Source of the DNA: Actinomycetota bacterium | Lineage (GTDB): Bacteria; Actinomycetota; Coriobacteriia; Anaerosomatales; UBA912 | Direction: 5' to 3' | Assembly: GCA_018334075.1 (NCBI GenBank) | Contig: JAGXSC010000008.1 | Location: 3,342 to 67,341, forward strand | Length of the DNA: 64,000 nt | In this document: positions 1-64,000 of the stretch, one piece after another | How positions within the stretch are numbered: position 1 is the stretch's first letter | Layout of the letters: each line of letters starts with the position of its first letter | The notes under the pieces: model-generated | The model's database searches: none | Seen by the model: the letters and a program-made list of their open reading frames with translations, nothing else | Told to the model about the DNA's origin: nothing | Made by a program: the position numbers and the translations under genes

Positions 1-2
1 TG

Positions 3-368
3 GCTACCGCCGAGGAGCCTTTCGTGCTACACCCTGGTGAGTTCGTGCTTGGAACGACGATCGAGCGCATTGCGTTGCCCGATGATATCGTCGGCCGACT
101 TGAGGGCAAGAGTTCGCTGGGGCGTATAGGGCTGCTTATCCACTCGACAGCAGGCTACGTAGATCCAGGCTGGGAAGGCAGGCTTACCCTGGAGCTATCC
201 AATGTTGCGAACCTGCCGATAGTGCTCATGCCAGGAATGCCGATAGGGCAGATATCGTTTTCCAAGATGACTACTCCGGTAGACCGACCATATGGAACTC
301 CTGGCTTGGGCAGCAAATACCAGGGACAAAGCGATACTGTGCCGAGCAAGATGCACTTGAGCTTTTAG
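3..368 (+). CDS. dcd: dCTP deaminase, C-terminal part (5' end lies outside the window)
   Basis: Frame is open from the window edge. Translation [19 protein letters not shown]...[34 protein letters not shown]...[10 protein letters not shown] matches the dCTP deaminase core. Confidence 0.85.
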
Positions 369-451
369 CCAAGGCCGGAGGCAGGGCGGCGCCGCATCAT
401 AAGCGGTCCCATGATCCGGCACCCGCTTTCAGGGCGAGCCCAGGGTCAGGC

Positions 452-1546
452 CTATAGGCCCTCGGTAACTTTGCTGACTATTGGGGTTGGCACGAAGCCC
501 GCGATATATTTTCCGGCTCGGGATTCCATGAATGGGAGCCATCCTAGCTTCCGCCGTATGTTTTTGACTATGGGCTCGATCGTTTTGGAGTACTCTAGCA
601 ACCTGTCCGCAGGCTTGGACGTAGCTATTGCCCTGCCGGCCAATCTTCCGGAGTTCAGAGCGTATGAGATACCCTCACCGGAAGTGGGTGACATAAAACC
701 ACCGGCCTCACCTGCCAAAAGGACGTTGCCTGTGCCTGGCACAATGTCTCTCGATTGACGGATGTGCAGCGCCACGCTCGCCTCTCTAAGCGTGCTTTCG
801 CCAAGCTGTGGAAGTTTCGACCGCAGCATTTCAATGGCTCTGTCTTGCAGGAGGTAGGGTTGTTTAGTTTTGGGATAGTAGACTGACCCCACTATGGCCA
901 CTTCACCTTTGGGGACTAGATAGCTGTACGCGAATCCATCAGCCATCTCGCGCATGTATATGCAATCAAAGTAGGGCTCGATCGGGTCGCTCAGTACCAG
1001 GAAGTCCTGCAGGGTGACGTAGGTTGCAACGTTTTCGACGCCAAGTTTGCGCCTGACTGCCGAGCGAGCACCATCAGCACCGACAAGGGTTCGACAGCGT
1101 ATCTGGCTGATGTGTCCGTCACCACTTTTTATTTCAGCGGTAACGCCCGACGCATCTTGGGTGAAGTCGATTAGAGAGGTCGATCCCATAAGTTCGACGT
1201 TGTCCGGCAGCAACGTGGTCATCCAGTGATCCCATTGGGCCCTGTCAACATTTTGGAACCTCAGCTTCGTGGGCTTTTTGATTTTGCGATCCCAGTCCCA
1301 GTAGCGAAAATTCACGTACGCCGGCTCAAGCTCAAGTTCTTTAGGAACAGGTGAGATTTCGTTTAGGAATTTTTGCGAGTATTCATTTATCATCCCGCCG
1401 CAGCTTTTGTTTCTCGGCAGCGAAGATGAGTCGATCAGTAGTACTCGCCCGGCTTTGGACGCCTCCAGGGCTGCCACAATACCTGCTGGGCCAGCACCGG
1501 CTACAATGGTTTCAAACTCGGCAGAAAGCGAGAGCTTAGTGGTCAT
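452..1546 (-). CDS. FAD-dependent oxidoreductase (geranylgeranyl reductase / CbrA-like family)
   Basis: N-terminal dinucleotide-binding motif IVAGAGPAGIVAA and an LVGADGARSAVRRKLG motif. Start placed at ATG 1546, which is preceded by GGAGGTG, rather than at the ORF-track start 1567. Confidence 0.7.
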   Translation of the reverse strand: MTTKLSLSAEFETIVAGAGPAGIVAALEASKAGRVLLIDSSSLPRNKSCGGMINEYSQKFLNEISPVPKELELEPAYVNFRYWDWDRKIKKPTKLRFQNVDRAQWDHWMTTLLPDNVELMGSTSLIDFTQDASGVTAEIKSGDGHISQIRCRTLVGADGARSAVRRKLGVENVATYVTLQDFLVLSDPIEPYFDCIYMREMADGFAYSYLVPKGEVAIVGSVYYPKTKQPYLLQDRAIEMLRSKLPQLGESTLREASVALHIRQSRDIVPGTGNVLLAGEAGGFMSPTSGEGISYALNSGRLAGRAIATSKPADRLLEYSKTIEPIVKNIRRKLGWLPFMESRAGKYIAGFVPTPIVSKVTEGL

Positions 1547-1695
1547 CCAACACCTCCGGGCAGACATCAGGTCGCATCATGGGATGCGGTTTCTGTCTGC
1601 TAGTGAGATCAGATGCCGGACCGCAAAGCCCGTAGACAACCGAAACATAGTATCATTTCCGCTATCCGGTGAACCACAATGGAGGTTACGCGATT

Positions 1696-1941
1696 ATGGC
1701 AAAGTGCTGGGAACAAAGGGGTTGTGATGAGGAGATGCAAGCGAGCTGTCCTCACGCAAACGAACTAAACGATAACTGTCCTACCAAATGTGCTTTTGCG
1801 ACATGCGAGCGCAGTCAGCATGAGTTAACGACAGATCCGGCCTTGGTTTTCGATCCAGATGCCGACAGGAGTGCGGCAATAATGGATAACTGCACCTTTT
1901 GCGCCTTCTTCTTGAAGCATGGGCCGCGTGTCATTCGGTGA
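1696..1941 (+). CDS. Cys-rich small protein (8 Cys in 81 aa), function unknown
   Basis: ORF MAKCWEQRGCDEEMQASCPH...CPTKCAFATC...CTFCAFF. GGAGG lies 10 nt upstream of ATG 1696. Its stop overlaps the GTG start of the next gene (GTGA at 1938-1941). Confidence 0.55.
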   Translation: MAKCWEQRGCDEEMQASCPHANELNDNCPTKCAFATCERSQHELTTDPALVFDPDADRSAAIMDNCTFCAFFLKHGPRVIR

Positions 1942-2753
1942 TCGCTGCTGCTAGAGAGGAGACGCGCGCGGCGGTCTTCGATGAACTCATTCGGTTTGGT
2001 CTCGAGCTTGAATCTCAAAGTGCGGCGCAGGTCGGTGAAGGCTTTAGTGGCAGGCCGGAGGCGGATGCGTTTTTAGAGAGCGATCCGAATGCGTTTCTTC
2101 TCGGAGTGCTTTTTACCCAGGGCATACCTGCCGAACGTGCCTGGGCTGGGCCATGGGAGCTGAAGCGCCGACTCGGGCACCTTGACCTTTCTAAGCTGGC
2201 TAGCGATCTTGAGGCCGTCCAAGAGGCTGTGCAGCGCCCACCTATGCTACACAGGTTCAAAAACACGTTGCCCAGGTGGATATCGAGTGCCGCCAAGCGC
2301 CTTCTCGCCGAGTGGGATGGTGATGCCGCCCTGATATGGGCACCCGGGACTCACGTCGCCGATGTCACCGAGCGGCTTTCCGCATTTGAGGGTATCGGCA
2401 GAAAGAAGGCGGTGATGGCGGTTCAGATTTTGCTGCGTCACTTTCATGTCGCCCTTGCTGGTCGCGAGGCCGGCAGGGTGGCTTACGATGTGCAGACGCG
2501 CAGGGTCTTTTTGCGCTCCGGCCTCGTTGAGGTGGATTCTGTCGATTCTATCGAGGCTGCCGCAATCGAGGGCTATGCGCCTGCTCCAGGCATTCTCGAT
2601 CTGCCGGCTTGGCTGATTGGCCGTCAAACATGCAGGCCGGCATTGCCAAAGTGCGATGAGTGCAGGCTGGGGAAGGTGTGTCCCCGCCGAACCTGGCTTA
2701 ACCCTGAGGGAGTCGGTTTGCGGCGGGGGAAAGAGCCTACTCGGCTGATCTGA
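1938..2753 (+). CDS. HhH-GPD superfamily DNA glycosylase-like protein with a C-terminal [4Fe-4S] cluster loop (endonuclease III-like)
   Basis: Helix-hairpin-helix FEGIGRKKAVMAVQIL, downstream Asp in AYDVQTRRVF, and C-terminal Cys ladder CRPALPKCDECRLGKVC (C-x7-C-x2-C-x5-C). Start set at GTG 1938. Confidence 0.7.
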   Translation: MIAAAREETRAAVFDELIRFGLELESQSAAQVGEGFSGRPEADAFLESDPNAFLLGVLFTQGIPAERAWAGPWELKRRLGHLDLSKLASDLEAVQEAVQRPPMLHRFKNTLPRWISSAAKRLLAEWDGDAALIWAPGTHVADVTERLSAFEGIGRKKAVMAVQILLRHFHVALAGREAGRVAYDVQTRRVFLRSGLVEVDSVDSIEAAAIEGYAPAPGILDLPAWLIGRQTCRPALPKCDECRLGKVCPRRTWLNPEGVGLRRGKEPTRLI

Positions 2754-4038
2754 ACACCAGGCCAGATGGAAGCTTGGGATAGAAGTATGTGGATTTTTGA
2801 GGCATTACATCTCCCGCTAGGGAGACTGCCTTCATTTGGCTCATTTTCGTGGCCCGCATGATGAACACGGCATCATGACTCTCTGCCATTTCGAGCGTTT
2901 CTCTTTCATCTTTTGAGAAATTCAGCCGGTTTAGCGACTCTGGCTCGTCTGGGTGGATGTTGAACAGCTTTCGCAAGACGAGCTCTTGCAGCACGGTCAC
3001 ATCCAGCTCCTTCCAGGCTTGTGATCCACCGGTAATCACACTGGAGAGATCGACCGATTCGCGCAGAACAGCCAGTTTAGACGCATCGTCAGACGCCGTC
3101 TTTACGAGAAACGCCGGGCGATCGATTTCGGAAAGTCGCCACCAGGGTTCGCTGCCGAAATCATCCGTATCGCTCACCTCGAAGTACTCGGACAGCCCGG
3201 AGTAGAAGAGCTCGGCCGAGAAGCTATCGAGGGCGTCGGCGATGCGATGGGTGGGTAGCACTACGAGCTCAGAGTCGTCCATGTCGACTAGCGCCATCAG
3301 CACATAGTCGTAGGCCGGATCCTGAGAGGTCACGTCGCTGGCAGCCGCGGCTTTGCGCATGGCGTTTCGGTGCGCGAGTGCGACCGTATACCGGTGGTGT
3401 CCGTCAGCGATGAAGATGTTCTTATCGGCAAGGATGGAGGCGAGCGCTTGAACTGTCTCGGGATCGGTCAAGGACCAGACCCTGCTCAAGACCCCGTCTG
3501 CGTCAGTCGCGGTCATAATGGGCTCAGCTGTCATGGCGGAGTCGAATATAGCTCCGGTGAGGCGCAAAGGGTCGGGGTACAAGCCAAAAACTGCCGAGAA
3601 ATTCGCAGATGTGGCCTCCAGGAGCGCGTATCGGTCACCTAACGCTTTGGGTAATGTGCGCTCGTGAGGCAACACGACTCCTTCTTCGAAATCGTGCAGC
3701 TTTACCTCGGCGATAAACGCCTTGCGCCTGATCTGTTTTTCACCGACCGACCATGATTGCTCAAGCACGTAGATAGCCGGAGTGCCGTCTTGCTCTAGCG
3801 TTCCGTCGCCCATCCACTGTTTCCACCTATTAGCTCCGGTCTCGTAGCGATTTCCCGGAGTTGCCGGATCCAGCTCTCCTTCGGGAAGCTCAAGGGCAAC
3901 GGCGTTTACCGGGGATTGCGCCAGCAAGGACTCTCTTTGAGATGGCGAAATGACATCATAGGGCGGCGCCGTCAAGGACGAAATGTCCTTGCTGTGGTGC
4001 GAGTATCTCCATGCGCGAAACGGGCGCACAGTAGCCAT
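2737..4038 (-). CDS. DUF1015 family protein
   Basis: N-terminus MATVRPFRAWRY...LTAPPYDVIS, then IADGHHRY, which is characteristic of DUF1015. Full-length 433-aa ORF. Confidence 0.8.
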   Translation of the reverse strand: MATVRPFRAWRYSHHSKDISSLTAPPYDVISPSQRESLLAQSPVNAVALELPEGELDPATPGNRYETGANRWKQWMGDGTLEQDGTPAIYVLEQSWSVGEKQIRRKAFIAEVKLHDFEEGVVLPHERTLPKALGDRYALLEATSANFSAVFGLYPDPLRLTGAIFDSAMTAEPIMTATDADGVLSRVWSLTDPETVQALASILADKNIFIADGHHRYTVALAHRNAMRKAAAASDVTSQDPAYDYVLMALVDMDDSELVVLPTHRIADALDSFSAELFYSGLSEYFEVSDTDDFGSEPWWRLSEIDRPAFLVKTASDDASKLAVLRESVDLSSVITGGSQAWKELDVTVLQELVLRKLFNIHPDEPESLNRLNFSKDERETLEMAESHDAVFIMRATKMSQMKAVSLAGDVMPQKSTYFYPKLPSGLVFRSAE

Positions 4039-4068
4039 GTTCCCATCCTTTCATTCCAGTACGGCAGC

Positions 4069-4395
4069 TTAGCTGAGTAAAGACCTAAGTACTACGAAAG
4101 CGACTATACCCGCAATAGTTGCTCCAAGGAAACTGCTTGTGAATCGATAGGTTATACCGGTTATCAGAGCGGCCCAAAGATACGGGCTTGTCAGGGGGTC
4201 AACAAAGCGTCCTTGCGGCCTGAAGACTTCCAGCGCCACAAGAGAGCCCATCACAGCGGCAGGCACGAAAGAAAGCCAGCGTAAAATGGGCTTAGGCAGG
4301 GTCATGCGGGAGATCAAGGCGATTGGCGGGAAGCGAACAAGGTAGTTCAACACGGCCATGCCGATTATGACAGCCCAGATGTAGGAGTCCTCCAT
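4069..4395 (-). CDS. azlD: Branched-chain amino acid transporter subunit AzlD
   Basis: 108-aa hydrophobic protein MEDSYIWAVIIGMAVLNYLVRFPP.... Its start overlaps the AzlC stop. The longer 207-aa ORF-track version has a non-protein-like N-terminus. Confidence 0.75.
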   Translation of the reverse strand: MEDSYIWAVIIGMAVLNYLVRFPPIALISRMTLPKPILRWLSFVPAAVMGSLVALEVFRPQGRFVDPLTSPYLWAALITGITYRFTSSFLGATIAGIVAFVVLRSLLS

Positions 4396-5138
4396 CACTG
4401 CCACCTCTCGTCTGGGTAGAGTAGAGCCCCTATTGTTGCTGCCGCCATTGAGGACACTATGATGTAGAGTGCGCTTGGCACCTCGATGCCCACAAATGAA
4501 AGCGCCGGCATTCCAATAGCTAGCGCGCCTGCCACACACCCGATTATCAGGTGCCGATAGTTTTGGGCTAAAGCAACAAAGAGTGCCGAAAACATGGCGG
4601 GCATCGCAAATTCCACACCCCAGCGTGAGGGATCGCCGATAAGACCACCCATGCTGGCTCCTAGGGCGGTTCCAACTACCCAGCCGCACCATGCGATGAC
4701 CCCGACGCCGGCCATGGACGACGCGGTGGATAGTCCGCCTTGGCGGTCATTGATGTTGACGGCGAACGTCTCGTCGGTCAGAGTAAAGGCCAAGGCCGCC
4801 TGCTTTGGCAAGGTGAGCCGACGAAGATGCGGTGAGAGCGTCGCTGCAAAGAGAACGTATCGCAGGTTTACTACGGTAGTCGCCGCGAGCACCGCCAAAA
4901 GGCTTTCTCCCGCTCGCATCTGCGCTAAGGCGATAAACTGTCCTGCTCCGGCGAGTGCTGTAGCCGAACAGATCACAGCCTGAAGTGTCGAGAATCCGAT
5001 ACTTGTGGCTACGATTCCGAAAGCTGCTCCAACCGGTACGTATCCCAGAAAGATCGGCATCCCCAGTTTGGCGCCGCGAAGGAAGTGGTCGAGGCGCCAC
5101 TGCCAGCGGGAAGTGTTTGTCCGGGATCGATCAAGCAT
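4395..5138 (-). CDS. azlC: Branched-chain amino acid transporter permease AzlC
   Basis: Multi-TM protein with GMPIFLGYVPVGAAFG...ALAGAGQFIA, typical of AzlC, followed directly by azlD. Confidence 0.8.
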   Translation of the reverse strand: MLDRSRTNTSRWQWRLDHFLRGAKLGMPIFLGYVPVGAAFGIVATSIGFSTLQAVICSATALAGAGQFIALAQMRAGESLLAVLAATTVVNLRYVLFAATLSPHLRRLTLPKQAALAFTLTDETFAVNINDRQGGLSTASSMAGVGVIAWCGWVVGTALGASMGGLIGDPSRWGVEFAMPAMFSALFVALAQNYRHLIIGCVAGALAIGMPALSFVGIEVPSALYIIVSSMAAATIGALLYPDERWQ

Positions 5139-5281
5139 TCGCGAATGATATCACGCCGCCAGCCGGAAAAGGGATAACATGAGTTGCGGCAATCTTTGCA
5201 GGGTTCTTGCTATAGGGTGAGAATCACTCGGCAAAGAGGTACAATATAAGTAGGCGCTTATCGCGCTAGGAGGCGAGAGCG

Positions 5282-5680
5282 ATGGAGTTTGTTATAAGTT
5301 GCCCGGTCGATGGCCACGTAGAGGTGTCGCTCGAGGACATAGACACCGTTGTTCTCAGGGAGCCTGAGCAGGCCGAGGTTATCTTTTCCTGCCCCGAGTG
5401 CGGCACTAGAATCTCTGTGGCAGTTCGCATACCCAACTTTCTCATGACAGCCATTGAGACAATGGCCAGAGACAACGACTCTTTCGTCGCTCCGCTTGCC
5501 AGCCTGGTTGCGCTTGCAGCCGAAGCCGATGCTCGGCAGCGTGCCAGCAATGGCGTTCGCATATCAAGCACCTCCGAGATCGACCAGGAGGACGACAAGC
5601 GCATCGATGCTTACTGTGAGTACTTCCGTCGGCAGCTTTCAGAGATCGACTGTGTCGGCGATATGCTCAGGGAGTTTTAG
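5282..5680 (+). CDS. Hypothetical protein with a putative Zn-ribbon (CP..H...CPEC)
   Basis: Strong AGGAGG Shine-Dalgarno before ATG 5282. 132-aa ORF. No family recognised. Confidence 0.55.
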   Translation: MEFVISCPVDGHVEVSLEDIDTVVLREPEQAEVIFSCPECGTRISVAVRIPNFLMTAIETMARDNDSFVAPLASLVALAAEADARQRASNGVRISSTSEIDQEDDKRIDAYCEYFRRQLSEIDCVGDMLREF

Positions 5681-6336
5681 CTAATCCTCCCGCCAACCCG
5701 CCGAGGTAATACCGCTACTGCCCCCAAGGCGAATCCGCCCAGATGCGCCCACCACGCTACATCGGCAGGCACGCCCAAAGAGCCAAGCCCCTGCGCCAGT
5801 TGGAGCAAAAACCACATCCCGATCACGAAGATCGCCGGAAGGGTTGCCAGCTCGATGATGAAGAAGATGGGTATGGCCGTTATGACCTTTGCCTTGGGGT
5901 GAAGAACAAGAAACGCGCCGAGCAGTCCCGAGATGGCCCCGCTGGCGCCCAGAACGGGCACGCCTGAATCCGGATAGATAAATCCATGCACTAGCGCCCC
6001 GGCAGCTCCGCAAATCAGATACAGGAGCAGAAAACGTAGTTTGCCAAGTTGATTTTCGATGGTGCCTCCAAATACCCACAGATAGAGCATGTTGCCACCT
6101 AAGTGAAGCCACCCTCCGTGGAGAAACATCGCGGAGAAAAGCGAGATCAGGCTCTGCGGATCCCAGCGCATATCGAAAAGGAGATCAGGCGTGAAGGCGT
6201 ACGTTGCGACAAGCGCAAGTAGCTGCTCGGTATTGAGCGTAAGCTGATAGACGAACGCCCCAACGTTGAGCGTGACCAGAAGAATGGTAAGGTATGGCAC
6301 TCTTCGTGCTCGGGTATCAACATAAATGGGTATCAT
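5677..6336 (-). CDS. Rhomboid family intramembrane serine protease
   Basis: Motifs HGGWLHLGGNMLYLWVFG, GASGAISGLLGA (catalytic Ser) and AHLGGF (catalytic His) in a 6-TM protein. Confidence 0.85.
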   Translation of the reverse strand: MIPIYVDTRARRVPYLTILLVTLNVGAFVYQLTLNTEQLLALVATYAFTPDLLFDMRWDPQSLISLFSAMFLHGGWLHLGGNMLYLWVFGGTIENQLGKLRFLLLYLICGAAGALVHGFIYPDSGVPVLGASGAISGLLGAFLVLHPKAKVITAIPIFFIIELATLPAIFVIGMWFLLQLAQGLGSLGVPADVAWWAHLGGFALGAVAVLPRRVGGRIS

Positions 6337-6442
6337 ATAGCTCAGTTTCTGCTACTGTCTTCGGGGCAGGGCAATGCTTTAGCTTAGTGTCTGTTTTTTC
6401 TGGCGTAAATGCGCCGGTTATTAGGGAAGAGGTGATTTAGCT

Positions 6443-7009
6443 GTGGCAGCTTCGATAACGGGAATACTCCTGGGGCTTGTCGGGCTACTGCTGTTTTTAG
6501 CCGTAGGCGTTATATTTTTATACAACCGAATGCTTGTGCTTCGCAACCGCGTTGACAATGCCTGGGCGCAGATAGGTGTTCAGCTCAAGCGCCGCTATGA
6601 TTTGATCCCGAACCTGGTTCAGACGGTCAAAGGATATGCGGCTCATGAGCAAAGTACCTTTGAGCAGGTGGTAAAGGCGCGCCAGATCGCGATGGGTGCC
6701 TCGGCCATCAAGGAGCAGGGTGAAGCCGAGAATATGTTGAGCTCCACACTGAAGTCATTGTTTGCGGTCGCCGAGGCTTATCCTGAGCTAAAAGCGAACG
6801 AGAATTTTATGATGCTCCAGGAAGAGCTGGCCGGAACTGAATCCAAGATTGCCTACGCGCGGCAGTTCTACAACGACTCGGTTCTGAGTTACAACAACGG
6901 TATCCAAATGTTTCCGGCAAACTTGCTGGCCGGTATATTTTCCTTTACGCCTCGCGAGTCGTTTGAGGTAGAGGAGTCTGTGAAAGAAGCTCCACAGGTT
7001 AGCTTCTAG
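6443..7009 (+). CDS. lemA: LemA family protein
   Basis: N-terminal TM helix followed by YNRMLVLRNRVDNAWAQIGVQLKRRYDLIPNLV and YPELKANENF, typical of LemA. GTG start after GGAAGAGGTGA. Confidence 0.85.
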   Translation: MAASITGILLGLVGLLLFLAVGVIFLYNRMLVLRNRVDNAWAQIGVQLKRRYDLIPNLVQTVKGYAAHEQSTFEQVVKARQIAMGASAIKEQGEAENMLSSTLKSLFAVAEAYPELKANENFMMLQEELAGTESKIAYARQFYNDSVLSYNNGIQMFPANLLAGIFSFTPRESFEVEESVKEAPQVSF

Positions 7010-7082
7010 ATGTTAGGCGAGGGCTTCCTTCCGAGCAAAGCGATGTGTATTTCTGGAATTATTTGGCCAGGAGAGCCCAAGA

Positions 7083-7976
7083 ATGCATGACCAGATTTCA
7101 TCAAACAAGTTCAAGAGCTTTGCCCTGGTGGTGCTATTTATCGCGCTTGTCTTTGGTGCCGCCTGGGCATTTAGCTATTCATTGAACCTAGGCCCGGAGG
7201 GGCTGATTTTGGCTTTGGGCTTCGCTTTTGTCTCTACATGGGGCTCCTACTGGTATTCGGATCGAATAGTTCTTGCGATAAGCCGCGCGCGGCCGGTGGA
7301 CAAGACGAAGGAGCCGTACCTCGTCAATCTGGTTGAGGGACTTTCGATCGCCGCCGGCATGCCGCAGCCAAGAGCATACGTTATCGATGACCCTTCACCG
7401 AATGCGTTTGCGACCGGTCGCAACCCTCAAAATGCGGCAATTGCAGTCACCACGGGCTTGATTGAAAAGCTAGATCGCCTCGAGCTTGAGGGCGTCGTCG
7501 CCCATGAGCTGGCGCACATCAAGAATTACGACACTCTTGTCCAGACACTTGCCGCCGTGATGGCGGGTACGATAGTCCTGATGTCTGACTGGATGGTCAG
7601 GACCTGGCTTTGGTCTGGCCGAGGAAGGGGAGGTCAGGGAGGGGGCGGACCGCAGGCGATATTGGCGATCATTGCGCTGTTGCTGTTGGTGCTGTCACCG
7701 ATTTTTGCTGCGATTATCCAGATGGCCATCTCTAGGCAAAGAGAGTACCTAGCCGATGCCAAAGGCGCACTACTGACGCGATATCCCGATGGACTCGCCT
7801 CTGCGTTGCGTAAGATATCGGCCGACCCGAATCGCCTGGCAGTGGCAAACAAGGCAACGGAGTCACTCTACATATACAACCCGCTGAAAAACTACAGGAA
7901 GGGGGGTGGCTTGAACGCCCTGTTCAACACTCACCCTCCTGTGGAAGAGCGAATTCGCAGACTTGAGGCGATGTAA
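7083..7976 (+). CDS. htpX: M48 family zinc metalloprotease HtpX-like
   Basis: HELAH zinc motif (VVAHELAHIKNYD), a Gly-rich loop, TM helices and the C-terminal HPPVEERIRRL signature. Confidence 0.85.
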   Translation: MHDQISSNKFKSFALVVLFIALVFGAAWAFSYSLNLGPEGLILALGFAFVSTWGSYWYSDRIVLAISRARPVDKTKEPYLVNLVEGLSIAAGMPQPRAYVIDDPSPNAFATGRNPQNAAIAVTTGLIEKLDRLELEGVVAHELAHIKNYDTLVQTLAAVMAGTIVLMSDWMVRTWLWSGRGRGGQGGGGPQAILAIIALLLLVLSPIFAAIIQMAISRQREYLADAKGALLTRYPDGLASALRKISADPNRLAVANKATESLYIYNPLKNYRKGGGLNALFNTHPPVEERIRRLEAM

Positions 7977-8768
7977 TTGGCCGAACTCATCTTTCCCGAT
8001 ATCAACCCGATACTCTTTGGCATTGGGCCCTTCGAGGTGCGCTGGTACGGCATCTCTTATGTCGCCGGATTCTTAGCCGCAGGCCTCATCCTGTCTCGGC
8101 TGAATCGGCGATGGAAGGTGGGGCTCTCAGGCGACGATGTTCTGACGATTGTTCTGTACTGTGTCGTCGGCGTGCTTTTGGGCAGCCGGATTGGATGGGT
8201 GCTGATCTACGGAGGAGGCGAGTATCTTGCTGATCCCTTACGCATCCTGGCCGCGTGGGAGGGCGGAATGTCGTGGCACGGCGGCTTCGTCGGCATTCTT
8301 CTCGCCGGGGTACTGCTTTCACGGCGTCTCGGCGTGCCCTTTACGACTCTGGCGGATATGGCCGCGATTGGCGCGCCGATAGGGCTGTTCTTCGGCCGGG
8401 TCGCCAACTTCATAAACGGGGAGCTTTGGGGACGCGTCAGCGATGTTCCATGGGCGATGGTTTTTCCGGCCGCCGGCCCACTTCCGAGACATCCATCTCA
8501 GCTTTACGAGGCACTGCTACAGGGTGTGGTGATGTTCACGGTGCTATACTTGCTCTCCCGCCGCCGCAGGCCTCCGGGCTTTTATCTTGGGGCCTTCATG
8601 TTGATGTACGGCGCATTCCGGGCTTTTGCCGAAGTATTTCGCGAGCCGGACGCGCACCTGGGATTCGTGCTTGGTCCTTTGACCATGGGGCAAGTGCTGA
8701 GCATCCCTTTGGTCGTCGCGGGGATATATGTTCTGTGGCGCTCTTTACGCCGAGAAAAACCGGCTTAG
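7977..8768 (+). CDS. lgt: Prolipoprotein diacylglyceryl transferase
   Basis: GPFEVRWYGISYVAGF, WEGGMSWHGG, GRVANFINGELWGR and HPSQLYEALL are Lgt signatures. Confidence 0.9.
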   Translation: MAELIFPDINPILFGIGPFEVRWYGISYVAGFLAAGLILSRLNRRWKVGLSGDDVLTIVLYCVVGVLLGSRIGWVLIYGGGEYLADPLRILAAWEGGMSWHGGFVGILLAGVLLSRRLGVPFTTLADMAAIGAPIGLFFGRVANFINGELWGRVSDVPWAMVFPAAGPLPRHPSQLYEALLQGVVMFTVLYLLSRRRRPPGFYLGAFMLMYGAFRAFAEVFREPDAHLGFVLGPLTMGQVLSIPLVVAGIYVLWRSLRREKPA

Positions 8769-8779
8769 ATGAGTGCTGC

Positions 8780-8983
8780 CTACTCGCAGATAGTATCGGC
8801 AGGTTTCCAGCACGGTGATTCCCGGTTCAGGCAGTGGACCGTTTCACTCGCGCTAAGTGCCTGCGGAGGCGTACACTGGGTGCAATAGCACTTCGGAAAA
8901 GCCCCTACAAGATCCTTGAGATTGGGATCGCTGTAAGGGTCGGGATCGGGCTGCTCTAAGATGTGTAATAGATAACAAGGCAT
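8780..8983 (-). CDS. Possible Cys-rich small protein (67 aa), unknown function
   Basis: Only an ORF in an otherwise empty 360-bp gap. 7 Cys (CYCTQC...HC...PCW...C). Weak SD-like AAGGTAG. No family recognised. Confidence 0.3.
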   Translation of the reverse strand: MPCYLLHILEQPDPDPYSDPNLKDLVGAFPKCYCTQCTPPQALSASETVHCLNRESPCWKPADTICE

Positions 8984-9126
8984 AAACAGTTTCTACCTTT
9001 ACGCAGGTTCGTCGGCTAAAAGACTAGCGTGACCGGAGTGATTCGACAAGCGATTGTGTTGTATCTGTGAGATTTGACCTGAAGTTTTGTGCGGTCGTAT
9101 GCTTAGGTCAGGCACTTGGAGGAAGT

Positions 9127-10164
9127 ATGCGAAATACAATTTATAAGAAGATGATGCTCGTCTCCTTGACCGTCATTGCGCTTGCGATGACGGGCTGTTT
9201 TGGGCAGCAACAAGCGGAAGTGACATCGCCTTGGCCAGTGGCAGAGGCGGAACGCACAATAGACAAGCCCCCGCCACCGCCGATATGGCCGTTGACCGGG
9301 TTGGGCGCGCCGGACTCGGAGGTCGTAGTAAATCGGCGGGTAGTCTCGGTGAAGATCGACAACGCTCCCGTCGCCAGGCCACAGTCAGGGCTGCAATCGG
9401 CTGATGTTGTTTATGAGTCCATTACCGAAGGCGGGATCACGCGCTTCAACTGCTTGTTTCACTCTGAGGTTCCATCGACGGTCGGTCCGGTAAGAAGTGC
9501 GCGGCTTTCCGACATCAAGATGGTTCCGCAATACCAGCCGCTCTTTGTGTTTTCGGGTGCAAGTGGCAGGGTCAATGCCGCGGTAAGGTCAGCGGGCTTG
9601 CAGAACCTCTCGCAGGACGCCGGCGTGAGCAGGGGATACTCCCGATCCAGAGCGCGAAGGGCGCCGCACAACTTGTATGTGGACTTGATTAAGATTCGCG
9701 AGGAGGGAGTCAACAGGGGCTATCCTGCGCAACAGGAGCTAAAAAGGCTCGCCTTCGATGGGAGCTCTCCTACAACCGGCGCCCCTGCTGCGGCGATCAG
9801 CATTCCTTTCTCTCGGGCGAACCGGGTCGACTGGACTTACGATGCAAGCCGTGCGGTTTATCTGAGATCCAACAACGGGGCTGTTCATCTCGACGCCTTG
9901 ACGGGAGAGCAGTTGAGTGCTCGAAATGTTGTCGTAATGTGGGCGCAGGTTGTCCCCGCAACGGCCGGGACTTATGACATTCAGCTTGTTGGAAGCAACA
10001 GGGTAAGTGTTTTCAGAGATGGCATCAGGATCGATGGGACGTGGCAAGCCAGTGCTGATCAGCCCCCATCTTTTGTCGCTGCCGATGGCTCGGCGATAAG
10101 GCTGGCCCCAGGCAACACGTGGTTTCAGGTGATAGGAACCGATGTCAATATCGTGATTCGATAA
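9127..10164 (+). CDS. DUF3048 domain lipoprotein
   Basis: Signal/lipobox LAMTGC, then VVSVKIDNAPVARPQSGLQSADVVYESITEGGITRFNCLFHS, typical of DUF3048. GGAGG before ATG 9127. Confidence 0.75.
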   Translation: MRNTIYKKMMLVSLTVIALAMTGCFGQQQAEVTSPWPVAEAERTIDKPPPPPIWPLTGLGAPDSEVVVNRRVVSVKIDNAPVARPQSGLQSADVVYESITEGGITRFNCLFHSEVPSTVGPVRSARLSDIKMVPQYQPLFVFSGASGRVNAAVRSAGLQNLSQDAGVSRGYSRSRARRAPHNLYVDLIKIREEGVNRGYPAQQELKRLAFDGSSPTTGAPAAAISIPFSRANRVDWTYDASRAVYLRSNNGAVHLDALTGEQLSARNVVVMWAQVVPATAGTYDIQLVGSNRVSVFRDGIRIDGTWQASADQPPSFVAADGSAIRLAPGNTWFQVIGTDVNIVIR

Positions 10165-10282
10165 CTCTAGGCAAGAGTTGATCGGTGGCGCTTGTTGATA
10201 GATTCCCCCGCCGTTACAATGCTATGCCTGCACAGTCACCGAGTGGGCAGGTTTATTTAGCGCCGGAATCGAGAGGGTCAAG

Positions 10283-11176
10283 ATGGACAACAATGAATTG
10301 ACCGGTACGCTTCGTGTCAAGACGGGTCTTGCCGAGATGCTCAAGGGCGGCGTCATCATGGATGTCGTCAATGCCGAGCAAGCCAGAATCGCCGAAGACG
10401 CTGGAGCGGTTGCGGTAATGGCGCTCGAAAGGGTTCCCGCCGATATTCGTGCGGCCGGTGGTGTTGCGCGTATGGCCGATCCGACAATTGTCGAAGAGAT
10501 AGTTGCTACCGTTTCCATTCCGGTTATGGCCAAGTGCCGCATCGGCCACTTCGTTGAGGCTCAGGTGCTTCAGTCGCTGGGAGTGGACTTCATCGATGAG
10601 TCCGAGGTGCTGACTCCCGCTGATGACAGATACCATGTGGACAAGCAAGCTTTCACTGTGCCGTTTGTTTGCGGCGCGAAGGATCTTGGAGAGGCATTGC
10701 GCCGTATCTCCGAGGGTGCGGCCATGATCCGGACAAAAGGGGAGCCCGGAACCGGCAACATAATCGAGGCGGTTCGGCATATGAGAACGATGACCGACGG
10801 GATCGCATACCTGATGGGCCTGCGCAAGGAGCAGCTCTACGATGCCGCCAAACAGCTCGGCGCATCGGTTGATCTGGTACGTTGGGTCGCCGAGCACAAA
10901 AAACTCCCCGTGGTCAACTTCTCGGCGGGTGGTATCGCGACCCCGGCTGACGCCGCCCTGATGATGCAACTGGGCTGTGACGGAGTCTTTGTCGGCAGCG
11001 GGATTTTCAAGAGCGGAGATCCCTCCAAGCGGGCAAAGGCCATAGTCGAGGCCACTACACACTTTGAAGACGCCGATCTCATCGCCAGGGTTTCAAGAGA
11101 CCTGGGAGAGGCCATGGTCGGCATCAATATCTCCGATATTCCTGAAGCCGAGAGAATGCAAGAGCGTGGCTGGTAG
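10283..11176 (+). CDS. pdxS: Pyridoxal 5'-phosphate synthase lyase subunit PdxS
   Basis: Near-complete match to the PdxS pattern ([21 protein letters not shown]...[12 protein letters not shown]...GEPGTGN...[19 protein letters not shown]). Confidence 0.95.
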
Positions 11177-11753
11177 ACCTCGCGTAGGAGTACTTGCCCT
11201 GCAAGGAGCGTTCAGAGAGCATATAACGATGCTGGAGGCACTGGGCGCCGAGGCCACTCCCATCCGGCTTCCCGATCAGCTTGTCGGTCTTGCGGGTCTT
11301 GTCATCCCCGGTGGCGAGTCCACGGCGATTTCCAAGTTGATGGATTCATATGGGTTTTTCGAGGCGACAGTGCAGCACCATCTTGGCGAAATCGCTATTT
11401 GGGGTACGTGCGCCGGTACCATATTGGTTGCCAGGGATGTTCTTGATGCCACAGAAGGCCAGCGCACTTTGGGCCTTATGGATGTCTCGGTAAGGCGTAA
11501 CGCCTTCGGTCGTCAAGTGGACTCGTTCGAGGCCGATCTGCACATCCGCGCCGGTATCGGAAGATATCGCGGAGTTTTTATTCGGGCTCCCTGGATTGAA
11601 AGCGTCGGAAAGGGCGTGGAGATTCTCGCCGAGCACTCCGGGCATATAGTAGCTGCAAGGCAAGGCAGAATGCTTGCGACAGTCTTTCATCCGGAGCTCA
11701 CTGGTGATACCAGGGTGCACAGGTATTTCCTTGAGCAAGTGGTCGGGAGCTGA
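11166..11753 (+). CDS. pdxT: Pyridoxal 5'-phosphate synthase glutaminase subunit PdxT
   Basis: [13 protein letters not shown]..., catalytic GTCAG and FHPE motifs. Start set at GTG 11166, overlapping the end of pdxS. Confidence 0.9.
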
Positions 11754-11759
11754 CGGGGA

Positions 11760-12509
11760 GTGGCCGGTCACTCAAAGTGGGCGACTACCAAGCACAGGAA
11801 GGCCGCCCAGGACAAAAAACGAGCCGCGCTCTTTAGTAAGCTGGCTCGAAATATTTATGTGGCGGCAAAAAGCGGCGGTGATCCTAGTCCGGAGAACAAC
11901 GCATCTCTTGCTGCCGCAATAGCCAAGGCCAAGAGCTACTCGCTTCCCAAAGACAAGATCGAATCCGCCATCGCGAAGGCATTTAGCTCTTCGGAAGGCG
12001 TTGACTTCGAGGAGGTCATCTACGAGGGGTATGGCCCGGCGGGCGTGCCGATCTACGTCGAGGCGCTTACAGACAATAGAAATCGCACGGCCGCAGATAT
12101 TCGCAGGATCTTTTCGCGCTCCGGGGGAAACCTTGGCTCGAGCGGGTCGGTTGCGTTTCAGTTCGATCGGAAGGGTCAAATAGCTGTCGACCAGACGGGT
12201 TTTACCGAGGACGACATGCTCTTGCTGGTGGCCGAAGCTGGTGGACAAGATTTGATGCCGGGAGAGGATCAGTGGCTGGTCATGACCGAGGCTGTCGATC
12301 TTGCCCCCGTTAAGCGGTCGCTGGAGGAGCAGGGCGTTGCCGTTATCGGCGCCGAGCTGGTCATGGAGCCGGTAACTGAGGTCGCTCTCGATATCGCTGA
12401 TGTAATCAAAGTATTGCGACTGGTAGACGCCTTGGAAGAGCTGGACGATGTACAAAACGTATTTCATGCCATGGAGCTGACAGACGAGATCGCCGCAGCG
12501 CTTGAGTGA
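11760..12509 (+). CDS. yebC: YebC/PmpR family DNA-binding transcriptional regulator
   Basis: MAGHSKWATTKHRKAAQDKKRA...YEGYGPAGV...TDNRNRT, canonical for YebC. Confidence 0.9.
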   Translation: MAGHSKWATTKHRKAAQDKKRAALFSKLARNIYVAAKSGGDPSPENNASLAAAIAKAKSYSLPKDKIESAIAKAFSSSEGVDFEEVIYEGYGPAGVPIYVEALTDNRNRTAADIRRIFSRSGGNLGSSGSVAFQFDRKGQIAVDQTGFTEDDMLLLVAEAGGQDLMPGEDQWLVMTEAVDLAPVKRSLEEQGVAVIGAELVMEPVTEVALDIADVIKVLRLVDALEELDDVQNVFHAMELTDEIAAALE

Positions 12510-12578
12510 ATCGGCGGTAGCGCCCGGCGATCTTCAGTGATACCCTGAACGTATGTTCGATTTTCGAAGGGTCATAAC

Positions 12579-13082
12579 ATGCGATCGGTGATCGTGGGCA
12601 TAGATCCTGGATTGGCCAACACCGGCTGGGGTGTAGTAGAGGTCCGGGGTTCTCGGCTACGTTGCCTGGCATACGGATGCGTAACCACCGACAGCCAAAC
12701 TCCGCTTGCAGAGCGACTCACCGCAATACATGAGGAGCTTTTAGCCGTGGTGAGCCGTTACTCTCCGAGTGAAGCAGCGGTTGAAAACGTGTATTTCGGC
12801 GCCAACGCCAAGTCAGCGTTTGCGACAGGGCAGGCCAGGGGTGTTGCGATTCTTGCGCTTGCCAATGCGGGAGGGCTCCTCGGCGAATACAGTCCTGCTC
12901 AGATCAAGCACGCGGTAGTTGGCGAAGGAGCCGCCGATAAGTGCCAGGTGGCATATATGGTCAAGGAGATTTTGGGGCTTGACGCCGTGCCTCATCCGGA
13001 CCACGCCGCCGACGCGCTTGCTGTTGCAATCTGCCATTCGAGTGCCTGCAGGTCGCTGGCGTATGGGCAGGTGGCGATTTGA
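12579..13082 (+). CDS. ruvC: Crossover junction endodeoxyribonuclease RuvC
   Basis: VIVGIDPGLANTGWGVV..., AVENVYF, and HPDHAADALAVAICH at the C-terminus. Confidence 0.9.
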   Translation: MRSVIVGIDPGLANTGWGVVEVRGSRLRCLAYGCVTTDSQTPLAERLTAIHEELLAVVSRYSPSEAAVENVYFGANAKSAFATGQARGVAILALANAGGLLGEYSPAQIKHAVVGEGAADKCQVAYMVKEILGLDAVPHPDHAADALAVAICHSSACRSLAYGQVAI

Positions 13083-13675
13083 TAGCCTTTCTTGTAGGGC
13101 GGATTATTGAGAAGTCCTCGGTGCATGTGGTGTTGGACGTTGGCGGGGTCGGGTATCGATTGATGATGCCGACTACGTCTATTGAGGCTATGTCGCCGCT
13201 CGACCACGAGGCGCGTCTTCACACATACCTTCACTTGCGGGCCGAAGAGATCAGTCTTTTTGGTTTTGTTAGCGCTCAGGAAAAGATGTTGTTTGAGAAG
13301 CTCATAGGGGTAAGTGGCGTTGGGCCCAAGGTTGCCCTGTCGGTGCTGTCGTCGTTTAGCTTCGACATGTTGGTCGGAGCCATTATGGACGGTGATGTAG
13401 GGCTTATTGCCACAACACCTGGTGTCGGCAAGAAGACCGCTCAGCGAATCATCATCGACCTGAAGGATTCGCTTGAAGCCCTGGGCTTTCATGCCACCTC
13501 CTCCGCGCTATCGGCAAGCGCGGGCAGTGCGGCCGCCGAGGTTCGCGAGGCGCTTTGCGCGATGGGCTTTACGCCCTCCGAGTCCACAGCGGCCATGAGG
13601 CCGTTTTCGGGGGATACCGGCGACTCTAAGGCTTGGGTGCAAGACGCCCTACGAAGATTGGGTGGGGGAGTTTAG
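13079..13675 (+). CDS. ruvA: Holliday junction branch migration complex subunit RuvA
   Basis: MIAFLVGRI...GVGYRL...FGF...LIGVSGVGPKVAL...PGVGKKTAQRI (HhH pairs). TTG start overlaps the ruvC stop. Confidence 0.9.
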   Translation: MIAFLVGRIIEKSSVHVVLDVGGVGYRLMMPTTSIEAMSPLDHEARLHTYLHLRAEEISLFGFVSAQEKMLFEKLIGVSGVGPKVALSVLSSFSFDMLVGAIMDGDVGLIATTPGVGKKTAQRIIIDLKDSLEALGFHATSSALSASAGSAAAEVREALCAMGFTPSESTAAMRPFSGDTGDSKAWVQDALRRLGGGV

Positions 13676-14746
13676 ATGGGCACCGTCTGGGAAGCCAGTG
13701 ATGCGGATCAACCGTCTTCGGACAACCCGGAGAGGTTGGTCTCGGCAGTTCTGACAAGCGATGATGTCGAGGCCGAAGTCGACCTGAGACCTAAAACCCT
13801 CGGGGAGTGCATGGGTCAAGCTCGGGTCAAAGATAACCTCGGCGTGTTGATAGAAGCAGCGATGGTCCGTGACGACCCGCTCGATCACCTTCTGCTCTCT
13901 GGACCTCCGGGACTCGGGAAGACTACGCTTGCCTCGGTAATCGCCAATGAGCTTGGCGTCAGACTTCGAGCGACCAGTGGCCCTGCCATCCAGAGGGCAG
14001 GCGATCTGGCTGCGATACTTACGAACCTTGAGGAAAGAGACGTTCTCTTCATCGATGAGATACATCGCCTGAGTCGGCCGGTCGAAGAGGTCCTCTACCT
14101 GGCGATGGAAGACTTCGTGATCGATATCGTGATCGGGAAGGGCCCTGCTGCAAGGAGTCTGAGGCTCGACGTACCGCGATTCACCCTTATTGGCGCGACA
14201 ACCCGCGCTGGTCTGTTGACAACCCCCCTGCGCGACCGTTTTGGCGCGGCGTTTCGCCTGAACTACTACTCCGCCGAGGAGCTCGAGTCGATAATCCGGC
14301 GGTCAGCGGAGATACTCGGCATCTCGATAGATAGCGGAGGTACTGCCGAGATCGCGAGACGTTCGCGTGGAACTCCTCGGCTGGCCAATCGACTGCTCAA
14401 GAGGGTTCGGGATTACGCGCAGGTAAGACGTGATGGAGTTGCGAATGAGGACGTGGCAGCCGAGGCGTTGGCGTTTTTTGAGGTGGATCACCTCGGGCTT
14501 GATCGCATGGACGTTACGATCCTTGAGACCTTGATTCATCGTTTTGACGGCCGTCCGGTGGGGCTAAATACGCTTTCTGCTGCCATTGGCGAGGAGGCGG
14601 ACACGGTGGAAGATGTTTACGAGCCGTTCCTGATTCAGCTCGGCTTTCTCATGCGAACGCAGAGAGGTAGGCAGGCTACCTCTCGAGCGTATGAGCATCT
14701 CGGAGTTAGCCCGCCCGAGAAGAGCGGACAGCCCGAGCTGTTTTAG
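13676..14746 (+). CDS. ruvB: Holliday junction DNA helicase RuvB
   Basis: LRPKTL.E..GQ, Walker [20 protein letters not shown], and the RGTPR(L)ANRLL arginine finger region. Confidence 0.95.
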
Positions 14747-14761
14747 TCCGGGCAGGCGGTG

Positions 14762-15010
14762 TCACACACGGCTTTCGGTTTTTGCCACCATTGCCATCGC
14801 CTTGTTGCGGGTGTGCAGGAGCATATAGTGATATAGCCAGCGCGCCAGCTTGTCGGGGTGCTTGCCGATCAGCCCGAATCGGATCAGCGTGCAGCTCGAA
14901 AGCGGGAAAGCCGGGTCGGCATATGTTTCATTCCAGTAGACGCAACTTTCCCGATCGCACTCGGGCGTCGACCGCATCATCGTTTTTAGATCGCAGCGCA
15001 TTTTGCTCAC
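14762..15010 (-). CDS. Small Cys-containing hypothetical protein (82 aa)
   Basis: ORF directly downstream of, and co-oriented with, the superoxide reductase gene. 4 Cys (C6, C18, C23, C40). No family recognised. Confidence 0.45.
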   Translation of the reverse strand: MSKMRCDLKTMMRSTPECDRESCVYWNETYADPAFPLSSCTLIRFGLIGKHPDKLARWLYHYMLLHTRNKAMAMVAKTESRV

Positions 15011-15086
15011 CGTTTCTGGACTCCTTCAACAATGATATCGGCCCAACGGTGATTCGGTTTTTAGGGGTATCTGACAGGCGGTTATA

Positions 15087-15434
15087 TTAAATGGTTAAAT
15101 CTGCGGCCCACAGCCCATGGAGATTACAGTACTCGATTGCGCGAATTGAAGTGCCGGCACTCAGTCGCGCGGAAACAGATACCTGCGGCTCGGTGGCAAC
15201 CGGAGAGAGGTCGAACCTGGCTATAGTGTTGCCGTCGGCCTGAACCTCGATCCACTGGATGAAGTGGTCTGGCTGGTTTGGGTGTGGAACATAGTGGCCC
15301 ACACTTACCGATATCTTTACCAGATCACCCTCGGCCTGTACTGAAACAAATGGTGTGTGCTTCTTTTCAAAGTCACTGGCGGAGTCAATGTCGGCGATTT
15401 GATTCATTGGTGACAGGATAGGTGCGTCGTTCAT
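15087..15434 (-). CDS. Superoxide reductase (neelaredoxin / desulfoferrodoxin centre-II type)
   Basis: KKHTPFV, GHYVPHPNQPDHFIQWIE and C-terminal EYCNLHGLW supply the His4-Cys iron ligand pattern of 1Fe-SOR. Confidence 0.75.
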   Translation of the reverse strand: MNDAPILSPMNQIADIDSASDFEKKHTPFVSVQAEGDLVKISVSVGHYVPHPNQPDHFIQWIEVQADGNTIARFDLSPVATEPQVSVSARLSAGTSIRAIEYCNLHGLWAADLTI

Positions 15435-15544
15435 GTGTAATTCCTTTCTCCAAGAGGTGCGGCTGAATGATCGTTCTACAAATCCGTTATACCCAAACCC
15501 GTGGATTATCGTAGAATCTCATAACCATCACGCATCGGATAGGA

Positions 15545-16135
15545 ATGAAAATGTCTGCTCCGCAAGAGACACTGATCGATCGCTCGGATATGGTGCTGGT
15601 TCTTATCGACTTCCAGGAACGCCTTGTCGCCGCTGTGCCAGAAAGCGAATCGGCTCTTGACGCAGCCTCGCGCTTGCTCAGAGGCGCTGTTTTGGTCGGT
15701 GCGCCAGTGCTGGTAACAAGGCAGTACCCGCGAGGGCTTGGACCGACAGAGCCTCGCCTTGAGGAGCTGTTGATCGATCTTGCCGATGATGGCGCACGCG
15801 TGACAGGAGTCGACAAGACAGACTTTTGCTGTATGTCGGAGGCGACTTTCGTTGAGGCACTGGAGAGCACTGGACGTCGCCAGGTGGTGATGGCAGGTCT
15901 CGAGACCCACATATGCGTCACGCAAACCGCGCTCGCGATGGCTGGCCGCGGCTATCAGGTTCAGGTAGTCGCAGACGCTTGTTCTTCAAGAGACAGCCAG
16001 GCGCACAAGATTGCGCTGGACCGGCTTCGCGCGACTAATGTAATCGTGACACACTCGGAATCCGTTCTTTATGAGGCCGTCGGCAAGGCCGACACCAACG
16101 AATTCAAGTCATTACTCGCCATCATCAAGGGTTAA
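15545..16135 (+). CDS. Isochorismatase-family cysteine hydrolase
   Basis: LVLIDFQ, the catalytic-Cys region GLETHICVTQTAL, and a size of 196 aa. Confidence 0.8.
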   Translation: MKMSAPQETLIDRSDMVLVLIDFQERLVAAVPESESALDAASRLLRGAVLVGAPVLVTRQYPRGLGPTEPRLEELLIDLADDGARVTGVDKTDFCCMSEATFVEALESTGRRQVVMAGLETHICVTQTALAMAGRGYQVQVVADACSSRDSQAHKIALDRLRATNVIVTHSESVLYEAVGKADTNEFKSLLAIIKG

Positions 16136-16183
16136 CGGGGCCAGCAGCCTGTTCGTTTTCCGCTCGAGAGAGGAACTTACTGA

Positions 16184-17041
16184 ATGCCGATTGTTATCGA
16201 TGGTAATCAAATAGCCGCAGAGCTTCGAGAGCGCGTGGCCGCGGATGTAAGTACCTTGGCTTCCATATCTTTGACACCGGGGCTTGCGGTTATTCTGGTG
16301 GGAGATGATCCGGCTTCGCACTCGTACGTAACCATGAAGGAGCGGGATTGCGATCAGGTAGGCATCAGAAGCTACGACCTGCGACGCCCAGCCGGGATTT
16401 CCCAGCACGAGCTTGAAGCGATTATCGATGAGTGTAATCAGAACCCCGATATTCACGGCATCTTGTTGCAGATGCCTTTGCCACCCCACCTTGACTCCGA
16501 GGCGGCGATAGCGCGAATCGATCCGGCCAAAGACGTTGACGGCTTCCATCCATTCAACCTGGGTCAGCTTCTCCGAGGAGGGCGCACTTATCGCCCTTGT
16601 ACGCCAAGCGGCGTGATGCATATGCTCGATTACCACGGCATAGCGCTGGAGGGCAAGCACGCCGTTGTCGTTGGGCGCTCCACAATCGTTGGCAAACCAA
16701 TGGCGATGATGCTACTGGAGCGAAATTCCACTGTCACAGTGTGTCATTCGCGCACAGTCGATCTTCCTTCGGTTTGCAGGTCAGCAGATATCCTCGTCGC
16801 TGCCGTCGGCCGTGCCAATATGATTACCGCCGAGTTCGTCAAGCCTGGTGCGGTGGTGATAGATGTCGGTATCAACCGCGTCGAGTCAGGGATGGTCGGA
16901 GATGTCGACTATGATTCGGTAGCGCAAATCGCATCGGCCATAACTCCGGTTCCGGGAGGAGTCGGTCCGATGACAAGGGCGATGTTACTTGTAAATACCG
17001 TAGAAGCCGCAAGCGCAACTATCCCTCCGACAGGTCCTTGA
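16184..17041 (+). CDS. folD: Bifunctional methylenetetrahydrofolate dehydrogenase/cyclohydrolase FolD
   Basis: [55 protein letters not shown]. Confidence 0.95.
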
Positions 17042-17059
17042 TTAGAAGAGAGAGCCACT

Positions 17060-17833
17060 ATGCTAACGAGTCAATATGAGGGTCACAGGCGTCATTCGGG
17101 TGCGTTCAGTCGTTTTTTTGTGTTGGCAGTCGCCATTATCATGCTCGCGGCGGTTGCCTTGTTCCCGCATAAAGCGGCAGCGCAGCCTATTTCTCTGGCC
17201 GATCTCACTCTTGAAGTCCAGCTGATGCCTGAAGTTCAACCGGGAACCAACGGACTTGTCGTTGGCGTGAGGCTGCCCGCCGGCACCGCCCTGCCCGTCA
17301 CAGTGCGGCTCCCTTTGCCCGAGGGCGCGAATGTGTTTTGGGCAGGAGAGATAACCGGAGGCCCGATGGAGCAGGACATCCAAAGGGAGTTCACCATTGT
17401 TGAGGGAGTCGGCGGCCAGGCGGTGGAGTTTACCGCCGAGACTACAACCACGGTACAGTATGACGCCATGTATGGAAGCGTGGGCATCGCTGGAAACGAG
17501 GCGAGAACGACCTTGGCCTGGCGCCAGACCGTGGACACCGGGGCGATTTCTATTGGAATCAGGCTGCCTCCAGGCACTGAGCTCGTTGAGCCAGATCCTC
17601 CTGCGCCTCCTGTCATGAACGCCGCTGGTGAGAGCCTCTATTCGTTGAGGCCTTTTGGTTTGGAGCCAGGCGCGGAAACTTCGATAGCGGTTACTTATCG
17701 CGCGGCCGCTGGCGCGGGTGCCGGCGCAGCGCAGTCACCCGTAAGGTACCTGATCTTCATGGGTCTGGGCATCGCTATCGTAGGACTGGTTTTGGCTGTT
17801 CTCGGACAACGCAAGCGCCAGATGAGCACCTGA
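17060..17833 (+). CDS. Hypothetical secreted protein with a C-terminal membrane anchor
   Basis: N-terminal signal-like helix ending AAAQP, a Pro/Thr/Gly-rich ectodomain, an AAGAGAGAA linker and a C-terminal TM helix followed by QRKRQ. No family recognised. Confidence 0.55.
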   Translation: MLTSQYEGHRRHSGAFSRFFVLAVAIIMLAAVALFPHKAAAQPISLADLTLEVQLMPEVQPGTNGLVVGVRLPAGTALPVTVRLPLPEGANVFWAGEITGGPMEQDIQREFTIVEGVGGQAVEFTAETTTTVQYDAMYGSVGIAGNEARTTLAWRQTVDTGAISIGIRLPPGTELVEPDPPAPPVMNAAGESLYSLRPFGLEPGAETSIAVTYRAAAGAGAGAAQSPVRYLIFMGLGIAIVGLVLAVLGQRKRQMST

Positions 17834-17863
17834 GCGAGCACCTCATGGTTGTAAGGGCATAAG

Positions 17864-18514
17864 GTGTTCGAGGTCTTTCTCGTGACAGTGGCGTTTGTGG
17901 CGTTAGCCGAGCTCGGCGATAAAACTCAACTGCTGACGATGGTTCTGGCGGCGAAGGCAAGTCGAATATCCGTGATCCTTGGTGTTGTCGGCGCCATCCT
18001 GGCCTTGCAGACACTCGCTGTAGCCCTTGGCGCCACTGTCGGCTCTCTAATACCCGGAAATATTGCCGGTCTGATATCAGGCGTGCTGTTCCTGGGGTTC
18101 GGCGCATGGACTTTGCTGGCAAGCGGAAATCATGATGACCACGGAGCGGATAAGCAACTCGCGAAGGTGACAAAGTGGGGACCAGTCGTTGGAATTGCGC
18201 TAATATTTTTTCTGGCCGAGCTTGGCGATAAAACTCAACTGATGACTATCTCGATTGCCGCCAATCCAGCTGCGGCTATTGATGCTATGGCCGCTTTCGG
18301 ATTGCGAGCTACTCCGACAGCTCAAACCGGCGGACTCGTTACGCTATCGGTCTGGCTTGGCTCAACAGCGGGAATGCTACTCGTAAACGGCCTCGCGCTT
18401 TTGGCCGGGACACTGCTACGCGAAAGGCTGTCTGCGAAAGTAATATCCGTTGTTTCAGGAGTGGCGTTCATCGGGTTTGGGGTTGCGGTGTTAGTTACGA
18501 CACTTGTAGTGTGA
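17864..18514 (+). CDS. UPF0016 (GDT1/TMEM165) family cation transporter
   Basis: Two copies of the E-L-G-D-K-T-Q-L signature (AELGDKTQLLT and AELGDKTQLMT) in a 6-TM protein. Confidence 0.85.
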   Translation: MFEVFLVTVAFVALAELGDKTQLLTMVLAAKASRISVILGVVGAILALQTLAVALGATVGSLIPGNIAGLISGVLFLGFGAWTLLASGNHDDHGADKQLAKVTKWGPVVGIALIFFLAELGDKTQLMTISIAANPAAAIDAMAAFGLRATPTAQTGGLVTLSVWLGSTAGMLLVNGLALLAGTLLRERLSAKVISVVSGVAFIGFGVAVLVTTLVV

Positions 18515-18521
18515 GGCGGAA

Positions 18522-19082
18522 ATGAAGCTGCTGCTACATGCTTGCTGCGCACCGTGCTTGTTAGTACCCTATGATGCCTTTTCGAACGCGCACGAGGTCG
18601 AGGTGTTCTTCTTCAACCCGAACATCTCTCCCGCCGAGGAGCACAATCGGCGGCGGAGTGCTCTGTTCGAATATGCGAATGCACGGGATATTATTGTGCA
18701 TAAGGAGGCGTACGACCCTCAGATGTGGCTGGCTTCCGTGGTTCCGGGCGCTCGCGACCGCGAAGCCAGATGCGCCGATTGCTATCAGCTGCGGATGATG
18801 GCCACAGCGAGATTCGCTCAATCCTGTGGCTTTGACGGCATTGCATCCACACTGACGGTAAGTCCGTACCAGCAGCAGGATATGATCCGGTTGGCCGGTA
18901 GACGGGCAGCCGAGCAATCAGGGCTGGTCTACCTGGACGCTGATTTCAGGCAGTCGTTTCCCGATGCAGTCAGTAGATCACGTGAGCTTGGGATCTACCG
19001 CCAGAACTACTGCGGGTGCCTTCCAGGCATGAAAGAAGCGGAAGAAATCCGTGCCCACAAGCGTGAGACACGCCGCCGCTAG
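18522..19082 (+). CDS. queH: Epoxyqueuosine reductase QueH (DUF208)
   Basis: MKLLLHACCAPC N-terminus, C..CY..R motif, TLTVSPYQ, and YRQNYCGC at the C-terminus. Confidence 0.85.
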   Translation: MKLLLHACCAPCLLVPYDAFSNAHEVEVFFFNPNISPAEEHNRRRSALFEYANARDIIVHKEAYDPQMWLASVVPGARDREARCADCYQLRMMATARFAQSCGFDGIASTLTVSPYQQQDMIRLAGRRAAEQSGLVYLDADFRQSFPDAVSRSRELGIYRQNYCGCLPGMKEAEEIRAHKRETRRR

Positions 19083-19339
19083 ACCATCACGGTGGGAAAA
19101 GTTTATCGTTGTGCTCCCGCAGCCAACTTCCCTAGAAACTCGCGTCTGAATCCTTGATGCTGATGTTGAGCTCCTCGCGTCCCGCCGGTTGGATGGCTTG
19201 GAGGTCGCCGATTTGGTTGATACCGAAGGTGTGGTGCAGTGGCATTGGGGGGACTATGAGGCGGACTCGGACCCGCTGGACCTAGTGCGCGTTACTTAGT
19301 GCGGCGGTAGGGAGCACATCTCGCCTGCACGGGATTGGG

Positions 19340-19368
19340 CAAGGGCCCCGGCGGCGTCGGGGCCCTTG
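19340..19368. terminator. GC-rich hairpin between convergent queH and a membrane-protein gene
   Basis: CAAGGGCCCCG-gcggcgt-CGGGGCCCTTG, an 11-bp perfect stem. There is no clear U-tract on either strand. Confidence 0.5.
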
Positions 19369-19388
19369 TGCGGTTCTGGACGTTCCAG

Positions 19389-19787
19389 CTAGGACGTAGG
19401 GGGGATTTCACTAGCGGGAACAGCCTGCGGTATTTCGGGTGCTGTGATATCGGCCTTCACTGACTTGGTGCCGACGACGGCAAGGACTCCGCCAAGCAGA
19501 GCCAAGATCATGAAGATTGCTACGAGTGTTCCCCCGAGGATGGACCCGAGAATGGAGGATAGTATGAGCAGGGCGGCCGGAACACGACCCTTCGCTCCTA
19601 GGACGATTGCTCCCAGGACGATGACCGCGAAGGAGAATATTACGCCGCCCCAGCCAAGCCCAACAACAGTTCCCGAGCCCTCTGCCTCGAATGCGGACGC
19701 AAGTCCGCCTAGTAGCAAGGTTGCTCCAGCCGCGAGCACGCCAAATACCCCGGCGATGATGGCGATGATGCCTCCTGCTTTCTTCAC
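19389..19787 (-). CDS. Small integral membrane protein (4 predicted TM, Gly/Ala/Leu-rich)
   Basis: GTG start preceded by AAGGGAG. Sits 17 nt downstream of the DUF4352 gene. Hydrophobic repeats GVFGVLAAGATLLLGG. Confidence 0.6.
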   Translation of the reverse strand: MKKAGGIIAIIAGVFGVLAAGATLLLGGLASAFEAEGSGTVVGLGWGGVIFSFAVIVLGAIVLGAKGRVPAALLILSSILGSILGGTLVAIFMILALLGGVLAVVGTKSVKADITAPEIPQAVPASEIPPTS

Positions 19788-19804
19788 TGCGTCTCCCTTC
19801 GCTG

Positions 19805-20326
19805 TTATTCGGACAGGATTATCCTCACCTGCTGGGTGGAGAAGAAGTTGGGCTCCATGATGAGCGTCAGGCCCTTCATGTCTTTTGGAACCTCAAAGAC
19901 GAGGTTAGCATCCAAATTGCCGCCGGGGGCAAGGGAGCCGCTGTTCATAGGGTTGGGTACGTCCGTGACGAACGCCGTGCCCGTCTGTACGCCGTTGGCA
20001 TCCTCAATCTTGTAGTTAAATTCGTTGAAGTCCAGCGGCACGGTTCCGCCGTTTTCAATTTTGATATTGACGATGTAGAAGACCTTGCCGTCGCTCGGCT
20101 CCTCGAACTCGTTCGTCGGGTTGAACTGTTTGCCGGAAACGACGGCCATAACGGCATCGTCGACGTTGATTGGCTCGCCAAGTGCGAATTCCGTCTTCTC
20201 GGCCTCGACCTCGGCGGCGGGCTCGTCAATGCCGTTTGCGCCGCTTGGTGAAACCTCGGCCTCGCAACCGACGGTGCCAAGCATCAGGCCAGCGACGAGC
20301 AACGCAAAGATGGCACGCTTGAACAT
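19805..20326 (-). CDS. DUF4352 domain lipoprotein
   Basis: Lipobox LGTVGC after the signal helix. Beta-rich domain KVFYIVNIKIENGGTVPLDFNEFNYKIEDANG, typical of DUF4352. GGGAGGAA before ATG 20326. Confidence 0.7.
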   Translation of the reverse strand: MFKRAIFALLVAGLMLGTVGCEAEVSPSGANGIDEPAAEVEAEKTEFALGEPINVDDAVMAVVSGKQFNPTNEFEEPSDGKVFYIVNIKIENGGTVPLDFNEFNYKIEDANGVQTGTAFVTDVPNPMNSGSLAPGGNLDANLVFEVPKDMKGLTLIMEPNFFSTQQVRIILSE

Positions 20327-20840
20327 TTGTTCCTCCCTAATAATTGTTGGATATTCCCACACAGGCTCAGGTTAGCAATGGGATGCACTCCTGTAAAGCT
20401 CTGGAAGGCTCTTGCTAGCTGAGTCGTGCGTGTTATGACTACTGCAGGCGGCGGGGGACGTTCTTGTACCCCCTCGGAGGGGCTACCACAACGTCCCCGT
20501 TGCCTCGGGGCTCCTCGGAAACGGGGATGCCCTTCACGTCAGGGGCTGGAAGTGTCATAGGTGCGGTAGTTCTGGACGTGGTGAACGGGGAAACATGGCA
20601 GGCATCCGCTAGAGAGAGCAAGCGCTGCTGCCTTCGCTACCGGGATGTGGTGGGCGTGAACATGAGGTGGCCCCTGGGGCCATAACGGCGATGATCTCGG
20701 TAACTACCGTGGGGAAAATATGGCTCACGCGGCCCAAAGAAGTGATGTGCCCCCACTCGCCCATATTTGCTATGGCGTGCCGTTTTCGAGTGGGTTATAC
20801 TTTCGTTCGCTGCGTGCCTGTAAGGGCATCGAAGTCTCTG

Positions 20841-20926
20841 GTCGGAGTGGCGGAACGGCAGACGCGCTAGGTTGAGGGCCTAGTGTCCGCAAGGACGTGA
20901 GGGTTCAACTCCCTCCTCCGACACCA
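20841..20926 (+). tRNA. tRNA-Leu (anticodon GAG), long variable arm, CCA encoded
   Basis: Hand-folded cloverleaf. Acceptor GTCGGAG/CTCCGAC, anticodon stem CTAGG/CCTAG with loop TTGAGGG, T arm GAGGG-TTCAACT-CCCTC, 3' ACCA. Confidence 0.9.
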
Positions 20927-21059
20927 AAGAAGTCTCACTATATTTTTTCGTGCCGAAGTTGCCTCGGCGGTGTAAAATATCTTTGTTGGCATGAGCCTTG
21001 CGATAGTTACCTGACCGGAGCACATCGGAGTTGGCAAGTGCCCGATCGAAGGGAATGAC

Positions 21060-21776
21060 GTGTCAGAAAAGTGGGGTAAGGCGGATCTTCATATCCACTC
21101 CAACCATAGTGACGGGCTGGCTAAGATACCCGAGATTATGGAGTACGTTCAACACCAGACCGACCTTGATATCATTGCCATCACCGACCACAACACCATC
21201 GAAGGCGCGCTGTTTGCGAAGTCTCTCGAAGAGATGTACGACTTTGAAGTAATCGTAGGCGAGGAGATATCCTCGGCGTCAGGGCATATTATCGGATTGT
21301 ACTTACAAGAGCATATCCCTGCCGGATTGAGCGTGATTGAGACGATCGCCCAGATCAACGATCAAGGCGGCATCGCGATAATTCCGCATCCTTTTTCCCA
21401 GCGTGGGATATTCGGGCCGCTCGGAAAAACGACGTTTGCTGAGGCCGTGAACGAGTTCGCGTTTCAGGCGCTTGAAGTCTATAACTCGATTCCGCACATT
21501 GGCTGGGCGAATCGTATTGCGGCCAAAGTCTTCACGGGGGGGCAGGGGATAGCTGCTACCGGCGGATCTGACGCGCACGTGCTTCAAGGCATAGGAACCG
21601 GCTACACTGTTTTCCGCGGCACTACTGCCGAGGAGCTTAAAGCCAGCATCGACGCCCTGGAGACTCGCGCCGAGTCCGGAAGAGTCGGTCTTGGCGTCGC
21701 CCTTCAATATGCTCGCAGCATTCGGAAGATTCGGCGCCAACAGGCCTGGAACTGGGAGAGATGCGGCGCAGACTAA
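21060..21776 (+). CDS. PHP domain metal-dependent phosphoesterase
   Basis: DLHIHSNHSDGL N-terminal motif, ITDHNT, PHP..., GGSDAH. Confidence 0.8.
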   Translation: MSEKWGKADLHIHSNHSDGLAKIPEIMEYVQHQTDLDIIAITDHNTIEGALFAKSLEEMYDFEVIVGEEISSASGHIIGLYLQEHIPAGLSVIETIAQINDQGGIAIIPHPFSQRGIFGPLGKTTFAEAVNEFAFQALEVYNSIPHIGWANRIAAKVFTGGQGIAATGGSDAHVLQGIGTGYTVFRGTTAEELKASIDALETRAESGRVGLGVALQYARSIRKIRRQQAWNWERCGAD

Positions 21777-21781
21777 GGCGA

Positions 21782-23050
21782 TTAGCCCGGTCTTCGCTGT
21801 TGTACATCCACCAAAAGTTCAGAGATTGTTTCCGCTATTATTGAGGGAGTCGCCGCCTCTGTGCCCCAGTTGCCGAGTAGTCGAATCTCTGTGACCTCAT
21901 CAACCCTGGCGCTTCGAATCGCAACGAAAATTTCGAGACGAGATGATAGGGTTTCGAAGGGCATACAGGCAGGTACCACGAGTATCTGCTTGCACTGGAA
22001 GGCAACCAGGTGCCGTAGCGTTTCCGTCAGATCCGGATTTCTCCACTCGAGCGAGCAAGAGCGAACCAGCTGCTCATTGGCACCGTGCTCGATCAGATTT
22101 GACCTGATTCGGCTGCAAAAGGCGGTTTCCTGAACGTCGAATGCTGGATGCGTGATACGGTGATGTTCCGGCTGGCCATTCATGACAAGCGCGACCCCCG
22201 TGGAGCTCAGGTCGTCTGTTGATACCCGTATCCGGTCGGCGATCATAAGGGAGAGCCGCTCAGAGCTCCAAAACGGAGCCGTATAGACGATTTCAATGCC
22301 GTGCGAGGGAAGGCGCAACTGGTCTACCAGTACTTTTGCGCGATCGGTTGCATAAGACTCACCGATGGAAACGTTCGCAACGATAATTCGATTGCATCCT
22401 TCGTTTGCAAGACTGGCGACAGTCGCATCCAGTGAGAGCTCGTCTGTGCCGGCGGTAATCGCCGCCTTCGTTATGCCAATCTCAGCCGGAAGGGTTGATT
22501 CGACACGATCAACCAGATCCTTCGCTTGTAGCATCGACAGGCCGGTGCCTCCTGCTGCACGGTATTTGGCTTTTTGTGCTGCGTAGAAAAAGGGAGTGAT
22601 ACCCAGCCATATACCAGACACTGAGCTTAGCAGCGTTTGATCGCCGGCAACCGAGGCGGGCTCATACTCCAGAGTATCGACATCTGCGAGGAGTACAACG
22701 GCCACCTTTCCCCGCGACCCTTCTGCTGCAGCAGGTATTTTTAGAATGGGCTGCTTTTTTCGGTTCAGCGACGGCAGCATGGCGGCGCCAAGACCGTATC
22801 CACCAATGAATGAGGCCACTGCAAGAAGCGAGGATAGCACCAGCACCTCGACCCTGTCGCTTACGGAGGAAATTTCAAATATTCCCCATGAGCACGACAC
22901 TGCACCTGTCAGAAACAGCAGCGCCATTAGTGGTTCCGCTGGACGTTTTAGTACCAAAAGTCCCACAAATGCCGTACCGGATATAACGGCTCCGGCAAAT
23001 AGTGCCATCCAACAGATCAGCGTCACCTGCGTCACCACCTTTCGCAACAC
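21782..23050 (-). CDS. Membrane-anchored ferrochelatase-like protein (divergent, probably non-canonical)
   Basis: About 3 N-terminal TM helices, then a two-lobed domain. By eye it aligns to ferrochelatase: FFYAAQKAKYRAAGG.., LVMNGQPE at the S-A-H-G-x-P position, EWRNPDLTETL, and ILVVPACMPFETLSSRLEI. Confidence 0.5.
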   Translation of the reverse strand: MLRKVVTQVTLICWMALFAGAVISGTAFVGLLVLKRPAEPLMALLFLTGAVSCSWGIFEISSVSDRVEVLVLSSLLAVASFIGGYGLGAAMLPSLNRKKQPILKIPAAAEGSRGKVAVVLLADVDTLEYEPASVAGDQTLLSSVSGIWLGITPFFYAAQKAKYRAAGGTGLSMLQAKDLVDRVESTLPAEIGITKAAITAGTDELSLDATVASLANEGCNRIIVANVSIGESYATDRAKVLVDQLRLPSHGIEIVYTAPFWSSERLSLMIADRIRVSTDDLSSTGVALVMNGQPEHHRITHPAFDVQETAFCSRIRSNLIEHGANEQLVRSCSLEWRNPDLTETLRHLVAFQCKQILVVPACMPFETLSSRLEIFVAIRSARVDEVTEIRLLGNWGTEAATPSIIAETISELLVDVQQRRPG

Positions 23051-23090
23051 CGATGATGATACTAGTGGCCTAGCCAGATGTCTTTGACTT

Positions 23091-23600
23091 ATGCCTGCTT
23101 TCTGGGCGCTATCGGATACTCAACAGGGAATGCTCTATACTTATGTAGTGCGTGAATGGATATTTTTTGGCTTTTCTTATGCGAAAGGCTCGTTGGTGGA
23201 TTACTTACATCGCCGCGAAAGTGCAAGAGGATTTTACGATACCGTTGAAGCCCTCATTAGCGCTGTCGAATGCCATGGGTTTGCCGTGGATAATCTGCAT
23301 GATATATGCGCTAGGCTTGCCGCAAAGGGTTACGTTATCAATTCGCTCGTTATTCTGGAGATAGTTCCAGCAAGATCGATGTCATTCGATATCTCGCCGT
23401 TTATACCATGCCGTATCGCAGTTTCGCAGGAAAATGTGGTGGTGGTAGCCGCTCTGCGGCCAGAAGCTTATTCAGATGAGATCGCCATGATAAACGGGGC
23501 TACCCAGCGAGCCGAGGCAGAGCGTCAGTTGTTCCAGATCGTAGATGCGGCGGTTGGATCGATAGATTGCGAAGAGTTGCCGCGCAGCGAGGCTACTTGA
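23091..23600 (+). CDS. DUF302 domain protein
   Basis: FYDTVEALISAVECHGFAV...LVILEI...PFIPCRIAVSQEN fits the DUF302 pattern. The N-terminal extension and true start are uncertain. Confidence 0.6.
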   Translation: MPAFWALSDTQQGMLYTYVVREWIFFGFSYAKGSLVDYLHRRESARGFYDTVEALISAVECHGFAVDNLHDICARLAAKGYVINSLVILEIVPARSMSFDISPFIPCRIAVSQENVVVVAALRPEAYSDEIAMINGATQRAEAERQLFQIVDAAVGSIDCEELPRSEAT

Positions 23601-23892
23601 CGCAGGCGGAATACCTGATGAACAGCGCTATCGCCTCATCTATCATTGCTTCAGGGTCCTCGTCGACATTTTGCACTAGACAGCGCTTCATCGAGTGCCC
23701 GATGATATGTAATCCAACCTGATTCAGTGCGGATTTGACAGCCATTATCTGCGTTAGCACGTCTTCGCACTCTTTGTCGCCCTCTATCATCGTCTGCAAG
23801 CCCCGGATCTGTCCTTCAAGGCGCTTTAGCCTGTTGAGAATACGCTTCTTGTCCAGGGAGTCGTTGCTGACCTGGGATGTATGTTCAGACAT
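23593..23892 (-). CDS. CsoR/RcnR family metal-sensing transcriptional repressor
   Basis: KKRILNRLKRLEGQIRGLQTMIEGDKECEDVLTQIMAVKSAL...GH....C is the classic DUF156 fold signature. Start set at ATG 23892 after AAGGAG. Confidence 0.85.
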   Translation of the reverse strand: MSEHTSQVSNDSLDKKRILNRLKRLEGQIRGLQTMIEGDKECEDVLTQIMAVKSALNQVGLHIIGHSMKRCLVQNVDEDPEAMIDEAIALFIRYSACVK

Positions 23893-23945
23893 CTCTCGCT
23901 CCTTCTTTAGCAAAGGGGTATTATCTTTGGGTTGCTTGCTAAAGA

Positions 23946-23962
23946 ATACCCCCCTGGGGTAT
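23946..23962. promoter_or_regulatory. Candidate CsoR-family operator (palindrome ATACCCC-cct-GGGGTAT)
   Basis: Perfect 7-3-7 inverted repeat in the 93-bp divergent intergenic region, 24 nt upstream of the CDF start. G/C-tract palindromes flanked by TA are the known operator style for CsoR-family repressors. Confidence 0.6.
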
Positions 23963-23985
23963 AGATGACAACCGGAGAGGAAGGT

Positions 23986-24930
23986 ATGGGGTATCGCCGA
24001 GAGATAGGCGCTTTGTCCGGCCAGGCGCGCATGCCGCGAATTCGGCGTGTACTTCTGGTGATATTGCTGCTAAACCTCATGGTTGCAGGGGCCAAATTGA
24101 TCTGGGGATATCTCTCTGGCAGTATCGCCATGCAGGCTGATGGATTTCATTCCCTTTTCGATGGAACCTCCAACGTGATCGGATTGATCGGCATCTATCT
24201 GGCCTCGCGCCCCGCGGACAGGGATCACCCTTATGGCCATGGAAAGTACGAGACCTACGCCTCCGTAGTCATTGGCGCGGTGCTCGCGCTTGCCGCATGG
24301 CACATATGGAGCTCGGCGATAACTAAGATCATGACAGGCGCTGAGCCGGCAACGGTTGGCCCGATCTCGTTCGCCGTGATGTTCGTGACGCTTGCGATTA
24401 ACGTCGCGGTTACGGTCTATGAGCGACGCGTAGGACGCGAGCTGAAAAGTGACCTACTAATGGCCGATGCAAGCCACACGGCGAGTGACGTAATGGTCAG
24501 TGTGGGAGTTATCTTCGGGCTGATCGCAACTGCTCTTGGGTTTCCTTTGGCTGACCCCTTGATCGGCATCCTGGTTGGCCTGGTGATCGCCCGCACGGCC
24601 CTTGCGATCGTTGGCCAGGCGGCTGAAACGCTCTCAGATGCAGCCAGAATACCCCCCGGGGAGATTCAGGCAGCCGCAAGGAGTGTTGCAGGCGTTCTTG
24701 GAACGCATCACATTCGTACAAGAGGTCTGTCCTCGGAAGTTTACGTTGATCTTCATGTACAGGTTGACGAGAACCTGACAGTCGCTGAAGGACACGCCAT
24801 CGCCGAGGCTGTCGAGCGGGCAATATGTCATCGATTTCCGCAGGTTGTGGATGTTATTTCGCATTTGGAGCCAATGGATAGGTATCAGAGCGAAAAATCT
24901 GCACTGGAAAGCGATGTCTATGACTCCTAA
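23986..24930 (+). CDS. Cation diffusion facilitator (CDF) family metal efflux transporter
   Basis: SIAMQADGFHSLFD (TM2 HxxxD), HTASDV (TM5), and a C-terminal cytoplasmic domain. Start at ATG 23986 after GGAGAGGAAGG. Confidence 0.85.
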   Translation: MGYRREIGALSGQARMPRIRRVLLVILLLNLMVAGAKLIWGYLSGSIAMQADGFHSLFDGTSNVIGLIGIYLASRPADRDHPYGHGKYETYASVVIGAVLALAAWHIWSSAITKIMTGAEPATVGPISFAVMFVTLAINVAVTVYERRVGRELKSDLLMADASHTASDVMVSVGVIFGLIATALGFPLADPLIGILVGLVIARTALAIVGQAAETLSDAARIPPGEIQAAARSVAGVLGTHHIRTRGLSSEVYVDLHVQVDENLTVAEGHAIAEAVERAICHRFPQVVDVISHLEPMDRYQSEKSALESDVYDS

Positions 24931-25897
24931 CTCGACCTTGGAGCGTTTAGAGGGGTATGGACTTGCAGCTTTCGCCGCGATTTGCTGGGCTACCGGAGGG
25001 CTCGTTGCCAAGTGGCTTTTAGCTCCGCTGGACCCCGCGACTGCCAATTGGTTTGTGCCTCCAACAGGGTATGAGTTTGATCCCGTTGTTCTTGCGGGTG
25101 CCAGAGCGATTGGGGCCTCGGTGATCCTGGTTGCATACCTTGCGTTGCGGCGACCCTATACTCTAAGAGTTAAATTTGCCGATCTTTGGTTCTTGGCCTT
25201 TTTTGGCGTGTTTGGCCTTGCCGCAGTTCACCTTACATACTTTCAGACTATCGACCACACAGATGTTGCAACTGCCATTTTGTTGCAATATCTGGCTCCG
25301 ATAATTGTGCTTATAGTTTCTGTGACCCTACTGGGCGAGCGCTTCACATGGGCGCTTCCGGCAGGGGTGGCATTAGCGCTACTAGGATGTGCGCTTGTAG
25401 TTGGAGTTCTGGCAGGCGAGGGCGTTACCATTGGTAGGGCCGGCTTGATGTGGGGGCTGGCATCAGCGGTGTTTTTTGCTATGTATTCTTTGCTTGGACG
25501 GCATGGTGTCAAGTCTTTTGGGTCATGGACGCTTCTTGCGTATGGCTTTAGCTTTGCGGCCATATTCTGGTTGGTTTACCTCGGCGGAGCATCAAAGGTC
25601 ATCGATCTGATTTTGGCTCCTTTCGGAGCGGTCGCGCTTTTGTACCTCGTGGTGTTTGCTACAATTCTGCCTTTTGCGGCGTTTCTGAAGGCCCTTCAGC
25701 TCATCGGCGCGACGAAGACCATAGTTACTTCAACTATCGAGCCTGTTGTAGCGGGCACCGTTGCAATCTGGCTGTTTGCCGAGTCGTTTACCGGTCCGCA
25801 GATCCTGGGGGCACTGCTGGTACTGGCAGCCGTAGCGGTTATTCAGCTACAAGCGGGTCCTGGAGCCGCTCAGGAAATTCAGCCACCTGGCTCCTGA
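24914..25897 (+). CDS. EamA/DMT superfamily transporter
   Basis: 10-TM protein with two EamA-like halves. Overlaps the CDF gene by 17 nt. Confidence 0.8.
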   Translation: MSMTPNSTLERLEGYGLAAFAAICWATGGLVAKWLLAPLDPATANWFVPPTGYEFDPVVLAGARAIGASVILVAYLALRRPYTLRVKFADLWFLAFFGVFGLAAVHLTYFQTIDHTDVATAILLQYLAPIIVLIVSVTLLGERFTWALPAGVALALLGCALVVGVLAGEGVTIGRAGLMWGLASAVFFAMYSLLGRHGVKSFGSWTLLAYGFSFAAIFWLVYLGGASKVIDLILAPFGAVALLYLVVFATILPFAAFLKALQLIGATKTIVTSTIEPVVAGTVAIWLFAESFTGPQILGALLVLAAVAVIQLQAGPGAAQEIQPPGS

Positions 25898-25919
25898 TCC
25901 ACAGAATCTCCACATAGTG

Positions 25920-25935
25920 TGGTATATAATTTGCT
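25920..25935 (+). promoter_or_regulatory. Candidate promoter upstream of rpoN: TGGTAT-N5-TTGCT (sigma-54-like spacing) that also contains a perfect TATAAT
   Basis: GG at 25921-22 and GC at 25933-34 have exactly the -24/-12 spacing. The same bases include TATAAT (25925-25930). No convincing -35 was seen. Confidence 0.35.
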
Positions 25936-25983
25936 GAGCGCTCAATTTTTTCGAGCTCGGCGAATCCACCTAGGGTGATGGTC

Positions 25984-27384
25984 ATGGAGTTAGCACAGAA
26001 GCCTGAATTAAAACAGCGCATGACGCTTTCTCCTCAGGTCTACCAGGGCTTGAGCATCCTTGCTATGCCGGTTATGGAGCTTCAAAATCTCATCGAGGCT
26101 GAGGTTCTGGAAAACCCCGTTCTCGAGACCGATGAGGTCGACGCTGACCCATACGACGCTGAATCTCCACCTTCAGAATCAGCACAAACGGATCAAGAAA
26201 GGGCGTGGGAGGAGTGGCTGGACATGTACGAGGATCTCCATCCCTTCAACGCGACCACTGCGATCGATTCCGACACTGAGGCAGACAGCGTCGGGGAGTA
26301 TTCCCCGGTGACGCAGACTTTTGCGGAGTATTTGATGTCGCAGCTCGGTCTTTTGGACGTCAGCGGCGATGTTTATCGTGCGGCAGCGGCAGTGATCGGC
26401 CTACTCGATGACGACGGCTACTTCAAGGGTGAGCTTGCCGAAGTGGTAAGGATTGCCGGAGTCGATATCCCTACTGCCGAGGAGGGAATCTCGGCCGTTC
26501 AGAGCCTGGATCCTCCTGGGGTCGGAGCTCGGACGCTCGCCGAAGCCCTCAGTATTCAGCTCGCTTACCTGGGAATAGAAGACCCGTTGCTCGATCTGCT
26601 GATCCGTGATCACCTTCAAGATATCGCATCCAACCAGTTCGCCAGGATCGCGCGTTCGGCAGGGGTTCAAGAATCGGAGGTCCGTCAAGCCGTGTCTGTG
26701 CTTCGGCAATTGAATCCCAAGCCCGCAGGAGAGTTCTCGGCAGGCCCAGCACCGGGTTATCTAGTTCCGGACGTTACCGTCAGGCGGTTCGATGATGAGT
26801 GGATGGTTTTTCCCAATAGCGAATTCATTCCATCTCTGAGAGTCTCTTCCCGGTACAGAAATATGCTTCGCTCCGGGTCTCGGGTCGATGATGAGACCAA
26901 GCGCTATCTAAAGGACAAGATACGGTCGGCGGAGGCTTTTATACGTAATGTGGACAGGCGCAAGGACACAATCAGCCGCATCGCGGAAAAGGTGATTGAG
27001 GCGCAACAAGATTATTTTGAGAACGGGACAGGGCCGCTAAGGCCGCTTAGGCTTGAGGATGTAGCAGTAGAGCTCGGCGTACATCTGTCGACCGTCAGCC
27101 GCGGCGTTACGGGAAAGTACATGATGACCCCGTATGGGCTTTTCGAGATAAAGCACTTCTTTTCCGGGGGGTATCGTACACGGACAGGCATGGACGTGGC
27201 CTCTACCAGCATCAAGCATCGCATCAGGGATATCATAGCCTCGGAAGATCCAACGAAGCCGCACTCCGATCAGAAGCTCGTTGAGATTCTCAATCTTGAA
27301 GGAGTCACCGTTGCTCGCAGAACTGTGGCCAAGTATCGCGAAGAGCTAGGGATTGAGCCCTCGTGGGCTCGGAGACGCAGATGA
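25984..27384 (+). CDS. rpoN: RNA polymerase sigma-54 factor RpoN
   Basis: Gln/Leu-rich region I (LKQRMTLSPQVYQGLSILAMPVMELQNLIEAEVLENPVLE), an acidic region II, an HTH, and the RpoN box ARRTVAKYREELGI. Confidence 0.95.
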   Translation: MELAQKPELKQRMTLSPQVYQGLSILAMPVMELQNLIEAEVLENPVLETDEVDADPYDAESPPSESAQTDQERAWEEWLDMYEDLHPFNATTAIDSDTEADSVGEYSPVTQTFAEYLMSQLGLLDVSGDVYRAAAAVIGLLDDDGYFKGELAEVVRIAGVDIPTAEEGISAVQSLDPPGVGARTLAEALSIQLAYLGIEDPLLDLLIRDHLQDIASNQFARIARSAGVQESEVRQAVSVLRQLNPKPAGEFSAGPAPGYLVPDVTVRRFDDEWMVFPNSEFIPSLRVSSRYRNMLRSGSRVDDETKRYLKDKIRSAEAFIRNVDRRKDTISRIAEKVIEAQQDYFENGTGPLRPLRLEDVAVELGVHLSTVSRGVTGKYMMTPYGLFEIKHFFSGGYRTRTGMDVASTSIKHRIRDIIASEDPTKPHSDQKLVEILNLEGVTVARRTVAKYREELGIEPSWARRRR

Positions 27385-28886
27385 CACAGGAAGGTAGCTC
27401 CGCGAAGTTCTTCGCCGAAAAGGGCGATCCCGGGCGAATGATGAACCGGGCCGTGGTCATCATACTTGGACTTCTGTTTGCTGTTGCCTTGTTGGATGCA
27501 TATGCCGTCACAGCGGAAGAGGCCGGCTGGTTACATCTGCTTGTTCAGCGCCTGTACTATGTGCCGGTTCTTTATGGGGCGTTTGTCTTTGGCAAGAGGG
27601 GAGGAGTGGCTGCTGCTTTTGCTGCAGCGTTGCCTTATACCGTATTTGCCTACTATTCCCCGTTGAACTATGCGGGCCTCAAGTGGGATAACGCTCTCGA
27701 GGTCATTATGTACTTTGTTGTCGGCGTACTTTTTGGTGCACTACGCGATGCTGAAGAGGGGAAGACCCGAGAGCTTCGCAGTATGAGCGAGCGCCTCGAG
27801 GATGCATACAAGAAGCTGGAAGAACGGGCGATACAATTAATTAATGTGCAAGACTACACGCAGTCCATCTTACGCTCGATCACTTCCGGAGTGCTTACTG
27901 TTGGGCCAGATGGATCTGTCACTACGATAAATCCCGCCGCGGAGCGCATGCTTGGAGTCACGGAGCATGATGTCGTGCCACGACCGATAGGCGCAGTGTT
28001 CGCCGATGATGGCGGGCTGGCCGAGGACGTAAGTAAGGTTCTCGCCGGCAGGCTGCCACTCATACTCCACGAGCTGGAGCTGGTGGCACTCGACGGCAAC
28101 CGGATATTCGTGCAAGCAATGACTTCGAGGATGCGCGCTGTGGGTGGCAGGATCCTGGGTGCGGTGGTAACGCTGGAGGATGTTTCCGAGATCAACGCAC
28201 TGACCGAACAACTAATCAGGGCCGACAGACTGGCGGCGATGGGTCAGCTGACCGCAGGCGTAGCGCACGAGGTGCGCAATCCGCTAGGGGTAATCAGGGC
28301 CTCTGTTCAACTACTAGAGGACGGTGTCAGCGACCGCGATCGCATAGAGCAGGTGGCTGGAGTCATCAAGCACGAGATTGATCGACTGGACCGAGTTATC
28401 AAGGCTCTTCTCGACTTCGGCCGACCCAACAGGCCGACTTTTGCAAAAGTCGATATCGAGGAGGTCTTGCACGATGTCCTCTTCTTCACGACGAGGTTTG
28501 CCAAGCAGTCTGGAGTTACAATCAGCGAAGAGTTCGAAGGTAACCTACCTTCGGTTCTGGCCGATTCGGATCAACTGAAACAAGTCTTCCTGAACTTGGT
28601 GACGAACTCGGTGCAGGCCATGGAGGATACCGGCGGCACGATTGCGGTTACGACCAGGCTGGGCGGAGAGTTTGTCCACATCATGATTTCGGATTCCGGT
28701 CCCGGAATCGAGGAGCCAAATTTGGGTCGGGTTTTCGATCCGTTTTTCTCGACACGCCCCGAGGGAACAGGTCTGGGACTTACCATTGTTCACAGGATCA
28801 TAGATCAGCACAACGGCCACATAGAGGTTTCCAGCGGCAAAGGGGTTACCACTTTTCGTATACGCCTTCCGATAGCTGTGGATTAG
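27381..28886 (+). CDS. Membrane-bound PAS sensor histidine kinase (NtrB/AtoS-like)
   Basis: N-terminal TM block, a PAS region, the H-box AAMGQLTAGVAHEVRNPL, and N/G boxes (LVTNSVQAM, DSGPGI, GTGLGL). ATG 27381 overlaps the rpoN stop (ATGA). Confidence 0.9.
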   Translation: MTQEGSSAKFFAEKGDPGRMMNRAVVIILGLLFAVALLDAYAVTAEEAGWLHLLVQRLYYVPVLYGAFVFGKRGGVAAAFAAALPYTVFAYYSPLNYAGLKWDNALEVIMYFVVGVLFGALRDAEEGKTRELRSMSERLEDAYKKLEERAIQLINVQDYTQSILRSITSGVLTVGPDGSVTTINPAAERMLGVTEHDVVPRPIGAVFADDGGLAEDVSKVLAGRLPLILHELELVALDGNRIFVQAMTSRMRAVGGRILGAVVTLEDVSEINALTEQLIRADRLAAMGQLTAGVAHEVRNPLGVIRASVQLLEDGVSDRDRIEQVAGVIKHEIDRLDRVIKALLDFGRPNRPTFAKVDIEEVLHDVLFFTTRFAKQSGVTISEEFEGNLPSVLADSDQLKQVFLNLVTNSVQAMEDTGGTIAVTTRLGGEFVHIMISDSGPGIEEPNLGRVFDPFFSTRPEGTGLGLTIVHRIIDQHNGHIEVSSGKGVTTFRIRLPIAVD

Positions 28887-28901
28887 GGATGTGGAGGACA
28901 G

Positions 28902-30254
28902 ATGAAACGTAGCGTGCTTATCGCTGATGACGAAAAAAACATGCGCTGGGTGCTGAGCCAGGCCCTTCAGGCAGAAGGTTTTGAGGTCATTGAGGCCACT
29001 GACGGGAAGGAGGCGCTATCGGTGGTGGCCGAGCGCTTACCCGATGTCATGATCCTGGATTACAAGATGCCCGTTCCTGACGGCATGGAGGTTTTGAGCA
29101 GGCTAAGAGCGAAAAATCATACATTTCCGATCATCATGCTTACCGCACACGGCAACGTGACTCAGGCGGCCGAGGCTATAAAAAAGGGGGCAACCGAGTA
29201 TCTGACCAAGCCATTTGACTTGGAAGAACTGAAGTTGGCGATTGAGAAGGCACTGAAGATGAGCGAGCTGACCGCCGAGGTCGAGCGCTTACGTGAGGAG
29301 CTCTATCGCGAATACAACGTCCATGGAATTGTGGCTGCAGATCCAAAGATGATGGACGTTCTTGACCAGGTTAAAAGGGTGGCGCCAACCGATGCCACGG
29401 TGATGGTTTATGGCGAGTCAGGGACAGGGAAAGAGCTGGTTGCCAGAGCGCTTCATGCGATGTCCGAGCGCATACACGGCCCCTTCATCTCTGTAAGCGC
29501 TGGAGCCTTGCCGGAAACATTGCTCGAAAGCGAGCTGTTCGGGTATGAGAAAGGCGCGTTTACGGGAGCCGTGACCGCCAAGCCAGGGCGATTTGAGCTC
29601 GCAAACGGCGGCACTTTGTTTCTCGACGAGATAGGCGATATCTCGCCTGGCGTTCAGGTCAGACTGCTGCGCGTTCTTCAGGAGCGTCAATTCGAGCGTC
29701 TGGGTGGAACCCGCACCATAGAGGTGGATGTGCGTGTAATCGCCGCTACAAATCGCGATCTGCAGCAGCTTATCGCCGAGGGCGTGTTCCGGGAGGATCT
29801 GTTCTACAGGCTCTCGGTAGTTCCGGTCACGCTTCCCGCACTGCGACACCGCTCAGGAGATATTCCGCTCCTTATTGCACATTTTCTCGCAAAGTTCAAA
29901 GCTGGTGACAGAAGGATTTCACCAGAGGCGATGCAGGCTATGGTCGATTATCAATGGCCTGGAAACATTCGTGAGCTGGAAAATACCATCGAGCGAATCC
30001 TGATACTCTCACGCGAAGAAGATATCGCACTCTCTGACTTGCCTGCCGAGGTACGCGCAGGCGCAGTTTCCGCTACCTATGCGCGATCGCAGATCGCGCT
30101 ACCTGAAAGAGGATGCGACCTGGAAGAGGTTGAGCTTGATCTGATTCGGCAGGCTATCGACAGGTCGGGAGGCAATCTTCCTAAGGCCGCAAAGTTGCTT
30201 GGCTTGACAAAGAAGACGCTGGAGGCGCGGATGACTCGACTTGGTATCGAGTAG
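28902..30254 (+). CDS. Sigma-54-dependent response regulator (NtrC-type bacterial enhancer-binding protein)
   Basis: REC domain ([10 protein letters not shown]), AAA+ Walker A GESGTGKE, the sigma-54 contact loop GAFTGA, and a C-terminal Fis-type HTH ([17 protein letters not shown]). Confidence 0.95.
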
Positions 30255-30274
30255 ACGTCTTCCCGAATCCCCAT

Positions 30275-30290
30275 TGGCACAGCGTTTGCA
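30275..30290 (+). promoter_or_regulatory. Sigma-54 (-24/-12) promoter TGGCAC-agcgt-TTGCA
   Basis: Exact match to the TGGCAC-N5-TTGCW consensus, 20 nt after the bEBP stop codon, oriented toward the downstream HMA/ccdA genes. Confidence 0.8.
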
Positions 30291-30342
30291 ATTTTGTCCA
30301 TGGATAGCTTGTTGGTTTCGCGCGGGTAAGGGTGGTGCATTC

Positions 30343-30576
30343 GTGTTCACTGCGTTTATGGCAGCACTCAGAAATAGAGGGCGCTCTGGCGGCAATGGCA
30401 GCCGACAGGTAAAGTGCTTGTCGTGTGATCATGACATCTTGGTCGGGTGGAGGCTGTGCCCCTACTGCGGCGCGCTGCTGGAGAGCGATATTCGACCCGC
30501 GATGTTTGCAAAGTCAGATACGAGCGATACAACCAAGGGAGTAGGCGATGGGGAACATCGAGAGCCTTCGCTTTAG
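30343..30576 (+). CDS. Possible small Zn-ribbon protein
   Basis: First ORF downstream of the sigma-54 promoter. It has a CLSC...CPYCG motif and a GTG 30343 start after AAGGGTGGTG (alternative ATG 30358). It overlaps the HMA gene by 29 nt, and its coding status is uncertain. Confidence 0.35.
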   Translation: MFTAFMAALRNRGRSGGNGSRQVKCLSCDHDILVGWRLCPYCGALLESDIRPAMFAKSDTSDTTKGVGDGEHREPSL

Positions 30577-30772
30577 GACACAAGGCATGCACTGTCCGTC
30601 TTGTTCGCTGCTGGTTGACATGATGGTCGGAGAGTTGGACGGCGTGCAAAGTGTCAGCTCCGATCACGTAACGGGCGAAATTTCCATAGAGGTCGACACC
30701 GATCGAAGTAACAGGGATGCCGTTGTCTCTGCTATCAGAAAAGCCGGTTATGAGCCGGAGCTGATTGCGTGA
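30548..30772 (+). CDS. Heavy-metal-associated (HMA) domain protein, CopZ-like
   Basis: GMHCPSC metal-binding motif in a 74-aa ferredoxin-like-fold-sized protein. AAGGGAG SD. Confidence 0.8.
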   Translation: MGNIESLRFRTQGMHCPSCSLLVDMMVGELDGVQSVSSDHVTGEISIEVDTDRSNRDAVVSAIRKAGYEPELIA

Positions 30773-31494
30773 GCGCAGTGGTAGGGGTAGCCGGGGCGTT
30801 CTTCGCCGGCGTACTCTCTTTTCTTTCCCCATGCGTGCTCCCGCTGGTCCCCGGGTACCTTTCCTTTATCACCGGCTACTCTTACGATCAACTGCAGAGC
30901 AGCAGCAGTAGATGGAGCAAAGTTCTTGCGCCCAGCCTGCTTTTCGTCGCGGGATTTACCATTGTTTTTGTCAGCCTTGGGGCTACAGCCTCCACGTTGG
31001 GCTCGATGCTCCTTGCGTATCGCGAGGTACTGCAGGTGATTGCAGGCGGCATGATTTTCTTGCTTGGACTATTCTTATCCGGGATTTTCAAGCTTCCATC
31101 GCTTTACGGTGAGGCGCGCTTCGACCTTGGAAAAACCAGGGTGCTTGGCCCTTTATCGGCCATGATCACCGGGATGGCATTCGCCTTTGGCTGGACTCCA
31201 TGTGTGGGGCCGGTTCTCGGCTCCATTCTTGCACTGGCGGGCTTCGGGGGAAGTCTGACGCAAGGGGCTACGCTATTGTTTGCGTACTCTCTTGGCCTTG
31301 GGTTGCCCTTCATTCTGGTCGCCTTGTTGTTCGGGCGCGTTAGCGGGTCCTTGAGGCTCTTCGCGAAATACGCAGCCCCGATAAACAAGGTTTCAGGTCT
31401 TCTACTCATGGCCGTAGGGGCTCTCATCGCGTTTGATCAGCTGTCCGCCCTTAGTGCCTGGTTTACATCTGTGTTGCGCCTTCCCTCGCTGTGA
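30769..31494 (+). CDS. ccdA: Cytochrome c biogenesis / thiol-disulfide transfer protein CcdA (DsbD-family core)
   Basis: Conserved Cys motifs LSPCVLPLVPGY and GWTPCVGPVLG in a 6-TM protein. GTG start overlaps the HMA stop (GTGA). Confidence 0.85.
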   Translation: MSAVVGVAGAFFAGVLSFLSPCVLPLVPGYLSFITGYSYDQLQSSSSRWSKVLAPSLLFVAGFTIVFVSLGATASTLGSMLLAYREVLQVIAGGMIFLLGLFLSGIFKLPSLYGEARFDLGKTRVLGPLSAMITGMAFAFGWTPCVGPVLGSILALAGFGGSLTQGATLLFAYSLGLGLPFILVALLFGRVSGSLRLFAKYAAPINKVSGLLLMAVGALIAFDQLSALSAWFTSVLRLPSL

Positions 31495-31594
31495 GGGTAA
31501 GACGATCTCGCTTTCTGTGTTAGCGGGAGGTATAAGACCAAAACTCGTGTACGATAAACTTATTTCGCGATAGCTTCGATCGGGGGCTTGTACG

Positions 31595-34500
31595 GTGGCT
31601 CGCAGCACCAAACGCGGAGAGTCGTTAGCGTTTAACCTGGCATTGATTATGTTTATGGTCGTCACGATCTCACTGACCATCGTGATGGTAGTGTCTATCG
31701 CTGGTGTAGTAGACCTTGCCGTTAGGCATGCAAGTGCTCGTCAGATGGCTTATCAGCAAGCGCTGGTAACGGAGATGACTGCCAGACTGACTGGCACATT
31801 GGGGGTCATGTCGAGGGCGACTGCGGTTCTTGAGCGCCCGGAAGGAACGGAGCCCAATCGAGTCGCACTGGCGATGCAGCTCGATGCGGGCGCCGAATTC
31901 GTGGATTCGATGATAGTGGCATTGCCGGATGGCCTGGTTGTTGCCGCGTATCCGACGTTTCAGGCCCCTCGCGACGTTTTTGGTACTCCAAAGTTCGAGG
32001 CCGCTCACTCTGACGAGCCAGAGTTTGTTTATGTACCGGAGGCAGGGGAGCTTTGGGTTTCTCGGCGCATCGAGACTCCTAATGGAGACAATATCTTGAT
32101 GCTCAGGGTACGGACCGCGTTTCTTGAGCTTCTGGTCGAAGACTTTTCTTCAGTGGCGGAAAGACGTGTCGCCATGATAACTGACGCAAAGGGAACTGCG
32201 GATATTGTCAGCCCGAGACGCCCAAAGATCGAGTTTCAATCCTGGAGATTCGAGCCCGAGGGCGATCTTGACGCTGGCTACGTACATGCGCGCTCGTTCG
32301 ATGAAACCGACTTTGTCGGACGTTACTCCACTCTAACCGGGTATCAGGGTATCGTTTGGAGGATTTCGGTCGTTGAGCCCCGAATGGCGATATTTGAGGA
32401 AACTGGCCGCGCTCTGGCGCCAGCCGCTCTGGCCCTGGCTTTTGGCGGACTTCTTTCGATAATCGTGTCATTTGTGTTTGTTCGTCGCCAGGTCAGGCCG
32501 ATAAAAGATCTCGAATCACGAGCCCGGGCAGCGATAACCGGCGCACATGTCCAGCCGATCGAGTCCGATCGCGCTGATGAGCTTGGGAGGATGGCCGATG
32601 CCTTCGACGCCATTGCGCTACGCCTGAATCTACTCAACCACCTGTGTCAACTGCTCGCGTCATCTTCAAATCTCAACCAGGTTCTGGATGGAATACTAGT
32701 TGCGCTCAGGCAGTTATTGGGCAGTGAATCGGTCGCGGTTCTGATCCTTGACAAGAGTGAAAGCAAGGTCGTAGGCGTACGAAGTGCGGGTCTGAGCATC
32801 TCTGATGATACCGTTGTAGACATATCCAGGGTGAAGTGGCTGTCCGCGGCAGTTCAGGCTGAAGGGCCAATTTCAATCACTGGCACGGATTATTCCAATG
32901 AAGACGCGCCTTTTGCTGCTTCCTCCATAGAGAACCTGTTGTTCTCAACGGGTATGGTTGTTCCCTTGAGGGTAGGAGAGAGCCTTTTGGGTGTGGTTGC
33001 AATCTTTGAGTCGGGCAAGCGAGAGTTCACGGCCGCTGAAGTCGAGATACTCAGAACCTTCTCGGCGCAGGCATCTATCGCTGTTTTCAACTCGAGGTTG
33101 TTTGAGACAGAAAGTGTGATGCGGCAGGAGGCGGAGGCTCTTCGGGAGATAGCAGGTATACTTGCGCTTCCTCAGGCGCTCGGCGATTCAATCAATGCGT
33201 TCGACGATGCAATTGGGAGGCTGTTTGGTGCGGATGGCGTCCTGACAGTCCTGATCGGTTCTGAAAAACTGGGCTTTACGCAGGGCGCCAAGTCCGAAGT
33301 CGGGGATTTGTTGCTCAAGGTCTGGGCGACCCACCAAGGCACACCAGAGGGAGTCAGCCTGATAACGATCGAGCGTGGCCAGGATGTTGATATCGATCGA
33401 TTGCTGGAGTTACTCGACAGCGAGCAGGCATGGTTGCTGAGTGCGATGCGGCCCGACATGGCTGGAGTGATTGTTGCGCTGAAATTTGGCGCGGATGCCC
33501 CGCCCCCTTCCTTAGATGAGCGTATCCACTCCCGGGCTCAGGCGGTGTCAAGTCAGTTGAGCCTGGTTCTGGAGAATACGTACAACCTTGCTGCCGCAAA
33601 ATCCCACGCCTCAAACCTCGAGACCATATTTCGAATCTCCCAGGCCGTTAGCTCTTCTCTGCAGATCAATGTGGTTCTCAATCGCGTTCTTGATGTCGTC
33701 CAGAAGATATTCACTGCTGACGCCATGACGCTAATGAAGTACGACGAGGCGAAGCAAAAGATATCTACCGTCATGGCAAGAGGGAAAATATCAAATAAGC
33801 TGCTTCACTTTGAGTGCGCTCCCGGCGAAGGGATTTTTGGTGAGATATTCAACGCTGGCGAGCCGCTGAGAGTCGGATATTTGTCCGATTATGACAATAG
33901 CGCAGGACTCGAAGATATGGCAGAAGGACTCAACTCGCTCCTTTCCGTTCCGCTGATTACCAGGGGCAGAAGTATCGGTCTTCTTGCAATCTTTTCGGTC
34001 AACTCCGATGCTTTCAGCGATGAAGACATGGACTTGCTCCATACATTTGCCTCGCAGGCAGCCTTAGCGATCGATACTGCAAGTCTCTACAGCAGGGAGC
34101 ACCACGTCGCCTCGGTGCTTCAATCTGGTATTTTGCCCCAAAGCCTGCCGGATTATCCGGAAATAGTGTCAGCCAGCATCTATCTTCCATCAGGAAAGGA
34201 CGCCGAGATCGGCGGTGACTACTATGACCTGTTCAGGGATCCACAGGGCAGGATTGCCTTTGTAATCGGGGATGTTTGCGGCAAGGGAATCGAGGCTGCC
34301 ACCAAGACATCGATGATCAAGTACTCCGTCAGGGCACTCATAGCTGCCGGGCTTCGCCCTCATGAGGTGCTAAGGGAGACCAATCGTTTGATCTCCGAGA
34401 CGGGCACCGCCAGCGATATCGTTACCTTGTGGGTGGGAGTGCTTGAGCCGGATACTGGGCTGCTCCACTATGCGAATGGGGGGCATCCCCCTGCATTACT

Positions 34501-34861
34501 GTGGAGACCAGGTTCGCGAAAGAGCGAGCGCTTATGCACAACTGGCCCTCTACTGGGTGCGTTTGCCGATGTTGATTACGAAGAGATGCACTCTCAGCTT
34601 CTCGCCGGAGATATGATTTTGCTCTATACGGATGGCGTGACTGAGGCGCGAAGTGGGAATAAATTCTTTGGAGAAGGTCGTATACGAAGGGCTCTTTCCA
34701 AAGGATTGACACCGGTAGATGTTGCCGATGAACTTTTGTCTGCACTGGACGACTTTGTTCCCGGCGACCTTCGCGACGATGCTGCTGTTCTTGTGATTCA
34801 GCTTGCAGATCGGATAGTTGACCAAATGGGCACTACAGATGGAAACGCAAAGGGCGTGTAG
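31595..34861 (+). CDS. Membrane sensor protein: extracytoplasmic domain-HAMP-GAF x3 (middle one degenerate)-PP2C (SpoIIE/RsbU-type) serine phosphatase
   Basis: Two TM helices flank a ~240-aa loop. HAMP (RPIKDLE...ELGRMADAFDAIA). GAF-like blocks end in ...VPLRVGESLLGVVAIF and ...VPLITRGRSIGLLAIFS. PP2C motifs are GGDYYD, GDVCGKG, LYTDGVTEA and DDAAVLV. Confidence 0.85.
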   Translation: MARSTKRGESLAFNLALIMFMVVTISLTIVMVVSIAGVVDLAVRHASARQMAYQQALVTEMTARLTGTLGVMSRATAVLERPEGTEPNRVALAMQLDAGAEFVDSMIVALPDGLVVAAYPTFQAPRDVFGTPKFEAAHSDEPEFVYVPEAGELWVSRRIETPNGDNILMLRVRTAFLELLVEDFSSVAERRVAMITDAKGTADIVSPRRPKIEFQSWRFEPEGDLDAGYVHARSFDETDFVGRYSTLTGYQGIVWRISVVEPRMAIFEETGRALAPAALALAFGGLLSIIVSFVFVRRQVRPIKDLESRARAAITGAHVQPIESDRADELGRMADAFDAIALRLNLLNHLCQLLASSSNLNQVLDGILVALRQLLGSESVAVLILDKSESKVVGVRSAGLSISDDTVVDISRVKWLSAAVQAEGPISITGTDYSNEDAPFAASSIENLLFSTGMVVPLRVGESLLGVVAIFESGKREFTAAEVEILRTFSAQASIAVFNSRLFETESVMRQEAEALREIAGILALPQALGDSINAFDDAIGRLFGADGVLTVLIGSEKLGFTQGAKSEVGDLLLKVWATHQGTPEGVSLITIERGQDVDIDRLLELLDSEQAWLLSAMRPDMAGVIVALKFGADAPPPSLDERIHSRAQAVSSQLSLVLENTYNLAAAKSHASNLETIFRISQAVSSSLQINVVLNRVLDVVQKIFTADAMTLMKYDEAKQKISTVMARGKISNKLLHFECAPGEGIFGEIFNAGEPLRVGYLSDYDNSAGLEDMAEGLNSLLSVPLITRGRSIGLLAIFSVNSDAFSDEDMDLLHTFASQAALAIDTASLYSREHHVASVLQSGILPQSLPDYPEIVSASIYLPSGKDAEIGGDYYDLFRDPQGRIAFVIGDVCGKGIEAATKTSMIKYSVRALIAAGLRPHEVLRETNRLISETGTASDIVTLWVGVLEPDTGLLHYANGGHPPALLWRPGSRKSERLCTTGPLLGAFADVDYEEMHSQLLAGDMILLYTDGVTEARSGNKFFGEGRIRRALSKGLTPVDVADELLSALDDFVPGDLRDDAAVLVIQLADRIVDQMGTTDGNAKGV

Positions 34862-34867
34862 GGAGTC

Positions 34868-35698
34868 ATGGCGCATCGGATAGCCAGGCGTCCTGATATC
34901 GGGGTTGTAACGTGCGCAATCTCTGGAGATATCGACCTAGCTACAGTTCCGGAGTTGCAAAAATCCCTGGGTTCGATCATTGAAGCCGGCTACACCAGCA
35001 TCATTCTTGACCTCGCAGAGGTAGATTATATTGATTCTACAGCTTTTAGCCTTCTGGTTTGGCTGGATCGGCAGCTGGTCGACGCGCAGGGTAGCGTTAT
35101 TCTTGCAGGTGCCAACGAAAAGGTTCAAAGAATTCTCGATATGACCCAGATCGTGACGTACATGTCTGCCCTGAACACAAGCGAAAACGCTGAAACTGCC
35201 CTTATGGCTTTAGATCGAGGTGAAATAGAGTCAGATTTGCTCTGGGAACATCGATTTGAAGTGGAGTCCTCGATCGATAACCTTGCCAATATGCGCCAGC
35301 AGTCGGATGAAATACTGTCCTCACTCGAATTTACCGACGCCGAGAAGTTCGATATCCGAATCTCGTTAGGTGAAGCCTTGGCTAATGCCGTCAGACATGG
35401 ATCGGGCGAGGATGGCGAGATGATCACTGTGGCGATAAGGGCCTTTGAGGACCGGGTTGCGATCGACGTGATCGATTCAGGAACAGGCTTCAGTGGCGAT
35501 CATTGCGCTAGCGATGACCTCTATGCTCCGAGCGGCAGGGGTATAATGTTTATGAATGCATTGATGGATTCGGTCAGCTTCGCCCCAGGCAGTGATGGCG
35601 GTACAGTTGTCACTATGGAAAAGAGGCGAGGTGGCTTTCCGGCCACCGCGGTAGAAAAAACGGATAAGATTTTGGGTAGAAATAGTTACGATGGGTAA
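34868..35698 (+). CDS. Fused STAS (anti-sigma antagonist-like) and RsbW/SpoIIAB-type serine kinase (HATPase) protein
   Basis: N-terminal STAS with LDLAEVDYIDSTAFSLL (Ser at the phospho-site position). C-terminal N-box EALANAVRHG, G1 DSGTGF and G2 GRGIMFM. Confidence 0.8.
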   Translation: MAHRIARRPDIGVVTCAISGDIDLATVPELQKSLGSIIEAGYTSIILDLAEVDYIDSTAFSLLVWLDRQLVDAQGSVILAGANEKVQRILDMTQIVTYMSALNTSENAETALMALDRGEIESDLLWEHRFEVESSIDNLANMRQQSDEILSSLEFTDAEKFDIRISLGEALANAVRHGSGEDGEMITVAIRAFEDRVAIDVIDSGTGFSGDHCASDDLYAPSGRGIMFMNALMDSVSFAPGSDGGTVVTMEKRRGGFPATAVEKTDKILGRNSYDG

Positions 35699-35741
35699 GG
35701 TTGCCATAAACTGTTACAGCTAGCTGTTTGGAGGAGAATTC

Positions 35742-36311
35742 ATGCTACTTCTGGAGGCACTGGAGAGAAGGCACTCGATTCGGGCGTATCGCTCTGATGC
35801 GGTTCCCGGCGAGCTGATCGACAAGATTATATATGCGGCGTCTCTCGCGCCATCTTCATTCAATGAGCAGCCATGGCGCTACTATATCGTCACGGGAGAG
35901 AGCCGGCAGCGGCTCGGCGAGATAATGGTGCAAGGAACTCACTTTCTTGAGGAATATATTCAGATGCTTGGGCATGAGATGAATGAGTATGTACTGCGGT
36001 GGTACAGTGAGTTGGGCCACGCTCCTGCAGTAATCGTTTGTACGCTTCAAAATACCGATGACGAACTCATGAAGGACAATGGGTATCTTGCGATTGGTTC
36101 TTCTATCCAAAACATGCTATTGACCGCAACGGAGTTGGGGCTGGGCTCTTGCTATATGACCTTTTCATATTGGGTCAGAGATGAGCTTGCCAGGATGCTT
36201 GGAGTACCGGAAGACCGAACCATAGTCGGGCTTATCGCGCTGGGTTATCCGGCGGAGGAGCCGTTGGCGCCGGAGCGAAAGATCAACTCTATCGTGGAAT
36301 ACCGAGACTGA
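35742..36311 (+). CDS. Nitroreductase family protein
   Basis: RRHSIRAY, APSSFNEQPWR, and a size of 189 aa. Confidence 0.8.
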   Translation: MLLLEALERRHSIRAYRSDAVPGELIDKIIYAASLAPSSFNEQPWRYYIVTGESRQRLGEIMVQGTHFLEEYIQMLGHEMNEYVLRWYSELGHAPAVIVCTLQNTDDELMKDNGYLAIGSSIQNMLLTATELGLGSCYMTFSYWVRDELARMLGVPEDRTIVGLIALGYPAEEPLAPERKINSIVEYRD

Positions 36312-36317
36312 TCGGCC

Positions 36318-37040
36318 TTGGCCCAGGCGATCTTTTTTGATATTGGCAACACGCTCCTAAGGCCCCATCCTGGGGTCTCGGAGGTGTGTAGGCAGGTTCT
36401 GAGCAGGATGGGCCACTCAGAAGACCTGTCAAAGATCGATGCCCTTATGCCTTTGGTCGACGACCACTATGAGCAACGGTATCGCGAGGACGATACATTT
36501 TGGACCTGTGAAGAGCGAGCTAGTGAAGTTTGGGTGGGTATGTATTCCCTGCTCGCCAGAGAGCTTGAGCTCGACTGCGATCACGCTCACTACGGCAGGC
36601 TTGTATACGATGAGTTTGGGTATGCCGGACGGTGGAGTCCTTACGAAGATGTGTTGCCTTTGCTGAAGAGACTGCACGACAATGGCTTGAGGCTTGCGGT
36701 AATTTCAAATTGGGACTCGCGGTTGACTTCGCTGCTCGACGACTTGGGACTCGCGCACTACTTCGAGCTCGTGATCTCCTCTGCTGATGTGGGGCTTCAC
36801 AAGCCTGACCCAAGAATCTTCAAGCTTGCCTGTGATCGCCTGGGTGTCGCCCCATCAGAGGTCGTTCACGTCGGAGACCATTATTATGCCGATATGTTGG
36901 GAGCTTCCTCGGCTGGAATACGGCCAGTGCTGATCGATCGCGGCGGAACCTACAGACTTGGAAGCAACAACAAGATATGCTCACTTGATTCGCTTGAGAG
37001 TCACCTGGGACTGACGCAGTCTTCCAAAGTGGTCACCTGA
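36318..37040 (+). CDS. HAD superfamily hydrolase
   Basis: Motif I FFDIGNTL, motif II ISNW, and motifs III/IV K...GD (HKPDPRIF, VGDHYYADMLGA). Confidence 0.8.
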   Translation: MAQAIFFDIGNTLLRPHPGVSEVCRQVLSRMGHSEDLSKIDALMPLVDDHYEQRYREDDTFWTCEERASEVWVGMYSLLARELELDCDHAHYGRLVYDEFGYAGRWSPYEDVLPLLKRLHDNGLRLAVISNWDSRLTSLLDDLGLAHYFELVISSADVGLHKPDPRIFKLACDRLGVAPSEVVHVGDHYYADMLGASSAGIRPVLIDRGGTYRLGSNNKICSLDSLESHLGLTQSSKVVT

Positions 37041-37059
37041 GAGAACAGGAGTGTTACAG

Positions 37060-38550
37060 ATGGCGATGAAGGACCTTCGTGAATTCATTGATATTCTCGA
37101 TCGACAGGGTCAACTCGTGCGCATTACCGAGGAGGTGGATCCTTACCTTGAGATAGGCGAAATCGCGGACCGAGTGAGCAAGGGATTCGGGCCCGGACTC
37201 CTCTTTGAAAACCCGATCAATCGCAAGACGGGCGAGCGCTACTCAATGCCCGTCGCCATCAACCTGATGGGAACATACGAGCGCATGGCCTGGGCGATGG
37301 GAGTTGATGCCCACACTGGCACCTGGAAGGATCTCGACGCAAAAGCCGCCGAGCTTATGGAGATGCTCCCACTCGACATGCCTGGCAGCATGAAGGGAAA
37401 GCTTGACTTGCTTGTTGGCCTTAAAGACATTGCTACGGCCGGACCCAGGGAGGTCAAGTCCGGTAAAGCACCTGTTCAGCAGGTGGTTTTGAGGGGCGAC
37501 GATGTTGACTTGACGAAGCTGCCGGTACTTACCACCTGGCCGAAAGACGGCGGCCCGTTTATTACCCTGCCACTGGTAGTCACGAACAACCTAAAGAATC
37601 GTCCCAACCTCGGTATGTATAGACTGCAGGTTTTTGACAAAAATACGACAGGACTCCACATTCACGAGCATCACGATGGCGCCAAGAACCTTCGGGCATG
37701 GGCCAAAGCTGGCTCAAAACGGGTACCCGTAGCCGCCGCTCTCGGATCTGATCCGATCACGATATTTTCTGCAACTGCTCCTGTTCCGCCGATGATAGAT
37801 GAGTACCTTTTTTCGGGAATTTTGCGCAAAGAGCCAGTTGAAGTCGTAAAGTGCGTTACCAATGATCTTATGGTGCCAGCGCATGCCGAAATTGTGCTTG
37901 AGGGATGGTGCGACCCGGATGAGGTTCGGTGGGAGGGTCCATTCGGCGACCACACCGGCTACTACTCGCTACCGGATAATTTCCCGGTTTTTCACGTAGA
38001 GGCGATCACCATGCGGCGCGACGCCATCTATCCTACGACGATTGTCGGCAAGCCTCCAATGGAGGATTGCTATATGGCCAAAGCCACCGAAAGGATATTT
38101 TTGCCGGTGATCAGGGCCATGTTGCCCGAAGTAATCGATTACGATTTGCCGCTCGAAGGCGTGTTTCATAACTGCGCCATATTCCGAATCAAGAAGGAGT
38201 TTCCCGGTCAGGCTTTTCGAGTTATGAACTTTGCGTGGTCTATGGGCCAGATGATGCTGACAAAATACGTTATCGTTGTCGACGAAGATGTTGACTGCCA
38301 CAACTACAGTGAGGTTGCCTGGCGATGCTTTAACAACGTGGATCCCAGTCGCGACATCCTGATCAGCAAAGGTCCGCTCGACAAGCTGGATCATGCGAGT
38401 AACTTCGAGAGCTTTGGATACAAGATGGGGATCGACGCGACCAAGCCCTTGCCGGGAGAAGGATATGATCGAGAGTGGCCAGAATCCCTGGAGATGGATG
38501 CGGAGGTCAAGGCCCGGATAGATGCGATGTGGGATGAGCTAGGCTTGTGA
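37060..38550 (+). CDS. ubiD: UbiD family decarboxylase (menaquinone/ubiquinone biosynthesis type)
   Basis: DLREFIDILDRQGQL.RI, FENP, GMYRLQV and GDHTGYY signatures. ATG 37060 after AGGAG. Confidence 0.9.
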   Translation: MAMKDLREFIDILDRQGQLVRITEEVDPYLEIGEIADRVSKGFGPGLLFENPINRKTGERYSMPVAINLMGTYERMAWAMGVDAHTGTWKDLDAKAAELMEMLPLDMPGSMKGKLDLLVGLKDIATAGPREVKSGKAPVQQVVLRGDDVDLTKLPVLTTWPKDGGPFITLPLVVTNNLKNRPNLGMYRLQVFDKNTTGLHIHEHHDGAKNLRAWAKAGSKRVPVAAALGSDPITIFSATAPVPPMIDEYLFSGILRKEPVEVVKCVTNDLMVPAHAEIVLEGWCDPDEVRWEGPFGDHTGYYSLPDNFPVFHVEAITMRRDAIYPTTIVGKPPMEDCYMAKATERIFLPVIRAMLPEVIDYDLPLEGVFHNCAIFRIKKEFPGQAFRVMNFAWSMGQMMLTKYVIVVDEDVDCHNYSEVAWRCFNNVDPSRDILISKGPLDKLDHASNFESFGYKMGIDATKPLPGEGYDREWPESLEMDAEVKARIDAMWDELGL

Positions 38551-39416
38551 CCTCATCGGCGTATAAGCTCCGCGGGCTTTTACAGATAGTCAAGTTCGAG
38601 CACTCGGTTTTTGCGCTGCCATATGCCTATGTAGGTGCCCTTTACGGAGTCGCCTCAGGGCTACCCCGGTTGGTGGATATCGTTTGGATTACGGTTGTGA
38701 TGATCTCGGCGCGTGCTTTTGCATTTCTGATCAACCGCATCGCGGACAAGGAGATAGACGCCAGAAATCCAAGGACCGCATCCCGTGCGATTCCCGCCGG
38801 AGTGATCAAGGTCAAAGAGGCACTGTTTTTTGCTGTGGCCATATTGGTGTTGTATCTTGTTGGGGTTTGGCAGCTCGATCCCGTCGCTCGATATCTATGG
38901 CCGATACCGCTCGTTGCGTTCATCGTATACCCCTACACCAAGCGCTTTACCCCGTTTTGCCACTACTGGCTGGGGATGTGTCTGGGGCTAGCCCCGGTCG
39001 GCGGCTGGGTAGCTGTAGGCGGCTCTATCCTGGATCCAGCGCCGTGGATTCTCGGCGTGGCAGTTATGCTTTGGACTGCAGGATTTGACATCATATACGC
39101 GACGCAGGATGTGGAGTGCGACGTTCGGGACAAGATCCACTCAATGCCTGCGGACTATGGAGTTTCTGCGGCATTGCTGCAAACCCGCATAGTTCATGCG
39201 CTAACGGTCGCGCTGCTGATCTTTGCCGGGTATCTGCTTCAAGCTGGTATCGCATGGTTTGTGGCTGTGGCACTGGCGGCGGTGCTGTTATTCTATGAGA
39301 ACAGCATTGTTTCGCCCAAAGATCTATCGCGCGTAAATGCCGCTTTCTTCCTTGTAAACGGCTGTATAGCGATAATCATCGGCAGTGGCGCTTTTATCGA
39401 CAGAGTTTTCGGATAG
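38547..39416 (+). CDS. ubiA: UbiA family aromatic prenyltransferase
   Basis: NRIADKEIDARNPRT (first Asp-rich motif) and YATQDVECD (second motif) in a 9-TM protein. GTG overlaps the ubiD stop. Confidence 0.85.
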   Translation: MTSSAYKLRGLLQIVKFEHSVFALPYAYVGALYGVASGLPRLVDIVWITVVMISARAFAFLINRIADKEIDARNPRTASRAIPAGVIKVKEALFFAVAILVLYLVGVWQLDPVARYLWPIPLVAFIVYPYTKRFTPFCHYWLGMCLGLAPVGGWVAVGGSILDPAPWILGVAVMLWTAGFDIIYATQDVECDVRDKIHSMPADYGVSAALLQTRIVHALTVALLIFAGYLLQAGIAWFVAVALAAVLLFYENSIVSPKDLSRVNAAFFLVNGCIAIIIGSGAFIDRVFG

Positions 39417-39423
39417 GAGAGCT

Positions 39424-40023
39424 ATGGCTCGTTACACGGTCATCATAACGGGTGCTTCGGGAAGCGTTTATGGGCTCCGTTTGATCGAGCAGCTGCTTGT
39501 GCGCGAGCATGAGGTGGTGATCTCGTATACGAAGACCGGGCGCGATGTATGTTCTTTCGAAACCGGGTTTGATCTTGGTAGTGAGGATATAACCAAGGCT
39601 CTTCTGCGATTCTTCGAGATTACCTCAGAGAATGCCAAGCTGCGCGTCGTTGAGCCTGACCGCATGTTCGACTCGATCGCTAGCGGATCACATCGGGTTG
39701 ACGCCACGGTAGTTGCTCCGGCAAGTATGGGATTTGTTGCACGGGTTGCAGGGGGGCTAGCCAACGATCTTCCCTCCAGAGCCGCGGATGTTGCGCTCAA
39801 GGAGCGTTGGCGCCTGGTGCTGGTGCCTCGGGAGACGCCCCTTTCCTTGGTTCACCTGCGCAATTTGACTGCATGCGCCGAGGCTGGTGCGGTCGTGCTT
39901 CCGGCTATGCCGGCATTTTATCAACAACCGCAAACGCTCGATGACTCAGTGAACTTTGTTGTAGGTAAGGTTCTGGACACACTGGGGGTTGAGCATCAGC
40001 TGTTTCCCCGATGGGGGACGTGA
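39424..40023 (+). CDS. ubiX: Flavin prenyltransferase UbiX
   Basis: VIITGASGSVYGLRLIE, VAPASMGF, RERWRLVLVPRETPLS. Confidence 0.9.
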   Translation: MARYTVIITGASGSVYGLRLIEQLLVREHEVVISYTKTGRDVCSFETGFDLGSEDITKALLRFFEITSENAKLRVVEPDRMFDSIASGSHRVDATVVAPASMGFVARVAGGLANDLPSRAADVALKERWRLVLVPRETPLSLVHLRNLTACAEAGAVVLPAMPAFYQQPQTLDDSVNFVVGKVLDTLGVEHQLFPRWGT

Positions 40024-40032
40024 AGACGGGGG

Positions 40033-41241
40033 CTATCGCCTGCGCAATCGCTTTTGCCTGATCCTTCTTAGCGTCGCCAGCCCGGGGATTCTCGGTCTTG
40101 GGACGTACTCCGAGATTGCAGTCAGGTAGTGCGCCTCCAGCTTTTCAGCCTGCCTGGCTATGGAGTAGTCGGCAATCTTCTCGACGGCTTTTTTCGAGTA
40201 CTCCTTCAATATCGAATCGTCGAGGAAGATCCTGTCGATCGCAGCGGCCATCGATTCGGGCCTTGGGGCCGTGATGAGTCCGGCTACTTCATGGGAGACG
40301 AAGTCGCAAGTTGCCGGATCGCGCACCGCAATTACTGGCAGACCCGCTGCCATCGCCTCACCTATGACCAGCCCTTGTGTCTCCGTTGTTGAAGAGAATA
40401 CGAAGGCGTCTGCCAAGTGATAGGCCGCAACCGACTCATCGCCTTTGAGGTATCCGGCAAAGGTGACTTTGGATTCGATGTCGAGCTCTCGGGCAAGCGA
40501 TTCCAGCTCGCCGCGATATGGGCCGTCACCGCAGATCAACAGGCGAATCGCTTCTGTATTGCAGTGCCATAATGCTCGCAATAACAGTTCGATGTTCTTT
40601 TCTCGGCCGAGTCGTCCCATAAACATCACTACTCGCTCGCCGGGTTTTATCGAGAGCCTCTGTTGTAGCGTCGTGATCGATGACGGGTTCGCTTTCGCGT
40701 ACTTGTCTACGTCTACCCCTGTGGGTAGCACCTCGATCGGCCGCTTGACTCCCCAGTCATATAGATATCCAGCGACCTTGCTCGAGGGAGCGATGATCGA
40801 GTCGCAGGCTTCACAGAATTCCCGGGAAAGCCTCTCGGCAAGCTTTCGGGTCAGGCGCGTGTCCCAGACGTAGTGGACGTACTCCGGGTAGAGGGTGTGG
40901 TATGTGTGTACATAAGGGATGCGCTGTCGTCGTGCCAGGTTCAATCCAAACAGGCCGATGCTGAACGGATCATGGGAGTGGATGATGTCGAAGCGTCCCT
41001 TGTCGAGCATCCGAAGTACTTCGATTGAGAGCGGGAATGCGACACGCATCTCTTTTTGGAACAAAAAGGGCATCGATGGGAATCGGATGGTAACATCGCC
41101 GTCGTCGTGGTGGTCGGGATCGGGAGCGAAGACGTAAACTTCGTGACCTCGCTCCTCTAGTGCGTTTTTGAAAAGACGAATAGACGTCACCACGCCATTG
41201 ATCTGTGGGGTGTAGGTATCGGTAAAAAAGCCTATTCGCAC
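40033..41241 (-). CDS. Glycosyltransferase family 4 (GT-B, group 1)
   Basis: MRIGFFTDTYTPQINGV N-terminus and the C-terminal E-x7-E region (SSTTETQGLVIGEAMAAGLPV). Confidence 0.85.
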   Translation of the reverse strand: MRIGFFTDTYTPQINGVVTSIRLFKNALEERGHEVYVFAPDPDHHDDGDVTIRFPSMPFLFQKEMRVAFPLSIEVLRMLDKGRFDIIHSHDPFSIGLFGLNLARRQRIPYVHTYHTLYPEYVHYVWDTRLTRKLAERLSREFCEACDSIIAPSSKVAGYLYDWGVKRPIEVLPTGVDVDKYAKANPSSITTLQQRLSIKPGERVVMFMGRLGREKNIELLLRALWHCNTEAIRLLICGDGPYRGELESLARELDIESKVTFAGYLKGDESVAAYHLADAFVFSSTTETQGLVIGEAMAAGLPVIAVRDPATCDFVSHEVAGLITAPRPESMAAAIDRIFLDDSILKEYSKKAVEKIADYSIARQAEKLEAHYLTAISEYVPRPRIPGLATLRRIRQKRLRRR

Positions 41242-41433
41242 TGCTGGTCAGTTACCTTTCACGACTTAGTAAAGCCCGGGAAGACTCCTGTAATCTGGCG
41301 GTTGACGCTTACGAGTTTATCGCTGCTTGACTTTTTGGGCAAAAGGATACGATACTACGGACTACAGGGTCGGTTTTTTACCGTAGCAGTTGCACTCTAT
41401 TTGTAGCCACAATAGTACCAGGAGGTATTAGCG

Positions 41434-41589
41434 ATGACCCTCGCACAAGCGCGTAAGCGCTATCCTTTGGTTCCCACCGAGATCATCCAGTGGGCGCTCG
41501 ATAACATTCCCAATCCTGCCGATGCCGAGCGCGGTCTTTTTCGGCTGGAGCAGGCCAAGCGCCTGGAGATCAAGTACGCCCGGATGTAA
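41434..41589 (+). CDS. Possible 51-aa protein (below the ORF-track cutoff)
   Basis: ATG 41434 preceded by CCAGGAGGT at ideal spacing. Translation MTLAQARKRYPLVPTEIIQWALDNIPNPADAERGLFRLEQAKRLEIKYARM. Followed by a small hairpin CAGCG-AGGG-CGCTG-TTT. Confidence 0.35.
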   Translation: MTLAQARKRYPLVPTEIIQWALDNIPNPADAERGLFRLEQAKRLEIKYARM

Positions 41590-41620
41590 CAGCGAGGGCG
41601 CTGTTTCGGCACAAGGTGAG

Positions 41621-41695
41621 TGGAGGCGACGCCCGGATTCGAACCGGGGATGAGGGCTTTGCAGGCCCCTGCCTTAGCCACTTGGCCACGTCGCC
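41621..41695 (-). tRNA. tRNA-Cys (anticodon GCA), CCA encoded
   Basis: Reverse complement GGCGACGTGGCCAAGTGGCTAAGGCAGGGGCCTGCAAAGCCCTCATCCCCGGTTCGAATCCGGGCGTCGCCTCCA folds as a cloverleaf with loop CTGCAAA. Confidence 0.9.
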
Positions 41696-41781
41696 ACAGT
41701 ACTACGATAGATCTATCTTTCAATCGGTCCCAAGCCCTTGCTTGCCTGTCGCATCTGCTTGACCGACTCGTGTAGGATGAG

Positions 41782-41857
41782 TGGAGCGGACGACGGGATT
41801 CGAACCCGCGACCCCAACCTTGGCAAGGTTGTGCTCTACCAACTGAGCCACGTCCGC
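41782..41857 (-). tRNA. tRNA-Gly (anticodon GCC), CCA encoded
   Basis: Reverse complement GCGGACGTGGCTCAGTTGGTAGAGCACAACCTTGCCAAGGTTGGGGTCGCGGGTTCGAATCCCGTCGTCCGCTCCA. Anticodon stem CAACC/GGTTG, loop TTGCCAA. Confidence 0.92.
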
Positions 41858-41993
41858 GCGAAGGGTAGTGTAGCAAGGGGTCTTGACCTGCGCAAGATGC
41901 TAGGTGTCTATGAGAATCTTCTTTCTCGGCTTTGCTTTTTTTCAGAGATTGGTACAATACCGTTCGTTGCAACTATTATGGCGATCACAAAAC

Positions 41994-42068
41994 GGGCGCT
42001 TAGCTCAGGGGGAGAGCGCTTCCTTGACACGGAAGAGGTCAGAGGTTCAAATCCTCTAGCGCCCACCA
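41994..42068 (+). tRNA. tRNA-Val (anticodon GAC), CCA encoded
   Basis: GGGCGCTTAGCTCAGGGGGAGAGCGCTTCCTTGACACGGAAGAGGTCAGAGGTTCAAATCCTCTAGCGCCCACCA. Anticodon stem CTTCC/GGAAG, loop TTGACAC. Confidence 0.92.
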
Positions 42069-42109
42069 TCAGTACTTCATGTCAGTATGACTTATTTGAA
42101 TGGACCGGC

Positions 42110-42673
42110 ATGTTCAAGGCGCTGACTTTGAGCCAAGGAAAGCGGGCTGGAAGAACATCACGTGTCCGTAGATTTCTCGGGCACGTGGTCTTATATCTGC
42201 TTATCTGGTTGGTAATCACCGGCGGCGATCTCTCTTCGCTCTTCTTCGGCGTGCCGTTTTCGATTATGGCTGCAGTTGTCTCAACTTCAATGTCGCGCCA
42301 GGACGCTTTACGGTTGAGCCCTTTGGGTATCGCGAGGTTCTTACTGTATTTCATGAAAAACTCACTTGTTGGAGGGGTAGACGTCGCGCTGCGGGCGATA
42401 AGGCCGTCAATGCCCCTCAATCCGGGATTTATAAACTTTGAATTCCGACTGCCATGTGATTTTTCGCGCGCCCTGCTATGCGACACCGTTAGCCTGTTGC
42501 CAGGCACATTGAGCGCGGGGTTCGTTCGTGACTCTGTGTATCTTCACGTTCTTGACGTGTCGCAGCCCGTGGAGAAGGAGACGCGCAAGATCGAGCAACT
42601 TATCGCCAATGCGCTCTGTATTGACCTCCCGGAAGCACCGGGCGATCATTTGACGGTTAGTGAAGATAGATGA
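42110..42673 (+). CDS. mrpE: Mrp/Mnh-type complex subunit E (MbhA-like)
   Basis: Two TM helices, then the ...VSLLPGTLSAG... motif (LTPGT-like) typical of MnhE. The longer ORF-track N-terminus runs through tRNA genes and was trimmed. Confidence 0.75.
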   Translation: MFKALTLSQGKRAGRTSRVRRFLGHVVLYLLIWLVITGGDLSSLFFGVPFSIMAAVVSTSMSRQDALRLSPLGIARFLLYFMKNSLVGGVDVALRAIRPSMPLNPGFINFEFRLPCDFSRALLCDTVSLLPGTLSAGFVRDSVYLHVLDVSQPVEKETRKIEQLIANALCIDLPEAPGDHLTVSEDR

Positions 42674-42963
42674 TTCCAGATGTGATATTCATGGGTTTTG
42701 CAACAGCAGTGCTGCTTACTATGTTGCTTGGATTTCTGCGAATCGAAATGGGTCCCACCCCTACCGATCGCATGCTTGCAGCCCAACTCTTCGGCACATC
42801 CGGAGTAGCCGTACTTCTCCTTCTCGCCGAGGCTCATTCACTGCCTGCCCTCCGGGATGCCGCTCTCGTTTTGGCTCTGCTGGCCGCTATCACAGGAATT
42901 GCGTTTGTGAAGCGTGCTTATCAGATTGATAGCAAAACCGCCGAGGAGGTTCAGGCCAAATGA
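42670..42963 (+). CDS. mrpF: Mrp/Mnh-type complex subunit F
   Basis: 97-aa, 3-TM protein with GPTPTDRMLAAQL, as in MrpF/PhaF. ATGA overlap with mrpE. Confidence 0.8.
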   Translation: MIPDVIFMGFATAVLLTMLLGFLRIEMGPTPTDRMLAAQLFGTSGVAVLLLLAEAHSLPALRDAALVLALLAAITGIAFVKRAYQIDSKTAEEVQAK

Positions 42964-43262
42964 ATTTCTTCGGCTACCTGACGATCGGTTTACTTGTTGT
43001 CGGTACTCTATTTTTTATAGCTGGCACCGTCGGACTACTTCGATTTCCAGACGTATATTCGCGTCTGCATGCTTTGACCAAGGCCGATAATCTCGGACTC
43101 GGGCTTGTGGCAATCGCGCTCGCAATCAACTCTAGCTCTGCGATTGTGTCGATCAGGCTGCTGATCACCTGGCTTCTTGTGCTCCTGGCCACCGCGACGA
43201 CGAGTCACCTGATCGCACGCGCGGCACGCGAAAACAATATTGAGCCCTGGAGACGACCGTGA
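42960..43262 (+). CDS. mrpG: Mrp/Mnh-type complex subunit G
   Basis: GTVGLLRFPDVYSRLHALTKADNLG is the MnhG signature. ATGA overlap with mrpF. Confidence 0.85.
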   Translation: MNFFGYLTIGLLVVGTLFFIAGTVGLLRFPDVYSRLHALTKADNLGLGLVAIALAINSSSAIVSIRLLITWLLVLLATATTSHLIARAARENNIEPWRRP

Positions 43263-43564
43263 GCACTTGGGAGTTTGCATTCGATGCATGGCTCGTAGTG
43301 GTGCTTATCTGGCTGGCTATTCGCACTCTGAGTGAAGCCAGGCTATTCAAGTCGGTAGTGCTGTTCATAGCGCTAGGCCTATTTGTGGCATTCGCCTGGG
43401 TCAGGCTGGATGCGCCTGATGTGGCCTTAACTGAAGCTGCGCTCGGGGCCGGAATAACCGGTGCACTGCTTCTCGACACCGTTGGTCACCTTCGTGGCCG
43501 AAAGGTTCCTTACTCCTCCGCCGAGAGAGATTCTCAAGGGAAGGCGAGTGCGAGCGATGTCTGA
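43259..43564 (+). CDS. MbhD/DUF4040 protein (equivalent to the MrpA C-terminal segment)
   Basis: RLDAPDVALTEAALGAGITG is the DUF4040 signature. GTGA overlap with mrpG. Confidence 0.8.
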   Translation: MSTWEFAFDAWLVVVLIWLAIRTLSEARLFKSVVLFIALGLFVAFAWVRLDAPDVALTEAALGAGITGALLLDTVGHLRGRKVPYSSAERDSQGKASASDV

Positions 43565-44282
43565 TATCACGGGAAACACTACGCGATGGCAGCGTCTGGC
43601 GATAATCTTTATCTTGGCGATAGTTTTTGTGATTATCGCTCGTGGTGTGGTGGCGATCCCAGAAGATATTCTCGGCGTGGCTCCGCACATAACATCCAAT
43701 TTGACCGTTAGCGGAGTTGCCAACCCGGTTACCGCGGTGCTCCTGAACTTTCGCGGGTACGATACCTTGCTGGAGATAGGAGTCCTGATGTTGGCGACCA
43801 TCGGGGTGCTCTCCCTGGCCAAGAACCTTTCACTTGCGCAGATGAGGTTTAGTCCGCCTGCAGATCCGGTTCTCGCATTGATGACGCGCATATCAGTTCC
43901 GCTGCTTGTGCTCATCTCAGGCTATCTGCTGTGGGCGGGGGAGAAGGCGCCCGGAGGCGCTTTTCAGGCCGGTAGCGTATTGGGTGCCGCGGGGGTTCTG
44001 CTTGCCTTATCGGGTCATACCCGCCCAGCTTGGCTGAATGTGTCGATGCTGAGGGCATCGATAGCGGTGGGATTTGTCGTGTTCCTCGCTGCAGCTGTTG
44101 TGCCGATGTTCCTCGGCAAAAATTTGCTCGAATATCCTGTTGCGCTGGCCAAAACGCTAATCATCGTCATAGAAACGTGGCTCACCCTTTCCATCGGTTT
44201 TATGTTGGTGAGCATGTTCATCGCATCTGCCGCGCCGATCAGCCGTAACTTGGAGGAGCCCGTTGATGCCGAGTCAGACTGA
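43557..44282 (+). CDS. mrpB: MnhB/MrpB-domain subunit (MbhE/F-like)
   Basis: VANPVTAVLLNFRGYDTLLEIGVL is the MnhB signature. ATG 43557 overlaps the preceding stop. Confidence 0.8.
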   Translation: MSDITGNTTRWQRLAIIFILAIVFVIIARGVVAIPEDILGVAPHITSNLTVSGVANPVTAVLLNFRGYDTLLEIGVLMLATIGVLSLAKNLSLAQMRFSPPADPVLALMTRISVPLLVLISGYLLWAGEKAPGGAFQAGSVLGAAGVLLALSGHTRPAWLNVSMLRASIAVGFVVFLAAAVVPMFLGKNLLEYPVALAKTLIIVIETWLTLSIGFMLVSMFIASAAPISRNLEEPVDAESD

Positions 44283-44580
44283 TCTTTTTTCACTTGCAGG
44301 GGCGGCGATATTCGTCATCGGGCTCTATGGCCTTCTTGTCCGTCCCCACTTTCTGCACAAGGTACTTGCACTCAACATCATGGCCGTGGCGATTTTTCTT
44401 CTTCTCGGCGCGATTGCCAGGCGCGTACCCGATCAGGCGCCCGATGCACTCCCTCATGCAATGGTGCTCACAGGAATCGTGGTTTCTGTTGCTGCGACTG
44501 CCTACTCGCTCGCTCTGATAAAGCGCATCTTTACCGATACGGGAGCTGTCTCATTCGAAGATGAGGTCTCCGATGAGTGA
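44266..44580 (+). CDS. mrpC: MrpC / NuoK-like subunit
   Basis: ~100-aa, 3-TM protein (IFVIGLYGLLVR...LALNIM...) resembling NuoK/MnhC. GGAGGAG SD before ATG 44266. Confidence 0.8.
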   Translation: MPSQTDLFSLAGAAIFVIGLYGLLVRPHFLHKVLALNIMAVAIFLLLGAIARRVPDQAPDALPHAMVLTGIVVSVAATAYSLALIKRIFTDTGAVSFEDEVSDE

Positions 44581-46054
44581 GGCGCTGGCTCAGCATCTTC
44601 CAGTTATGGCGATCGGAGTGCTGCTTTTTGCTGCGGCGGCTGCATTTCTGACGAGCTTCAGGGTCGCCCGCTGGATCGCGCTTGTAACCGCGGGCACACA
44701 GCCTCTACTTGCCGGCTGGCTGGCGGCATCGGTTATGCAGAGTGGTCCGGTGGTCTACTCTATCGGCGGCTGGGGGGCGCCATTAGGGATCGATCTTTAC
44801 GTTGATGGCCTGTCGGCCCTGATGATTTTACTGACCGCGATAGTGGGTTTTGTGGTTACGCTTTACTCGGCAGGCTACTTTGAGCCAAAGGAGAAATACC
44901 GGCTCTTCTGGCCTTTGTGGCTTTTCCTTTGGGGCTCGCTCGTTGCCCTGTTTGCTTCTAACGACATATTTAACCTCTATGTGTGCCTGGAGCTGCTCAG
45001 CATCTCTGCAGTAGCGCTGGTGGCTTTGGCGGGTACGCGCACAGCCTTGTTCGCGTCGATGAGATACCTGCTGTCAGCGTTGGCCGGCTCGCTGATATAT
45101 CTGTTCGGTGTGGCGATGGTGTACGGCTCCACTGGCGTTCTTAGCATCGACCTTTTATCCGAGTACAGTGGTGTCGACCCCGCGACCCAGGTAGGGCTTG
45201 CTTTGATGGTCGTGGGTCTTTTGATAAAGACGGCTCTCTTTCCAATGCATTTCTGGCTGCCGCCTGCGCACGCGAATGCTGTTGCGCCGGTCAGCGCGGT
45301 ACTTTCAGCTCTCGTTATTAAGGGCTCGTTCTACATCATTTTGCGTATCGTTTTCACCTTGCCCACCGAGGATCTGATTCCCGCACTGCCCACACTGCTG
45401 GGTGCCCTCGGAGTCGCTGCTATCGTTTGGGGCTCGGTAATGGCGTTTATGCAGAAGCGGTTGAAGATGATGGTGGCCTATTCGACGGTTGCGCAGATCG
45501 GGTATCTGTTTCTCATGTTCCCGCTGGCCTTTTCCGCCCTGGATGTCGAGGGCTCGATTCTTGCGATAAACGCCGGGGTGTTCCATGCGCTGTCGCATGG
45601 TTTGGCCAAGGGAGCCATGTTTCTCTCGGCGGGTGCGGTAGTTGCCTCCATTGGCCACGACAACATCGAGCGGCTTTCCGGACTCTCCCGGGTGGCGCCC
45701 GTCCAAGCGCTTACTTTCGGGCTGGCAGGCGTCTCGATGCTTGGATTACCGCCGAGCGGAGGTTTCGTCTCGAAATGGCTTTATGTTTCCGCTGCGCTCG
45801 ATACAGGGCAGTGGTGGTGGGCGGCGGTTGTTATGGTCGGAGGGCTGATGGCCGCAGCCTATGTGTTTAAGGCGGTTGGAGTGTTTATGCGCGAGCCGCA
45901 GGGGATCAAAGTGGAAACTACGCTCCCGCTGTCTACTTCGTGGGCCCCGCTTTCACTGGCGCTTATCTCACTGTTTCTGGGTGTATTCGGTCAGCCCGCA
46001 CTCGATCTTCTTGCGCCCGCCGCACAGGCGCTATCCGAAGGAATCCTCTCATGA
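44573..46054 (+). CDS. mrpD: MrpD / NuoM-N-like antiporter-like subunit (proton-conducting membrane transporter family)
   Basis: TM5 Glu (YVCLELLS), TM7 Lys (LLIKTALFPMHFWLPPAH), and the AYSTVAQIGY and FHALSHGLAKGAMFL motifs. The start could instead be 44561. Confidence 0.85.
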   Translation: MSEALAQHLPVMAIGVLLFAAAAAFLTSFRVARWIALVTAGTQPLLAGWLAASVMQSGPVVYSIGGWGAPLGIDLYVDGLSALMILLTAIVGFVVTLYSAGYFEPKEKYRLFWPLWLFLWGSLVALFASNDIFNLYVCLELLSISAVALVALAGTRTALFASMRYLLSALAGSLIYLFGVAMVYGSTGVLSIDLLSEYSGVDPATQVGLALMVVGLLIKTALFPMHFWLPPAHANAVAPVSAVLSALVIKGSFYIILRIVFTLPTEDLIPALPTLLGALGVAAIVWGSVMAFMQKRLKMMVAYSTVAQIGYLFLMFPLAFSALDVEGSILAINAGVFHALSHGLAKGAMFLSAGAVVASIGHDNIERLSGLSRVAPVQALTFGLAGVSMLGLPPSGGFVSKWLYVSAALDTGQWWWAAVVMVGGLMAAAYVFKAVGVFMREPQGIKVETTLPLSTSWAPLSLALISLFLGVFGQPALDLLAPAAQALSEGILS

Positions 46055-49000
46055 GCGCTGTGCAGATTGCGATCTTATCCGCTGTAGGTATTCCGTGGAT
46101 TGCCGCTGCAGGCCTGCTCGCGCTTGGGGAAAACAGAAACAGGGCTCGCCTTGTCACTGGCGTTGTAGCCGCGATTGCAACGACAGCCGCAGTGCTATAC
46201 CTGGGTTTCATCGTGGCGGGCCCGGCCGATCCGCCCTCAATCTATCTGCCGCTGCTGGGTATCGGGTTTGGGCTAATGGCTGACGGCCTGGGAGTTTTGT
46301 TCGCGCTTTTGGCAGCGTCGCTTTGGCTGGTAACTACGATCTATGCGACAGGCTATATGGCGAGCGCAAAGGACAAGGCTCGCTTTTTTGGATTTTTCGC
46401 AATATGCGTCGGCTCGGCAATCGGAATCGCGCTGTCATCCAATCTGCTGACGCTGTTCATATTCTACGAGGCCTTGACTTTGGCCACCTATCCACTGGTG
46501 GCTCACAAGGGAACCGAAGCCGCAATTCGTGGCGGCCGGACGTATCTCAAGTACGCCCTTACCGGCGGAGCAGCGCTTGCGCTTGGCACTATCTGGCTCT
46601 ACTCGATGGGGGCTGGGTCATTTATCCCGGGAGGATCAATCCCGGCGGAGCTCTTTGACTCACACGGCGGTCAGCTGACCGTCATCTTTGCATTGTTGAT
46701 TGCGGGATTTGGTGTGAAAGCAGCGCTATTTCCCGCACATGGGTGGTTGCCTGCGGCTATGGTCGCTCCCGCTCCGGTCAGCTCGCTGTTGCATGCTGTT
46801 GCCGTAGTCAAGGCGGGCGTTTTTGGCATTGCACGCGTTGTCCTTGACCTCTTCGGTCCAGCCGGCGCAGCATATCTCGGGGTTCTTGCGCCACTTGCCG
46901 GCCTAGCTGCCTTCACAATTGTTTTTGCTTCTATAAAGGCGCTCTTGCAAGACGACATCAAGAAGCGGCTCGCTTACTCGACTATCGGTCAGCTCTCTTA
47001 TATCGTCCTTGGGATTGCTATTGGTACTCCGATTGCGATCGCTGCAGCTTGCGCTCACCTTGCTCACCATGCGTTGATGAAGATCACGATGTTTTTCACA
47101 GCAGGAGCGCTTGAGAAGGAGCTGAAGATAAGTCGAGTAAGCCAGATGGACGGTATTGGCAAACGGATGCCACTGACCATGCTCGCGTTCTCCGTCGCCG
47201 CGCTAGGGATCATTGGTGTGCCCCCGGCTGCGGGGTTTGTCTCCAAGTGGGGGCTAGGTCTCGGCGGTCTTGAAGCGAATCAGTTGTGGCCTCTTGGGGT
47301 TCTGGCTCTAAGTAGCGTCTTGAACGCCGTTTACCTGATGCCCATGATCGGGCGCGCCTGGTTCGGTCAGCTAGATCCGAAACTGGCCGAAACCTGGCGC
47401 ACGCCGAGCAGAAACTCTAGCGAGGCTGACCGCAGGCTCGTATTGCCGCTGGTGTTCACCTCCGCACTTGGCTTACTGGCCGGTCCTGCAGCAGTGTTCG
47501 CGTGGTCGCCCGCCTCATGGTCTGCCGCCATAGCGGGCGCCGACCTTTCGCTTGCTATACCTTGGCGCCTCGCTGCATTAGCACTTGATGATTACGGCCT
47601 ACTCTTTCTTTGGGTTACGGTTGTGGCTTGGAGCGCTTCTTTCATCGCCCTATGGAGATCAGGGCTATCCGAGAAGCCTCGTTTCTACACCTTTTTCCTG
47701 CTTTCTGCGTTGGGCTCCGTTGGGCTCGCTTTCGCTTTGGATCCGGCAATATTTTATGCGTGCTTCTCGGTCATGGCGCTCTCTGCCTATGGCTTGATAG
47801 TTCACAGCGGAACCGCCGAGGCCAAAAAAGCGGGCAGAATCTATCTTGCCTTCACGGTTGTTGCCGAGGCGCTTCTTCTTGCTGGACTGCTGATCGGGTC
47901 TTACGGCGCTGCAGGGTTTTCGATTGTGCTTGCCGAGTCGCAGTGGCGTGATTTGGGGATCGGTCTTTTGATTGCCGCATTCGGCATCAAGATCGGCGCG
48001 CTTGGCGTTCATGGGTGGATGCCCTTTGCTTATCACGCTGTGCCAAGAGGTGTCGGCGCGGCAATAGCAGGAGTGGTCTCCTCGGCGGGTATTCTTGGAA
48101 TGATCAGATTTTTGCCCGGAGGTGTCGCTGATTTTGAAGCGTGGGGTATATTTCTGATCGGCATCGGCCTTGTGACAGCGTTTTATGCGGCGCTCGTCGG
48201 TTGTCTTCAGCACGAATCCAGGCACGTACTCGCGTATTCAAGCATGAGTCAATTTGGCATCATGGTTATCGGGATCGGAGCGGGGATGGCTTCAGCCGAA
48301 ATGTGGCCTGTCGCCGCCTCCGCGGTTGCCATTTATATGCTTCACCATGGGTTCGCCAAGGCCGCCTTGTTCTCTGGCGATGATCATCGTACTGCCTTCG
48401 GGTCAGGCGTGTTGATTTTGGGCGCGCTGGGTGTCGCCGGTGTGGCTCTAGCCGGGTTGCCCTTTACAAGTGGGGCCGTAGCCAAAACAGCTCTGAAAGA
48501 AGCGCTATATCTTGCCCCCCTGGCCAACGCTCTCGAAATCCTTCTCCCATTGACCGCGGTTGGCACTACCTTGTTGATGTCGAGATTTCTCGTGCTTGTT
48601 GCAACAGGCTCAGGTGCGGAGAAAATCAGCAAGGGTCAAAAGCCGGGATCCGCCGCATCACTTGCAATACTGATTGTGTTTACAGCGGGATTTGCGTGGC
48701 TAAGTAGTTATCAGCCGATATCTTATGCCGCCGATAAGTCACTGTCGTTGGCCACCTCTGTCGCGCTGATTTGGCCCGTCGCACTTGGTGCTGTGATCGC
48801 CCTAGCGTTTTGGATCGCGCGCGGCACTAGAGCCGTCAGGTCGCTTCCTGGACTCCTTCCACCCGGCGACCTCATGTCACCGATTATGAACTCCTTCGAC
48901 CGGCTCTGGCTCGCTTACCAGGGGTCATTGATAGAGCCGCGTCCCGAGAAAGTCCGGACGCCCTTCTCGGCAGAGCGCTTATATATTGCGCTTGGACTGG

Positions 49001-49080
49001 AAAAACGACTGATTACATGGCGGATCGCAGCTGTTGGGGTTGCGCTTCTGTTGGCAGTTATACTGTTGATGACGCTGTGA
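46051..49080 (+). CDS. Tandem fusion of two antiporter-like (MrpD/NuoL-M-N family) modules, 1009 aa
   Basis: Module 1 (~aa 1-490) has FYEALTLA, GFGVKAALFPAHGWLP, SSLLHAVAVVKAG, AYSTIGQLSY and HHALMKITMFF. Module 2 (~aa 530-870) has GIKIGALGVHGWMP, AYSSMSQFG and HHGFAKAALF but lacks the TM5 Glu and the TM8 His/Lys. ATGA overlap with mrpD. Confidence 0.8.
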   Translation: MSAVQIAILSAVGIPWIAAAGLLALGENRNRARLVTGVVAAIATTAAVLYLGFIVAGPADPPSIYLPLLGIGFGLMADGLGVLFALLAASLWLVTTIYATGYMASAKDKARFFGFFAICVGSAIGIALSSNLLTLFIFYEALTLATYPLVAHKGTEAAIRGGRTYLKYALTGGAALALGTIWLYSMGAGSFIPGGSIPAELFDSHGGQLTVIFALLIAGFGVKAALFPAHGWLPAAMVAPAPVSSLLHAVAVVKAGVFGIARVVLDLFGPAGAAYLGVLAPLAGLAAFTIVFASIKALLQDDIKKRLAYSTIGQLSYIVLGIAIGTPIAIAAACAHLAHHALMKITMFFTAGALEKELKISRVSQMDGIGKRMPLTMLAFSVAALGIIGVPPAAGFVSKWGLGLGGLEANQLWPLGVLALSSVLNAVYLMPMIGRAWFGQLDPKLAETWRTPSRNSSEADRRLVLPLVFTSALGLLAGPAAVFAWSPASWSAAIAGADLSLAIPWRLAALALDDYGLLFLWVTVVAWSASFIALWRSGLSEKPRFYTFFLLSALGSVGLAFALDPAIFYACFSVMALSAYGLIVHSGTAEAKKAGRIYLAFTVVAEALLLAGLLIGSYGAAGFSIVLAESQWRDLGIGLLIAAFGIKIGALGVHGWMPFAYHAVPRGVGAAIAGVVSSAGILGMIRFLPGGVADFEAWGIFLIGIGLVTAFYAALVGCLQHESRHVLAYSSMSQFGIMVIGIGAGMASAEMWPVAASAVAIYMLHHGFAKAALFSGDDHRTAFGSGVLILGALGVAGVALAGLPFTSGAVAKTALKEALYLAPLANALEILLPLTAVGTTLLMSRFLVLVATGSGAEKISKGQKPGSAASLAILIVFTAGFAWLSSYQPISYAADKSLSLATSVALIWPVALGAVIALAFWIARGTRAVRSLPGLLPPGDLMSPIMNSFDRLWLAYQGSLIEPRPEKVRTPFSAERLYIALGLEKRLITWRIAAVGVALLLAVILLMTL

Positions 49081-49101
49081 GCATCACGAAAGGGGCGACA
49101 G

Positions 49102-49431
49102 ATGAAGGCTTCTCGGCTAGCTTTGGCAGGACTGATGGTTGTACTGTCAGTAGCGACTTTTGGCGTGCTGGCTGGCTGCGCTCCGACTGACGCAAGTCAG
49201 GACCCGCCAGCAGAGGTTCAAGAAGATGCGACCCCCGCTGCGGAGGATCCCCTCAGCCCGCAGGCGCTCGTTGAAAGCAGATGCTCGGCGTGTCATACAC
49301 TTGATCGGGTCCAAGCTGCCGAGTACGATAGGGCGGGATGGGAGCGGACTGTTGATCGCATGGTGGGCAAAGGCCTCAATCTGACGGACGAGGAGTACGC
49401 CGCTATAGTCGAGTATCTCTCGACGCGGTAA
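49102..49431 (+). CDS. Lipoprotein monoheme c-type cytochrome
   Basis: Signal peptide with lipobox VLAGC. A single CSACH haem-binding motif followed by ...W..TV.RM...(E)EY..IV.YL. AAAGGGG SD. Sits 21 nt after the fused antiporter gene. Confidence 0.7.
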   Translation: MKASRLALAGLMVVLSVATFGVLAGCAPTDASQDPPAEVQEDATPAAEDPLSPQALVESRCSACHTLDRVQAAEYDRAGWERTVDRMVGKGLNLTDEEYAAIVEYLSTR

Positions 49432-50358
49432 TCATGTCTGGCTAAACAGCTCTTCGGGCACAAGGAGTCTCGTCGCCCCGGGAAGCACTCGTGCCTCAAA
49501 TGGGGTTGTGGCAGATAGTAGCTCGCCGTCGAACTGAACCTGCAAGGCAGGCTCGGCCTCAACGATGATGTGCTTGGCGACGTATGCCTCCACTCCAGGG
49601 CTTCGATCGGCGTAATTGCCGGTGGTCAGGTCGACGATTGCGGCCCAGACAACAGGAAGCAGCTCAAGCGCGTTTTTCGTTCTCAATACAATGACGTCGA
49701 GAAGCCCATCGGTCGGATCACTGTGGTGTATAAGCGGGATATCGAATTGCAGTCGAGCCACATTGAGAACCAGCACGGCTATACCTTCAGTCCTCACGAC
49801 CTTATCGTTGTCGAGAGTCAGTGTGAACTTTGATATTGTCGGCATCAGGTTGGCAAGTGCGCCCACAAAGTATGCACTGACCCCCAAGGACTGCTTGAGA
49901 TCGTCCGCTACCTCTACTATTGAGGTGTGGAATCCCGCTCCGGCACCGACCAAAAAGCCTTCGACCCGGCGATCCAGCGAGCCGGGTGAGCCGATTCGCA
50001 CTTCTCCCATGTCTAACTCCATCGTAATATCTCCTAGGGCTATCGATGCCAGCCTTTGGGGATCTGAGGGTATTTTGAGGTTCATCGCCAGCAGGTTTGC
50101 CGTGCCTGCAGGATACGCAAGCACCGGAACGTTTGTTCCGCGCAAGGCATAGCATACGCCGGTAACTGTGCCATCGCCTCCAGCTGCGATTACTCGGTCA
50201 AACTTGTGGCCGTCGCGTACGATGTCCCTGAGCGTGGTTCCCCCATGGAAGTGGCGTAAGGTAACTTCAGCGCCCGTGTGGCCGATCGCTTTTATAGTCT
50301 CGTATATCCCGGCGCCGCTCTGACCGGACCGTGCATTGATTACGCAAAGTACCCGCAT
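49432..50358 (-). CDS. Diacylglycerol/lipid kinase family protein (YegS/BmrU-like)
   Basis: RVLCVINARSG at the N-terminus and the AAGGDGTV nucleotide-binding motif. Start placed at ATG 50358. Confidence 0.8.
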   Translation of the reverse strand: MRVLCVINARSGQSGAGIYETIKAIGHTGAEVTLRHFHGGTTLRDIVRDGHKFDRVIAAGGDGTVTGVCYALRGTNVPVLAYPAGTANLLAMNLKIPSDPQRLASIALGDITMELDMGEVRIGSPGSLDRRVEGFLVGAGAGFHTSIVEVADDLKQSLGVSAYFVGALANLMPTISKFTLTLDNDKVVRTEGIAVLVLNVARLQFDIPLIHHSDPTDGLLDVIVLRTKNALELLPVVWAAIVDLTTGNYADRSPGVEAYVAKHIIVEAEPALQVQFDGELLSATTPFEARVLPGATRLLVPEELFSQT

Positions 50359-50469
50359 TTTTGGTGTCCTGACCCTGATTAGCACGATTGCCGGAAGAAA
50401 GTCGGCGCTCAGCTGGCCTGTTTGTTTTTTGGAGCTATCGGACAGGAGCGCATTACGATAGTCTAGCTA

Positions 50470-51672
50470 ATGAAGGGAGTCTATGTGTACGTTGATGACG
50501 ATGATACGCTAAATACGCTATGTGAGAGTATCAGAAGCTCTCCGCTACTAGCTATTGACACGGAGTTTATGCGAGAGCGCACCTACTATGCGCGCCTGTG
50601 TTTGATCCAGGTGGCTACTAGTGATGTCACTGCAATTATCGACCCACTTGCGGTAAAAGACCTAAAACCTCTCGAATCCCTGTTGACGGATGAGCGAAGC
50701 CTAAAGATATTCCACGCCGGACAACAGGACCTTGAGATATTCTTTCAGCTCATGGGGGAGCCCGTGCGCCCAGTATTTGACACTCAGATCGCCGCGACTC
50801 TCGCAGGGTTTCCGCAGCAGGTTTCTTACCGCACGCTGGTGAGTGACTGTGCTGGTGTGGAGTTGGACAAGTCGGATACCTATACCGATTGGGCTCGAAG
50901 ACCTCTTTCTGCGACCCAGATCGAGTACGCGCTAAACGATGTACGCTATCTGCCCGTTATATATTCGCATCTAATCGACGAGCTTCATGCCGCCAATCGT
51001 ATGGAATGGCTGAAGCCGGATCTCGAGCGGCTTGTCGATCCGGCAACTTTCACGCTGAACCCTGACACAACTTTTCTCAAAACAAAGAAAACATCATCGC
51101 TGAATCGCCGTCAGCTTGGGGTATTGCAGAAAATCGCTGCCTGGCGGGAGTATGAAGCACAAAAAAGGAATATCCCAAGACGATGGGTGCTTACCGACGA
51201 GTCGCTGGTGGAGATTGCTCGCCGAGCACCTTCGGATATAGAGCAGTTGATGTCGATCCGCGGCGTTAAAGACAAGCTGCCAAAAGCCGTATATCCCCAA
51301 CTACTTACTGTAATCGCCGAGGGCTTGGCTCTGAAAGACTCCGAGTTGCCCGGTGCCTATAAGCGTCGACACCGTCCCGCTGAAGTGGACGGAGTGGTTG
51401 AGCTGATGGCGGCACTGATTCGTGTGCGTGCCAAGGAGCATAATGTTGCAGCAACTTCTCTGGGTTCAAGAGAAGATATCGAAGCCTTGGCGGCTGGAGA
51501 TCGTGATGGAACTCCACTGTTGCAGGGCTGGAGAAGGGCTCTTGTCGGGGATGAGTTGCTGCAGCTACTTGAAGGCAAAGTATCAATCTCGGTTGCCGAC
51601 AACGTGCTCAGTATCAAAAGAGTATATGAGGATCCAGTGGGGGATGCCGAAGATGGCACACATCTTGCGTAA
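50470..51672 (+). CDS. rnd: Ribonuclease D
   Basis: DEDD exonuclease motifs (LAIDTEFMRE, FHAGQQDLE, YALNDVRYL) and an HRDC-like region (QLGVLQKIAAWRE). Confidence 0.85.
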   Translation: MKGVYVYVDDDDTLNTLCESIRSSPLLAIDTEFMRERTYYARLCLIQVATSDVTAIIDPLAVKDLKPLESLLTDERSLKIFHAGQQDLEIFFQLMGEPVRPVFDTQIAATLAGFPQQVSYRTLVSDCAGVELDKSDTYTDWARRPLSATQIEYALNDVRYLPVIYSHLIDELHAANRMEWLKPDLERLVDPATFTLNPDTTFLKTKKTSSLNRRQLGVLQKIAAWREYEAQKRNIPRRWVLTDESLVEIARRAPSDIEQLMSIRGVKDKLPKAVYPQLLTVIAEGLALKDSELPGAYKRRHRPAEVDGVVELMAALIRVRAKEHNVAATSLGSREDIEALAAGDRDGTPLLQGWRRALVGDELLQLLEGKVSISVADNVLSIKRVYEDPVGDAEDGTHLA

Positions 51673-51741
51673 TCATATTGCTTGAGCAGCATCGTTTCGG
51701 CCTATAGTTTAAGGCCTTGTAGTTTGGAAGGGGCGTTCGTC

Positions 51742-52407
51742 ATGGGTTGGTACTGGATCATATTGATTATCGGCCTGGCCCTGGGCGGCTTGACCCAGTT
51801 GTTTGTAAACAGCTCGTTCAAGAGGTTCAGCAAAGTCGCGTTGGCAACTGGACAATCCGGGGCGGAGGTTGCCCGAAGGATGCTGGATGCCGAAGGATTG
51901 CACAATGTGCGCATAGAGCGTGTCGATGGTCATCTGTCGGATCACTATGATCCGCGAACTAATGTGATCAGGCTCTCCCCAAAGGTTCATGACGGCCGGA
52001 CTGTTTCAGCGGCAGGAGTTGCTGCTCATGAGGCTGGCCATGCCGTTCAGCATGCTCGGCAGTTTGTGTTCGCCCGCATACGGTCAGCGTTGGTTCCTAC
52101 TGCCCAGCTAGGCTCCTCGCTCTCTTTTCCTCTGATAATGGCAGGGGTATTCATGAACTTCGCCGACCTTATACTTCTCGGAGTACTAGTGTTCGCTGCG
52201 GCCGTTCTGTTTCAGATCGTCACCTTGCCGGTAGAGTTCGATGCCTCGCGCCGCGCAATGCTGGCTCTTTCAACTGGAAATATGCTGCCTTCCGAGCAGA
52301 TCTCAGGCGCTCGACAGGTTCTTACCGCAGCAGCTCTGACATATGTCGCGGCGACAGCCGTTGCTGTTCTCCAGCTGATATACTTTCTCAGTCTTGCAAG
52401 GCGTTAG
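51742..52407 (+). CDS. Membrane zinc metallopeptidase (YugP-like, Zn_peptidase_2 type)
   Basis: MGWYWIILIIG N-terminus, the HEAGHAVQH zinc motif and C-terminal TM helices. Start trimmed to ATG 51742. Confidence 0.8.
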   Translation: MGWYWIILIIGLALGGLTQLFVNSSFKRFSKVALATGQSGAEVARRMLDAEGLHNVRIERVDGHLSDHYDPRTNVIRLSPKVHDGRTVSAAGVAAHEAGHAVQHARQFVFARIRSALVPTAQLGSSLSFPLIMAGVFMNFADLILLGVLVFAAAVLFQIVTLPVEFDASRRAMLALSTGNMLPSEQISGARQVLTAAALTYVAATAVAVLQLIYFLSLARR

Positions 52408-52462
52408 CCGAAAATGTCGTCAAAGTCTCTGGCCGAAAGTTTTTGGGCTCAGGCTTTAATGG

Positions 52463-53764
52463 TTGCTACCTGTCGGTAAAGTAGAGGTCGGGGGATACTT
52501 GTCCCAGCAAAATGCGGTTTCGGTGAGCGATGCGCTGCTTGCGGCCAAGCGCTCACTCGAGAGCCTTGCGTTTCGCGTCGTTGGCGAGATATCGGAGTTC
52601 AGCGACAAGCCAGGATACAAGGCCGCCTACTTCTCGCTGCGAGACGATAGCGCCTCTATGCCGTGCTTGATGTGGCGCGATGTATTTATGGCCTCAGGGG
52701 TTGAACTTAGATGCGGGATGCTTGTAATCCTCGAAGGGAATTTCTCGGCGTATGTTCCCAAAGGCCGCCTTCAGTTCATCGTTCGTTCGATAACTCCCGC
52801 AGGTGAAGGTGCGCATCGGCTACGAGTCGCAGCACTTGCACGTAAGCTTGAGTTGGAAGGACTTATGGCTCCTGGGCGTAAGCGGCCGCTCCCTTCCTAC
52901 CCGGAGCGAATCGCAGTCGTCACCTCTCCTCGCGGCAAGGCCGTGCACGATGTCATTCGCACTCTGAGCAGGCGTTATCCGCTGGCCCACATCTATATCG
53001 CCGGGGTATGCGTGGAGGGACCTGAAGCTCCAGCCGCCATTACGGCAGGGCTTATCTCGGCACAGGATTCCGGTGCGGATGTCATACTGCTTGTCAGGGG
53101 AGGCGGCAGCTATGAAGACTTGTTGCCCTTCAGTGATGAGATGGTTGTTCGCACTGTTGCTTCCTCGCGCGTCCCGGTCGTTACCGGGATCGGCCACGAG
53201 CCTGACACTTCCATAGCCGATATGGTCGCTGATAAGCGCGCTTCAACTCCGACCGCTGCTGCGGAGGCAGTGTCACCCTCTTGTGAGGAGATAGATCGTA
53301 TTTTGCGGGAGTCGCGCAATAAACTTGCAAGGGGCTTACTTCACAGGGCACGAGAGTATCAGCACCGCTACAACCTTTTGGCATCCCGCAGAATCTTCCA
53401 TGAGCCGGCTGCGATTTTTGAGTCTAACTGGCAAAACCTTGACAACCTTAATGCTCGTCTTCAAAGAGTGTTGCCCGACCGCATCAGCAGCGACTCGGCA
53501 AGCCTATCTCAGGCGAGCCAGCAACTGTTGAAGCTGGGGCCTGTCGTCAGTTTTTTGTTCGAGAGTCGTGTGACTGCGCTAGCTGGCAGGTTGGAGGATC
53601 TTTCACCGCTGGCAATCTTGCGCAGAGGTTACTCCGTTTGCTTTGGCGAAGACTCCGGACGTATCGTGCGCTCCGCTAGTGATGTCGCTCCAGGTCAGCT
53701 CGTCATGGTTCAGCTCCATGACGGCAGCCTGCACTGTTTGGTCGATCGAGTAGAAGGAGAGTGA
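52463..53764 (+). CDS. xseA: Exodeoxyribonuclease VII large subunit
   Basis: OB-fold N-terminus (VVGEISEFSDKPGYKAAYFSLRD), VVTSPRGKAVHD, RGGGSYEDL and TGIGHEPD. The exact start is uncertain; TTG 52499 is possible. Confidence 0.85.
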   Translation: MLPVGKVEVGGYLSQQNAVSVSDALLAAKRSLESLAFRVVGEISEFSDKPGYKAAYFSLRDDSASMPCLMWRDVFMASGVELRCGMLVILEGNFSAYVPKGRLQFIVRSITPAGEGAHRLRVAALARKLELEGLMAPGRKRPLPSYPERIAVVTSPRGKAVHDVIRTLSRRYPLAHIYIAGVCVEGPEAPAAITAGLISAQDSGADVILLVRGGGSYEDLLPFSDEMVVRTVASSRVPVVTGIGHEPDTSIADMVADKRASTPTAAAEAVSPSCEEIDRILRESRNKLARGLLHRAREYQHRYNLLASRRIFHEPAAIFESNWQNLDNLNARLQRVLPDRISSDSASLSQASQQLLKLGPVVSFLFESRVTALAGRLEDLSPLAILRRGYSVCFGEDSGRIVRSASDVAPGQLVMVQLHDGSLHCLVDRVEGE

Positions 53765-53770
53765 GGCCAA

Positions 53771-53995
53771 GTGTCTGACAGGCCGGATTTGGAGCAAATG
53801 CGGTTTAGTGATGCGCTTTCAGAGCTGGAGTCGGTAGTGGCTGCTCTTGAGAGTGGGAAGTTGGATTTGGAGGAAAGCCTCGAGAAGTATGAGTACGGAG
53901 TCTCGCTGATGCGTACCCTTCAATCCAAATTGGCCGATGCCCAGCAACGTGTTACGATGCTGGTGGGGGAGCTTGAGCACGAGAATGAGGACTAG
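53771..53995 (+). CDS. xseB: Exodeoxyribonuclease VII small subunit
   Basis: FSDALSELESVVAALESGKLDLEESLEKYEYGVSL. 74 aa, directly after xseA. Confidence 0.85.
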   Translation: MSDRPDLEQMRFSDALSELESVVAALESGKLDLEESLEKYEYGVSLMRTLQSKLADAQQRVTMLVGELEHENED

Positions 53996-54004
53996 GAGGA
54001 AGAC

Positions 54005-54355
54005 GTGAGCAGCCACTGCGTTTTTTGCATGATAGTTTCTGGAGAAATTCCATCTGCAAAGATATACGAAGATGATGAAATTCTTGCATTCGATGACATA
54101 GCGCCACAGTCTCCGGTTCATGCCCTGGTGATACCGAAGCGGCATTTCTCTAACTTGAGCGATGATGTGCCCTCTGATGTGGTGTGCAAGCTTTTTGAAA
54201 GCGTTGCTCGGGTGGCAAAACTCAAAGGCGTGGATAAAACGGGGTACAGGGTTATTGTCAACAATGGCAACGACGCCAATCAGACGGTTGCCCACCTGCA
54301 CGCCCATGTTATGGGTGGTCGACGCATGTCACATGGCATGGTTACATTCGACTAG
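54005..54355 (+). CDS. HIT family (histidine triad) protein
   Basis: CVFCMIVSGEIP N-terminus and the histidine triad HLHAHVMGG. Confidence 0.85.
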   Translation: MSSHCVFCMIVSGEIPSAKIYEDDEILAFDDIAPQSPVHALVIPKRHFSNLSDDVPSDVVCKLFESVARVAKLKGVDKTGYRVIVNNGNDANQTVAHLHAHVMGGRRMSHGMVTFD

Positions 54356-54368
54356 AGATTGAGGCGCA

Positions 54369-55931
54369 GTGGCCCTGAGAGTGCCTGTAACATTCGAGCC
54401 TCAGGGAATCACAGTTTGGGTTGAATCCGGGGTTCCGTTGACTTTGGCGGCTGAGGTCGCAGGCGTTTCTGTTGCGCTGCCGTGTGGCGGTCGGGGTATC
54501 TGCGGAGGGTGCGCTGTTAAGGTCGCCAAAGGCGCACTAGCCTCACCGGCGGAGAGTGAATGCGCCATGCTTCGAAGAGCCCCTGAGGGAGTTCGGCTAG
54601 CGTGTCAGGCCAGGGTATCTGGTGCCGTAACCGTTTCTGTCTTACAAAATGACCCACGTGAGAAGGTTTGCGCTTTTAAGAGCCCTGGCTTCGAGGGACC
54701 GCCGGTTATTGCAATCGACTGTGGCTCAACGATGATAACCGTACTGGTTGCTGATTCAGCTACCGGCCTCCAGCACTCCAGGGCTTCGGTGATAAATGGG
54801 CAAGCAGGGCTTGGAGCGGATATCGTCTCTAGGGTCGACTTAGGGCTCAGGGGGCATGGGAGTGAACTGCAGGCGGCGATCACAAAGTCGCTTTCCTGTG
54901 CGCTTGAGTCGGCGTGCGCAACCGCCGGTATCGACCTTCCGGACGTTCAGCGGACGACGGTGGTCGGCAATCCTGTAATGATAGCAACGCTTCTCGGCGC
55001 CGATTTGAGTGGATTCGCCGCCGCTCCATATCTCATTCCGGAGCAGGTTAAGCATCCAGTACACACTGAACCGCTAGCGCATATTTTAGGGTTGAGCAGC
55101 GAGATTTTCATAGTGCCCCCGATTGCATCTTTTGTAGGCGGGGATATGGTCGCGGGACTCTTTGCGTCCGGAGTTGATCGACAAACGCAGCACACTCTCT
55201 ATCTCGATATCGGCACCAACGCTGAGCTTGCCCTGGTGCATGACGGTAGGATCACGGTTACATCGGTTCCAGCAGGACCCGCCTTCGAGGGACACGGAAT
55301 CGCCTACGGGGGAGTTTTCGGAGAGGGAGCTGTTACCGGTGCGCGTCTCGGAGATCATGACATACTGCTTGAGGTTGAGGGCGCTTCGACGCCAAAGCGA
55401 CTGTGTGGGTCCGGACTGGTGTCAGTTATCACCTTGCTTAGGCAGGCAGGGCACATCGATGCTGCCGGGAGAGTTTGGCCGCAGGGGCCCTTGGGTTACA
55501 GGTTCAAAAGGATCCAAGAAGAGCTCGCTTTTGCTCTTGGGGAGGATGGTTCGGGTCCGTATGTTTTTCAGGGTGACGTAAGAGCTTTTCAGCTTGCGAA
55601 AGCTGCGGTTTTGGCTGGGGTCAGGAGTTTGATAGAGAAATCTGGAGTAAGCGTGCGCCATACGATAGTCTCCGGAGCTTTTGGGGGAGCGGTCACAGCG
55701 AAGCAAATGATGCGCCTCGGGATCATTCCGTCAGATACCGGGGAGGTTCGAGTATTCAACGATGCGGCCCTGTTGGGCGCCATGGCGCTTGCCTTATCAC
55801 CCGACAGCATCTCCGGCTTTGAGGATCTGTACGAGATTATGGCGCATGAAGAGCTGGCGACCAGTGATTTATTCAAGCGGGCCTTTGTTGATGCAACGAG
55901 CCTGGAGCCCTGGGAGGGTGCGCATCCTTGA
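54369..55931 (+). CDS. 2Fe-2S ferredoxin domain fused to an ASKHA/DUF4445 domain (RACo-like corrinoid activation ATPase family)
   Basis: N-terminal plant-type ferredoxin Cys pattern CGGRGICGGCAV...C, then IAIDCGSTM and LDIGTNAEL (ASKHA phosphate motifs). Confidence 0.8.
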   Translation: MALRVPVTFEPQGITVWVESGVPLTLAAEVAGVSVALPCGGRGICGGCAVKVAKGALASPAESECAMLRRAPEGVRLACQARVSGAVTVSVLQNDPREKVCAFKSPGFEGPPVIAIDCGSTMITVLVADSATGLQHSRASVINGQAGLGADIVSRVDLGLRGHGSELQAAITKSLSCALESACATAGIDLPDVQRTTVVGNPVMIATLLGADLSGFAAAPYLIPEQVKHPVHTEPLAHILGLSSEIFIVPPIASFVGGDMVAGLFASGVDRQTQHTLYLDIGTNAELALVHDGRITVTSVPAGPAFEGHGIAYGGVFGEGAVTGARLGDHDILLEVEGASTPKRLCGSGLVSVITLLRQAGHIDAAGRVWPQGPLGYRFKRIQEELAFALGEDGSGPYVFQGDVRAFQLAKAAVLAGVRSLIEKSGVSVRHTIVSGAFGGAVTAKQMMRLGIIPSDTGEVRVFNDAALLGAMALALSPDSISGFEDLYEIMAHEELATSDLFKRAFVDATSLEPWEGAHP

Positions 55932-55966
55932 TGCTGGCTTGGTGCTCGTTCTACCCCATAAAAGCC

Positions 55967-55996
55967 GAAAGCCTCGACCTTCGAGTCGAGGCTTTC
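55967..55996. terminator. Strong hairpin (12-bp perfect stem) with the U-tract on the minus strand only
   Basis: GAAAGCCTCGAC-cttcga-GTCGAGGCTTTC. It is preceded on the plus strand by ATAAAAG (minus-strand reading gives hairpin + CTTTTAT). It lies 36 nt after the plus-strand stop at 55931. Confidence 0.5.
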
Positions 55997-56547
55997 ATAC
56001 GCCTTCCCCTGGCTCTAACCCCTGAGTCTCTTGCGGGTCTTCTGCTCCATAGGAGCCACTTGCGCATAGCGATGCCGGTCAACCATGCATACCCGCTTGT
56101 TCGCTGTCCGGGTTCCCCGGAATCAGCTTATGCCGGGAAGGAAACTTTCCTTGAGGGCAATGTAGCATCAATCAAATGGGTTGTCACTATTGTTACAAGT
56201 AAATCTTTCTTCAGGTTTGTGGATTTAAGTTCATGGTAGTGCTCATAGGCTTCCCGAAGGGCGGAATGGTTGATCATGTACATGCGGTATGAACGAAAAG
56301 GGCTTCCTCGCCATTCGCCATACTCTCGTGGAGGTGCGGGAGGATTGGGAGGTGGAAGACTTGGGGCTAACTACAGCCGCCTACCGAATATCCTGCGCCG
56401 TCCGCCTATTGCGGTTGCCTACCAAGTCCATTTCTTTGTATTTTTGTGCAACAGTAAGTGAGGGCGCTGCCGATTGTTGTGGCAAAGGTTGCTGGCATAA
56501 CAATTTCGGCATTACTCAATCATGTCCGGTTGAATGGAGGTAGTGCG

Positions 56548-58539
56548 ATGAGTGATGGTTCCAAATCTATTGAATCAATGATGAGCGAGCTAAGGATTGT
56601 AGAGCCAGCAAAATGGGTGAGTGAGAAGGCCCATATCAAGAGTATGGACGAGTATCAGGCGATGTATGATCGCTCGATTTCCGACCCCGAGGGCTTCTGG
56701 GCCGACATGGCGGAAGAATACCTGCACTGGCAGACACCCTTCAATAAAGTGGTCGAATGGGAGTTTGAGACCCCAAGAGTCCAATGGTTTCTTGGGGGAA
56801 AGACTAACGTAGCGTACAACTGCATCGATCGGCATCTGACCACATGGCGTCGTAACAAGGCGGCCCTGATCTGGGAATCAGACGATGGCAGTACTGCAAC
56901 CTATACATACCAGTCGCTCTACTTCAAGGTTTGCCGGTTCGCCAACGTCTTGAAAAAGCACGGCGTAAAAAAGGGAGACCGTGTCGCTATCTACCTGCCG
57001 ATGCTTCCCGAGCTGGCCGTAGCTATGCTTGCCTGCGCTCGCATCGGAGCGATCCACTCGATTGTTTTCGGAGGTTTTTCGGCGCAGGCGCTGCGTGACC
57101 GCATCCAGGACTGCGAGGCGAAGCTCTTGGTGACCGCCGATGAGGGGCTACGAGGAGGACGTCCGGTTTCTCTCAAGGCCATGTCGGATGAAGCGCTCGC
57201 CGAGTGCCCTTCGATTGAGAGCGTGATCGTGGTCAAGCGCACGGGTGGTACGGTTGAGATGAAGGAAGGCCGTGACAGCTGGTATCACGAAGAGGTCAAT
57301 GCGCCTGATATCTCACAGCATTGCGATGTCGAGTGGATGGATTCAGAGGATCCACTATTCATCCTCTACACATCCGGTTCGACCGGTAAGCCCAAAGGCG
57401 TGCTGCACACAACGGCTGGCTATCTCCTCTATGCGACCATGACCTTCAAGTACACGTTTGACTATCACGACGAGGATGTCTTTTTCTGCACTGCCGATAT
57501 CGGCTGGGTAACGGGACACAGCTATGTTGTCTATGGCCCACTGTCGCTGGGAGCCACCTCATTGATGTTCGAGGGCGTTCCAACCTATCCGGATGCCGGC
57601 AGGTTCTGGGAGATAGTGGAAAAGCACGGCGTGAATCAATTCTATACCGCTCCAACCGCAATTCGCGCACTCATGAGACTGGGTGATGAGTGGCCAGCCA
57701 AGTACGATCTTTCCAGCCTTCGCGTTTTGGGTACCGTTGGGGAGCCGATCAATCCAGAGGCGTGGATGTGGTATTTCAAGACGATCGGCAAAGAGCGAAT
57801 TCCGGTTGTGGACACATACTGGCAAACCGAGACAGGAGGCCATGTCATCACCAACCTCCCTGGAGCCACGCCGATGAAACCGGGTTCGGCGACTCGTCCA
57901 TTCTTTGGTATCCAGCCAGTGGTGCTAAACGAGGACAAAAGCGAGACCGAGGTAGGTTCCGGAGGACGCCTCTGCATCAAGTACCCGTGGCCCGGGATCT
58001 TGCGCGGCACTTGGGGAGACCCTGAAAATGCGCGGGTAAAAGAAGTGTACTTCACTACATTCCCTGGACACTACTTTACCGGCGACGGGGCTCGCAAGGA
58101 CGCCGATGGGTACTACTGGCTTCTCGGCAGGGTCGATGACGTCATCAATGTATCGGGTCATCGAATGGGTACCGCCGAGGTTGAAAGCGCGCTTGTATCG
58201 CATCCTTCAGTCGCCGAGGCGGCAGTTGTCGGATTCCCGCACGAGATAAAGGGTGAGGGAATCTACGCGTACGTCATCTTGCGGGGCGGAAATGAGGCCA
58301 CTCCTGAGCTGATGAAGCAGCTCGTCGCGCATGTTCGCAAGGAGATCGGGCCGATCGCAACACCGGACCTCATCCACTTCGTGCCGGAGCTTCCCAAGAC
58401 TCGTTCCGGCAAGATCATGCGCAGGATTCTTCGCAAGATCGCAGCGGGGGAGACCGATATCTCGGGCTTTGGGGATATCTCCACTCTCGCCGACCCCTCG
58501 ATCGTTCAGACGATTCTGGAAACACGTCCGGCTGGGTAA
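56548..58539 (+). CDS. acs: Acetyl-CoA synthetase (AMP-forming)
   Basis: [51 protein letters not shown] and [11 protein letters not shown] are canonical Acs. ATG 56548 after GGAGG. Confidence 0.95.
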
Positions 58540-58560
58540 GGCAGGTCATAAAGTTAGTAT

Positions 58561-58602
58561 GCAAGGCCTCGTCGACTCCGCATGAGAGTCACGAGGCCTT
58601 GC
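58561..58602 (+). terminator. Terminator hairpin after acs
   Basis: GCAAGGCCTCGTcGACTC-cgcatga-GAGTCACGAGGCCTTGC (17 bp with one bulge), followed by TTGTAATCTCTT. Confidence 0.7.
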
Positions 58603-58711
58603 TTGTAATCTCTTGGAAAGCAAATTTGGCTTTAGGCTTGTGAAGATATTTGCAGCATCGCTTGTAGTTGATGCTAGAATGTCTTTCGCTGCTCCTGAGG
58701 TAGGGGTAAAT

Positions 58712-58786
58712 GGGCGATTAGCTCAGGGGGAGAGCGCTTCCTTCACACGGAAGAGGTCGTAGGTTCAAATCCTACATCGCCCACCA
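58712..58786 (+). tRNA. tRNA-Val (anticodon CAC), CCA encoded
   Basis: GGGCGATTAGCTCAGGGGGAGAGCGCTTCCTTCACACGGAAGAGGTCGTAGGTTCAAATCCTACATCGCCCACCA. Anticodon loop TTCACAC. Confidence 0.92.
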
Positions 58787-59255
58787 TTTACCCAGAAAGG
58801 CCTTGGAGGAGTCAATTTCGAAGGCTCCGAAGGGGTCTTTGTACTGTTAGAGGCTATGTGGCCTTCCCTGACGGTGTGGTTACAAAGTGCGGTCTCTATG
58901 GTCTTGCGCCGAGCGGTACCCTCAGTGGATGCGAAGTCCACGCGTACAGACGATGCGACTGAGAACAACTCTCTGACCTCCTCGAACGAGCGCAGCGCCC
59001 CCGCTCCATACTCGGAGAGGCGCAGTTCCAAAGCGCGCCGGGAAGAGGCGAGCTCGTCGGCACTCTCGCGGTAGACCTCCACAGTACGGAGCCAGCTGTA
59101 AGTGGGACGGTTCCATCAACTATGAGCGCATCGTTCGCTACTTGCCCCACTTAAAGAGCGCGATCCAAGTACCTGTGTATGTGCTTGGGATTGACGCCTA
59201 CTAAACCCGGTGCTCTCTCCACCGCTCGCGAGGTACTAGTGAGTGCCCCGCCCAT
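58787..59255 (-). pseudogene. Possible degraded gene(s): protein-like segments in three minus-strand frames abutting the tRNA-Val 3' end
   Basis: A 105-aa ORF (58765-59082) runs into the tRNA. A different frame upstream gives a 34-aa HTH-like tail ...RAVERAPGLVGVNPKHIHRYLDRAL (59151-59255). No single intact long frame and no recognisable family. Confidence 0.25.
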
Positions 59256-59314
59256 GCCATGTTGTATTCTACTGGTGCAGTGGGTGTTGGCGACTTCAAG
59301 AGGGGGACACAATC

Positions 59315-60043
59315 ATGCTAGTTGAGTGCAAGACATGCGGCAAGGAAATCGCGAAAGGCGTGAAGAAATGCGTTCACTGTGGGGCTAACCAGAGGAACTT
59401 CTTTCTCCGCCACAAGATCCTCACCGGTCTGATGGCCATCGTTGCACTAGTCGTGGTTGTTGCAGCCCTGGGGGGCGGTGACGAGCAGCCTGGAGATACC
59501 GGCACAGAGCTGCCTGAGTACCGCGTTGTCTCCGTCGAGGATTTTACCTTCTTCGGCGGCCCGCGGTATGTCTATCACGTTGTCGTCTCCACAGAGGCGA
59601 GTAAGGCTGAGCTTGAGGCGATTGCGAACGAAGTGATCGCACAGGCGCAGGACGAGACGCCCTTCAACGCCGTATCAGTTGCCTTCTACGACTATGAGGA
59701 GTATGTGGGCCACGGACTCACCCCCCTCGGGAGGGTGACGCCGGCCCCTGAGGGTGACTGGGCAAAGGCAGACCAGGTGAACACTGGAGACTACTCTGCC
59801 ATGAGTATCAAATCCGAAGTTCGGGATGTTGACTGGTCGAAGCGCCTCACCCAGGCGGAGGTCGAAGTCTGGAAGGCCTGGAGGGATGAACACAGGGTTC
59901 GGGCCGCAGCTCTAGACCCGGAAGACATTTACGCTGTAGTCGATGAGGATTTGCTTTCCAGCGACATAGCCAAACAATACGATATGGCTGTAGATGAAGT
60001 CGACGCTATTATGATGAAGCATTCGTTGAACTGGCGGTTCTAG
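59315..60043 (+). CDS. Hypothetical membrane protein with an N-terminal Zn-ribbon
   Basis: MLVECKTCGKEI...CVHCGA Zn-ribbon, one TM helix, then an acidic extracytoplasmic domain. AGAGGGGGA SD before ATG 59315. Confidence 0.55.
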   Translation: MLVECKTCGKEIAKGVKKCVHCGANQRNFFLRHKILTGLMAIVALVVVVAALGGGDEQPGDTGTELPEYRVVSVEDFTFFGGPRYVYHVVVSTEASKAELEAIANEVIAQAQDETPFNAVSVAFYDYEEYVGHGLTPLGRVTPAPEGDWAKADQVNTGDYSAMSIKSEVRDVDWSKRLTQAEVEVWKAWRDEHRVRAAALDPEDIYAVVDEDLLSSDIAKQYDMAVDEVDAIMMKHSLNWRF

Positions 60044-60141
60044 TCGACACGCCGAGTCACAAGACCGTCCACTACGGCCCACTATTTCAGGGTTATTTAC
60101 TTATCGCGCGCTCCAGCATAGAATGCCACTGTATCCTCTAT

Positions 60142-60160
60142 TTGTAACTGCATGTTACAA
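60142..60160. promoter_or_regulatory. Perfect inverted repeat TTGTAAC-tgcat-GTTACAA upstream of nuoA (candidate operator)
   Basis: 7-5-7 perfect palindrome that ends 36 nt upstream of the nuoA start, in a 153-bp intergenic region. Confidence 0.4.
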
Positions 60161-60196
60161 AGTTAAGTGCGCAGTTGGGAACGTGAGTAGACGGCC

Positions 60197-60556
60197 ATGA
60201 GTGCTTACAGTGTATGGTTTGTATTGGGCCTTGGCATCTCCTCGATGCTCTTTATTCTTGTGGTTTTCGGCGCAAATATACTGCTTTCGCCTCGTAATCC
60301 TTCTACCGAAAAAAACGAGCCCTATGAGTGCGGAATGCCTCAGGCTGGTTTTGCCTGGAACAAGGTCAACCTGCGGTTCTCCACTTTGGCGGTTTTGTTT
60401 GTCCTGTTTGACGCTGCTGCCATTTTGCTCTTTGGGGTTGCAGTTGCCCTGCGAGGATCACCCGGTTCTTTGATCGCTTTTCTGCCGCTACTTGGCTTTT
60501 TGTGCCTCGGATTGCTCTACGCATGGCGGAAGGGGGCATTGCAGTGGCACTTGTAG
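60197..60556 (+). CDS. nuoA: NADH-quinone oxidoreductase (complex I-like) subunit A
   Basis: 3-TM, 119-aa protein with EPYECG and RFSTLAVLFVLFD motifs. Confidence 0.9.
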   Translation: MSAYSVWFVLGLGISSMLFILVVFGANILLSPRNPSTEKNEPYECGMPQAGFAWNKVNLRFSTLAVLFVLFDAAAILLFGVAVALRGSPGSLIAFLPLLGFLCLGLLYAWRKGALQWHL

Positions 60557-61092
60557 ATGATCTCGGCTCTGCTCTTGAGCGCATGCCAAGCGGGATTATA
60601 TTGAGCTCGGTAGACGCACTCATTGACTGGTCGCGCGGGCACTCGCTATGGGCGATGCCGATGGGGACAGCCTGCTGCGCGATGGAGTTAATCGCCGCCT
60701 CTTTCAGCAAGTTCGATTTTGACCGGCACGGCACCTTCCCAAGACCTGATCCTCGGCACACCGATCTCATGATCGTTGCAGGCACCATCACTCGCAAAAT
60801 GCAGCCGGCGGTAAAGCGTCTCTACGAGCAGATGCCTGACCCGAAGTGGGTTATCGCGATGGGAAACTGTGCTGTCAGCGGAGGCATCTTCTACTACGAC
60901 ACGTACTCGGTGGTTCGCGGAGTAGATGAGTTCCTGCCAGTCGATGTTTATGTTGCGGGATGTCCGCCGCGCCCGGAGGCTCTTCAAGACGCCGTACTTC
61001 AGCTTCGTGCGAAGATAGGCCAGGAGTCCATCGGCCCGAATACATTTTATGTCCGAAAGCAAAATCTTCCGCAATCTGGAGATCCGAGATGA
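60544..61092 (+). CDS. nuoB: Complex I-like subunit B (N2 Fe-S subunit)
   Basis: SLWAMPMGTACCAME, GNCAVSGG and GCPPRPE cluster ligands. Probable GTG 60544 start after AAGGGGG (ORF-track start is 60502). Confidence 0.9.
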   Translation: MALVDDLGSALERMPSGIILSSVDALIDWSRGHSLWAMPMGTACCAMELIAASFSKFDFDRHGTFPRPDPRHTDLMIVAGTITRKMQPAVKRLYEQMPDPKWVIAMGNCAVSGGIFYYDTYSVVRGVDEFLPVDVYVAGCPPRPEALQDAVLQLRAKIGQESIGPNTFYVRKQNLPQSGDPR

Positions 61093-61550
61093 ATATCGAG
61101 CATCTAAAAGAGCGCCTTTGCGAGATATTCCCGGATCTGTGCCCACTTTTTTCATCCGAGTACGGTGACGCCGTTCTTCGCGTGGAGGCCAAGGAGTTGT
61201 ATAGCTCGGCGGCCGACCTCAAAGAACTTGGCTTCGACCGTCTAGGCATGCTTACCGCAGTTGACCGAGGCGAGACCTTTGAACTCGTTTATCGGCTCAC
61301 ATCGCGTTCGATGTCGGTCGGGATATTCCTGAAGTGTTCGGTTGACCGCGAGCACCCCGTCGTTATGTCACTAGTTTCGCTATGGCCAGCTGCGCTTTGG
61401 CAGGAGCGTGAGGTCTACGACCTCTTTGGCATCGAGTTCGAGAATCACCCTGACATGAGGCGAATACTCTTGCCCGAAGAGTGGATCGGGCATCCGCTGC
61501 GGAAAGACTACTCCGACACAAGCATGGTAAGGCGCCCGGACTATGTATGA
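61089..61550 (+). CDS. nuoC: Complex I-like subunit C
   Basis: WPAALWQEREVYDLFGIEFENHPDMRRILLPEEW.GHPLRKDY. ATGA overlap with nuoB. Confidence 0.9.
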   Translation: MNIEHLKERLCEIFPDLCPLFSSEYGDAVLRVEAKELYSSAADLKELGFDRLGMLTAVDRGETFELVYRLTSRSMSVGIFLKCSVDREHPVVMSLVSLWPAALWQEREVYDLFGIEFENHPDMRRILLPEEWIGHPLRKDYSDTSMVRRPDYV

Positions 61551-61588
61551 GCAAGGTTGCCAAATGACACGAATGGCACACACTCGAC

Positions 61589-62761
61589 TTGTCTGCGATG
61601 GAGGTGACGACAGTGGCACGACCTGAGCCTGTGGAGCCGGGAACAGCGGTTCTCTCGGAAGACGAGGCAGAACAGGGGCTTGTCGTCAATGTTGGGCCGT
61701 CACATCCTTCGACCCACGGGGTGTGTCGGGTGATTGTGCATCTTGATGGCGAAGTCGTTACCAAGGCCGAGCCAGTCATCGGGTATTTACATCGCGGTAT
61801 TGAGAAGATGTGCGAAAACCGCACCTATCTCCAGGTGGTGCCACTTACCGATCGCCTTGATTATGTCGGGTCGATGTACTCGAATTGGGCTTATAGCCGA
61901 GCGGTCGAGCGGCTTGCCTCCATCCGGGTGCCAGAGAGGGCCGAGTATATCCGGGTGATAGTCGCCGAAATGCAGAGGATTGCCAGTCACATGATGTCCA
62001 TCGGAGCGGCCTCTGCTGACACCGGTGCGGCCACAATGTTCATCTACGCTTTCGATGAGCGCGAGCGGATAGTCGAGCTGTTCGAGGAGGTTTGCGGAGC
62101 CAGGCTCACCTACAACTTTGTTCGACCAGGAGGAGTGAGTTTCGAGCTTCCACCCGGTTGGACCGAGGCGGTTCTGCGCTTTACCCGCGCACATAGAGAT
62201 GCGCTTACCGAAATGGATCGCTTGTACTTCGCAAACACGATTGCGAGGGGCAGGCTGAAGGGCATCGGCGTTTTGTCTGCCGAGGATGCCGTGAGTTGGG
62301 GCGCGTCGGGCCCGGTGGCACGAGGCTCCGGTGTCAACTGGGATTTGCGCAAGCACGACCCTTACTCTGTCTACCCGCGTTTTGACTTCGACATTCCGAT
62401 AGGCGATAGGGGCGACTGTTTCGATCGCGCCCGGTGCAGGCTTTTTGAGTGTTATGAGTCGTGCCGTATCATCGAGCAGGCGATTTCGCAGATGCCAGAG
62501 GGTCCCGTGATGGCCGAGGGTCTTCCTCGGCTACTCAAGCCTCCGGTTGCTGACGTATACGATCATATAGAGAGCGCTCGCGGTTCTCTCGGCGTGTATT
62601 TGGTGTCGGACGGCTCTGTCCGGCCCTATCGAGTCAAGTTTCGCTCGCCTGCGTTTTGCAACCTCGCGTTGCTTCCCATGCTCGCCGAGGGGTATACGCT
62701 CTCCGATCTCGTCGTGATATTAGGCTCGCTCGATCCGGTGTTTGGGGAGATCGACAGATGA
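61589..62761 (+). CDS. nuoD: Complex I-like subunit D
   Basis: VNVGPSHPSTHGV.R, GYLHRGIEK, RLDYV, and C-terminal SLDPVFGEIDR. Confidence 0.92.
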   Translation: MSAMEVTTVARPEPVEPGTAVLSEDEAEQGLVVNVGPSHPSTHGVCRVIVHLDGEVVTKAEPVIGYLHRGIEKMCENRTYLQVVPLTDRLDYVGSMYSNWAYSRAVERLASIRVPERAEYIRVIVAEMQRIASHMMSIGAASADTGAATMFIYAFDERERIVELFEEVCGARLTYNFVRPGGVSFELPPGWTEAVLRFTRAHRDALTEMDRLYFANTIARGRLKGIGVLSAEDAVSWGASGPVARGSGVNWDLRKHDPYSVYPRFDFDIPIGDRGDCFDRARCRLFECYESCRIIEQAISQMPEGPVMAEGLPRLLKPPVADVYDHIESARGSLGVYLVSDGSVRPYRVKFRSPAFCNLALLPMLAEGYTLSDLVVILGSLDPVFGEIDR

Positions 62762-63708
62762 GCGGACTGCTGCACGGCATTATCTGGGGTCTGGCCGCGG
62801 GAACGCTTATCGCGCTTGCGGCCCTTTTTGGCGTTTGGTGGGAGAGGAAGGTTGCGGCCAGGATTCAGATGCGTATCGGCCCGCAGACGACGGGGCCTTT
62901 CGGGATCCTGCAGACCCTTGCCGACACAATCAAGCTAGTCTTGAAGGAAGATATAACGCCGACAAGGGCGGATGTACGCGTTTTTCGCATCGCACCACTG
63001 ATCGTGTTCGTTCCCACCGCGATGTCATTGGCGGTCATACCCTTCGCCTCGGGATTCGCTCCTCTCGATATCAGCACAGGCATGCTTTTCTTCCTGGCCG
63101 TGCCATCACTATCCGCTCTCGGAATCCTTCTCGGCGGCTGGGCGAGCAGAAATACATACGCCACCATAGGTGCGCTTCGCGCCGCGGCGCAGATGATCTC
63201 GTACGAACTTCCGAGGGCGCTTTCGGTTCTTTCGATCGTAGTGCTCGCCGGCTCGATGCGGCCGCTCGAGGTCATGGAGATGTGGCAGCCATGGTGGATT
63301 TTGATCACCATTCCAGGGCTAGCCGTTTACTTCATCGCGTCTATAGCCGAGGTAAATCGGGGGCCGTTTGATATCCCCGAGGCCGAGTCCGAGTTGGTGG
63401 CAGGTTACTTTGCGGACTATTCGGGTATCCGCTGGGCGGTGTTTATGATGTCCGAGTATGGCGGCACGGTGGCGGCCTCCTTGTTTGGCGCCGCCGTCTT
63501 TCTCGGCGGCTGGACGTGGCTACCGGGCGTGTGGGGCATCGCGGTGTTCGTGCTGCTGACGCTCTTGTTTATCACAGCGATGATCTGGGTAAAATGGACG
63601 TTCCCGCGTTTTCGCGCTGACCAGCTAATGGCGACCGCGTGGAAGACTCTCACGCCGATAGCCTTGCTGCAGCTGGCCATAGTCGGGGTGATCTCGCCTT
63701 GGCTGTAA
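62758..63708 (+). CDS. nuoH: Complex I-like subunit H
   Basis: WWERKVAARIQMRIGP, GPFGILQTLADTIKL, NRGPFDIPEAESELVAGY and SEYG motifs. ATGA overlap with the nuoD stop. Confidence 0.92.
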   Translation: MSGLLHGIIWGLAAGTLIALAALFGVWWERKVAARIQMRIGPQTTGPFGILQTLADTIKLVLKEDITPTRADVRVFRIAPLIVFVPTAMSLAVIPFASGFAPLDISTGMLFFLAVPSLSALGILLGGWASRNTYATIGALRAAAQMISYELPRALSVLSIVVLAGSMRPLEVMEMWQPWWILITIPGLAVYFIASIAEVNRGPFDIPEAESELVAGYFADYSGIRWAVFMMSEYGGTVAASLFGAAVFLGGWTWLPGVWGIAVFVLLTLLFITAMIWVKWTFPRFRADQLMATAWKTLTPIALLQLAIVGVISPWL

Positions 63709-63773
63709 ACCGCACCAACTCGGTAAAGCCGCGCCATCATCAAGCAGGAGCTCCTGTTGCGACACCGACTGAG

Positions 63774-64000
63774 GTGCCCGTCGCGATTCGGGTTACAGAA
63801 GAGTACCCAGAAGGAGCACTGGGTTTTCTTGCCCGGGTAAGATCGCTCCTCACTGGTATCGGTATTACCGCTAGGCGGGCGGCTCGCCCCGTCAAGACGA
63901 TAAGCTACCCCGCCGAGAAGCTTACACTCTCCGATCGCTGGCGCGGTCCTCTGTACTTGCGCGGGATACTCGGCAGGGAGGAGATACCGATCCTTCAGGC
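63774..64000 (+). CDS. nuoI: Complex I-like subunit I, N-terminal part (runs off the window)
   Basis: Open frame to the window end. ...GFLARVRSLLTGIGITARRAARPVKTISYPAEKLTLSDRWRGPLYL matches the NuoI N-terminal pattern (T..YP.EK....RFRG). The GTG 63774 start is tentative. Confidence 0.65.
   Translation, partial: MPVAIRVTEEYPEGALGFLARVRSLLTGIGITARRAARPVKTISYPAEKLTLSDRWRGPLYLRGILGREEIPILQ

Follow-up and report, generated by a model that had tools for sequence, protein, structure and literature searches.

A predicted partner-switching module with a STAS-kinase fusion in a gene cluster headed by a conserved candidate sigma-54 promoter in Coriobacteriia

Genes and domains of the locus

The window (the whole 64-kb stretch of DNA that was analysed) contained the following features, all on the plus strand.

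25975-27384, +: rpoN (sigma-54), 469 aa; Pfam Sigma54_AID, CBD and DBD; TIGR02395 394 bits against a cut-off of 277
27363-28886, +: PAS-HisKA-HATPase_c sensor histidine kinase (AtoS/ZraS-like), overlapping the rpoN stop by 22 nt
28902-30254, +: REC-AAA+-HTH_8 bEBP (NtrC/AtoC-like); Sigma54_activat E 9e-71
30275-30289, +: candidate sigma-54 (-24/-12) promoter TGGCACAGCGTTTGC, an exact match, 21 nt past the bEBP stop codon
30358-30576, +: small Zn-ribbon protein, start uncertain (ORF 30241-30576); Zn_ribbon_3 E 4.8e-5, below cut-off
30548-30772, +: HMA/CopZ-like metallochaperone with a CxxC motif; HMA E 5e-11, CopZ-type NCBIfam matches below cut-offs
30769-31494, +: DsbD_TM/CcdA-like membrane thiol-disulfide transfer protein
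31595-34861, +: PP2C membrane sensor phosphatase, 1088 aa; TM-dCache-TM-HAMP-3xGAF-PP2C
aa ~12-42: phosphatase TM1
nt ~31727-32404: phosphatase dCache-like domain
aa ~272-296: phosphatase TM2
nt 32477-32626 (aa 295-344): phosphatase HAMP
nt ~32666-33085: phosphatase GAF1
nt ~33167-33634 (aa ~521-695): phosphatase GAF2, divergent
nt 33665-34075: phosphatase GAF3
nt 34241-34801: phosphatase SpoIIE/RsbU-type PP2C
34868-35698, +: STAS-RsbW-kinase fusion, 276 aa, single ORF
nt 34901-35185: fusion STAS domain (Ser57 codon 35036-35038)
fusion linker: ~8 residues, Trp126 invariant
nt 35264-35623: fusion HATPase_c_2 domain
35742-40023, +: nitroreductase, HAD hydrolase and futalosine-type menaquinone genes (UbiD-type decarboxylase, MqnP-like UbiA, UbiX)

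The sequence-only reading had described the phosphatase as two transmembrane helices around an external loop of about 240 aa, followed by a HAMP domain, three GAF-like blocks and a C-terminal PP2C domain, and both profile searches and orthologues agreed with this architecture. The SpoIIE profile (Pfam) matched aa 883-1069 (E 2.7e-51) over profile positions 1-190 of 192, and the translation contained GGDYYD, GDVCGKG, LYTDGVTEA and DDAAV, so that a full catalytic domain of the SpoIIE/RsbU-type PPM class was present with its metal-binding Asp motifs. Two GAF domains were matched by Pfam in the window copy. The middle GAF-like block gave no match in the Pfam scan of this copy, but 29 of the 37 orthologues had a GAF domain there (best E 4.6e-9), and the profile of this block matched solved GAF domains. 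The HAMP domain scored 24.2 bits, slightly below the 25-bit Pfam cut-off, and was detected in 14 of 36 orthologues. The external loop resembled a dCache_1 sensor: PF02743 was matched in 11 of 36 orthologues (best E 6e-7), and the loop profile matched PDB 3lif and KinD (4jgo).

The second gene began 6 nt past the phosphatase stop codon, with GGGAG directly 5' of its ATG. Both domains that had been proposed for its product, STAS and an RsbW/SpoIIAB-type kinase, were supported in the profile search, STAS at aa 12-106 (Pfam, E 3.3e-16) and HATPase_c_2 at aa 133-252 (Pfam, E 2.2e-21). The NCBIfam profile ant_ant_sig (TIGR00377) scored 63.7 bits against a cut-off of 53.45, and the SpoIIAB and RsbW profiles matched at sub-threshold scores. 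The kinase domain carried the RsbW/SpoIIAB-type ATP site (N-box E..N, G1 DxGxG, G2 GxG), and the STAS domain had the RsbV/SpoIIAA-type fold with a phosphorylatable serine after an aspartate, Ser57 in DYIDSTAF. When the AF2 model (pLDDT 83.5, pTM 0.55) was searched with Foldseek, its kinase half resembled SpoIIAB, RsbW and UsfX (target TM-score 0.75-0.92; 1th8_A, 1til_E, 6m36/6m37 for RsbW and 8ih8 for UsfX) and its STAS half resembled SpoIIAA and RsbV (0.83-0.89). The kinase domain is thus predicted to share the fold of solved anti-sigma kinases. These features support a predicted module of the partner-switching type with a real fusion of STAS to kinase.

Conservation and spread of the fusion

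At least 80 species genomes of Coriobacteriia, which represent uncultured species and independent assemblies, encoded the same fusion of about 260 aa. Among 85 orthologues (40-96% identity), D56, S57, E169, N173, R176, D203, G205 and G223-R224-G225 were 100% conserved, so the serine that had been singled out in DYIDSTAF was retained in every one. Constraint on the predicted phospho-acceptor serine and on the catalytic motifs of the kinase is strong. In all 85 the STAS domain was covalently joined to the kinase rather than being a free-standing, diffusible antagonist, and linker length was conserved.

Frameshift, assembly error and decay were considered as explanations of the fusion and rejected. 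The probability that separate genes were merged by sequencing error, or that the protein is an inactive remnant, is negligible: the fusion was a single ORF in more than 100 protein clusters and in the independently assembled genomes of at least 80 species, and the invariant acceptor, catalytic and Trp126 residues and the fixed linker also argue against it. No point in its favour was found.

STAS-kinase order occurred in 93 of the best 150 cluster representatives from a library of 1.8 billion proteins. The family spans Coriobacteriia, including the named genera Thermophilibacter and Parolsenella, as well as other lineages, and is already labelled 'anti-sigma factor antagonist' in the sources. 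In other words, the STAS-kinase fusion is a large family and not a rarity. A GAF-PP2C gene was usually found directly upstream. The PP2C gene lay next to the fusion gene in 73 loci, at a median distance of 23 nt and sometimes overlapping it, and Atopobiaceae and a second large cluster had the pair as well. Of the 38 fusions in a diverse metagenomic set that had enough upstream sequence, 23 had a PP2C gene directly 5'. Two species (L063 and L084) retained the fusion without an adjacent PP2C gene.

Sigma factors and the sigma-54 promoter

The nearby rpoN gene passed TIGR02395, as the sequence-only reading had anticipated, and the translation of the bEBP gene carried both GESGTGKE and GAFTGA. Only two exact sigma-54 promoter matches were found in 64 kb, where 0.17 were expected, and one of them was the element after the bEBP gene, with TGGCAC at -24, TTGC at -12, 5-nt spacing and same-strand genes downstream (Zn-ribbon, CopZ-like, DsbD-like, PP2C and fusion). 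Of 64 related species, 62 carried TGGCA[CT]N5TTGC at the equivalent position, where the flanking DNA was not conserved. Across 1.43 Mb the pattern occurred just 71 times, always on the plus strand and almost exclusively at the post-bEBP site. The conserved element was thus accompanied by adjacent genes for sigma-54 and for a bEBP that, from its GAFTGA motif, appears active. Where a TrkH block had been inserted after the bEBP gene (L003) the promoter remained with the Zn-ribbon/HMA cluster, and where copper genes had been inserted downstream of the promoter (L002) it was still at the head of the cluster. The same-strand cluster that includes the PP2C and fusion genes is headed by this conserved candidate promoter, directly after rpoN, the histidine kinase and the bEBP.

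The PP2C and fusion genes are probably transcribed from this promoter. The DsbD-like gene was directly 5' of the PP2C gene in 69 loci, each a different species, and the short median gap (79 nt) favours this reading; the corresponding gap in the window is 100 nt and could carry a promoter of its own, which counts against co-transcription. A syntenic counterpart of the Zn-ribbon gene was found in relatives. The nitroreductase-to-menaquinone genes further downstream were also syntenic in relatives, and nothing ties them to the module.

The speculation that the module modulates the sigma-54 pathway found no direct support. Because the conserved -24/-12 element lies between the bEBP gene and the cluster that contains the module, the sigma-54 cassette appears more likely to control the fusion and phosphatase than to be regulated by them. 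Feedback of the fusion on sigma-54, the bEBP or the histidine kinase is improbable in our estimate. The fusion was syntenic with rpoN, the histidine kinase and the bEBP in about 60 species, but this synteny covers the whole region, menaquinone genes included, and therefore adjacency to rpoN is not specific. PP2C-fusion pairs in Atopobiaceae and in the second large cluster had no rpoN, bEBP or sigma-54 motif nearby. Two Planctomycetota fusions (54% mutual identity) directly followed a gene for a bEBP-like protein without a receiver domain, which would favour feedback, but this protein has a degenerate Walker A motif (GEPGTEKD) and no GAFTGA, and may not work with sigma-54 at all. We know of no RsbW-type protein that binds sigma-54, and a search found none. 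There is an equally slim chance that in these Coriobacteriia with sigma-54 the fusion is no anti-sigma-70 device and instead serves a self-contained sigma-54 circuit as its post-translational arm; expressed from the sigma-54 promoter, it would act back on sigma-54, the bEBP, its kinase or a non-sigma target in the regulon. If true, it would be the first case of a partner switch coupled to the sigma-54 machinery.

The statement that no SigB/SigF-like gene lies nearby was confirmed. No sigma-70-family gene was found by Pfam among the 60 main window ORFs of at least 150 aa (a set that left out four large ORFs), nor by phmmer with RpoD, SigB, SigF and RpoE against all six-frame window ORFs of at least 60 aa. 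The phmmer queries recovered the known-type rsbV-rsbW-sigB loci used as positive controls (L159 and L160). Likewise, none of the 84 related loci had a sigma-70-family gene within 10 kb of the fusion, and neither they nor the window contained a cognate gene in the same operon, as in rsbV-rsbW-sigB. A SigB-like gene (Sigma70_r2, r3 and r4) was directly 3' of the fusion in two distant metagenomic loci (L131 and L154), which were the only 2 of 36 diverse fused genes with a sigma gene directly downstream. The description of the module as an orphan was therefore correct as to the missing sigma-70-family gene but not as to its being exceptional: the absence of a sigma gene is the normal state for this architecture.

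These data bear on what the fusion acts upon. In a self-contained phospho-switch, its STAS or kinase domain might bind an enzyme, transporter or regulator instead of a sigma factor, and such an output is a possible but clearly less probable alternative. It would fit the 84 related loci and the 34 of 36 diverse fusions that had no adjacent sigma-70 gene, and many relatives had a gene for an MGDG-synthase-type glycosyltransferase directly 3' of the fusion. There are documented precedents in Vibrio SypA and Anabaena HenR/STAS-glycosyltransferase (PMC13555669, PMC3610818, PMC8256260). However, the glycosyltransferase gene was absent from the window and from many other relatives, the modelled kinase domain appears structurally closest to true anti-sigma factors, and some fusions sit in sigB-type operons. 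The SigB-like genes that follow the fusions in L131 and L154 give the only support, itself indirect, to the binding of a sigma-70-family factor.

Proposed mechanism and relation to known partner switches

The best explanation, to which we assign a probability of about 0.55, is that the module is a phospho-switch in which RsbV- and RsbW-type functions are fused and whose state is set by a ligand-sensing phosphatase; it is probably transcribed from the sigma-54 promoter and probably has as its output a sigma factor with a gene at another locus. The lack of sigma-70-family genes within 10 kb, the scarcity of sigma genes directly after diverse fusions (2 of 36), the two species without an adjacent PP2C gene and the existence of PP2C-fusion pairs outside a sigma-54 context count against it. 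By homology, the kinase domain would transfer phosphate from ATP to Ser57 of the STAS domain to which it is tethered, acting in cis or between the partners of a dimer. A ligand on the extracellular dCache domain, the cytoplasmic GAF domains or both would lead the membrane phosphatase to strip this phosphate, and the unphosphorylated STAS domain would dock on the kinase domain and displace its bound partner, most likely a group-3 sigma-70-family factor whose gene lies at another site in the genome. With a short linker of constant length holding antagonist and kinase at 1:1, output would depend only on the balance of kinase and phosphatase. From gene position, the PAS kinase and bEBP would switch on the Zn-ribbon, CopZ-like and DsbD-like genes and also, probably by read-through, the PP2C and fusion genes. 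The phospho-switch would then act as a second, induced layer in a metal/thiol response of the envelope, and would not control sigma-54.

Partner switches are a main Gram-positive route from signals to sigma-factor activity, and to our knowledge all well-studied ones use a freely diffusing antagonist. The module resembles RsbU/RsbV/RsbW-sigmaB and SpoIIE/SpoIIAA/SpoIIAB-sigmaF of B. subtilis in its PP2C domain, its STAS domain with a DS(S/T) serine and its GHKL serine kinase (N, G1, G2), and the two halves of the modelled fusion resemble solved structures of RsbV/RsbW and SpoIIAA/SpoIIAB. Unlike those switches, it has antagonist and kinase in one polypeptide, STAS then kinase, an operon without a sigma gene and a phosphatase with dCache-HAMP-3xGAF inputs. 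We know of no SigB-type sigma gene accompanying the Chlamydia partner switch, and Chlamydia RsbU has a Cache-like periplasmic domain. Vibrio fischeri SypE and SypA are encoded in the syp locus, where the bEBP SypG drives transcription from sigma-54 promoters, and P. aeruginosa HsbR has the order REC-PP2C-kinase.

Rv1364c of M. tuberculosis is likewise an actinobacterial, covalent fusion of partner-switch components, which autophosphorylates and dephosphorylates Ser600 of its own STAS domain (PMC10950880). It joins four domains in one chain (PAS-PP2C-kinase-STAS), whereas the module here is two genes, a separate membrane phosphatase and a STAS-kinase protein; the different order had been pointed out correctly. 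Chlamydia RsbU-RsbV1/V2-RsbW also uses a sensor phosphatase (PMC11619594, 10.1101/2022.05.13.491914), but its antagonists and kinase are separate proteins and it has no GAF domains. V. fischeri SypE/SypA combines an RsbW-like kinase, a PP2C and a STAS domain and has a non-sigma output (PMC3610818, PMC10120452); in SypE a receiver domain lies between the fused kinase and PP2C, and the STAS domain is on a separate protein, SypA. Components are also fused in P. aeruginosa HsbR/HsbA (PMC6482189) and Actinoplanes sigma-SsdA, which combines a sigma domain with an antagonist domain (PMC10733313), but in neither is the antagonist joined to its own kinase.

Actinomycetota have been reported to lack sigma-54 (PMC3162934); at this locus the phylum has a complete sigma-54 system whose candidate target promoter is clearly defined and conserved. 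The circuit is compact (kinase, bEBP, one promoter, metal/thiol genes and phospho-switch) and could be rebuilt in vitro. No experimental study of a tethered antagonist-kinase design was found in the literature. Such tethering points to a switch of another kind, with fixed 1:1 stoichiometry, high local antagonist concentration and little cross-talk, and the presence of the family in named human- and animal-associated taxa (Thermophilibacter, Parolsenella, Atopobiaceae) may make it experimentally accessible.

The sensor phosphatase and the STAS-kinase fusion

Both open reading frames of the module exist exactly as the sequence-only reading had placed them:

31595-34861, + strand: gene 1, PP2C membrane sensor phosphatase, GTG start, 1088 aa
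34868-35698, + strand: gene 2, fusion of a STAS domain and an RsbW/SpoIIAB-type kinase, 276 aa

Gene 2 starts 6 nt past the stop codon of gene 1, with a GGGAG Shine-Dalgarno sequence in between. Annotation with profile HMMs bore out the two domains ascribed to the fusion, with Pfam matches to STAS (aa 12-106, E 3.3e-16) and HATPase_c_2 (aa 133-252, E 2.2e-21). The protein also passes the NCBIfam anti-sigma-antagonist model and matches the NCBIfam SpoIIAB and RsbW models, under their equivalog cut-offs. The AlphaFold2 model of the fusion (47-sequence alignment, mean pLDDT 83.5) has one half that superposes on SpoIIAB, RsbW and UsfX and another that superposes on SpoIIAA and RsbV; the monomer has good domains but a pTM of 0.55. 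When the whole model (m4b8f4777bcaf) was searched with Foldseek, the best E-value belonged to Leptospira LvrC (PDB 9qih), annotated as a response regulator, with both domains aligned at a TM-score of only 0.37 and an rmsd of ~19 Å, so the relative placement of the domains is either different or unreliable.

Gene 1 carries a SpoIIE/PP2C domain (aa 883-1069, E 2.7e-51), two GAF domains and a HAMP domain (aa 295-344, slightly under the cut-off), all from Pfam. The middle block, at aa ~521-695, had no Pfam match in the window copy; it is a GAF domain in 29 of 37 orthologues, and the orthologue profile matches solved GAF domains, so the three GAF-like blocks recognized earlier hold. Its GAF identity rests on these profile searches rather than on the single-sequence AlphaFold2 prediction, which reached a pLDDT of 39.4. 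The extracytoplasmic loop of ~240 aa is a dCache_1-type sensor: PF02743 was matched in 11 of 36 orthologues (best E 6e-7), and the loop profile matches PDB 3lif and KinD (4jgo).

Conservation and distribution of the fusion

A frameshift or assembly artefact was rejected as the origin of the fusion because the fusion is conserved across relatives. The STAS and kinase domains form one genuine protein, as first read: the architecture is common to ~100 protein clusters (258-276 aa, 40-96% identity), and the catalytic and acceptor residues D56, S57, E169, N173, R176, D203, G205 and G223-R224-G225 are 100% conserved in 85 orthologues. The linker of ~8 residues is constant in length, with an invariant Trp126.

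One genome per GTDB species was scanned, which yielded 159 relatives; 80 of these were retained, all from Coriobacteriia or Actinomycetota and nearly all from MAGs; one is named "Coriobacteriaceae bacterium EMTCatB1". Searched exhaustively with an HMM, 1.84 billion cluster representatives yielded 103 matches at E<=1e-30. Among the best 150 representatives, 93 were two-domain proteins in the STAS-to-kinase order and 12 had the reverse order, the remainder being single-domain or larger multidomain proteins. The fusion proteins sort into two large clusters and many singletons, and one of the large clusters unites the window family with a subfamily in Atopobiaceae, Thermophilibacter and Parolsenella already named "anti-sigma factor antagonist" by its sources. 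No description of a two-domain STAS-to-RsbW fusion was found in the open-access literature, where absence is not proof. The fusion is widespread but unstudied.

Across ~80 species of the window's clade the genes keep a nearly invariant order: EamA, rpoN, a PAS histidine kinase, a bacterial enhancer-binding protein (bEBP), Zn-ribbon, a CopZ-like HMA metallochaperone, a DsbD-like membrane thiol protein, PP2C, fusion, nitroreductase, HAD, UbiD, UbiA and UbiX. Outside this clade the conserved core is only the pair of GAF-PP2C and fusion genes, which in Atopobiaceae sits after an Opp transporter. In one representative of the second cluster a 3xGAF-PP2C gene lies 9 nt upstream of the fusion, and in a diverse metagenomic sample a PP2C gene was immediately upstream of 23 of the 38 fused genes whose upstream DNA was long enough. 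The query for this metagenome scan was the cluster-2 alignment A6, because alignment A5, built from fusions of wide diversity, diverged too far to serve. In two species the adjacent PP2C gene has been lost (L063, 9160-10720; L084, 9157-10765); there the fusion directly follows the DsbD-like gene and keeps Ser57 and all kinase motifs.

The menaquinone genes at 37051-40023, on the same strand as the module and syntenic in nearly all relatives, belong to the futalosine route and encode a UbiD-type decarboxylase that passes TIGR03701 (menaquinone biosynthesis decarboxylase), an MqnP-like UbiA prenyltransferase and UbiX. Further downstream, at 41738-49080 and 60502-63708, are a gene cluster for an Mrp/Mnh-type multisubunit cation/proton antiporter and genes for Nuo-type complex I subunits, which are unrelated to the finding.

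The sigma-54 promoter ahead of the module

The cluster that ends in the fusion is headed by a sigma-54 element:

30275-30289: exact sigma-54 promoter TGGCAC-N5-TTGC, 21 nt past the bEBP stop and ahead of the Zn-ribbon gene

The exact motif occurs twice in the window against 0.17 matches expected. The element was at the same relative position in five of the first six related loci, the sixth having TGGCAT, and TGGCA[CT]N5TTGC was present at this site in 62 of the 64 loci with both bEBP and DsbD genes. Across 1.43 Mb of related DNA, searched on both strands, there were only 71 matches, none on the minus strand and nearly all at this promoter site, and the intergenic DNA flanking the element is not conserved. 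In L003, where a TrkH block separates the bEBP gene from the downstream cluster, the promoter has remained with the cluster, and in L002 it heads the cluster despite an insertion of copper genes (cupredoxin, HMA, P-type ATPase) behind it. The rpoN product passes its equivalog model TIGR02395, and the bEBP has GESGTGKE and GAFTGA. Given this conserved, positioned promoter together with rpoN and a bEBP bearing its motifs, the cluster from Zn-ribbon to fusion is a predicted sigma-54 target, and the inserted copper genes point to a putative copper/thiol theme for its regulon.

We infer that the sigma-54 transcript runs through the 100-nt gap between the DsbD and PP2C genes, which is short in relatives also (median 79 nt in 69 species). 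A terminator scan gave 3/69 for DsbD-to-PP2C and 0/73 for PP2C-to-fusion, and only 4/60 for the control downstream of UbiX, so the method is blind in this lineage. A sigma-70 promoter scan found nothing useful, and no sigma-54 motifs were found upstream of the PP2C genes in Atopobiaceae, cluster-2 and Planctomycetota loci.

Six related loci (L002, L022, L026, L041, L068 and L080, ~400-5900 in each) carry a copper block of cupredoxin, HMA, P-type ATPase and a second DsbD-cupredoxin protein between the promoter and the DsbD-like gene. The second exact TGGCAC-N5-TTGC of the window (TGGCACACATCTTGC, 51654-51668, + strand) sits within an RNase D-like gene (50470-51672), at its 3' end, and a Zn_peptidase_2 gene (51682-52407) starts 14 nt further on. 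The site is a candidate second sigma-54 target, whose transcript would be near-leaderless. The sigma-54 system was described as absent from Actinobacteria by Francke et al. 2011 (PMC3162934); this Coriobacteriia lineage has a complete one at 25975-30289, with rpoN, the PAS histidine kinase, the GAFTGA bEBP and the conserved -24/-12 promoter.

In the sequence-only reading the fusion was a partner switch, which stands, and the module was suspected of modulating the sigma-54 pathway, which has no direct support; because the conserved promoter heads the module's cluster, sigma-54 most likely acts on the module rather than the module on sigma-54. Feedback of the fusion on sigma-54 itself is weakly suggested by two Planctomycetota fusions, 54% identical, that adjoin the 3' side of a bEBP-like gene without a receiver domain, an arrangement kept in both contigs (L089, 3933-5823; L091, 2-1155). 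However, the Walker A of that bEBP-like protein is degenerate (GEPGTEKD) and its sequence lacks GAFTGA, and other lineages keep the PP2C and fusion pair without a sigma-54 context. No partner switch acting on sigma-54 or a bEBP was found in the open-access literature, absence there again not being proof.

Output of the partner switch

The absence of a nearby sigma-70-family gene was borne out in the window and within 10 kb at 84 related loci. With the sigma reference sequences of this search, the classical rsbV-rsbW-sigB loci L159 and L160 were recovered as positive controls. In two distant metagenomic loci (L131, 3837-5439; L154, 431-2018) the fusion is followed by a SigB-like sigma gene of group 3, which encodes regions 2, 3 and 4 and starts within a few nucleotides of the fusion or overlaps it. 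These loci have a fused rsbVW-sigB arrangement, so the fused architecture can sit in a sigB-type operon.

The module would work like RsbU/V/W and SpoIIE/AA/AB but, unlike them, has neither a free antagonist nor a sigma gene in its operon. Rv1364c differs in domain order, as recognized earlier, and the phosphatase is separate in the fusion module (PMC10950880). Among partner switches that a sensor phosphatase drives, Chlamydia Rsb is the closest analogue (PMC11619594). It is quite possible that the output is a non-sigma protein, for which SypA and the Anabaena HenR module are precedents. The syp locus is sigma-54-dependent. Among switches with their genes within a sigma-54 locus, SypE/SypA comes closest to the module (PMC3610818). 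A glycosyltransferase directly follows the fusion in many relatives and was considered as a dedicated target; with the window and many relatives lacking it, a general role as partner is unlikely.

In the proposed mechanism, the kinase domain would phosphorylate Ser57 on the tethered STAS domain, and the PP2C, regulated by the dCache, HAMP and GAF domains, would strip this phosphate. The unphosphorylated STAS domain would then dock on the kinase domain, either that of its own chain or that of the other subunit in a dimer, and free the partner that the kinase domain holds; the most probable partner is a group-3 sigma factor with its gene elsewhere. Transcription of the PP2C and fusion genes is probably raised by the adjacent PAS histidine kinase and bEBP via the sigma-54 promoter, along with the CopZ-like and DsbD-like genes, and this shared transcription suggests that the pair adds a second tier of regulation to a metal/thiol envelope response.

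Follow-up and report, generated by a model that had tools for sequence, protein, structure and literature searches.

Group 3 Mrp systems are operons that lack a full mrpA gene and carry several mrpD genes (PMC5703873; PMC8415708). A stand-alone member of this group, the mrpEFGBB'CD cluster of Pyrococcus furiosus, has been characterised genetically, where it was found to affect pH-dependent growth and to use Na+ (PMC8415708). Another stand-alone example is the cluster of Microbacterium sp. TS-1, listed as mrpFGBCDDAE, and a cyanobacterial group 3 system is covered by a review (PMC5703873). Genome papers also list MrpEFGBBCDD in the Solemya velum symbiont (PMC4287430) and MrpEFGBCD1D2D3 in Verruconatronum alginivorum (PMC13274419) as Mrp antiporters.

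The window analysed here is a stretch of 64,000 nucleotides from an Actinomycetota bacterium, and it carries nine co-oriented genes on the forward strand at 42110-49431, in the order MrpE, F, G, MbhD-like, MbhE+MrpB, MrpC, MrpD1, a double MrpD protein of 1009 residues (DD) and a cytochrome c. The nine same-strand genes of the initial annotation were confirmed, and its domain assignments were all upheld by Pfam profile searches with E-values far beyond chance. The annotated features, with the best supporting match for each, are as follows.

41994-42068, + strand: tRNA-Val(GAC), 41 nt upstream of mrpE (ARAGORN, Rfam)
42110-42673, + strand: mrpE, 187 aa, start codon uncertain (Pfam MNHE, 3.5e-27)
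42670-42963, + strand: mrpF, 97 aa (Pfam MrpF_PhaF, 1.8e-10; NCBIfam subunit F models)
42960-43262, + strand: mrpG, 100 aa (Pfam PhaG_MnhG_YufB, 2.9e-26; TIGR01300, 78.4 bits, cutoff 63.1)
43259-43564, + strand: MbhD/MbsD-like subunit (Pfam MbhD, 9.5e-18)
43557-44282, + strand: MbhE and MrpB (MbhF) fusion, 241 aa (Pfam MbhE, 4.2e-06; MnhB, 1.1e-15)
44263-44580, + strand: mrpC, NuoK-like, 104-105 aa (Pfam Oxidored_q2, 3.5e-17)
44561-46054, + strand: mrpD1, encoding module D1, 497 aa (Pfam Proton_antipo_M, 4.6e-51)
46051-47520, + strand: D2, N-terminal module of the 1009-aa fusion (Proton_antipo_M, 7.7e-76 for the whole fusion, in two stretches)
47521-49080, + strand: D3, C-terminal module of the fusion, with its tail (phmmer, alignments)
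49102-49431, + strand: lipoprotein monohaem cytochrome c, 109 aa (Pfam cytochrome c families)

Most of the genes are linked by short overlaps, as had been noted before. The E/F, F/G, G/MbhD and D1/DD junctions overlap by 4 nt, the MbhD/B junction by 8 nt, and the B/C and C/D1 junctions by up to 20 nt. The exception is the DD-to-cytochrome junction, where 21 nt separate the two genes and the cytochrome gene is preceded by a ribosome-binding site, AAGGGG. Upstream of the tRNA-Val gene there is a putative promoter (TTGCTT-N17-TACAAT, about 41933-41958), so the mrp operon may be transcribed by read-through from the tRNA promoter. Our Rfam scan of 41200-50600 returned three tRNAs only and no riboswitch. 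The consensus scan for promoters and terminators gave no more sites than were found in shuffled sequence, and therefore it cannot define the transcript.

Gene content and domain identities, both read directly from the locus, agree with the description of group 3 Mrp. There is no full-length mrpA, the antiporter-like modules are several and all of the mrpD type, the MbhD- and MbhE-type pieces are separate, no redox module is present and the gene order is E-F-G-B-B-C-D rather than A to G. At the same time, the A-N-like, A-C/MbhD-E, B, C, D, E, F and G domain types that mark an Mrp (CPA3) system all occur within one co-oriented cluster. The eight genes at 42110-49080 probably encode a group 3 Mrp complex that works on its own as a secondary antiporter, exchanging a cation for protons at the expense of the proton-motive force (pmf), and the cytochrome is probably not a mechanistic component of it. 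The cluster differs from P. furiosus mrpEFGBB'CD in having three modules where that system has a single MrpD, and from the group 3 examples in that D2 and D3 are fused, which is a minority state, and in that the cluster is followed by a cytochrome c gene, in the lineage of the window only. With the group 1/2 Mrp structures (Bacillus pseudofirmus 7qru, Anoxybacillus flavithermus 6z16, Dietzia 7d3u) it shares the same seven domain types and the D-type channel residues, but it departs from them in gene order, in the split MrpA, in one extra module and in MrpC cation ligands that are not conserved.

The number of antiporter-like modules was revised from four, the initial count, to three, as in the membrane arm of complex I (NuoL/M/N/K/J). 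A phmmer comparison of the 1009-aa protein against D1 with the filters off found exactly two modules (residues 41-466 and 508-813), which together with D1 make three in the operon; a hidden fourth module in this protein was rejected on the same result. A confident AlphaFold model of the fusion (pLDDT 91.7, pTM 0.91) matches the folds of NuoL, MrpD, MrpA and MbsH. Ranked by E-value, the measure on which the placement of all three modules among known ones rests, D1 is a canonical MrpD/MbhH-type module (6u8y_H 4.7e-62, 6cfw_H 4.3e-55, 7qru_D 3.3e-44).

Channel residues were observed directly in the alignments. D1 has the canonical set of TM5 Glu, TM7 Lys, TM8 Lys and TM12 Lys, and this set is invariant in D2, where E140, K223, H248, K254 and K399 do not vary among 87 homologues. 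D2 carries both His and Lys on TM8, as is typical of MrpA-N-like modules (PMC7419157). Of the canonical set, D3 retains just the Lys residues of TM7 and TM12; it has no TM5 Glu but an invariant TM6 Glu, and in the clade of the window Ser takes the place of its TM8 Lys. D3 is thus no more than a candidate proton-conducting module. D3 had been called degenerate, but its E606 (TM6), K647, H766, K770 and K812 are invariant in 87 homologues and its family comprises 783 clusters at 50% identity, and a decaying copy is rejected on both counts. Beyond the module, the D3 tail consists of two TM helices, amphipathic helices at 940-961 and 974-987 and a terminal TM helix at 990-1008. This resembles NuoL and MrpA, in which an anchoring helix comes after a lateral helix, although the tail is far shorter than the lateral helix of NuoL.

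The E-F-G-MbhD-B-C-D1-D2-D3 order recurs across many bacterial phyla, among them Actinomycetota, Pseudomonadota, Desulfobacterota, Bacteroidota, Verrucomicrobiota, Gemmatimonadota and Bacillota, with at least 556 species genomes matched. The full order was observed in 50 of the 84 loci examined, while E is relocated to the end of the cluster in eight more. D2 and D3 are usually separate genes and are fused in 8 of 82 loci. Many of the source names are those of soda-lake or haloalkaliphilic organisms (Desulfonatronum, Aliidiomarina, Nesterenkonia, Thioalkalivibrio, Roseinatronobacter). Contrary to the earlier suggestion, the cluster is not undescribed, since group 3 Mrp is already defined and the same arrangement is listed in genome papers. 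The other part of that suggestion, a purely ion-translocating cluster, is the most plausible reading. We found neither a structure nor a transport or antiport assay of the three-module subtype in the literature searched.

For the antiporter itself we infer the direction, the ion, the stoichiometry and the subunit arrangement. D1, D2 and D3 would conduct protons, and the end of the complex made of MbhD, MbhE, MrpB, MrpC, E, F and G would couple this proton flow to the extrusion of a monovalent cation, with Na+ assumed by default. With a third proton module, more H+ would be moved per cation, and this would suit low-pmf, alkaline or saline habitats.

The small subunits bear on the choice of ion. 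The absence of a single full-length MrpA was confirmed. By NCBIfam coordinates, one part of the C-terminal region of MrpA corresponds to the MbhD-like protein and another to the N-terminus of the B protein. The MbhD-like subunit is the equivalent of the first part of this C-terminal domain, aligning with MrpA positions about 612-699 (NCBIfam coordinates), and it matches 6u8y_D at 2.2e-06 and 6cfw_D with an offset of +10. Its E59 is the equivalent of MbhD E69 and MrpA E706, and the RGxDTLxE motif is retained in the MbhE-like part of the B fusion. Of the residues proposed for the Na+ coupling site, the MbhD glutamate is hence kept, whereas the MrpC positions are replaced. In the window, MrpC has Ala and Phe in place of the D/H residues proposed as cation ligands in MbhG (D37, H41) and in studied MrpC (H40); the roles of these residues, like those of MbhD E69 and MrpA E706, are taken from PMC7419157. 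The motif N-x-x-[GSA]-x-x-x-F, with [GSA] and Phe at the ligand positions, is family-wide, and the identity of the ion is uncertain for this reason. An Mrp-type transporter with another ion or direction, namely K+/H+ or Ca2+/H+ exchange or proton export driven by Na+ influx, would accommodate the small residues and invariant Phe of MrpC, and both K+, Li+ or Ca2+ activity of Mrp homologues (PMC5703873) and reverse operation (PMC8415708) have been reported. Against this stand the retained E59 and RGxDTLxE motif, and the enrichment in haloalkaliphiles fits Na+/H+ exchange; we regard this alternative as unlikely.

The closest solved relatives of the E, MbhD, B fusion, C and D1 subunits belong to the MBS (6u8y) and MBH (6cfw) membrane arms, in line with the Mbh/Mbs-type order first noted. 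The MBS chains 6u8y_A, D, E, G and H rank best. The mrpE product matches MbsA (6u8y_A) at 1e-14, and its gene call is likewise 187 aa in one relative (L083). The MbhE and MrpB fusion matches MbsE (6u8y_E) at 6.4e-12, and MrpC, which was also aligned to 6cfw_G, has 6u8y_G as its best relative. The split is that of MBS as well, which has a separate MbsD and has MbhE and MbhF joined in MbsE, whereas the number of modules is three here, one in MBH and two in MBS. Subunit order and top matches would allow the cluster to act as membrane arm in a respiratory complex of the Mbx/Mbs kind with its redox module encoded elsewhere, for example by the separate and complete complex I-type nuoABCDH-I*-JKLMN operon that starts at 60197, 10.8 kb downstream. 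We consider this quite improbable. In contrast to MBH and MBS, neither MbhJ/K/L/N nor the connecting subunits MbhM (NuoH-like) and MbhI were found in the operon or its flanks. Unlike complex I, the cluster has no NuoA, NuoH, NuoJ or Q module. In close relatives the nuo operon encodes a full set of H, J, K, L (617 aa), M and N subunits of its own and is therefore self-sufficient, so use of its redox arm by the cluster was rejected. In addition, clusters of this type are found in many phyla and have no redox genes next to them. The earlier statement that no soluble redox module lies in the operon was correct for 42110-49431 and its immediate flanks, where no NuoB/C/D/I/H-like or hydrogenase gene was found.

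The last gene encodes a lipoprotein cytochrome c, as proposed. The 109-aa protein has the CxxCH motif, distal Met and export signal of a class I monohaem cytochrome c, and its lipobox (LAGC) Cys, C61, C64, H65 and M87 are invariant. Two Pfam families pass their cutoffs, Dehyd-heme_bind (2.7e-07; 30.8 bits, cutoff 25.2) and Cytochrom_C (21.6 bits, cutoff 21.3), while Cytochrome_CBB3 (9.9e-06; 26.2 bits) falls just below its 27-bit cutoff. The gene is probably co-transcribed with the operon. Its 21-nt spacing, its good ribosome-binding site, the lack of a terminator-like site between DD and the cytochrome gene in the consensus scan (which did no better than on shuffled sequence) and its retention throughout the sampled clade make a lineage-specific functional link conceivable.

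Outside one narrow lineage, the cytochrome is not kept with the cluster. The gene is confined to a clade whose members share at least 77% identity in D2-D3 (L081-L084, L088 and L089), where all six sampled relatives retain it with CxxCH, Met and lipobox intact; the entire neighbourhood is syntenic in this clade, however, so this retention carries no independent weight. A search of 80 genome loci with a cytochrome profile HMM found nothing (best E 0.1), and the gene is missing from 65 of the 69 loci that extend more than 700 nt beyond D3. In the sister genomes L032-L034, L047 and L053 the DAGK/RNase D/XseA and/or UbiX/A/D flanks are preserved, with the operon inverted and no cytochrome gene, and a more distant homologue (P0128) lies in an unrelated gene context. 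Apart from L081 and L082, which belong to the clade of the window, eight of the 80 genome loci have CxxCH-containing ORFs near D3 (L002, L008, L043, L045, L065, L066, L069 and L073). None of these eight is homologous to the cytochrome of the window and they were treated as unrelated.

The least tenable reading is a cytochrome-linked Mrp, in which the lipoprotein would dock on the periplasmic face and either drive or gate ion translocation by redox chemistry or regulate the antiporter; MrpD-like subunits do occur in the cytochrome-containing oxidase gene clusters of Ca. Manganitrophaceae (PMC9040806), but the link fails the co-conservation test that was set for it, and the eight membrane subunits, which have very few Cys, contain no CxxC or CxxCH and no haem, Fe-S or quinone-site motif to take electrons, so we hold it to be very improbable. 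The related proposal that a three-module group 3 Mrp of this uncultured actinobacterial lineage recruited the cytochrome as a periplasmic partner, with translocation redox-gated or assisted in the absence of a hydrogenase or Nuo arm, is just as doubtful. More probably, the cytochrome is a small periplasmic lipoprotein that a single narrow lineage of actinobacteria has added to its operon at the 3' end.

The locus is thus an ordinary member of a widespread and already recognised class, and its annotation should be corrected to a group 3 Mrp antiporter whose neighbouring cytochrome is not to be taken as a redox partner. The remaining interest lies in an uncharacterised three-module subtype that is very common and that has altered residues at the MrpC cation site. 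Based on the third module and the remodelled MrpC site, we suggest tentatively that the whole family could differ from the studied Mrp systems in H+-to-cation stoichiometry or ion selectivity, which is more likely than a redox-gated, cytochrome-coupled Mrp. As the subtype has one proton module more than the studied Mrp antiporters and lacks the proposed Na+ ligands of MrpC, a single biochemical and structural study of it would test the current models of Mrp coupling and stoichiometry.

Nine consecutive open reading frames were found on the + strand between positions 42110 and 49431, listed here with their Pfam matches and best solved relatives.

Genes of the Mrp cluster
42110-42673, + strand: mrpE (MNHE, 3.5e-27; MbsA, 1e-14)
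42670-42963, + strand: mrpF (MrpF_PhaF, 1.8e-10)
42960-43262, + strand: mrpG (PhaG_MnhG_YufB, 2.9e-26)
43259-43564, + strand: MbhD-like gene (MbhD, 9.5e-18; MbsD, 2.2e-06)
43557-44282, + strand: B fusion (MbhE, 4.2e-06, and MnhB, 1.1e-15; MbsE, 6.4e-12)
44263-44580, + strand: mrpC (Oxidored_q2, 3.5e-17; MbsG, 7.3e-07)
44561-46054, + strand: mrpD1, encoding module D1 (Proton_antipo_M, 4.6e-51; MbsH, 4.7e-62, MbhH, 4.3e-55, and MrpD, 3.3e-44)
46051-49080, + strand: D2-D3 fusion, 1009 aa (Proton_antipo_M, 7.7e-76, two stretches; D2 about equally close to MbsH, NdhF, MbhH and MrpA)
49102-49431, + strand: cytochrome c, 109 aa (cytochrome c families)

Four of the junctions among the eight Mrp genes are 4-nt overlaps and the rest are other short overlaps. 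The cluster contains no full-length MrpA; by NCBIfam coordinates, the MrpA C-terminal domain corresponds to the MbhD-like protein plus the N-terminus of the B protein. Subunits of the archaeal complex MBS (6u8y) were consistently the best solved relatives, followed by MBH (6cfw) and bacterial Mrp, and MbsE is likewise an MbhE+MbhF fusion. At the gene level the initial annotation was correct and careful apart from one miscount, and the Mbh/Mbs-type order that it claimed is also correct.

Upstream, the - strand carries tRNA-Cys and tRNA-Gly and the + strand a divergent tRNA-Val (41621-42110), with a candidate promoter, TTGCTT-N17-TACAAT, upstream of tRNA-Val. Only 41 nt separate the end of tRNA-Val from mrpE, and read-through transcription starting at this tRNA may extend over the Mrp operon. 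Further upstream, UbiD, UbiA and UbiX-type prenyl-decarboxylase genes were observed at 37051-40023. The downstream flank, at 54369-58539, encodes a RACo-type corrinoid activase together with a 103-aa ORF that matches no Pfam family, followed by acetyl-CoA synthetase.

The cluster belongs to the known group 3 Mrp class, defined in one review by irregular gene order (PMC5703873) and in another by the lack of mrpA alongside at least one mrpD (PMC8415708), and its cytochrome gene is a lineage-specific attachment. Published clusters include the stand-alone mrpEFGBB'CD of P. furiosus, deletion of which changes pH-dependent growth and Na+ stimulation (PMC8415708), mrpFGBCDDAE of Microbacterium sp. 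TS-1 (PMC5703873), MrpEFGBBCDD in the Solemya velum symbiont genome paper (PMC4287430) and Mnh/MrpEFGBCD1D2D3 in the 2026 Verruconatronum description (PMC13274419). No transport assay or structure of the three-module bacterial subtype was found in the literature searched, the coverage of which was incomplete.

With D1 as phmmer query and all filters off, the 1009-aa protein matched twice, at residues 41-466 with 123 bits and at 508-813 with 23 bits. It thus holds two antiporter-like modules and not three, so the operon encodes three in total, one fewer than first counted. In an alignment of 87 homologues, E140 (TM5), K223 (TM7), H248 and K254 (TM8) and K399 (TM12) of D2 are invariant, and a His plus Lys pair on TM8, as D2 bears, is typical of MrpA-N (Steiner and Sazanov, PMC7419157). 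D3 lacks the TM5 Glu, having T, A or S instead, and its TM8 Lys occurs in 57 of the 87 sequences (Ser in the window); K647, H766, K770, K812 and the TM6 Glu E606 are invariant, so D3 is a conserved, specialised module rather than the degenerate one initially described. When 1.84 billion representatives were scanned in full with HMMER, 783 D3-type clusters at 50% identity were recovered at E ≤ 1e-30, the majority being stand-alone proteins 570-590 aa in length. AlphaFold models the fusion with confidence (pLDDT 91.7, pTM 0.91), and the model matches NuoL, MrpD, MrpA, NdhF and MbsH. Beyond the D3 core it shows two TM helices, then amphipathic helices spanning 940-961 and 974-987, and ends in a TM helix. 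This tail is reminiscent of the lateral helix plus anchor seen in MrpA and NuoL, although pLDDT is only ~60 in the last 40 residues.

Relatives are encoded in at least 556 genomes (one genome scanned per GTDB species), and the best 80 loci were retained as the genome loci. In tblastn with the nine window proteins, the complete order E-F-G-MbhD-B-C-...-D3 was found in 50 of 84 loci and E was relocated to the cluster end in eight; in the rest, the contig ends early or subunits are too diverged for detection. In 74 of 82 loci D2 and D3 are encoded by different reading frames, and they are fused in the other eight (the window's clade, L001-L003 and L038). The hosts belong to Actinomycetota, Alpha-, Beta- and Gammaproteobacteria, Desulfobacterota, Bacteroidota, Verrucomicrobiota, Gemmatimonadota, Bacillota, Spirochaetota and others, and many of the host names listed are soda-lake or haloalkaliphilic taxa.

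The cytochrome gene is real and conserved: nine homologues share an unvarying lipobox Cys, C61-x-x-C64-H65 and M87, and it follows D2-D3 by 21 nt with a ribosome-binding site, AAGGGG. It adjoins D2-D3 only where the latter is at least 77% identical to that of the window (L081-L084, L088 and L089), in loci collinear throughout (DAGK, RNase D, Zn-peptidase, XseAB, HIT, RACo, ACS). In the 80 genome loci, a profile HMM from the cytochrome alignment found no member (best E 0.1), and the gene is lacking in 65 of the 69 loci with >700 nt of sequence past D3. It is also absent from five sister actinobacterial loci (L032-L034, L047, L053) that keep DAGK/RNase D/XseA/HIT at one flank and/or UbiX/A/D at the opposite one; between these flanks the entire Mrp operon lies inverted relative to window 37051-53764. 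A more distant homologue, P0128, has unrelated neighbours. The eight membrane proteins contain no CxxC or CxxCH and most lack Cys entirely. The association of the cytochrome with Mrp is thus narrow, and lack of conservation with the cluster is what the initial annotation itself had named as refuting its reading; the new cytochrome-linked complex suggested there is not supported.

The cytochrome gene abuts a convergent DAGK/YegS-like gene without a spacer (49429-49434), the 3' ends of the two overlap by 29 nt in L083 (7371-7399), and no terminator-like site was seen 3' of the cytochrome gene. In an Actinomycetes MAG (L045, 15350-22297), a 2315-aa ORF with 16 CxxCH motifs, unrelated to the window's cytochrome, lies ~1 kb downstream of the Mrp cluster.

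A role as membrane arm for the nearby complex I-type operon was rejected, as that operon has its own membrane arm in relatives and does not depend on the Mrp cluster. It begins at 60197; nuoA, B, C, D and H fall within the window (60197-64000), and in relatives whose NuoA is identical a NuoI fusion comes next, ahead of J, K, L (617 aa), M and N. The operon has no nuoEFG. In close relatives (L087-L089, 10001-20360) the NuoI-position protein has 669-694 aa with Fer4_7/Fer4, GltD-like Fer4_20 and Pyr_redox_2 domains, a domain set that makes it a possible built-in module for NAD(P)H-type input.

The cluster most likely functions as a pmf-driven cation/proton antiporter in which D1, D2 and D3 would form proton paths and the MbhD/MbhE/B/C/E/F/G end the cation path. 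MrpC, in the window and 70 loci, reads N-x-x-[GSA]-x-x-x-F across the positions of N34/D37/H41 in MBH and H40 in Bacillus-type Mrp, so that small residues and an invariant Phe occur family-wide at the equivalents of MbhG D37 and H41 (MrpC H40), which have been proposed as Na+ ligands (PMC7419157). MbhD retains its Glu as E59, equivalent to E69d and E706a. Sequence does not settle which ion is carried, because the MrpC ligand positions are changed while this Glu is kept. The third module would plausibly raise the H+-to-cation ratio, and such a higher ratio, if so, would be of use at high pH and low pmf.

Follow-up and report, generated by a model that had tools for sequence, protein, structure and literature searches.

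A fused two-module antiporter-like gene closes an mrpA-less, Mrp-type operon and encodes a second module with a relocated acidic residue

Gene content and context of the locus

The 64,000-nucleotide stretch of DNA analysed here (the window) carries an operon of eight overlapping genes on the + strand, arranged in the order mrpE-F-G, an mbhD-like gene, an mbhE-like/mrpB fusion, mrpC, mrpD and, last, a gene in which two antiporter-like modules are fused. Neighbouring genes overlap by 4, 8 or 17 nt. The operon opens with mrpE of the MNHE family (42110..42673; PF01899, E 3.4e-27), mrpF (42670..42963; PF04066, E 1.8e-10), which overlaps mrpE by 4 nt, and mrpG (42960..43262; PF03334, E 2.9e-26), which also scored 78.4 bits against TIGR01300 (cut-off 63.1). 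The start of mrpE is uncertain and may be ATG 42110 or a later GTG or TTG; homologues of this gene were called in two related loci (L003 and L085). They are followed by the mbhD-like gene (43259..43564; PF13244 MbhD, E 9.5e-18) and by a 241-aa fusion of an mbhE-like part (PF20501 MbhE) with mrpB (PF04039 MnhB) at 43557..44282, which was called in two related loci as well (L085 and L086). MbhD and MbhE are together homologous to the C-terminal domain of MrpA (PMC7419157). Judged by sequence, the mbhD-like gene is the counterpart of the first part of that domain, which is encoded here by separate mbhD/E-like genes, and the mbhE-like/mrpB fusion matches the arrangement of MbsE, which corresponds to MbhE plus MbhF (PMC8415708). 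The NuoK-like mrpC (44266..44580; PF00420, E 3.5e-17) precedes mrpD (44573..46054; PF00361, E 4.6e-51), a canonical antiporter-like subunit of 493 aa whose translation contains the TM5 Glu, TM7 Lys, TM8 Lys, TM11 H..H..K and TM12 Lys.

Given that MrpB, C, D, E, F and G and the MrpA-derived domains are encoded together in one operon of overlapping genes, the locus belongs to the Mrp/CPA3 type. None of the NCBIfam MrpA models came near its cut-off (the best reached 239 bits against 937), and the operon, having no mrpA, only mrpD-type large subunits and a non-canonical gene order, falls into Group 3 of the Mrp systems (PMC8415708). The same order recurs in Pseudoalteromonas, Coriobacteriia and close relatives; in Pseudoalteromonas, a P-type cation ATPase gene overlaps mrpE. 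Upstream the operon is flanked by a tRNA-Val gene, and downstream by a cytochrome c gene and a convergent lipid kinase gene. The cytochrome c gene was considered as a part of the system and rejected, because only close relatives share its synteny and it is missing in Pseudoalteromonas and Coriobacteriia. Neither NuoB/D/H-like nor hydrogenase genes occur in the operon, and no redox module or DabA gene was found adjoining it in the window or in the related loci. Rfam, promoter and terminator scans around the operon returned only tRNAs and chance-level matches.

Architecture and distribution of the fused gene

The fused gene (46051..49080, + strand) is a single open reading frame of 1009 codons, running from ATG 46051 to TGA 49080 without an internal stop. 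Its start overlaps the stop codon of mrpD as ATGA and is preceded by a GAAGGA motif. Pfam recognizes PF00361 twice in the protein (E 7.7e-76; 255.5 bits, cut-off 21.5), and an AlphaFold2 model built with 120 homologues reached a mean pLDDT of 92.6 and a pTM of 0.91. Foldseek matched this model to NuoL, MrpD and MbhH with a probability of 1.00; matches to solved antiporter-like subunits had E values of 1e-15 to 1e-19 and TM-scores on the target of up to 0.87, with each solved chain covering about 0.43 of the length of the model. The Pfam matches, together with a fold of two inverted repeats and broken TM7 helices (206-223/232-238 and 633-647/656-663), place the protein in the PF00361 antiporter-like superfamily. 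The tandem fusion of antiporter-like subunits proposed in an earlier, sequence-only reading of this DNA is thereby upheld. Module 1 has 14 helices, and TM1-2 are missing from module 2.

Module 1 (aa 1-485; 46051..47505) is supported by phmmer and by residue conservation in 121 sequences, and a short linker (aa 486-513; 47506..47589) by junction lengths in homologues and by alignment to MbhH. The core of module 2 (aa 514-853; 47590..48609), comprising TM3-TM14, is supported by alignments, conservation and dN/dS, and is followed by a C-terminal extension (aa 854-1009 and the stop codon; 48610..49080). According to DSSP on the model and the homologue consensus, this extension has two further TM helices, ends in another one (990-1008) and contains a PPGD motif that is conserved; DSSP also places amphipathic helices at 940-961 and 974-988. 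The extension may represent a short lateral helix with an anchor in the model, in which the last 50 residues of the protein have a pLDDT of 52-61.

Such fusions are common. The 120 best of 1,785 database matches, one of which is named as a partial sequence, measure 878-1125 aa, align through both modules and come from many phyla, and species-representative genomes contain at least 556 related stretches, in fused or in split genes. These counts lend no support to the earlier view of the fusion as unusual. We conclude that two antiporter-like membrane modules are genuinely joined in this gene and that the fusion has been conserved in evolution. Module 2 also occurs in many genomes as a separate gene of about 580 aa. 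Many homologues originate from haloalkaline taxa or from soda-lake genomes assembled from metagenomes. A literature search revealed no paper describing this fusion or subfamily, and no member of either the operon type or the module-2 subfamily that has been characterised by experiment; a survey of complex I fusions mentions only NuoCD and NuoBCD. Two candidates for a characterised member were discarded, namely an anammox eight-gene Mrp operon, which is only 5.66 kb long and of a different type, and the Mrp of Thermomicrobium, which belongs to group 1. The module 2 subfamily is thus widespread but unstudied.

Residue pattern and conservation of the two modules

Module 1 displays the full canonical charge pattern (TM5 Glu, TM7 Lys, TM8 Lys/His, TM12 Lys/Glu), as the sequence-only reading had stated. 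Its key residues, E140 (TM5), K223 (TM7), H248/K254 (TM8), H336/H340/K344 (TM11) and K399 (TM12), are all invariant among 121 sequences. It matches MbsH, NdhF, MbhH and MrpA with 134-141 bits in phmmer and evolves with a dN/dS of 0.06-0.10.

Module 2 departs from this pattern at S573 and S678, although K647 and K812 are kept. A residue-level alignment to MbhH (6cfw_H) pairs Ser573 (nt 47767-47769) with the TM5 Glu and Ser678 with the TM8 Lys (S677/S678, nt 48079-48084), and both placements were the same when the module-2 family was aligned by profile to NdhF, MrpD, MbhH and MbsH'; I672 occupies the position of the NuoL histidine. The earlier statements that this module has no acidic residue at TM5 and no His or Lys at TM8, and that it keeps the TM7 Lys (K647) and the Lys of the HHGFAK motif (K770), therefore stand. 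The assignment of HHALMK and HHGFAK to TM12 needs correction, as these motifs form the His/His/Lys of TM11, of the NuoL H334/H338/K342 type; the true TM12 lysines are K399 (GFVSKW) and K812 (SGAVAKT; nt 48484-48486), both of which are invariant. The remaining residues of module 2 include K647 (TM7, nt 47989-47991), R724 (TM10) and H765/H766/K770 (TM11).

An invariant glutamate in TM6 of module 2, Glu606 (nt 47866-47868), had been overlooked. It corresponds to the position of NuoL Asp178, with V603 at the position of NuoL Arg175, and in the profile alignment the family TM6 Glu falls on the Asp of the NdhF motif NRVGD, whose Arg position has no Arg in this family. MrpA was rejected as the source of this acid, since the MrpA of B. 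pseudofirmus has Gly at the TM6 position. E606, K647, H766, K770 and K812 are invariant in 121 fused proteins, in which position 573 is occupied solely by T, A, S, G or V. In 147 further representatives, mostly stand-alone, K647, K770 and K812 are essentially invariant, and position 606 is E or D in 145 of 148 rows. Across some 270 fused and stand-alone relatives examined, with identities to the query down to about 35%, no acidic TM5 residue was found and the TM10 position is always Lys or Arg. On the basis of these alignments, we consider that the module 2 subfamily moved, rather than lost, its key acidic residue.

The dN/dS of the module 2 core (0.085-0.13) indicates purifying selection as strong as that on module 1, while the C-terminal extension gave values of 0.18-0.42. 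At the protein level module 2 diverges faster than module 1 and is far more distant from the solved antiporter-like subunits (60 bits against 141 for module 1). Purifying selection is also expected of a purely structural membrane module.

The loss of the TM8 Lys is specific to a clade of proteins of about 1010 aa that includes the window protein, and the Ser-Ser/Thr that takes its place is kept in 31 of 32 members. The same clade has no TM7b His (H661 to Y), has gained H725, D778 and E829, and has TM1-2 of module 2 deleted: the stretch of aa 481-527 comprises 46 aa here against 95-120 aa in a clade of about 1070 aa, the alignment of module 2 to MbhH begins at MbhH residue 79, and stand-alone homologues have about 50 additional N-terminal residues. 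The loss of the central TM8 Lys and of the TM7b His could interrupt the proton path in this clade.

Comparison with known systems

Among Mrp systems, the stand-alone mrpEFGBB'CD of Pyrococcus furiosus, in the group defined by the absence of mrpA (PMC8415708), has an identical gene order, with E-F-G followed by split pieces of the MrpA C-terminal domain and MrpB, and then C and D. The operon resembles group-3 Mrp in having no canonical mrpA, no redox module and more than one MrpD-like module, and the multi-mrpD cluster mrpCD1D2EFGAB of Aphanothece halophytica is a near system. It differs by adding the 1009-aa fusion of two modules, which makes three in all, the last of them without the TM5 Glu. 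The MrpA N-terminal domain, MrpD (6z16, 7qru, 7d3u), MbhH, MbsH and MbsH' have the fold and family common to both modules, but in the solved complexes each module is a polypeptide of its own and has a TM5 Glu, whereas here the two are fused and module 2 lacks it.

NuoL contains the ion pairs Lys229/Asp178 and Arg175/Glu144 (PMC13144422). Module 2 is similar in its TM6 carboxylate at the Asp178 position, which by homology would pair with the TM7 Lys, in its TM10 Lys/Arg, TM11 His..Lys and TM12 Lys, and in a C-terminal extension that has amphipathic helices and ends in a TM helix. It has, however, no TM5 Glu, no TM6 Arg and no 'histidine switch' in TM8, where most relatives have a Lys as in MrpD and the window's clade has Ser; the predicted lateral helix is far shorter, and TM1-2 are missing here. 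Out of the NuoL/ND5 hallmarks (TM6 'RxGD', TM5 Glu144, TM8 His254, a long lateral helix with anchor TM) only the acid E606 is present; the Arg, Glu and His positions hold V603, S573 and I672, and the helices at the C-terminus are modelled as short, with low confidence.

A parallel for the charge pattern is DabB2 of the DAB2 CO2-hydration complex, a functional NuoL-like subunit that keeps the TM7 Lys/TM6 Asp pair (Lys235/Asp185) and has Ile151 in place of the TM5 Glu, the re-introduction of which halves growth yield (PMC13144422). DabB2 retains the TM6 Arg (R182) and works with DabA, whereas module 2 has V603 and lies in an Mrp operon with no adjacent DabA gene, there or in related loci; no Dab chains occur among the best 60 PDB matches of module 2. 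NdhF3 of the cyanobacterial NDH-1MS complex is also a terminal antiporter-like subunit with remodelled central charges and a retained Glu/Lys pair (PMC6358722). Its central channel residues are hydrophobic and it binds CupA/S, whereas in module 2 the TM11 and TM12 residues are retained and a partner of this kind is absent.

Proposed function and alternatives

We propose, with a probability of roughly 0.6, that the eight genes specify a stand-alone Mrp-type cation/proton antiporter of group 3 (mrpA-less), that its two outermost antiporter-like modules come from the fused gene, and that module 2 is still active. MrpD and the two fused modules would then stand three in a row, like NuoN, NuoM and NuoL of complex I, with module 1 as a canonical proton-translocating module. 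Module 2 belongs to a distinct and widespread subfamily, fused or encoded by its own gene of about 580 aa, that has neither the TM5 Glu nor its TM6 Arg partner and in which the TM7 Lys would pair instead with the TM6 Glu. We infer this E606-K647 ion pair by homology to NuoL, where its equivalent is Lys229/Asp178, and to DabB2, which shows this remodelling as well. The second half-channel of module 2 (TM10 Arg/Lys, TM11 His-His-Lys, TM12 Lys) is intact, and for this reason the module, far from being a dead spacer, most likely remains active as an end module that conducts protons and is coupled electrostatically. The clade of about 1010 aa is a further reduced form, with TM1-2 deleted and the central TM8 Lys changed to Ser-Ser/Thr; given this replacement, lateral proton transfer in the middle of module 2 would have to use water and hydroxyl groups.

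The sequence-only reading had regarded module 2 as partly disabled, and it is possible, albeit clearly less probable, that this module translocates no ion and that MrpD and module 1 form a two-pump antiporter in which it acts as an end-cap for the structure or as an electrostatic coupling element. The clade-specific absence of the TM8 Lys/His, the TM7b His and TM1-2 is in line with this idea, as are the faster divergence of the module 2 protein and the precedent of NdhF3, a remodelled terminal subunit whose central channel residues are replaced and which is predicted to be without proton channels (PMC6358722). So is the missing TM5 Glu of the whole subfamily; this residue is, however, absent in all of the roughly 270 relatives, a TM6 Glu lies at the Asp178 position, and DabB2 with the same pattern is functional. 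The idea of a disabled module is further opposed by the relocation of the acidic partner in the profile alignment, the near-invariance of the TM6 Glu, TM7 Lys, TM11 His/Lys and TM12 Lys over these sequences with TM10 always Lys or Arg, a dN/dS equal to that of module 1, and the conservation of the Ser-Ser/Thr at the TM8 position itself. The loss of the TM8 Lys, confined to one clade, is the only true deficit.

A doubtful variant holds that module 2 does conduct, but carries another ion or works with a changed stoichiometry; it might conduct Na+/K+ or act as a one-sided half-channel, shifting the H+:cation ratio of a three-module Mrp to suit life at high pH. The serine-rich TM8, the clade-specific H725, D778 and E829, the enrichment of homologues in taxa with haloalkaline names and the P-type cation ATPase gene of Pseudoalteromonas would fit such a role. 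Nevertheless, module 2 retains the residues to which proton transfer in NuoL has been ascribed (PMC13358369), and the Na+ path in the solved Mrp and MBH complexes has been assigned to the small-subunit region (PMC7419157).

It is quite improbable that the fused protein is a subunit of a respiratory complex instead of an Mrp antiporter, even though a nuoA-B-C-D-H cluster starts at 60197, about 11 kb downstream, and the whole fused protein, at 268.4 bits, barely passes TIGR01972, the model of the NuoM subfamily (cut-off 263.8). Translation of the gene is coupled to that of mrpD through the ATGA overlap within a complete mrp operon, eight unrelated genes and a tRNA separate it from nuoA, and the operon occurs without adjacent nuo genes in Pseudoalteromonas and Coriobacteriia; the distance and the conserved mrp context elsewhere led us to reject a link to the nuo operon.

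An artefact in which two neighbouring genes were joined through a missed stop, a frameshift or mis-assembly can be dismissed, although separate module-1-like and module-2-like genes are common in other genomes, because the fused frame is intact, with full synteny, in three independent assemblies (ENA, Logan and JGI; 98%, 87% and 79% identity) and the 32 members of the short clade, 31 homologues besides the window protein, share the junction stretch, which measures 46 aa in 31 and 50 aa in one. The linker is itself under purifying selection, with a dN/dS of 0.14 and 0.075 against the two more distant relatives; the value of 0.27 against the 98% relative is based on only seven differences.

Implications

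For complex I, Mrp, MBH and related pumps it is still a matter of debate what the TM5 Glu/TM7 Lys pair and the central TM8 Lys contribute to lateral proton transfer and to long-range coupling. The module-2 lineage offers a naturally selected, widespread module without the TM5 Glu and with a predicted reliance on the TM6 carboxylate alone, and a subclade of it is also without the central Lys. More speculatively, the lineage may constitute a third, uncharacterised class of antiporter-like modules, without TM5 Glu and TM6 Arg and with an invariant TM6 Glu, that defines a three-module 'extended' Mrp common in haloalkaliphiles; the window's clade would then hold a minimal end module, maybe a half-channel or an electrostatic terminator fed laterally from module 1. 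We regard this as tentative. If true, the lineage would amount to a natural experiment on whether coupling in the complex I superfamily requires the TM5 Glu and the central TM8 Lys. The practical value of the system is modest until some member is expressed and assayed. The locus also shows that an Mrp operon without mrpA can encode three antiporter-like modules, of which two are fused, a point relevant to the origin of the N-M-L array of complex I.

Operon Organization and Genomic Context

The fused gene (46051-49080, +) closes a tightly packed Mrp-type operon in which, according to Pfam and NCBIfam matches, mrpE (42110-42673), mrpF (42670-42963), mrpG (42960-43262), an mbhD-like gene (43259-43564), an mbhE/mrpB fusion (43557-44282), mrpC (44266-44580) and mrpD (44573-46054) follow one another on the + strand, with overlaps of 4, 8 or 17 nt. 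The start of mrpE is uncertain because spurious long ORFs (41460-41972, -; 41738-42673, +) run over a tRNA cluster immediately upstream (41621-42068), which comprises tRNA-Cys (-), tRNA-Gly (-) and tRNA-Val(GAC) (+). The same gene order is found in two Pseudoalteromonas loci, one Coriobacteriia genome and close relatives, and it corresponds to the stand-alone group-3 Mrp of P. furiosus (mrpEFGBB'CD) with one extra gene. What defines group 3 is that mrpA is absent and one or more mrpD genes are present (PMC8415708), and the C-terminal domain of MrpA corresponds to MbhD plus MbhE (PMC7419157).

Next to the operon lie the tRNA cluster, a gene for a small cytochrome c and a convergent lipid kinase gene. 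The c-type cytochrome (49102-49431, +; 109 aa) begins 21 nt past the fused-gene stop, matches PF09098, PF13442 and SorB-like proteins, and is syntenic only in the three close relatives; in Pseudoalteromonas and Coriobacteriia it does not follow the operon. Both Pseudoalteromonas loci (L001 and L002) carry a 916-aa P-type cation ATPase (1241-3991; Cation_ATPase_N/C, E1-E2) that overlaps the mrpE start by 4 nt and is preceded by a LysR regulator, an arrangement that hints at co-expression of the gammaproteobacterial extended Mrp with a primary cation pump.

Further gene groups were noted elsewhere in the window. A nuo operon starts at 60197 (+), with nuoA (60197-60556), nuoB, nuoC, nuoD (61589-62761) and nuoH (62656-63708), and continues past the window end; as nuoH directly follows nuoD and no nuoE/F/G was found between them, this points to a complex I of the 11-subunit type, without the NADH-oxidizing module. 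A quinone-biosynthesis cluster of UbiD-like decarboxylase, UbiA prenyltransferase and UbiX-like flavoprotein genes in a row (37051-40023, +) is syntenic in one close relative. A RACo-like protein (54369-55931, +; 2Fe-2S and ASKHA domains), from the family of corrinoid-protein reductive activators, adjoins an acetyl-CoA synthetase (56458-58539, +), a pair that suggests an anaerobic or Wood-Ljungdahl-related background of the organism.

Architecture and Occurrence of the Fused Protein

The fused gene is a single ORF of 1009 codons, whose ATG overlaps the mrpD stop as ATGA and is preceded by a GAAGGA motif. A longer reading from a GTG at 45940 is possible, yet the three closest homologues are 1009-1011 aa long. 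PF00361 is matched in two separate stretches (E 7.7e-76) and PF00662 once. An AlphaFold2 model made with 120 homologues as input is confident (mean pLDDT 92.6, pTM 0.91). In it, a first module with all 14 helices (aa 1-485) is joined by a linker of 28 residues to a second one (aa 514-853), and a C-terminal extension follows. In Foldseek searches against the PDB, single antiporter-like chains, including NuoL, MrpD, NdhF, MbhH and MbsH, each span about 0.43 of the model, with TM-scores on the target of up to 0.87.

Assemblies from ENA, Logan and JGI carry the fused gene intact, at 98%, 87% and 79% identity and beside the same neighbouring genes; an artefact was rejected on this retention of the whole gene and its synteny in three assemblies, and is less likely than either an active or a structural second module. 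Nor is such a fusion unusual, as had been supposed: among 5.8 billion proteins searched there are 1,785 matches, and the 120 best span 878-1125 aa (the shortest being named a partial sequence by its source), align through both modules and derive from Pseudoalteromonas, Halomonas, Colwellia, Pirellulaceae, Brocadiae, Coriobacteriia and others. Species-representative genomes, when scanned, yielded at least 556 related stretches spread over a great many phyla; taxa with haloalkaline names or soda-lake metagenome-assembled genomes account for many of them.

Nei-Gojobori dN/dS values against the three close relatives were 0.06-0.10 for module 1, 0.075-0.27 for the linker, 0.085-0.13 for the module 2 core and 0.18-0.42 for the C-terminal extension. 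Constraint on module 2 thus equals that on module 1.

Key Residues and the Module-2 Subfamily

Module 1 aligns strongly (134-141 bits) to MbsH, NdhF, MbhH, MrpA and MrpD and retains the canonical charge set, with E140 (TM5), K223 (TM7), H248 and K254 (TM8), H336/H340/K344 and K399. With 60 bits as its best score, module 2 is far more divergent, yet a residue-level alignment still holds: the TM5 Glu corresponds to S573, the TM7 Lys to K647, the TM8 Lys to S678, the 'H..H..K' Lys to K770 and the 'SKD' Lys of ND5 to K812. Since a module-2 family profile aligned to MbhH, MrpD, MbsH' and NdhF gives the same equivalences, the earlier observation that module 2 lacks the TM5 acid and the TM8 His/Lys is correct save for one label: 'HHALMK' and 'HHGFAK', assigned to TM12, belong to the TM11 motif (NuoL His334/His338/Lys342; DabB2 H339/H343/K347), and the TM12 lysines are K399 and K812.

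When module 2 alone was run in an exhaustive HMMER search of 1.84 billion representatives, 7,781 proteins matched (783 at E<1e-30), the best 150 being mostly stand-alone proteins of 570-590 aa. Among 84 fetched loci, about 8 contain the fused gene and about 45 a separate module-2-like ORF; in Nitrospira, two extra NuoM- and NuoL-like genes follow mrpD (PMC7784846). Split (L009-L011, L035-L037) and fused (L004) pairs are both present within Coriobacteriia, so either fusion or fission took place on more than one occasion or paralogous operons exist side by side.

Conservation was assessed over 121 fused proteins and over an alignment of 148 rows, in which the window module 2 is joined by 147 representatives, most of them stand-alone. 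Position 573 is never acidic in either set (T, A, S, G or V in the fused proteins), and position 603, equivalent to NuoL Arg175, is V, I, L or M in the 148 rows. E606 in TM6 is Glu in all 121 fused proteins and in 141 of the 148 rows, with Asp in four. K647 (TM7) and H766 and K770 (TM11) are invariant in the fused set and essentially so in the rows, K812 is invariant in both, and position 724 (TM10) is Lys or Arg in the rows. In the profile alignment, E606 falls on the Asp of NdhF 'NRVGD', the counterpart of the NuoL Arg175/Asp178 motif. The TM6 acid is a trait common to this lineage and NuoL, NdhF, ND5 and DabB, since Gly, Ser or Ala occupies that position in MrpA, MrpD, MbhH and module 1; TM8, in contrast, resembles that of MrpD. 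Judged from these sequences, the module-2 lineage is a distinct subfamily of antiporter-like modules.

NuoL contains the ion pairs Lys229/Asp178 and Arg175/Glu144 (PMC13144422), and in molecular dynamics work Asp178 lies on the central hydrophilic axis, where it shares a proton with Glu144 (PMC13358369). Module 2 keeps the counterpart of the first pair and has none of the second; as both partners of the latter are lost together, the change looks like coherent remodelling rather than decay. DabB2 likewise keeps the TM6-acid/TM7-Lys pair, and Ile replaces its TM5 Glu; restoring this Glu halved growth yield (PMC13144422).

The fused proteins split into two groups. In the long-linker group (n = 89), the stretch equivalent to aa 481-527 is 95-120 aa long and TM1-2 of module 2 are kept, whereas in the short-linker group (n = 32), which includes the window protein, it measures 46 aa (one protein has 50) and total length is 1006-1022 aa. 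Lys occupies the TM8 position in 80 of the 89 long-linker proteins and Ser or Thr in 31 of the 32 short-linker ones, so loss of this Lys is real, clade-specific and itself conserved. Compared with the ~1070-aa clade, the short clade also shows H661Y (the TM7b His) and gains D694, H725, D778 and E829 in module 2, along with Q340H and T357E in module 1; these conserved charged-residue changes go together with K678S and could be compensatory.

Functional Interpretation

We contend, with a probability of roughly 60%, that the fused gene encodes the two distal modules of a group-3 Mrp cation/proton antiporter with three modules in all, in which module 2 would be an active variant end module using a TM6-Glu/TM7-Lys pair. 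We infer the order of the modules in space, a lateral helix, an E606-K647 contact within module 2, proton conduction and antiport activity. The main rival reading, that module 2 is instead structural or coupling-only, as initially proposed, draws on the missing central TM8 Lys in this clade and on the NdhF3 precedent (PMC6358722), but it is the less probable of the two, since the other channel residues are invariant and DabB2 speaks against it. An altered ion or stoichiometry in module 2 is less likely. No redox-module or DabA gene was found adjoining the window operon, and a role of the fused protein within a respiratory complex is also considered less likely.

The fold, family and operon type are already known, the protein being abundant in databases under generic names, as are multi-mrpD group-3 clusters and, in DabB2, loss of the TM5 Glu with the TM6-acid/TM7-Lys pair kept. 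No characterized member of this operon type was found in the literature searched. In those papers, the module-2 subfamily as part of Mrp systems, its joining to a canonical module and the further reduced clade that dispenses with the central Lys all seem to go undescribed.
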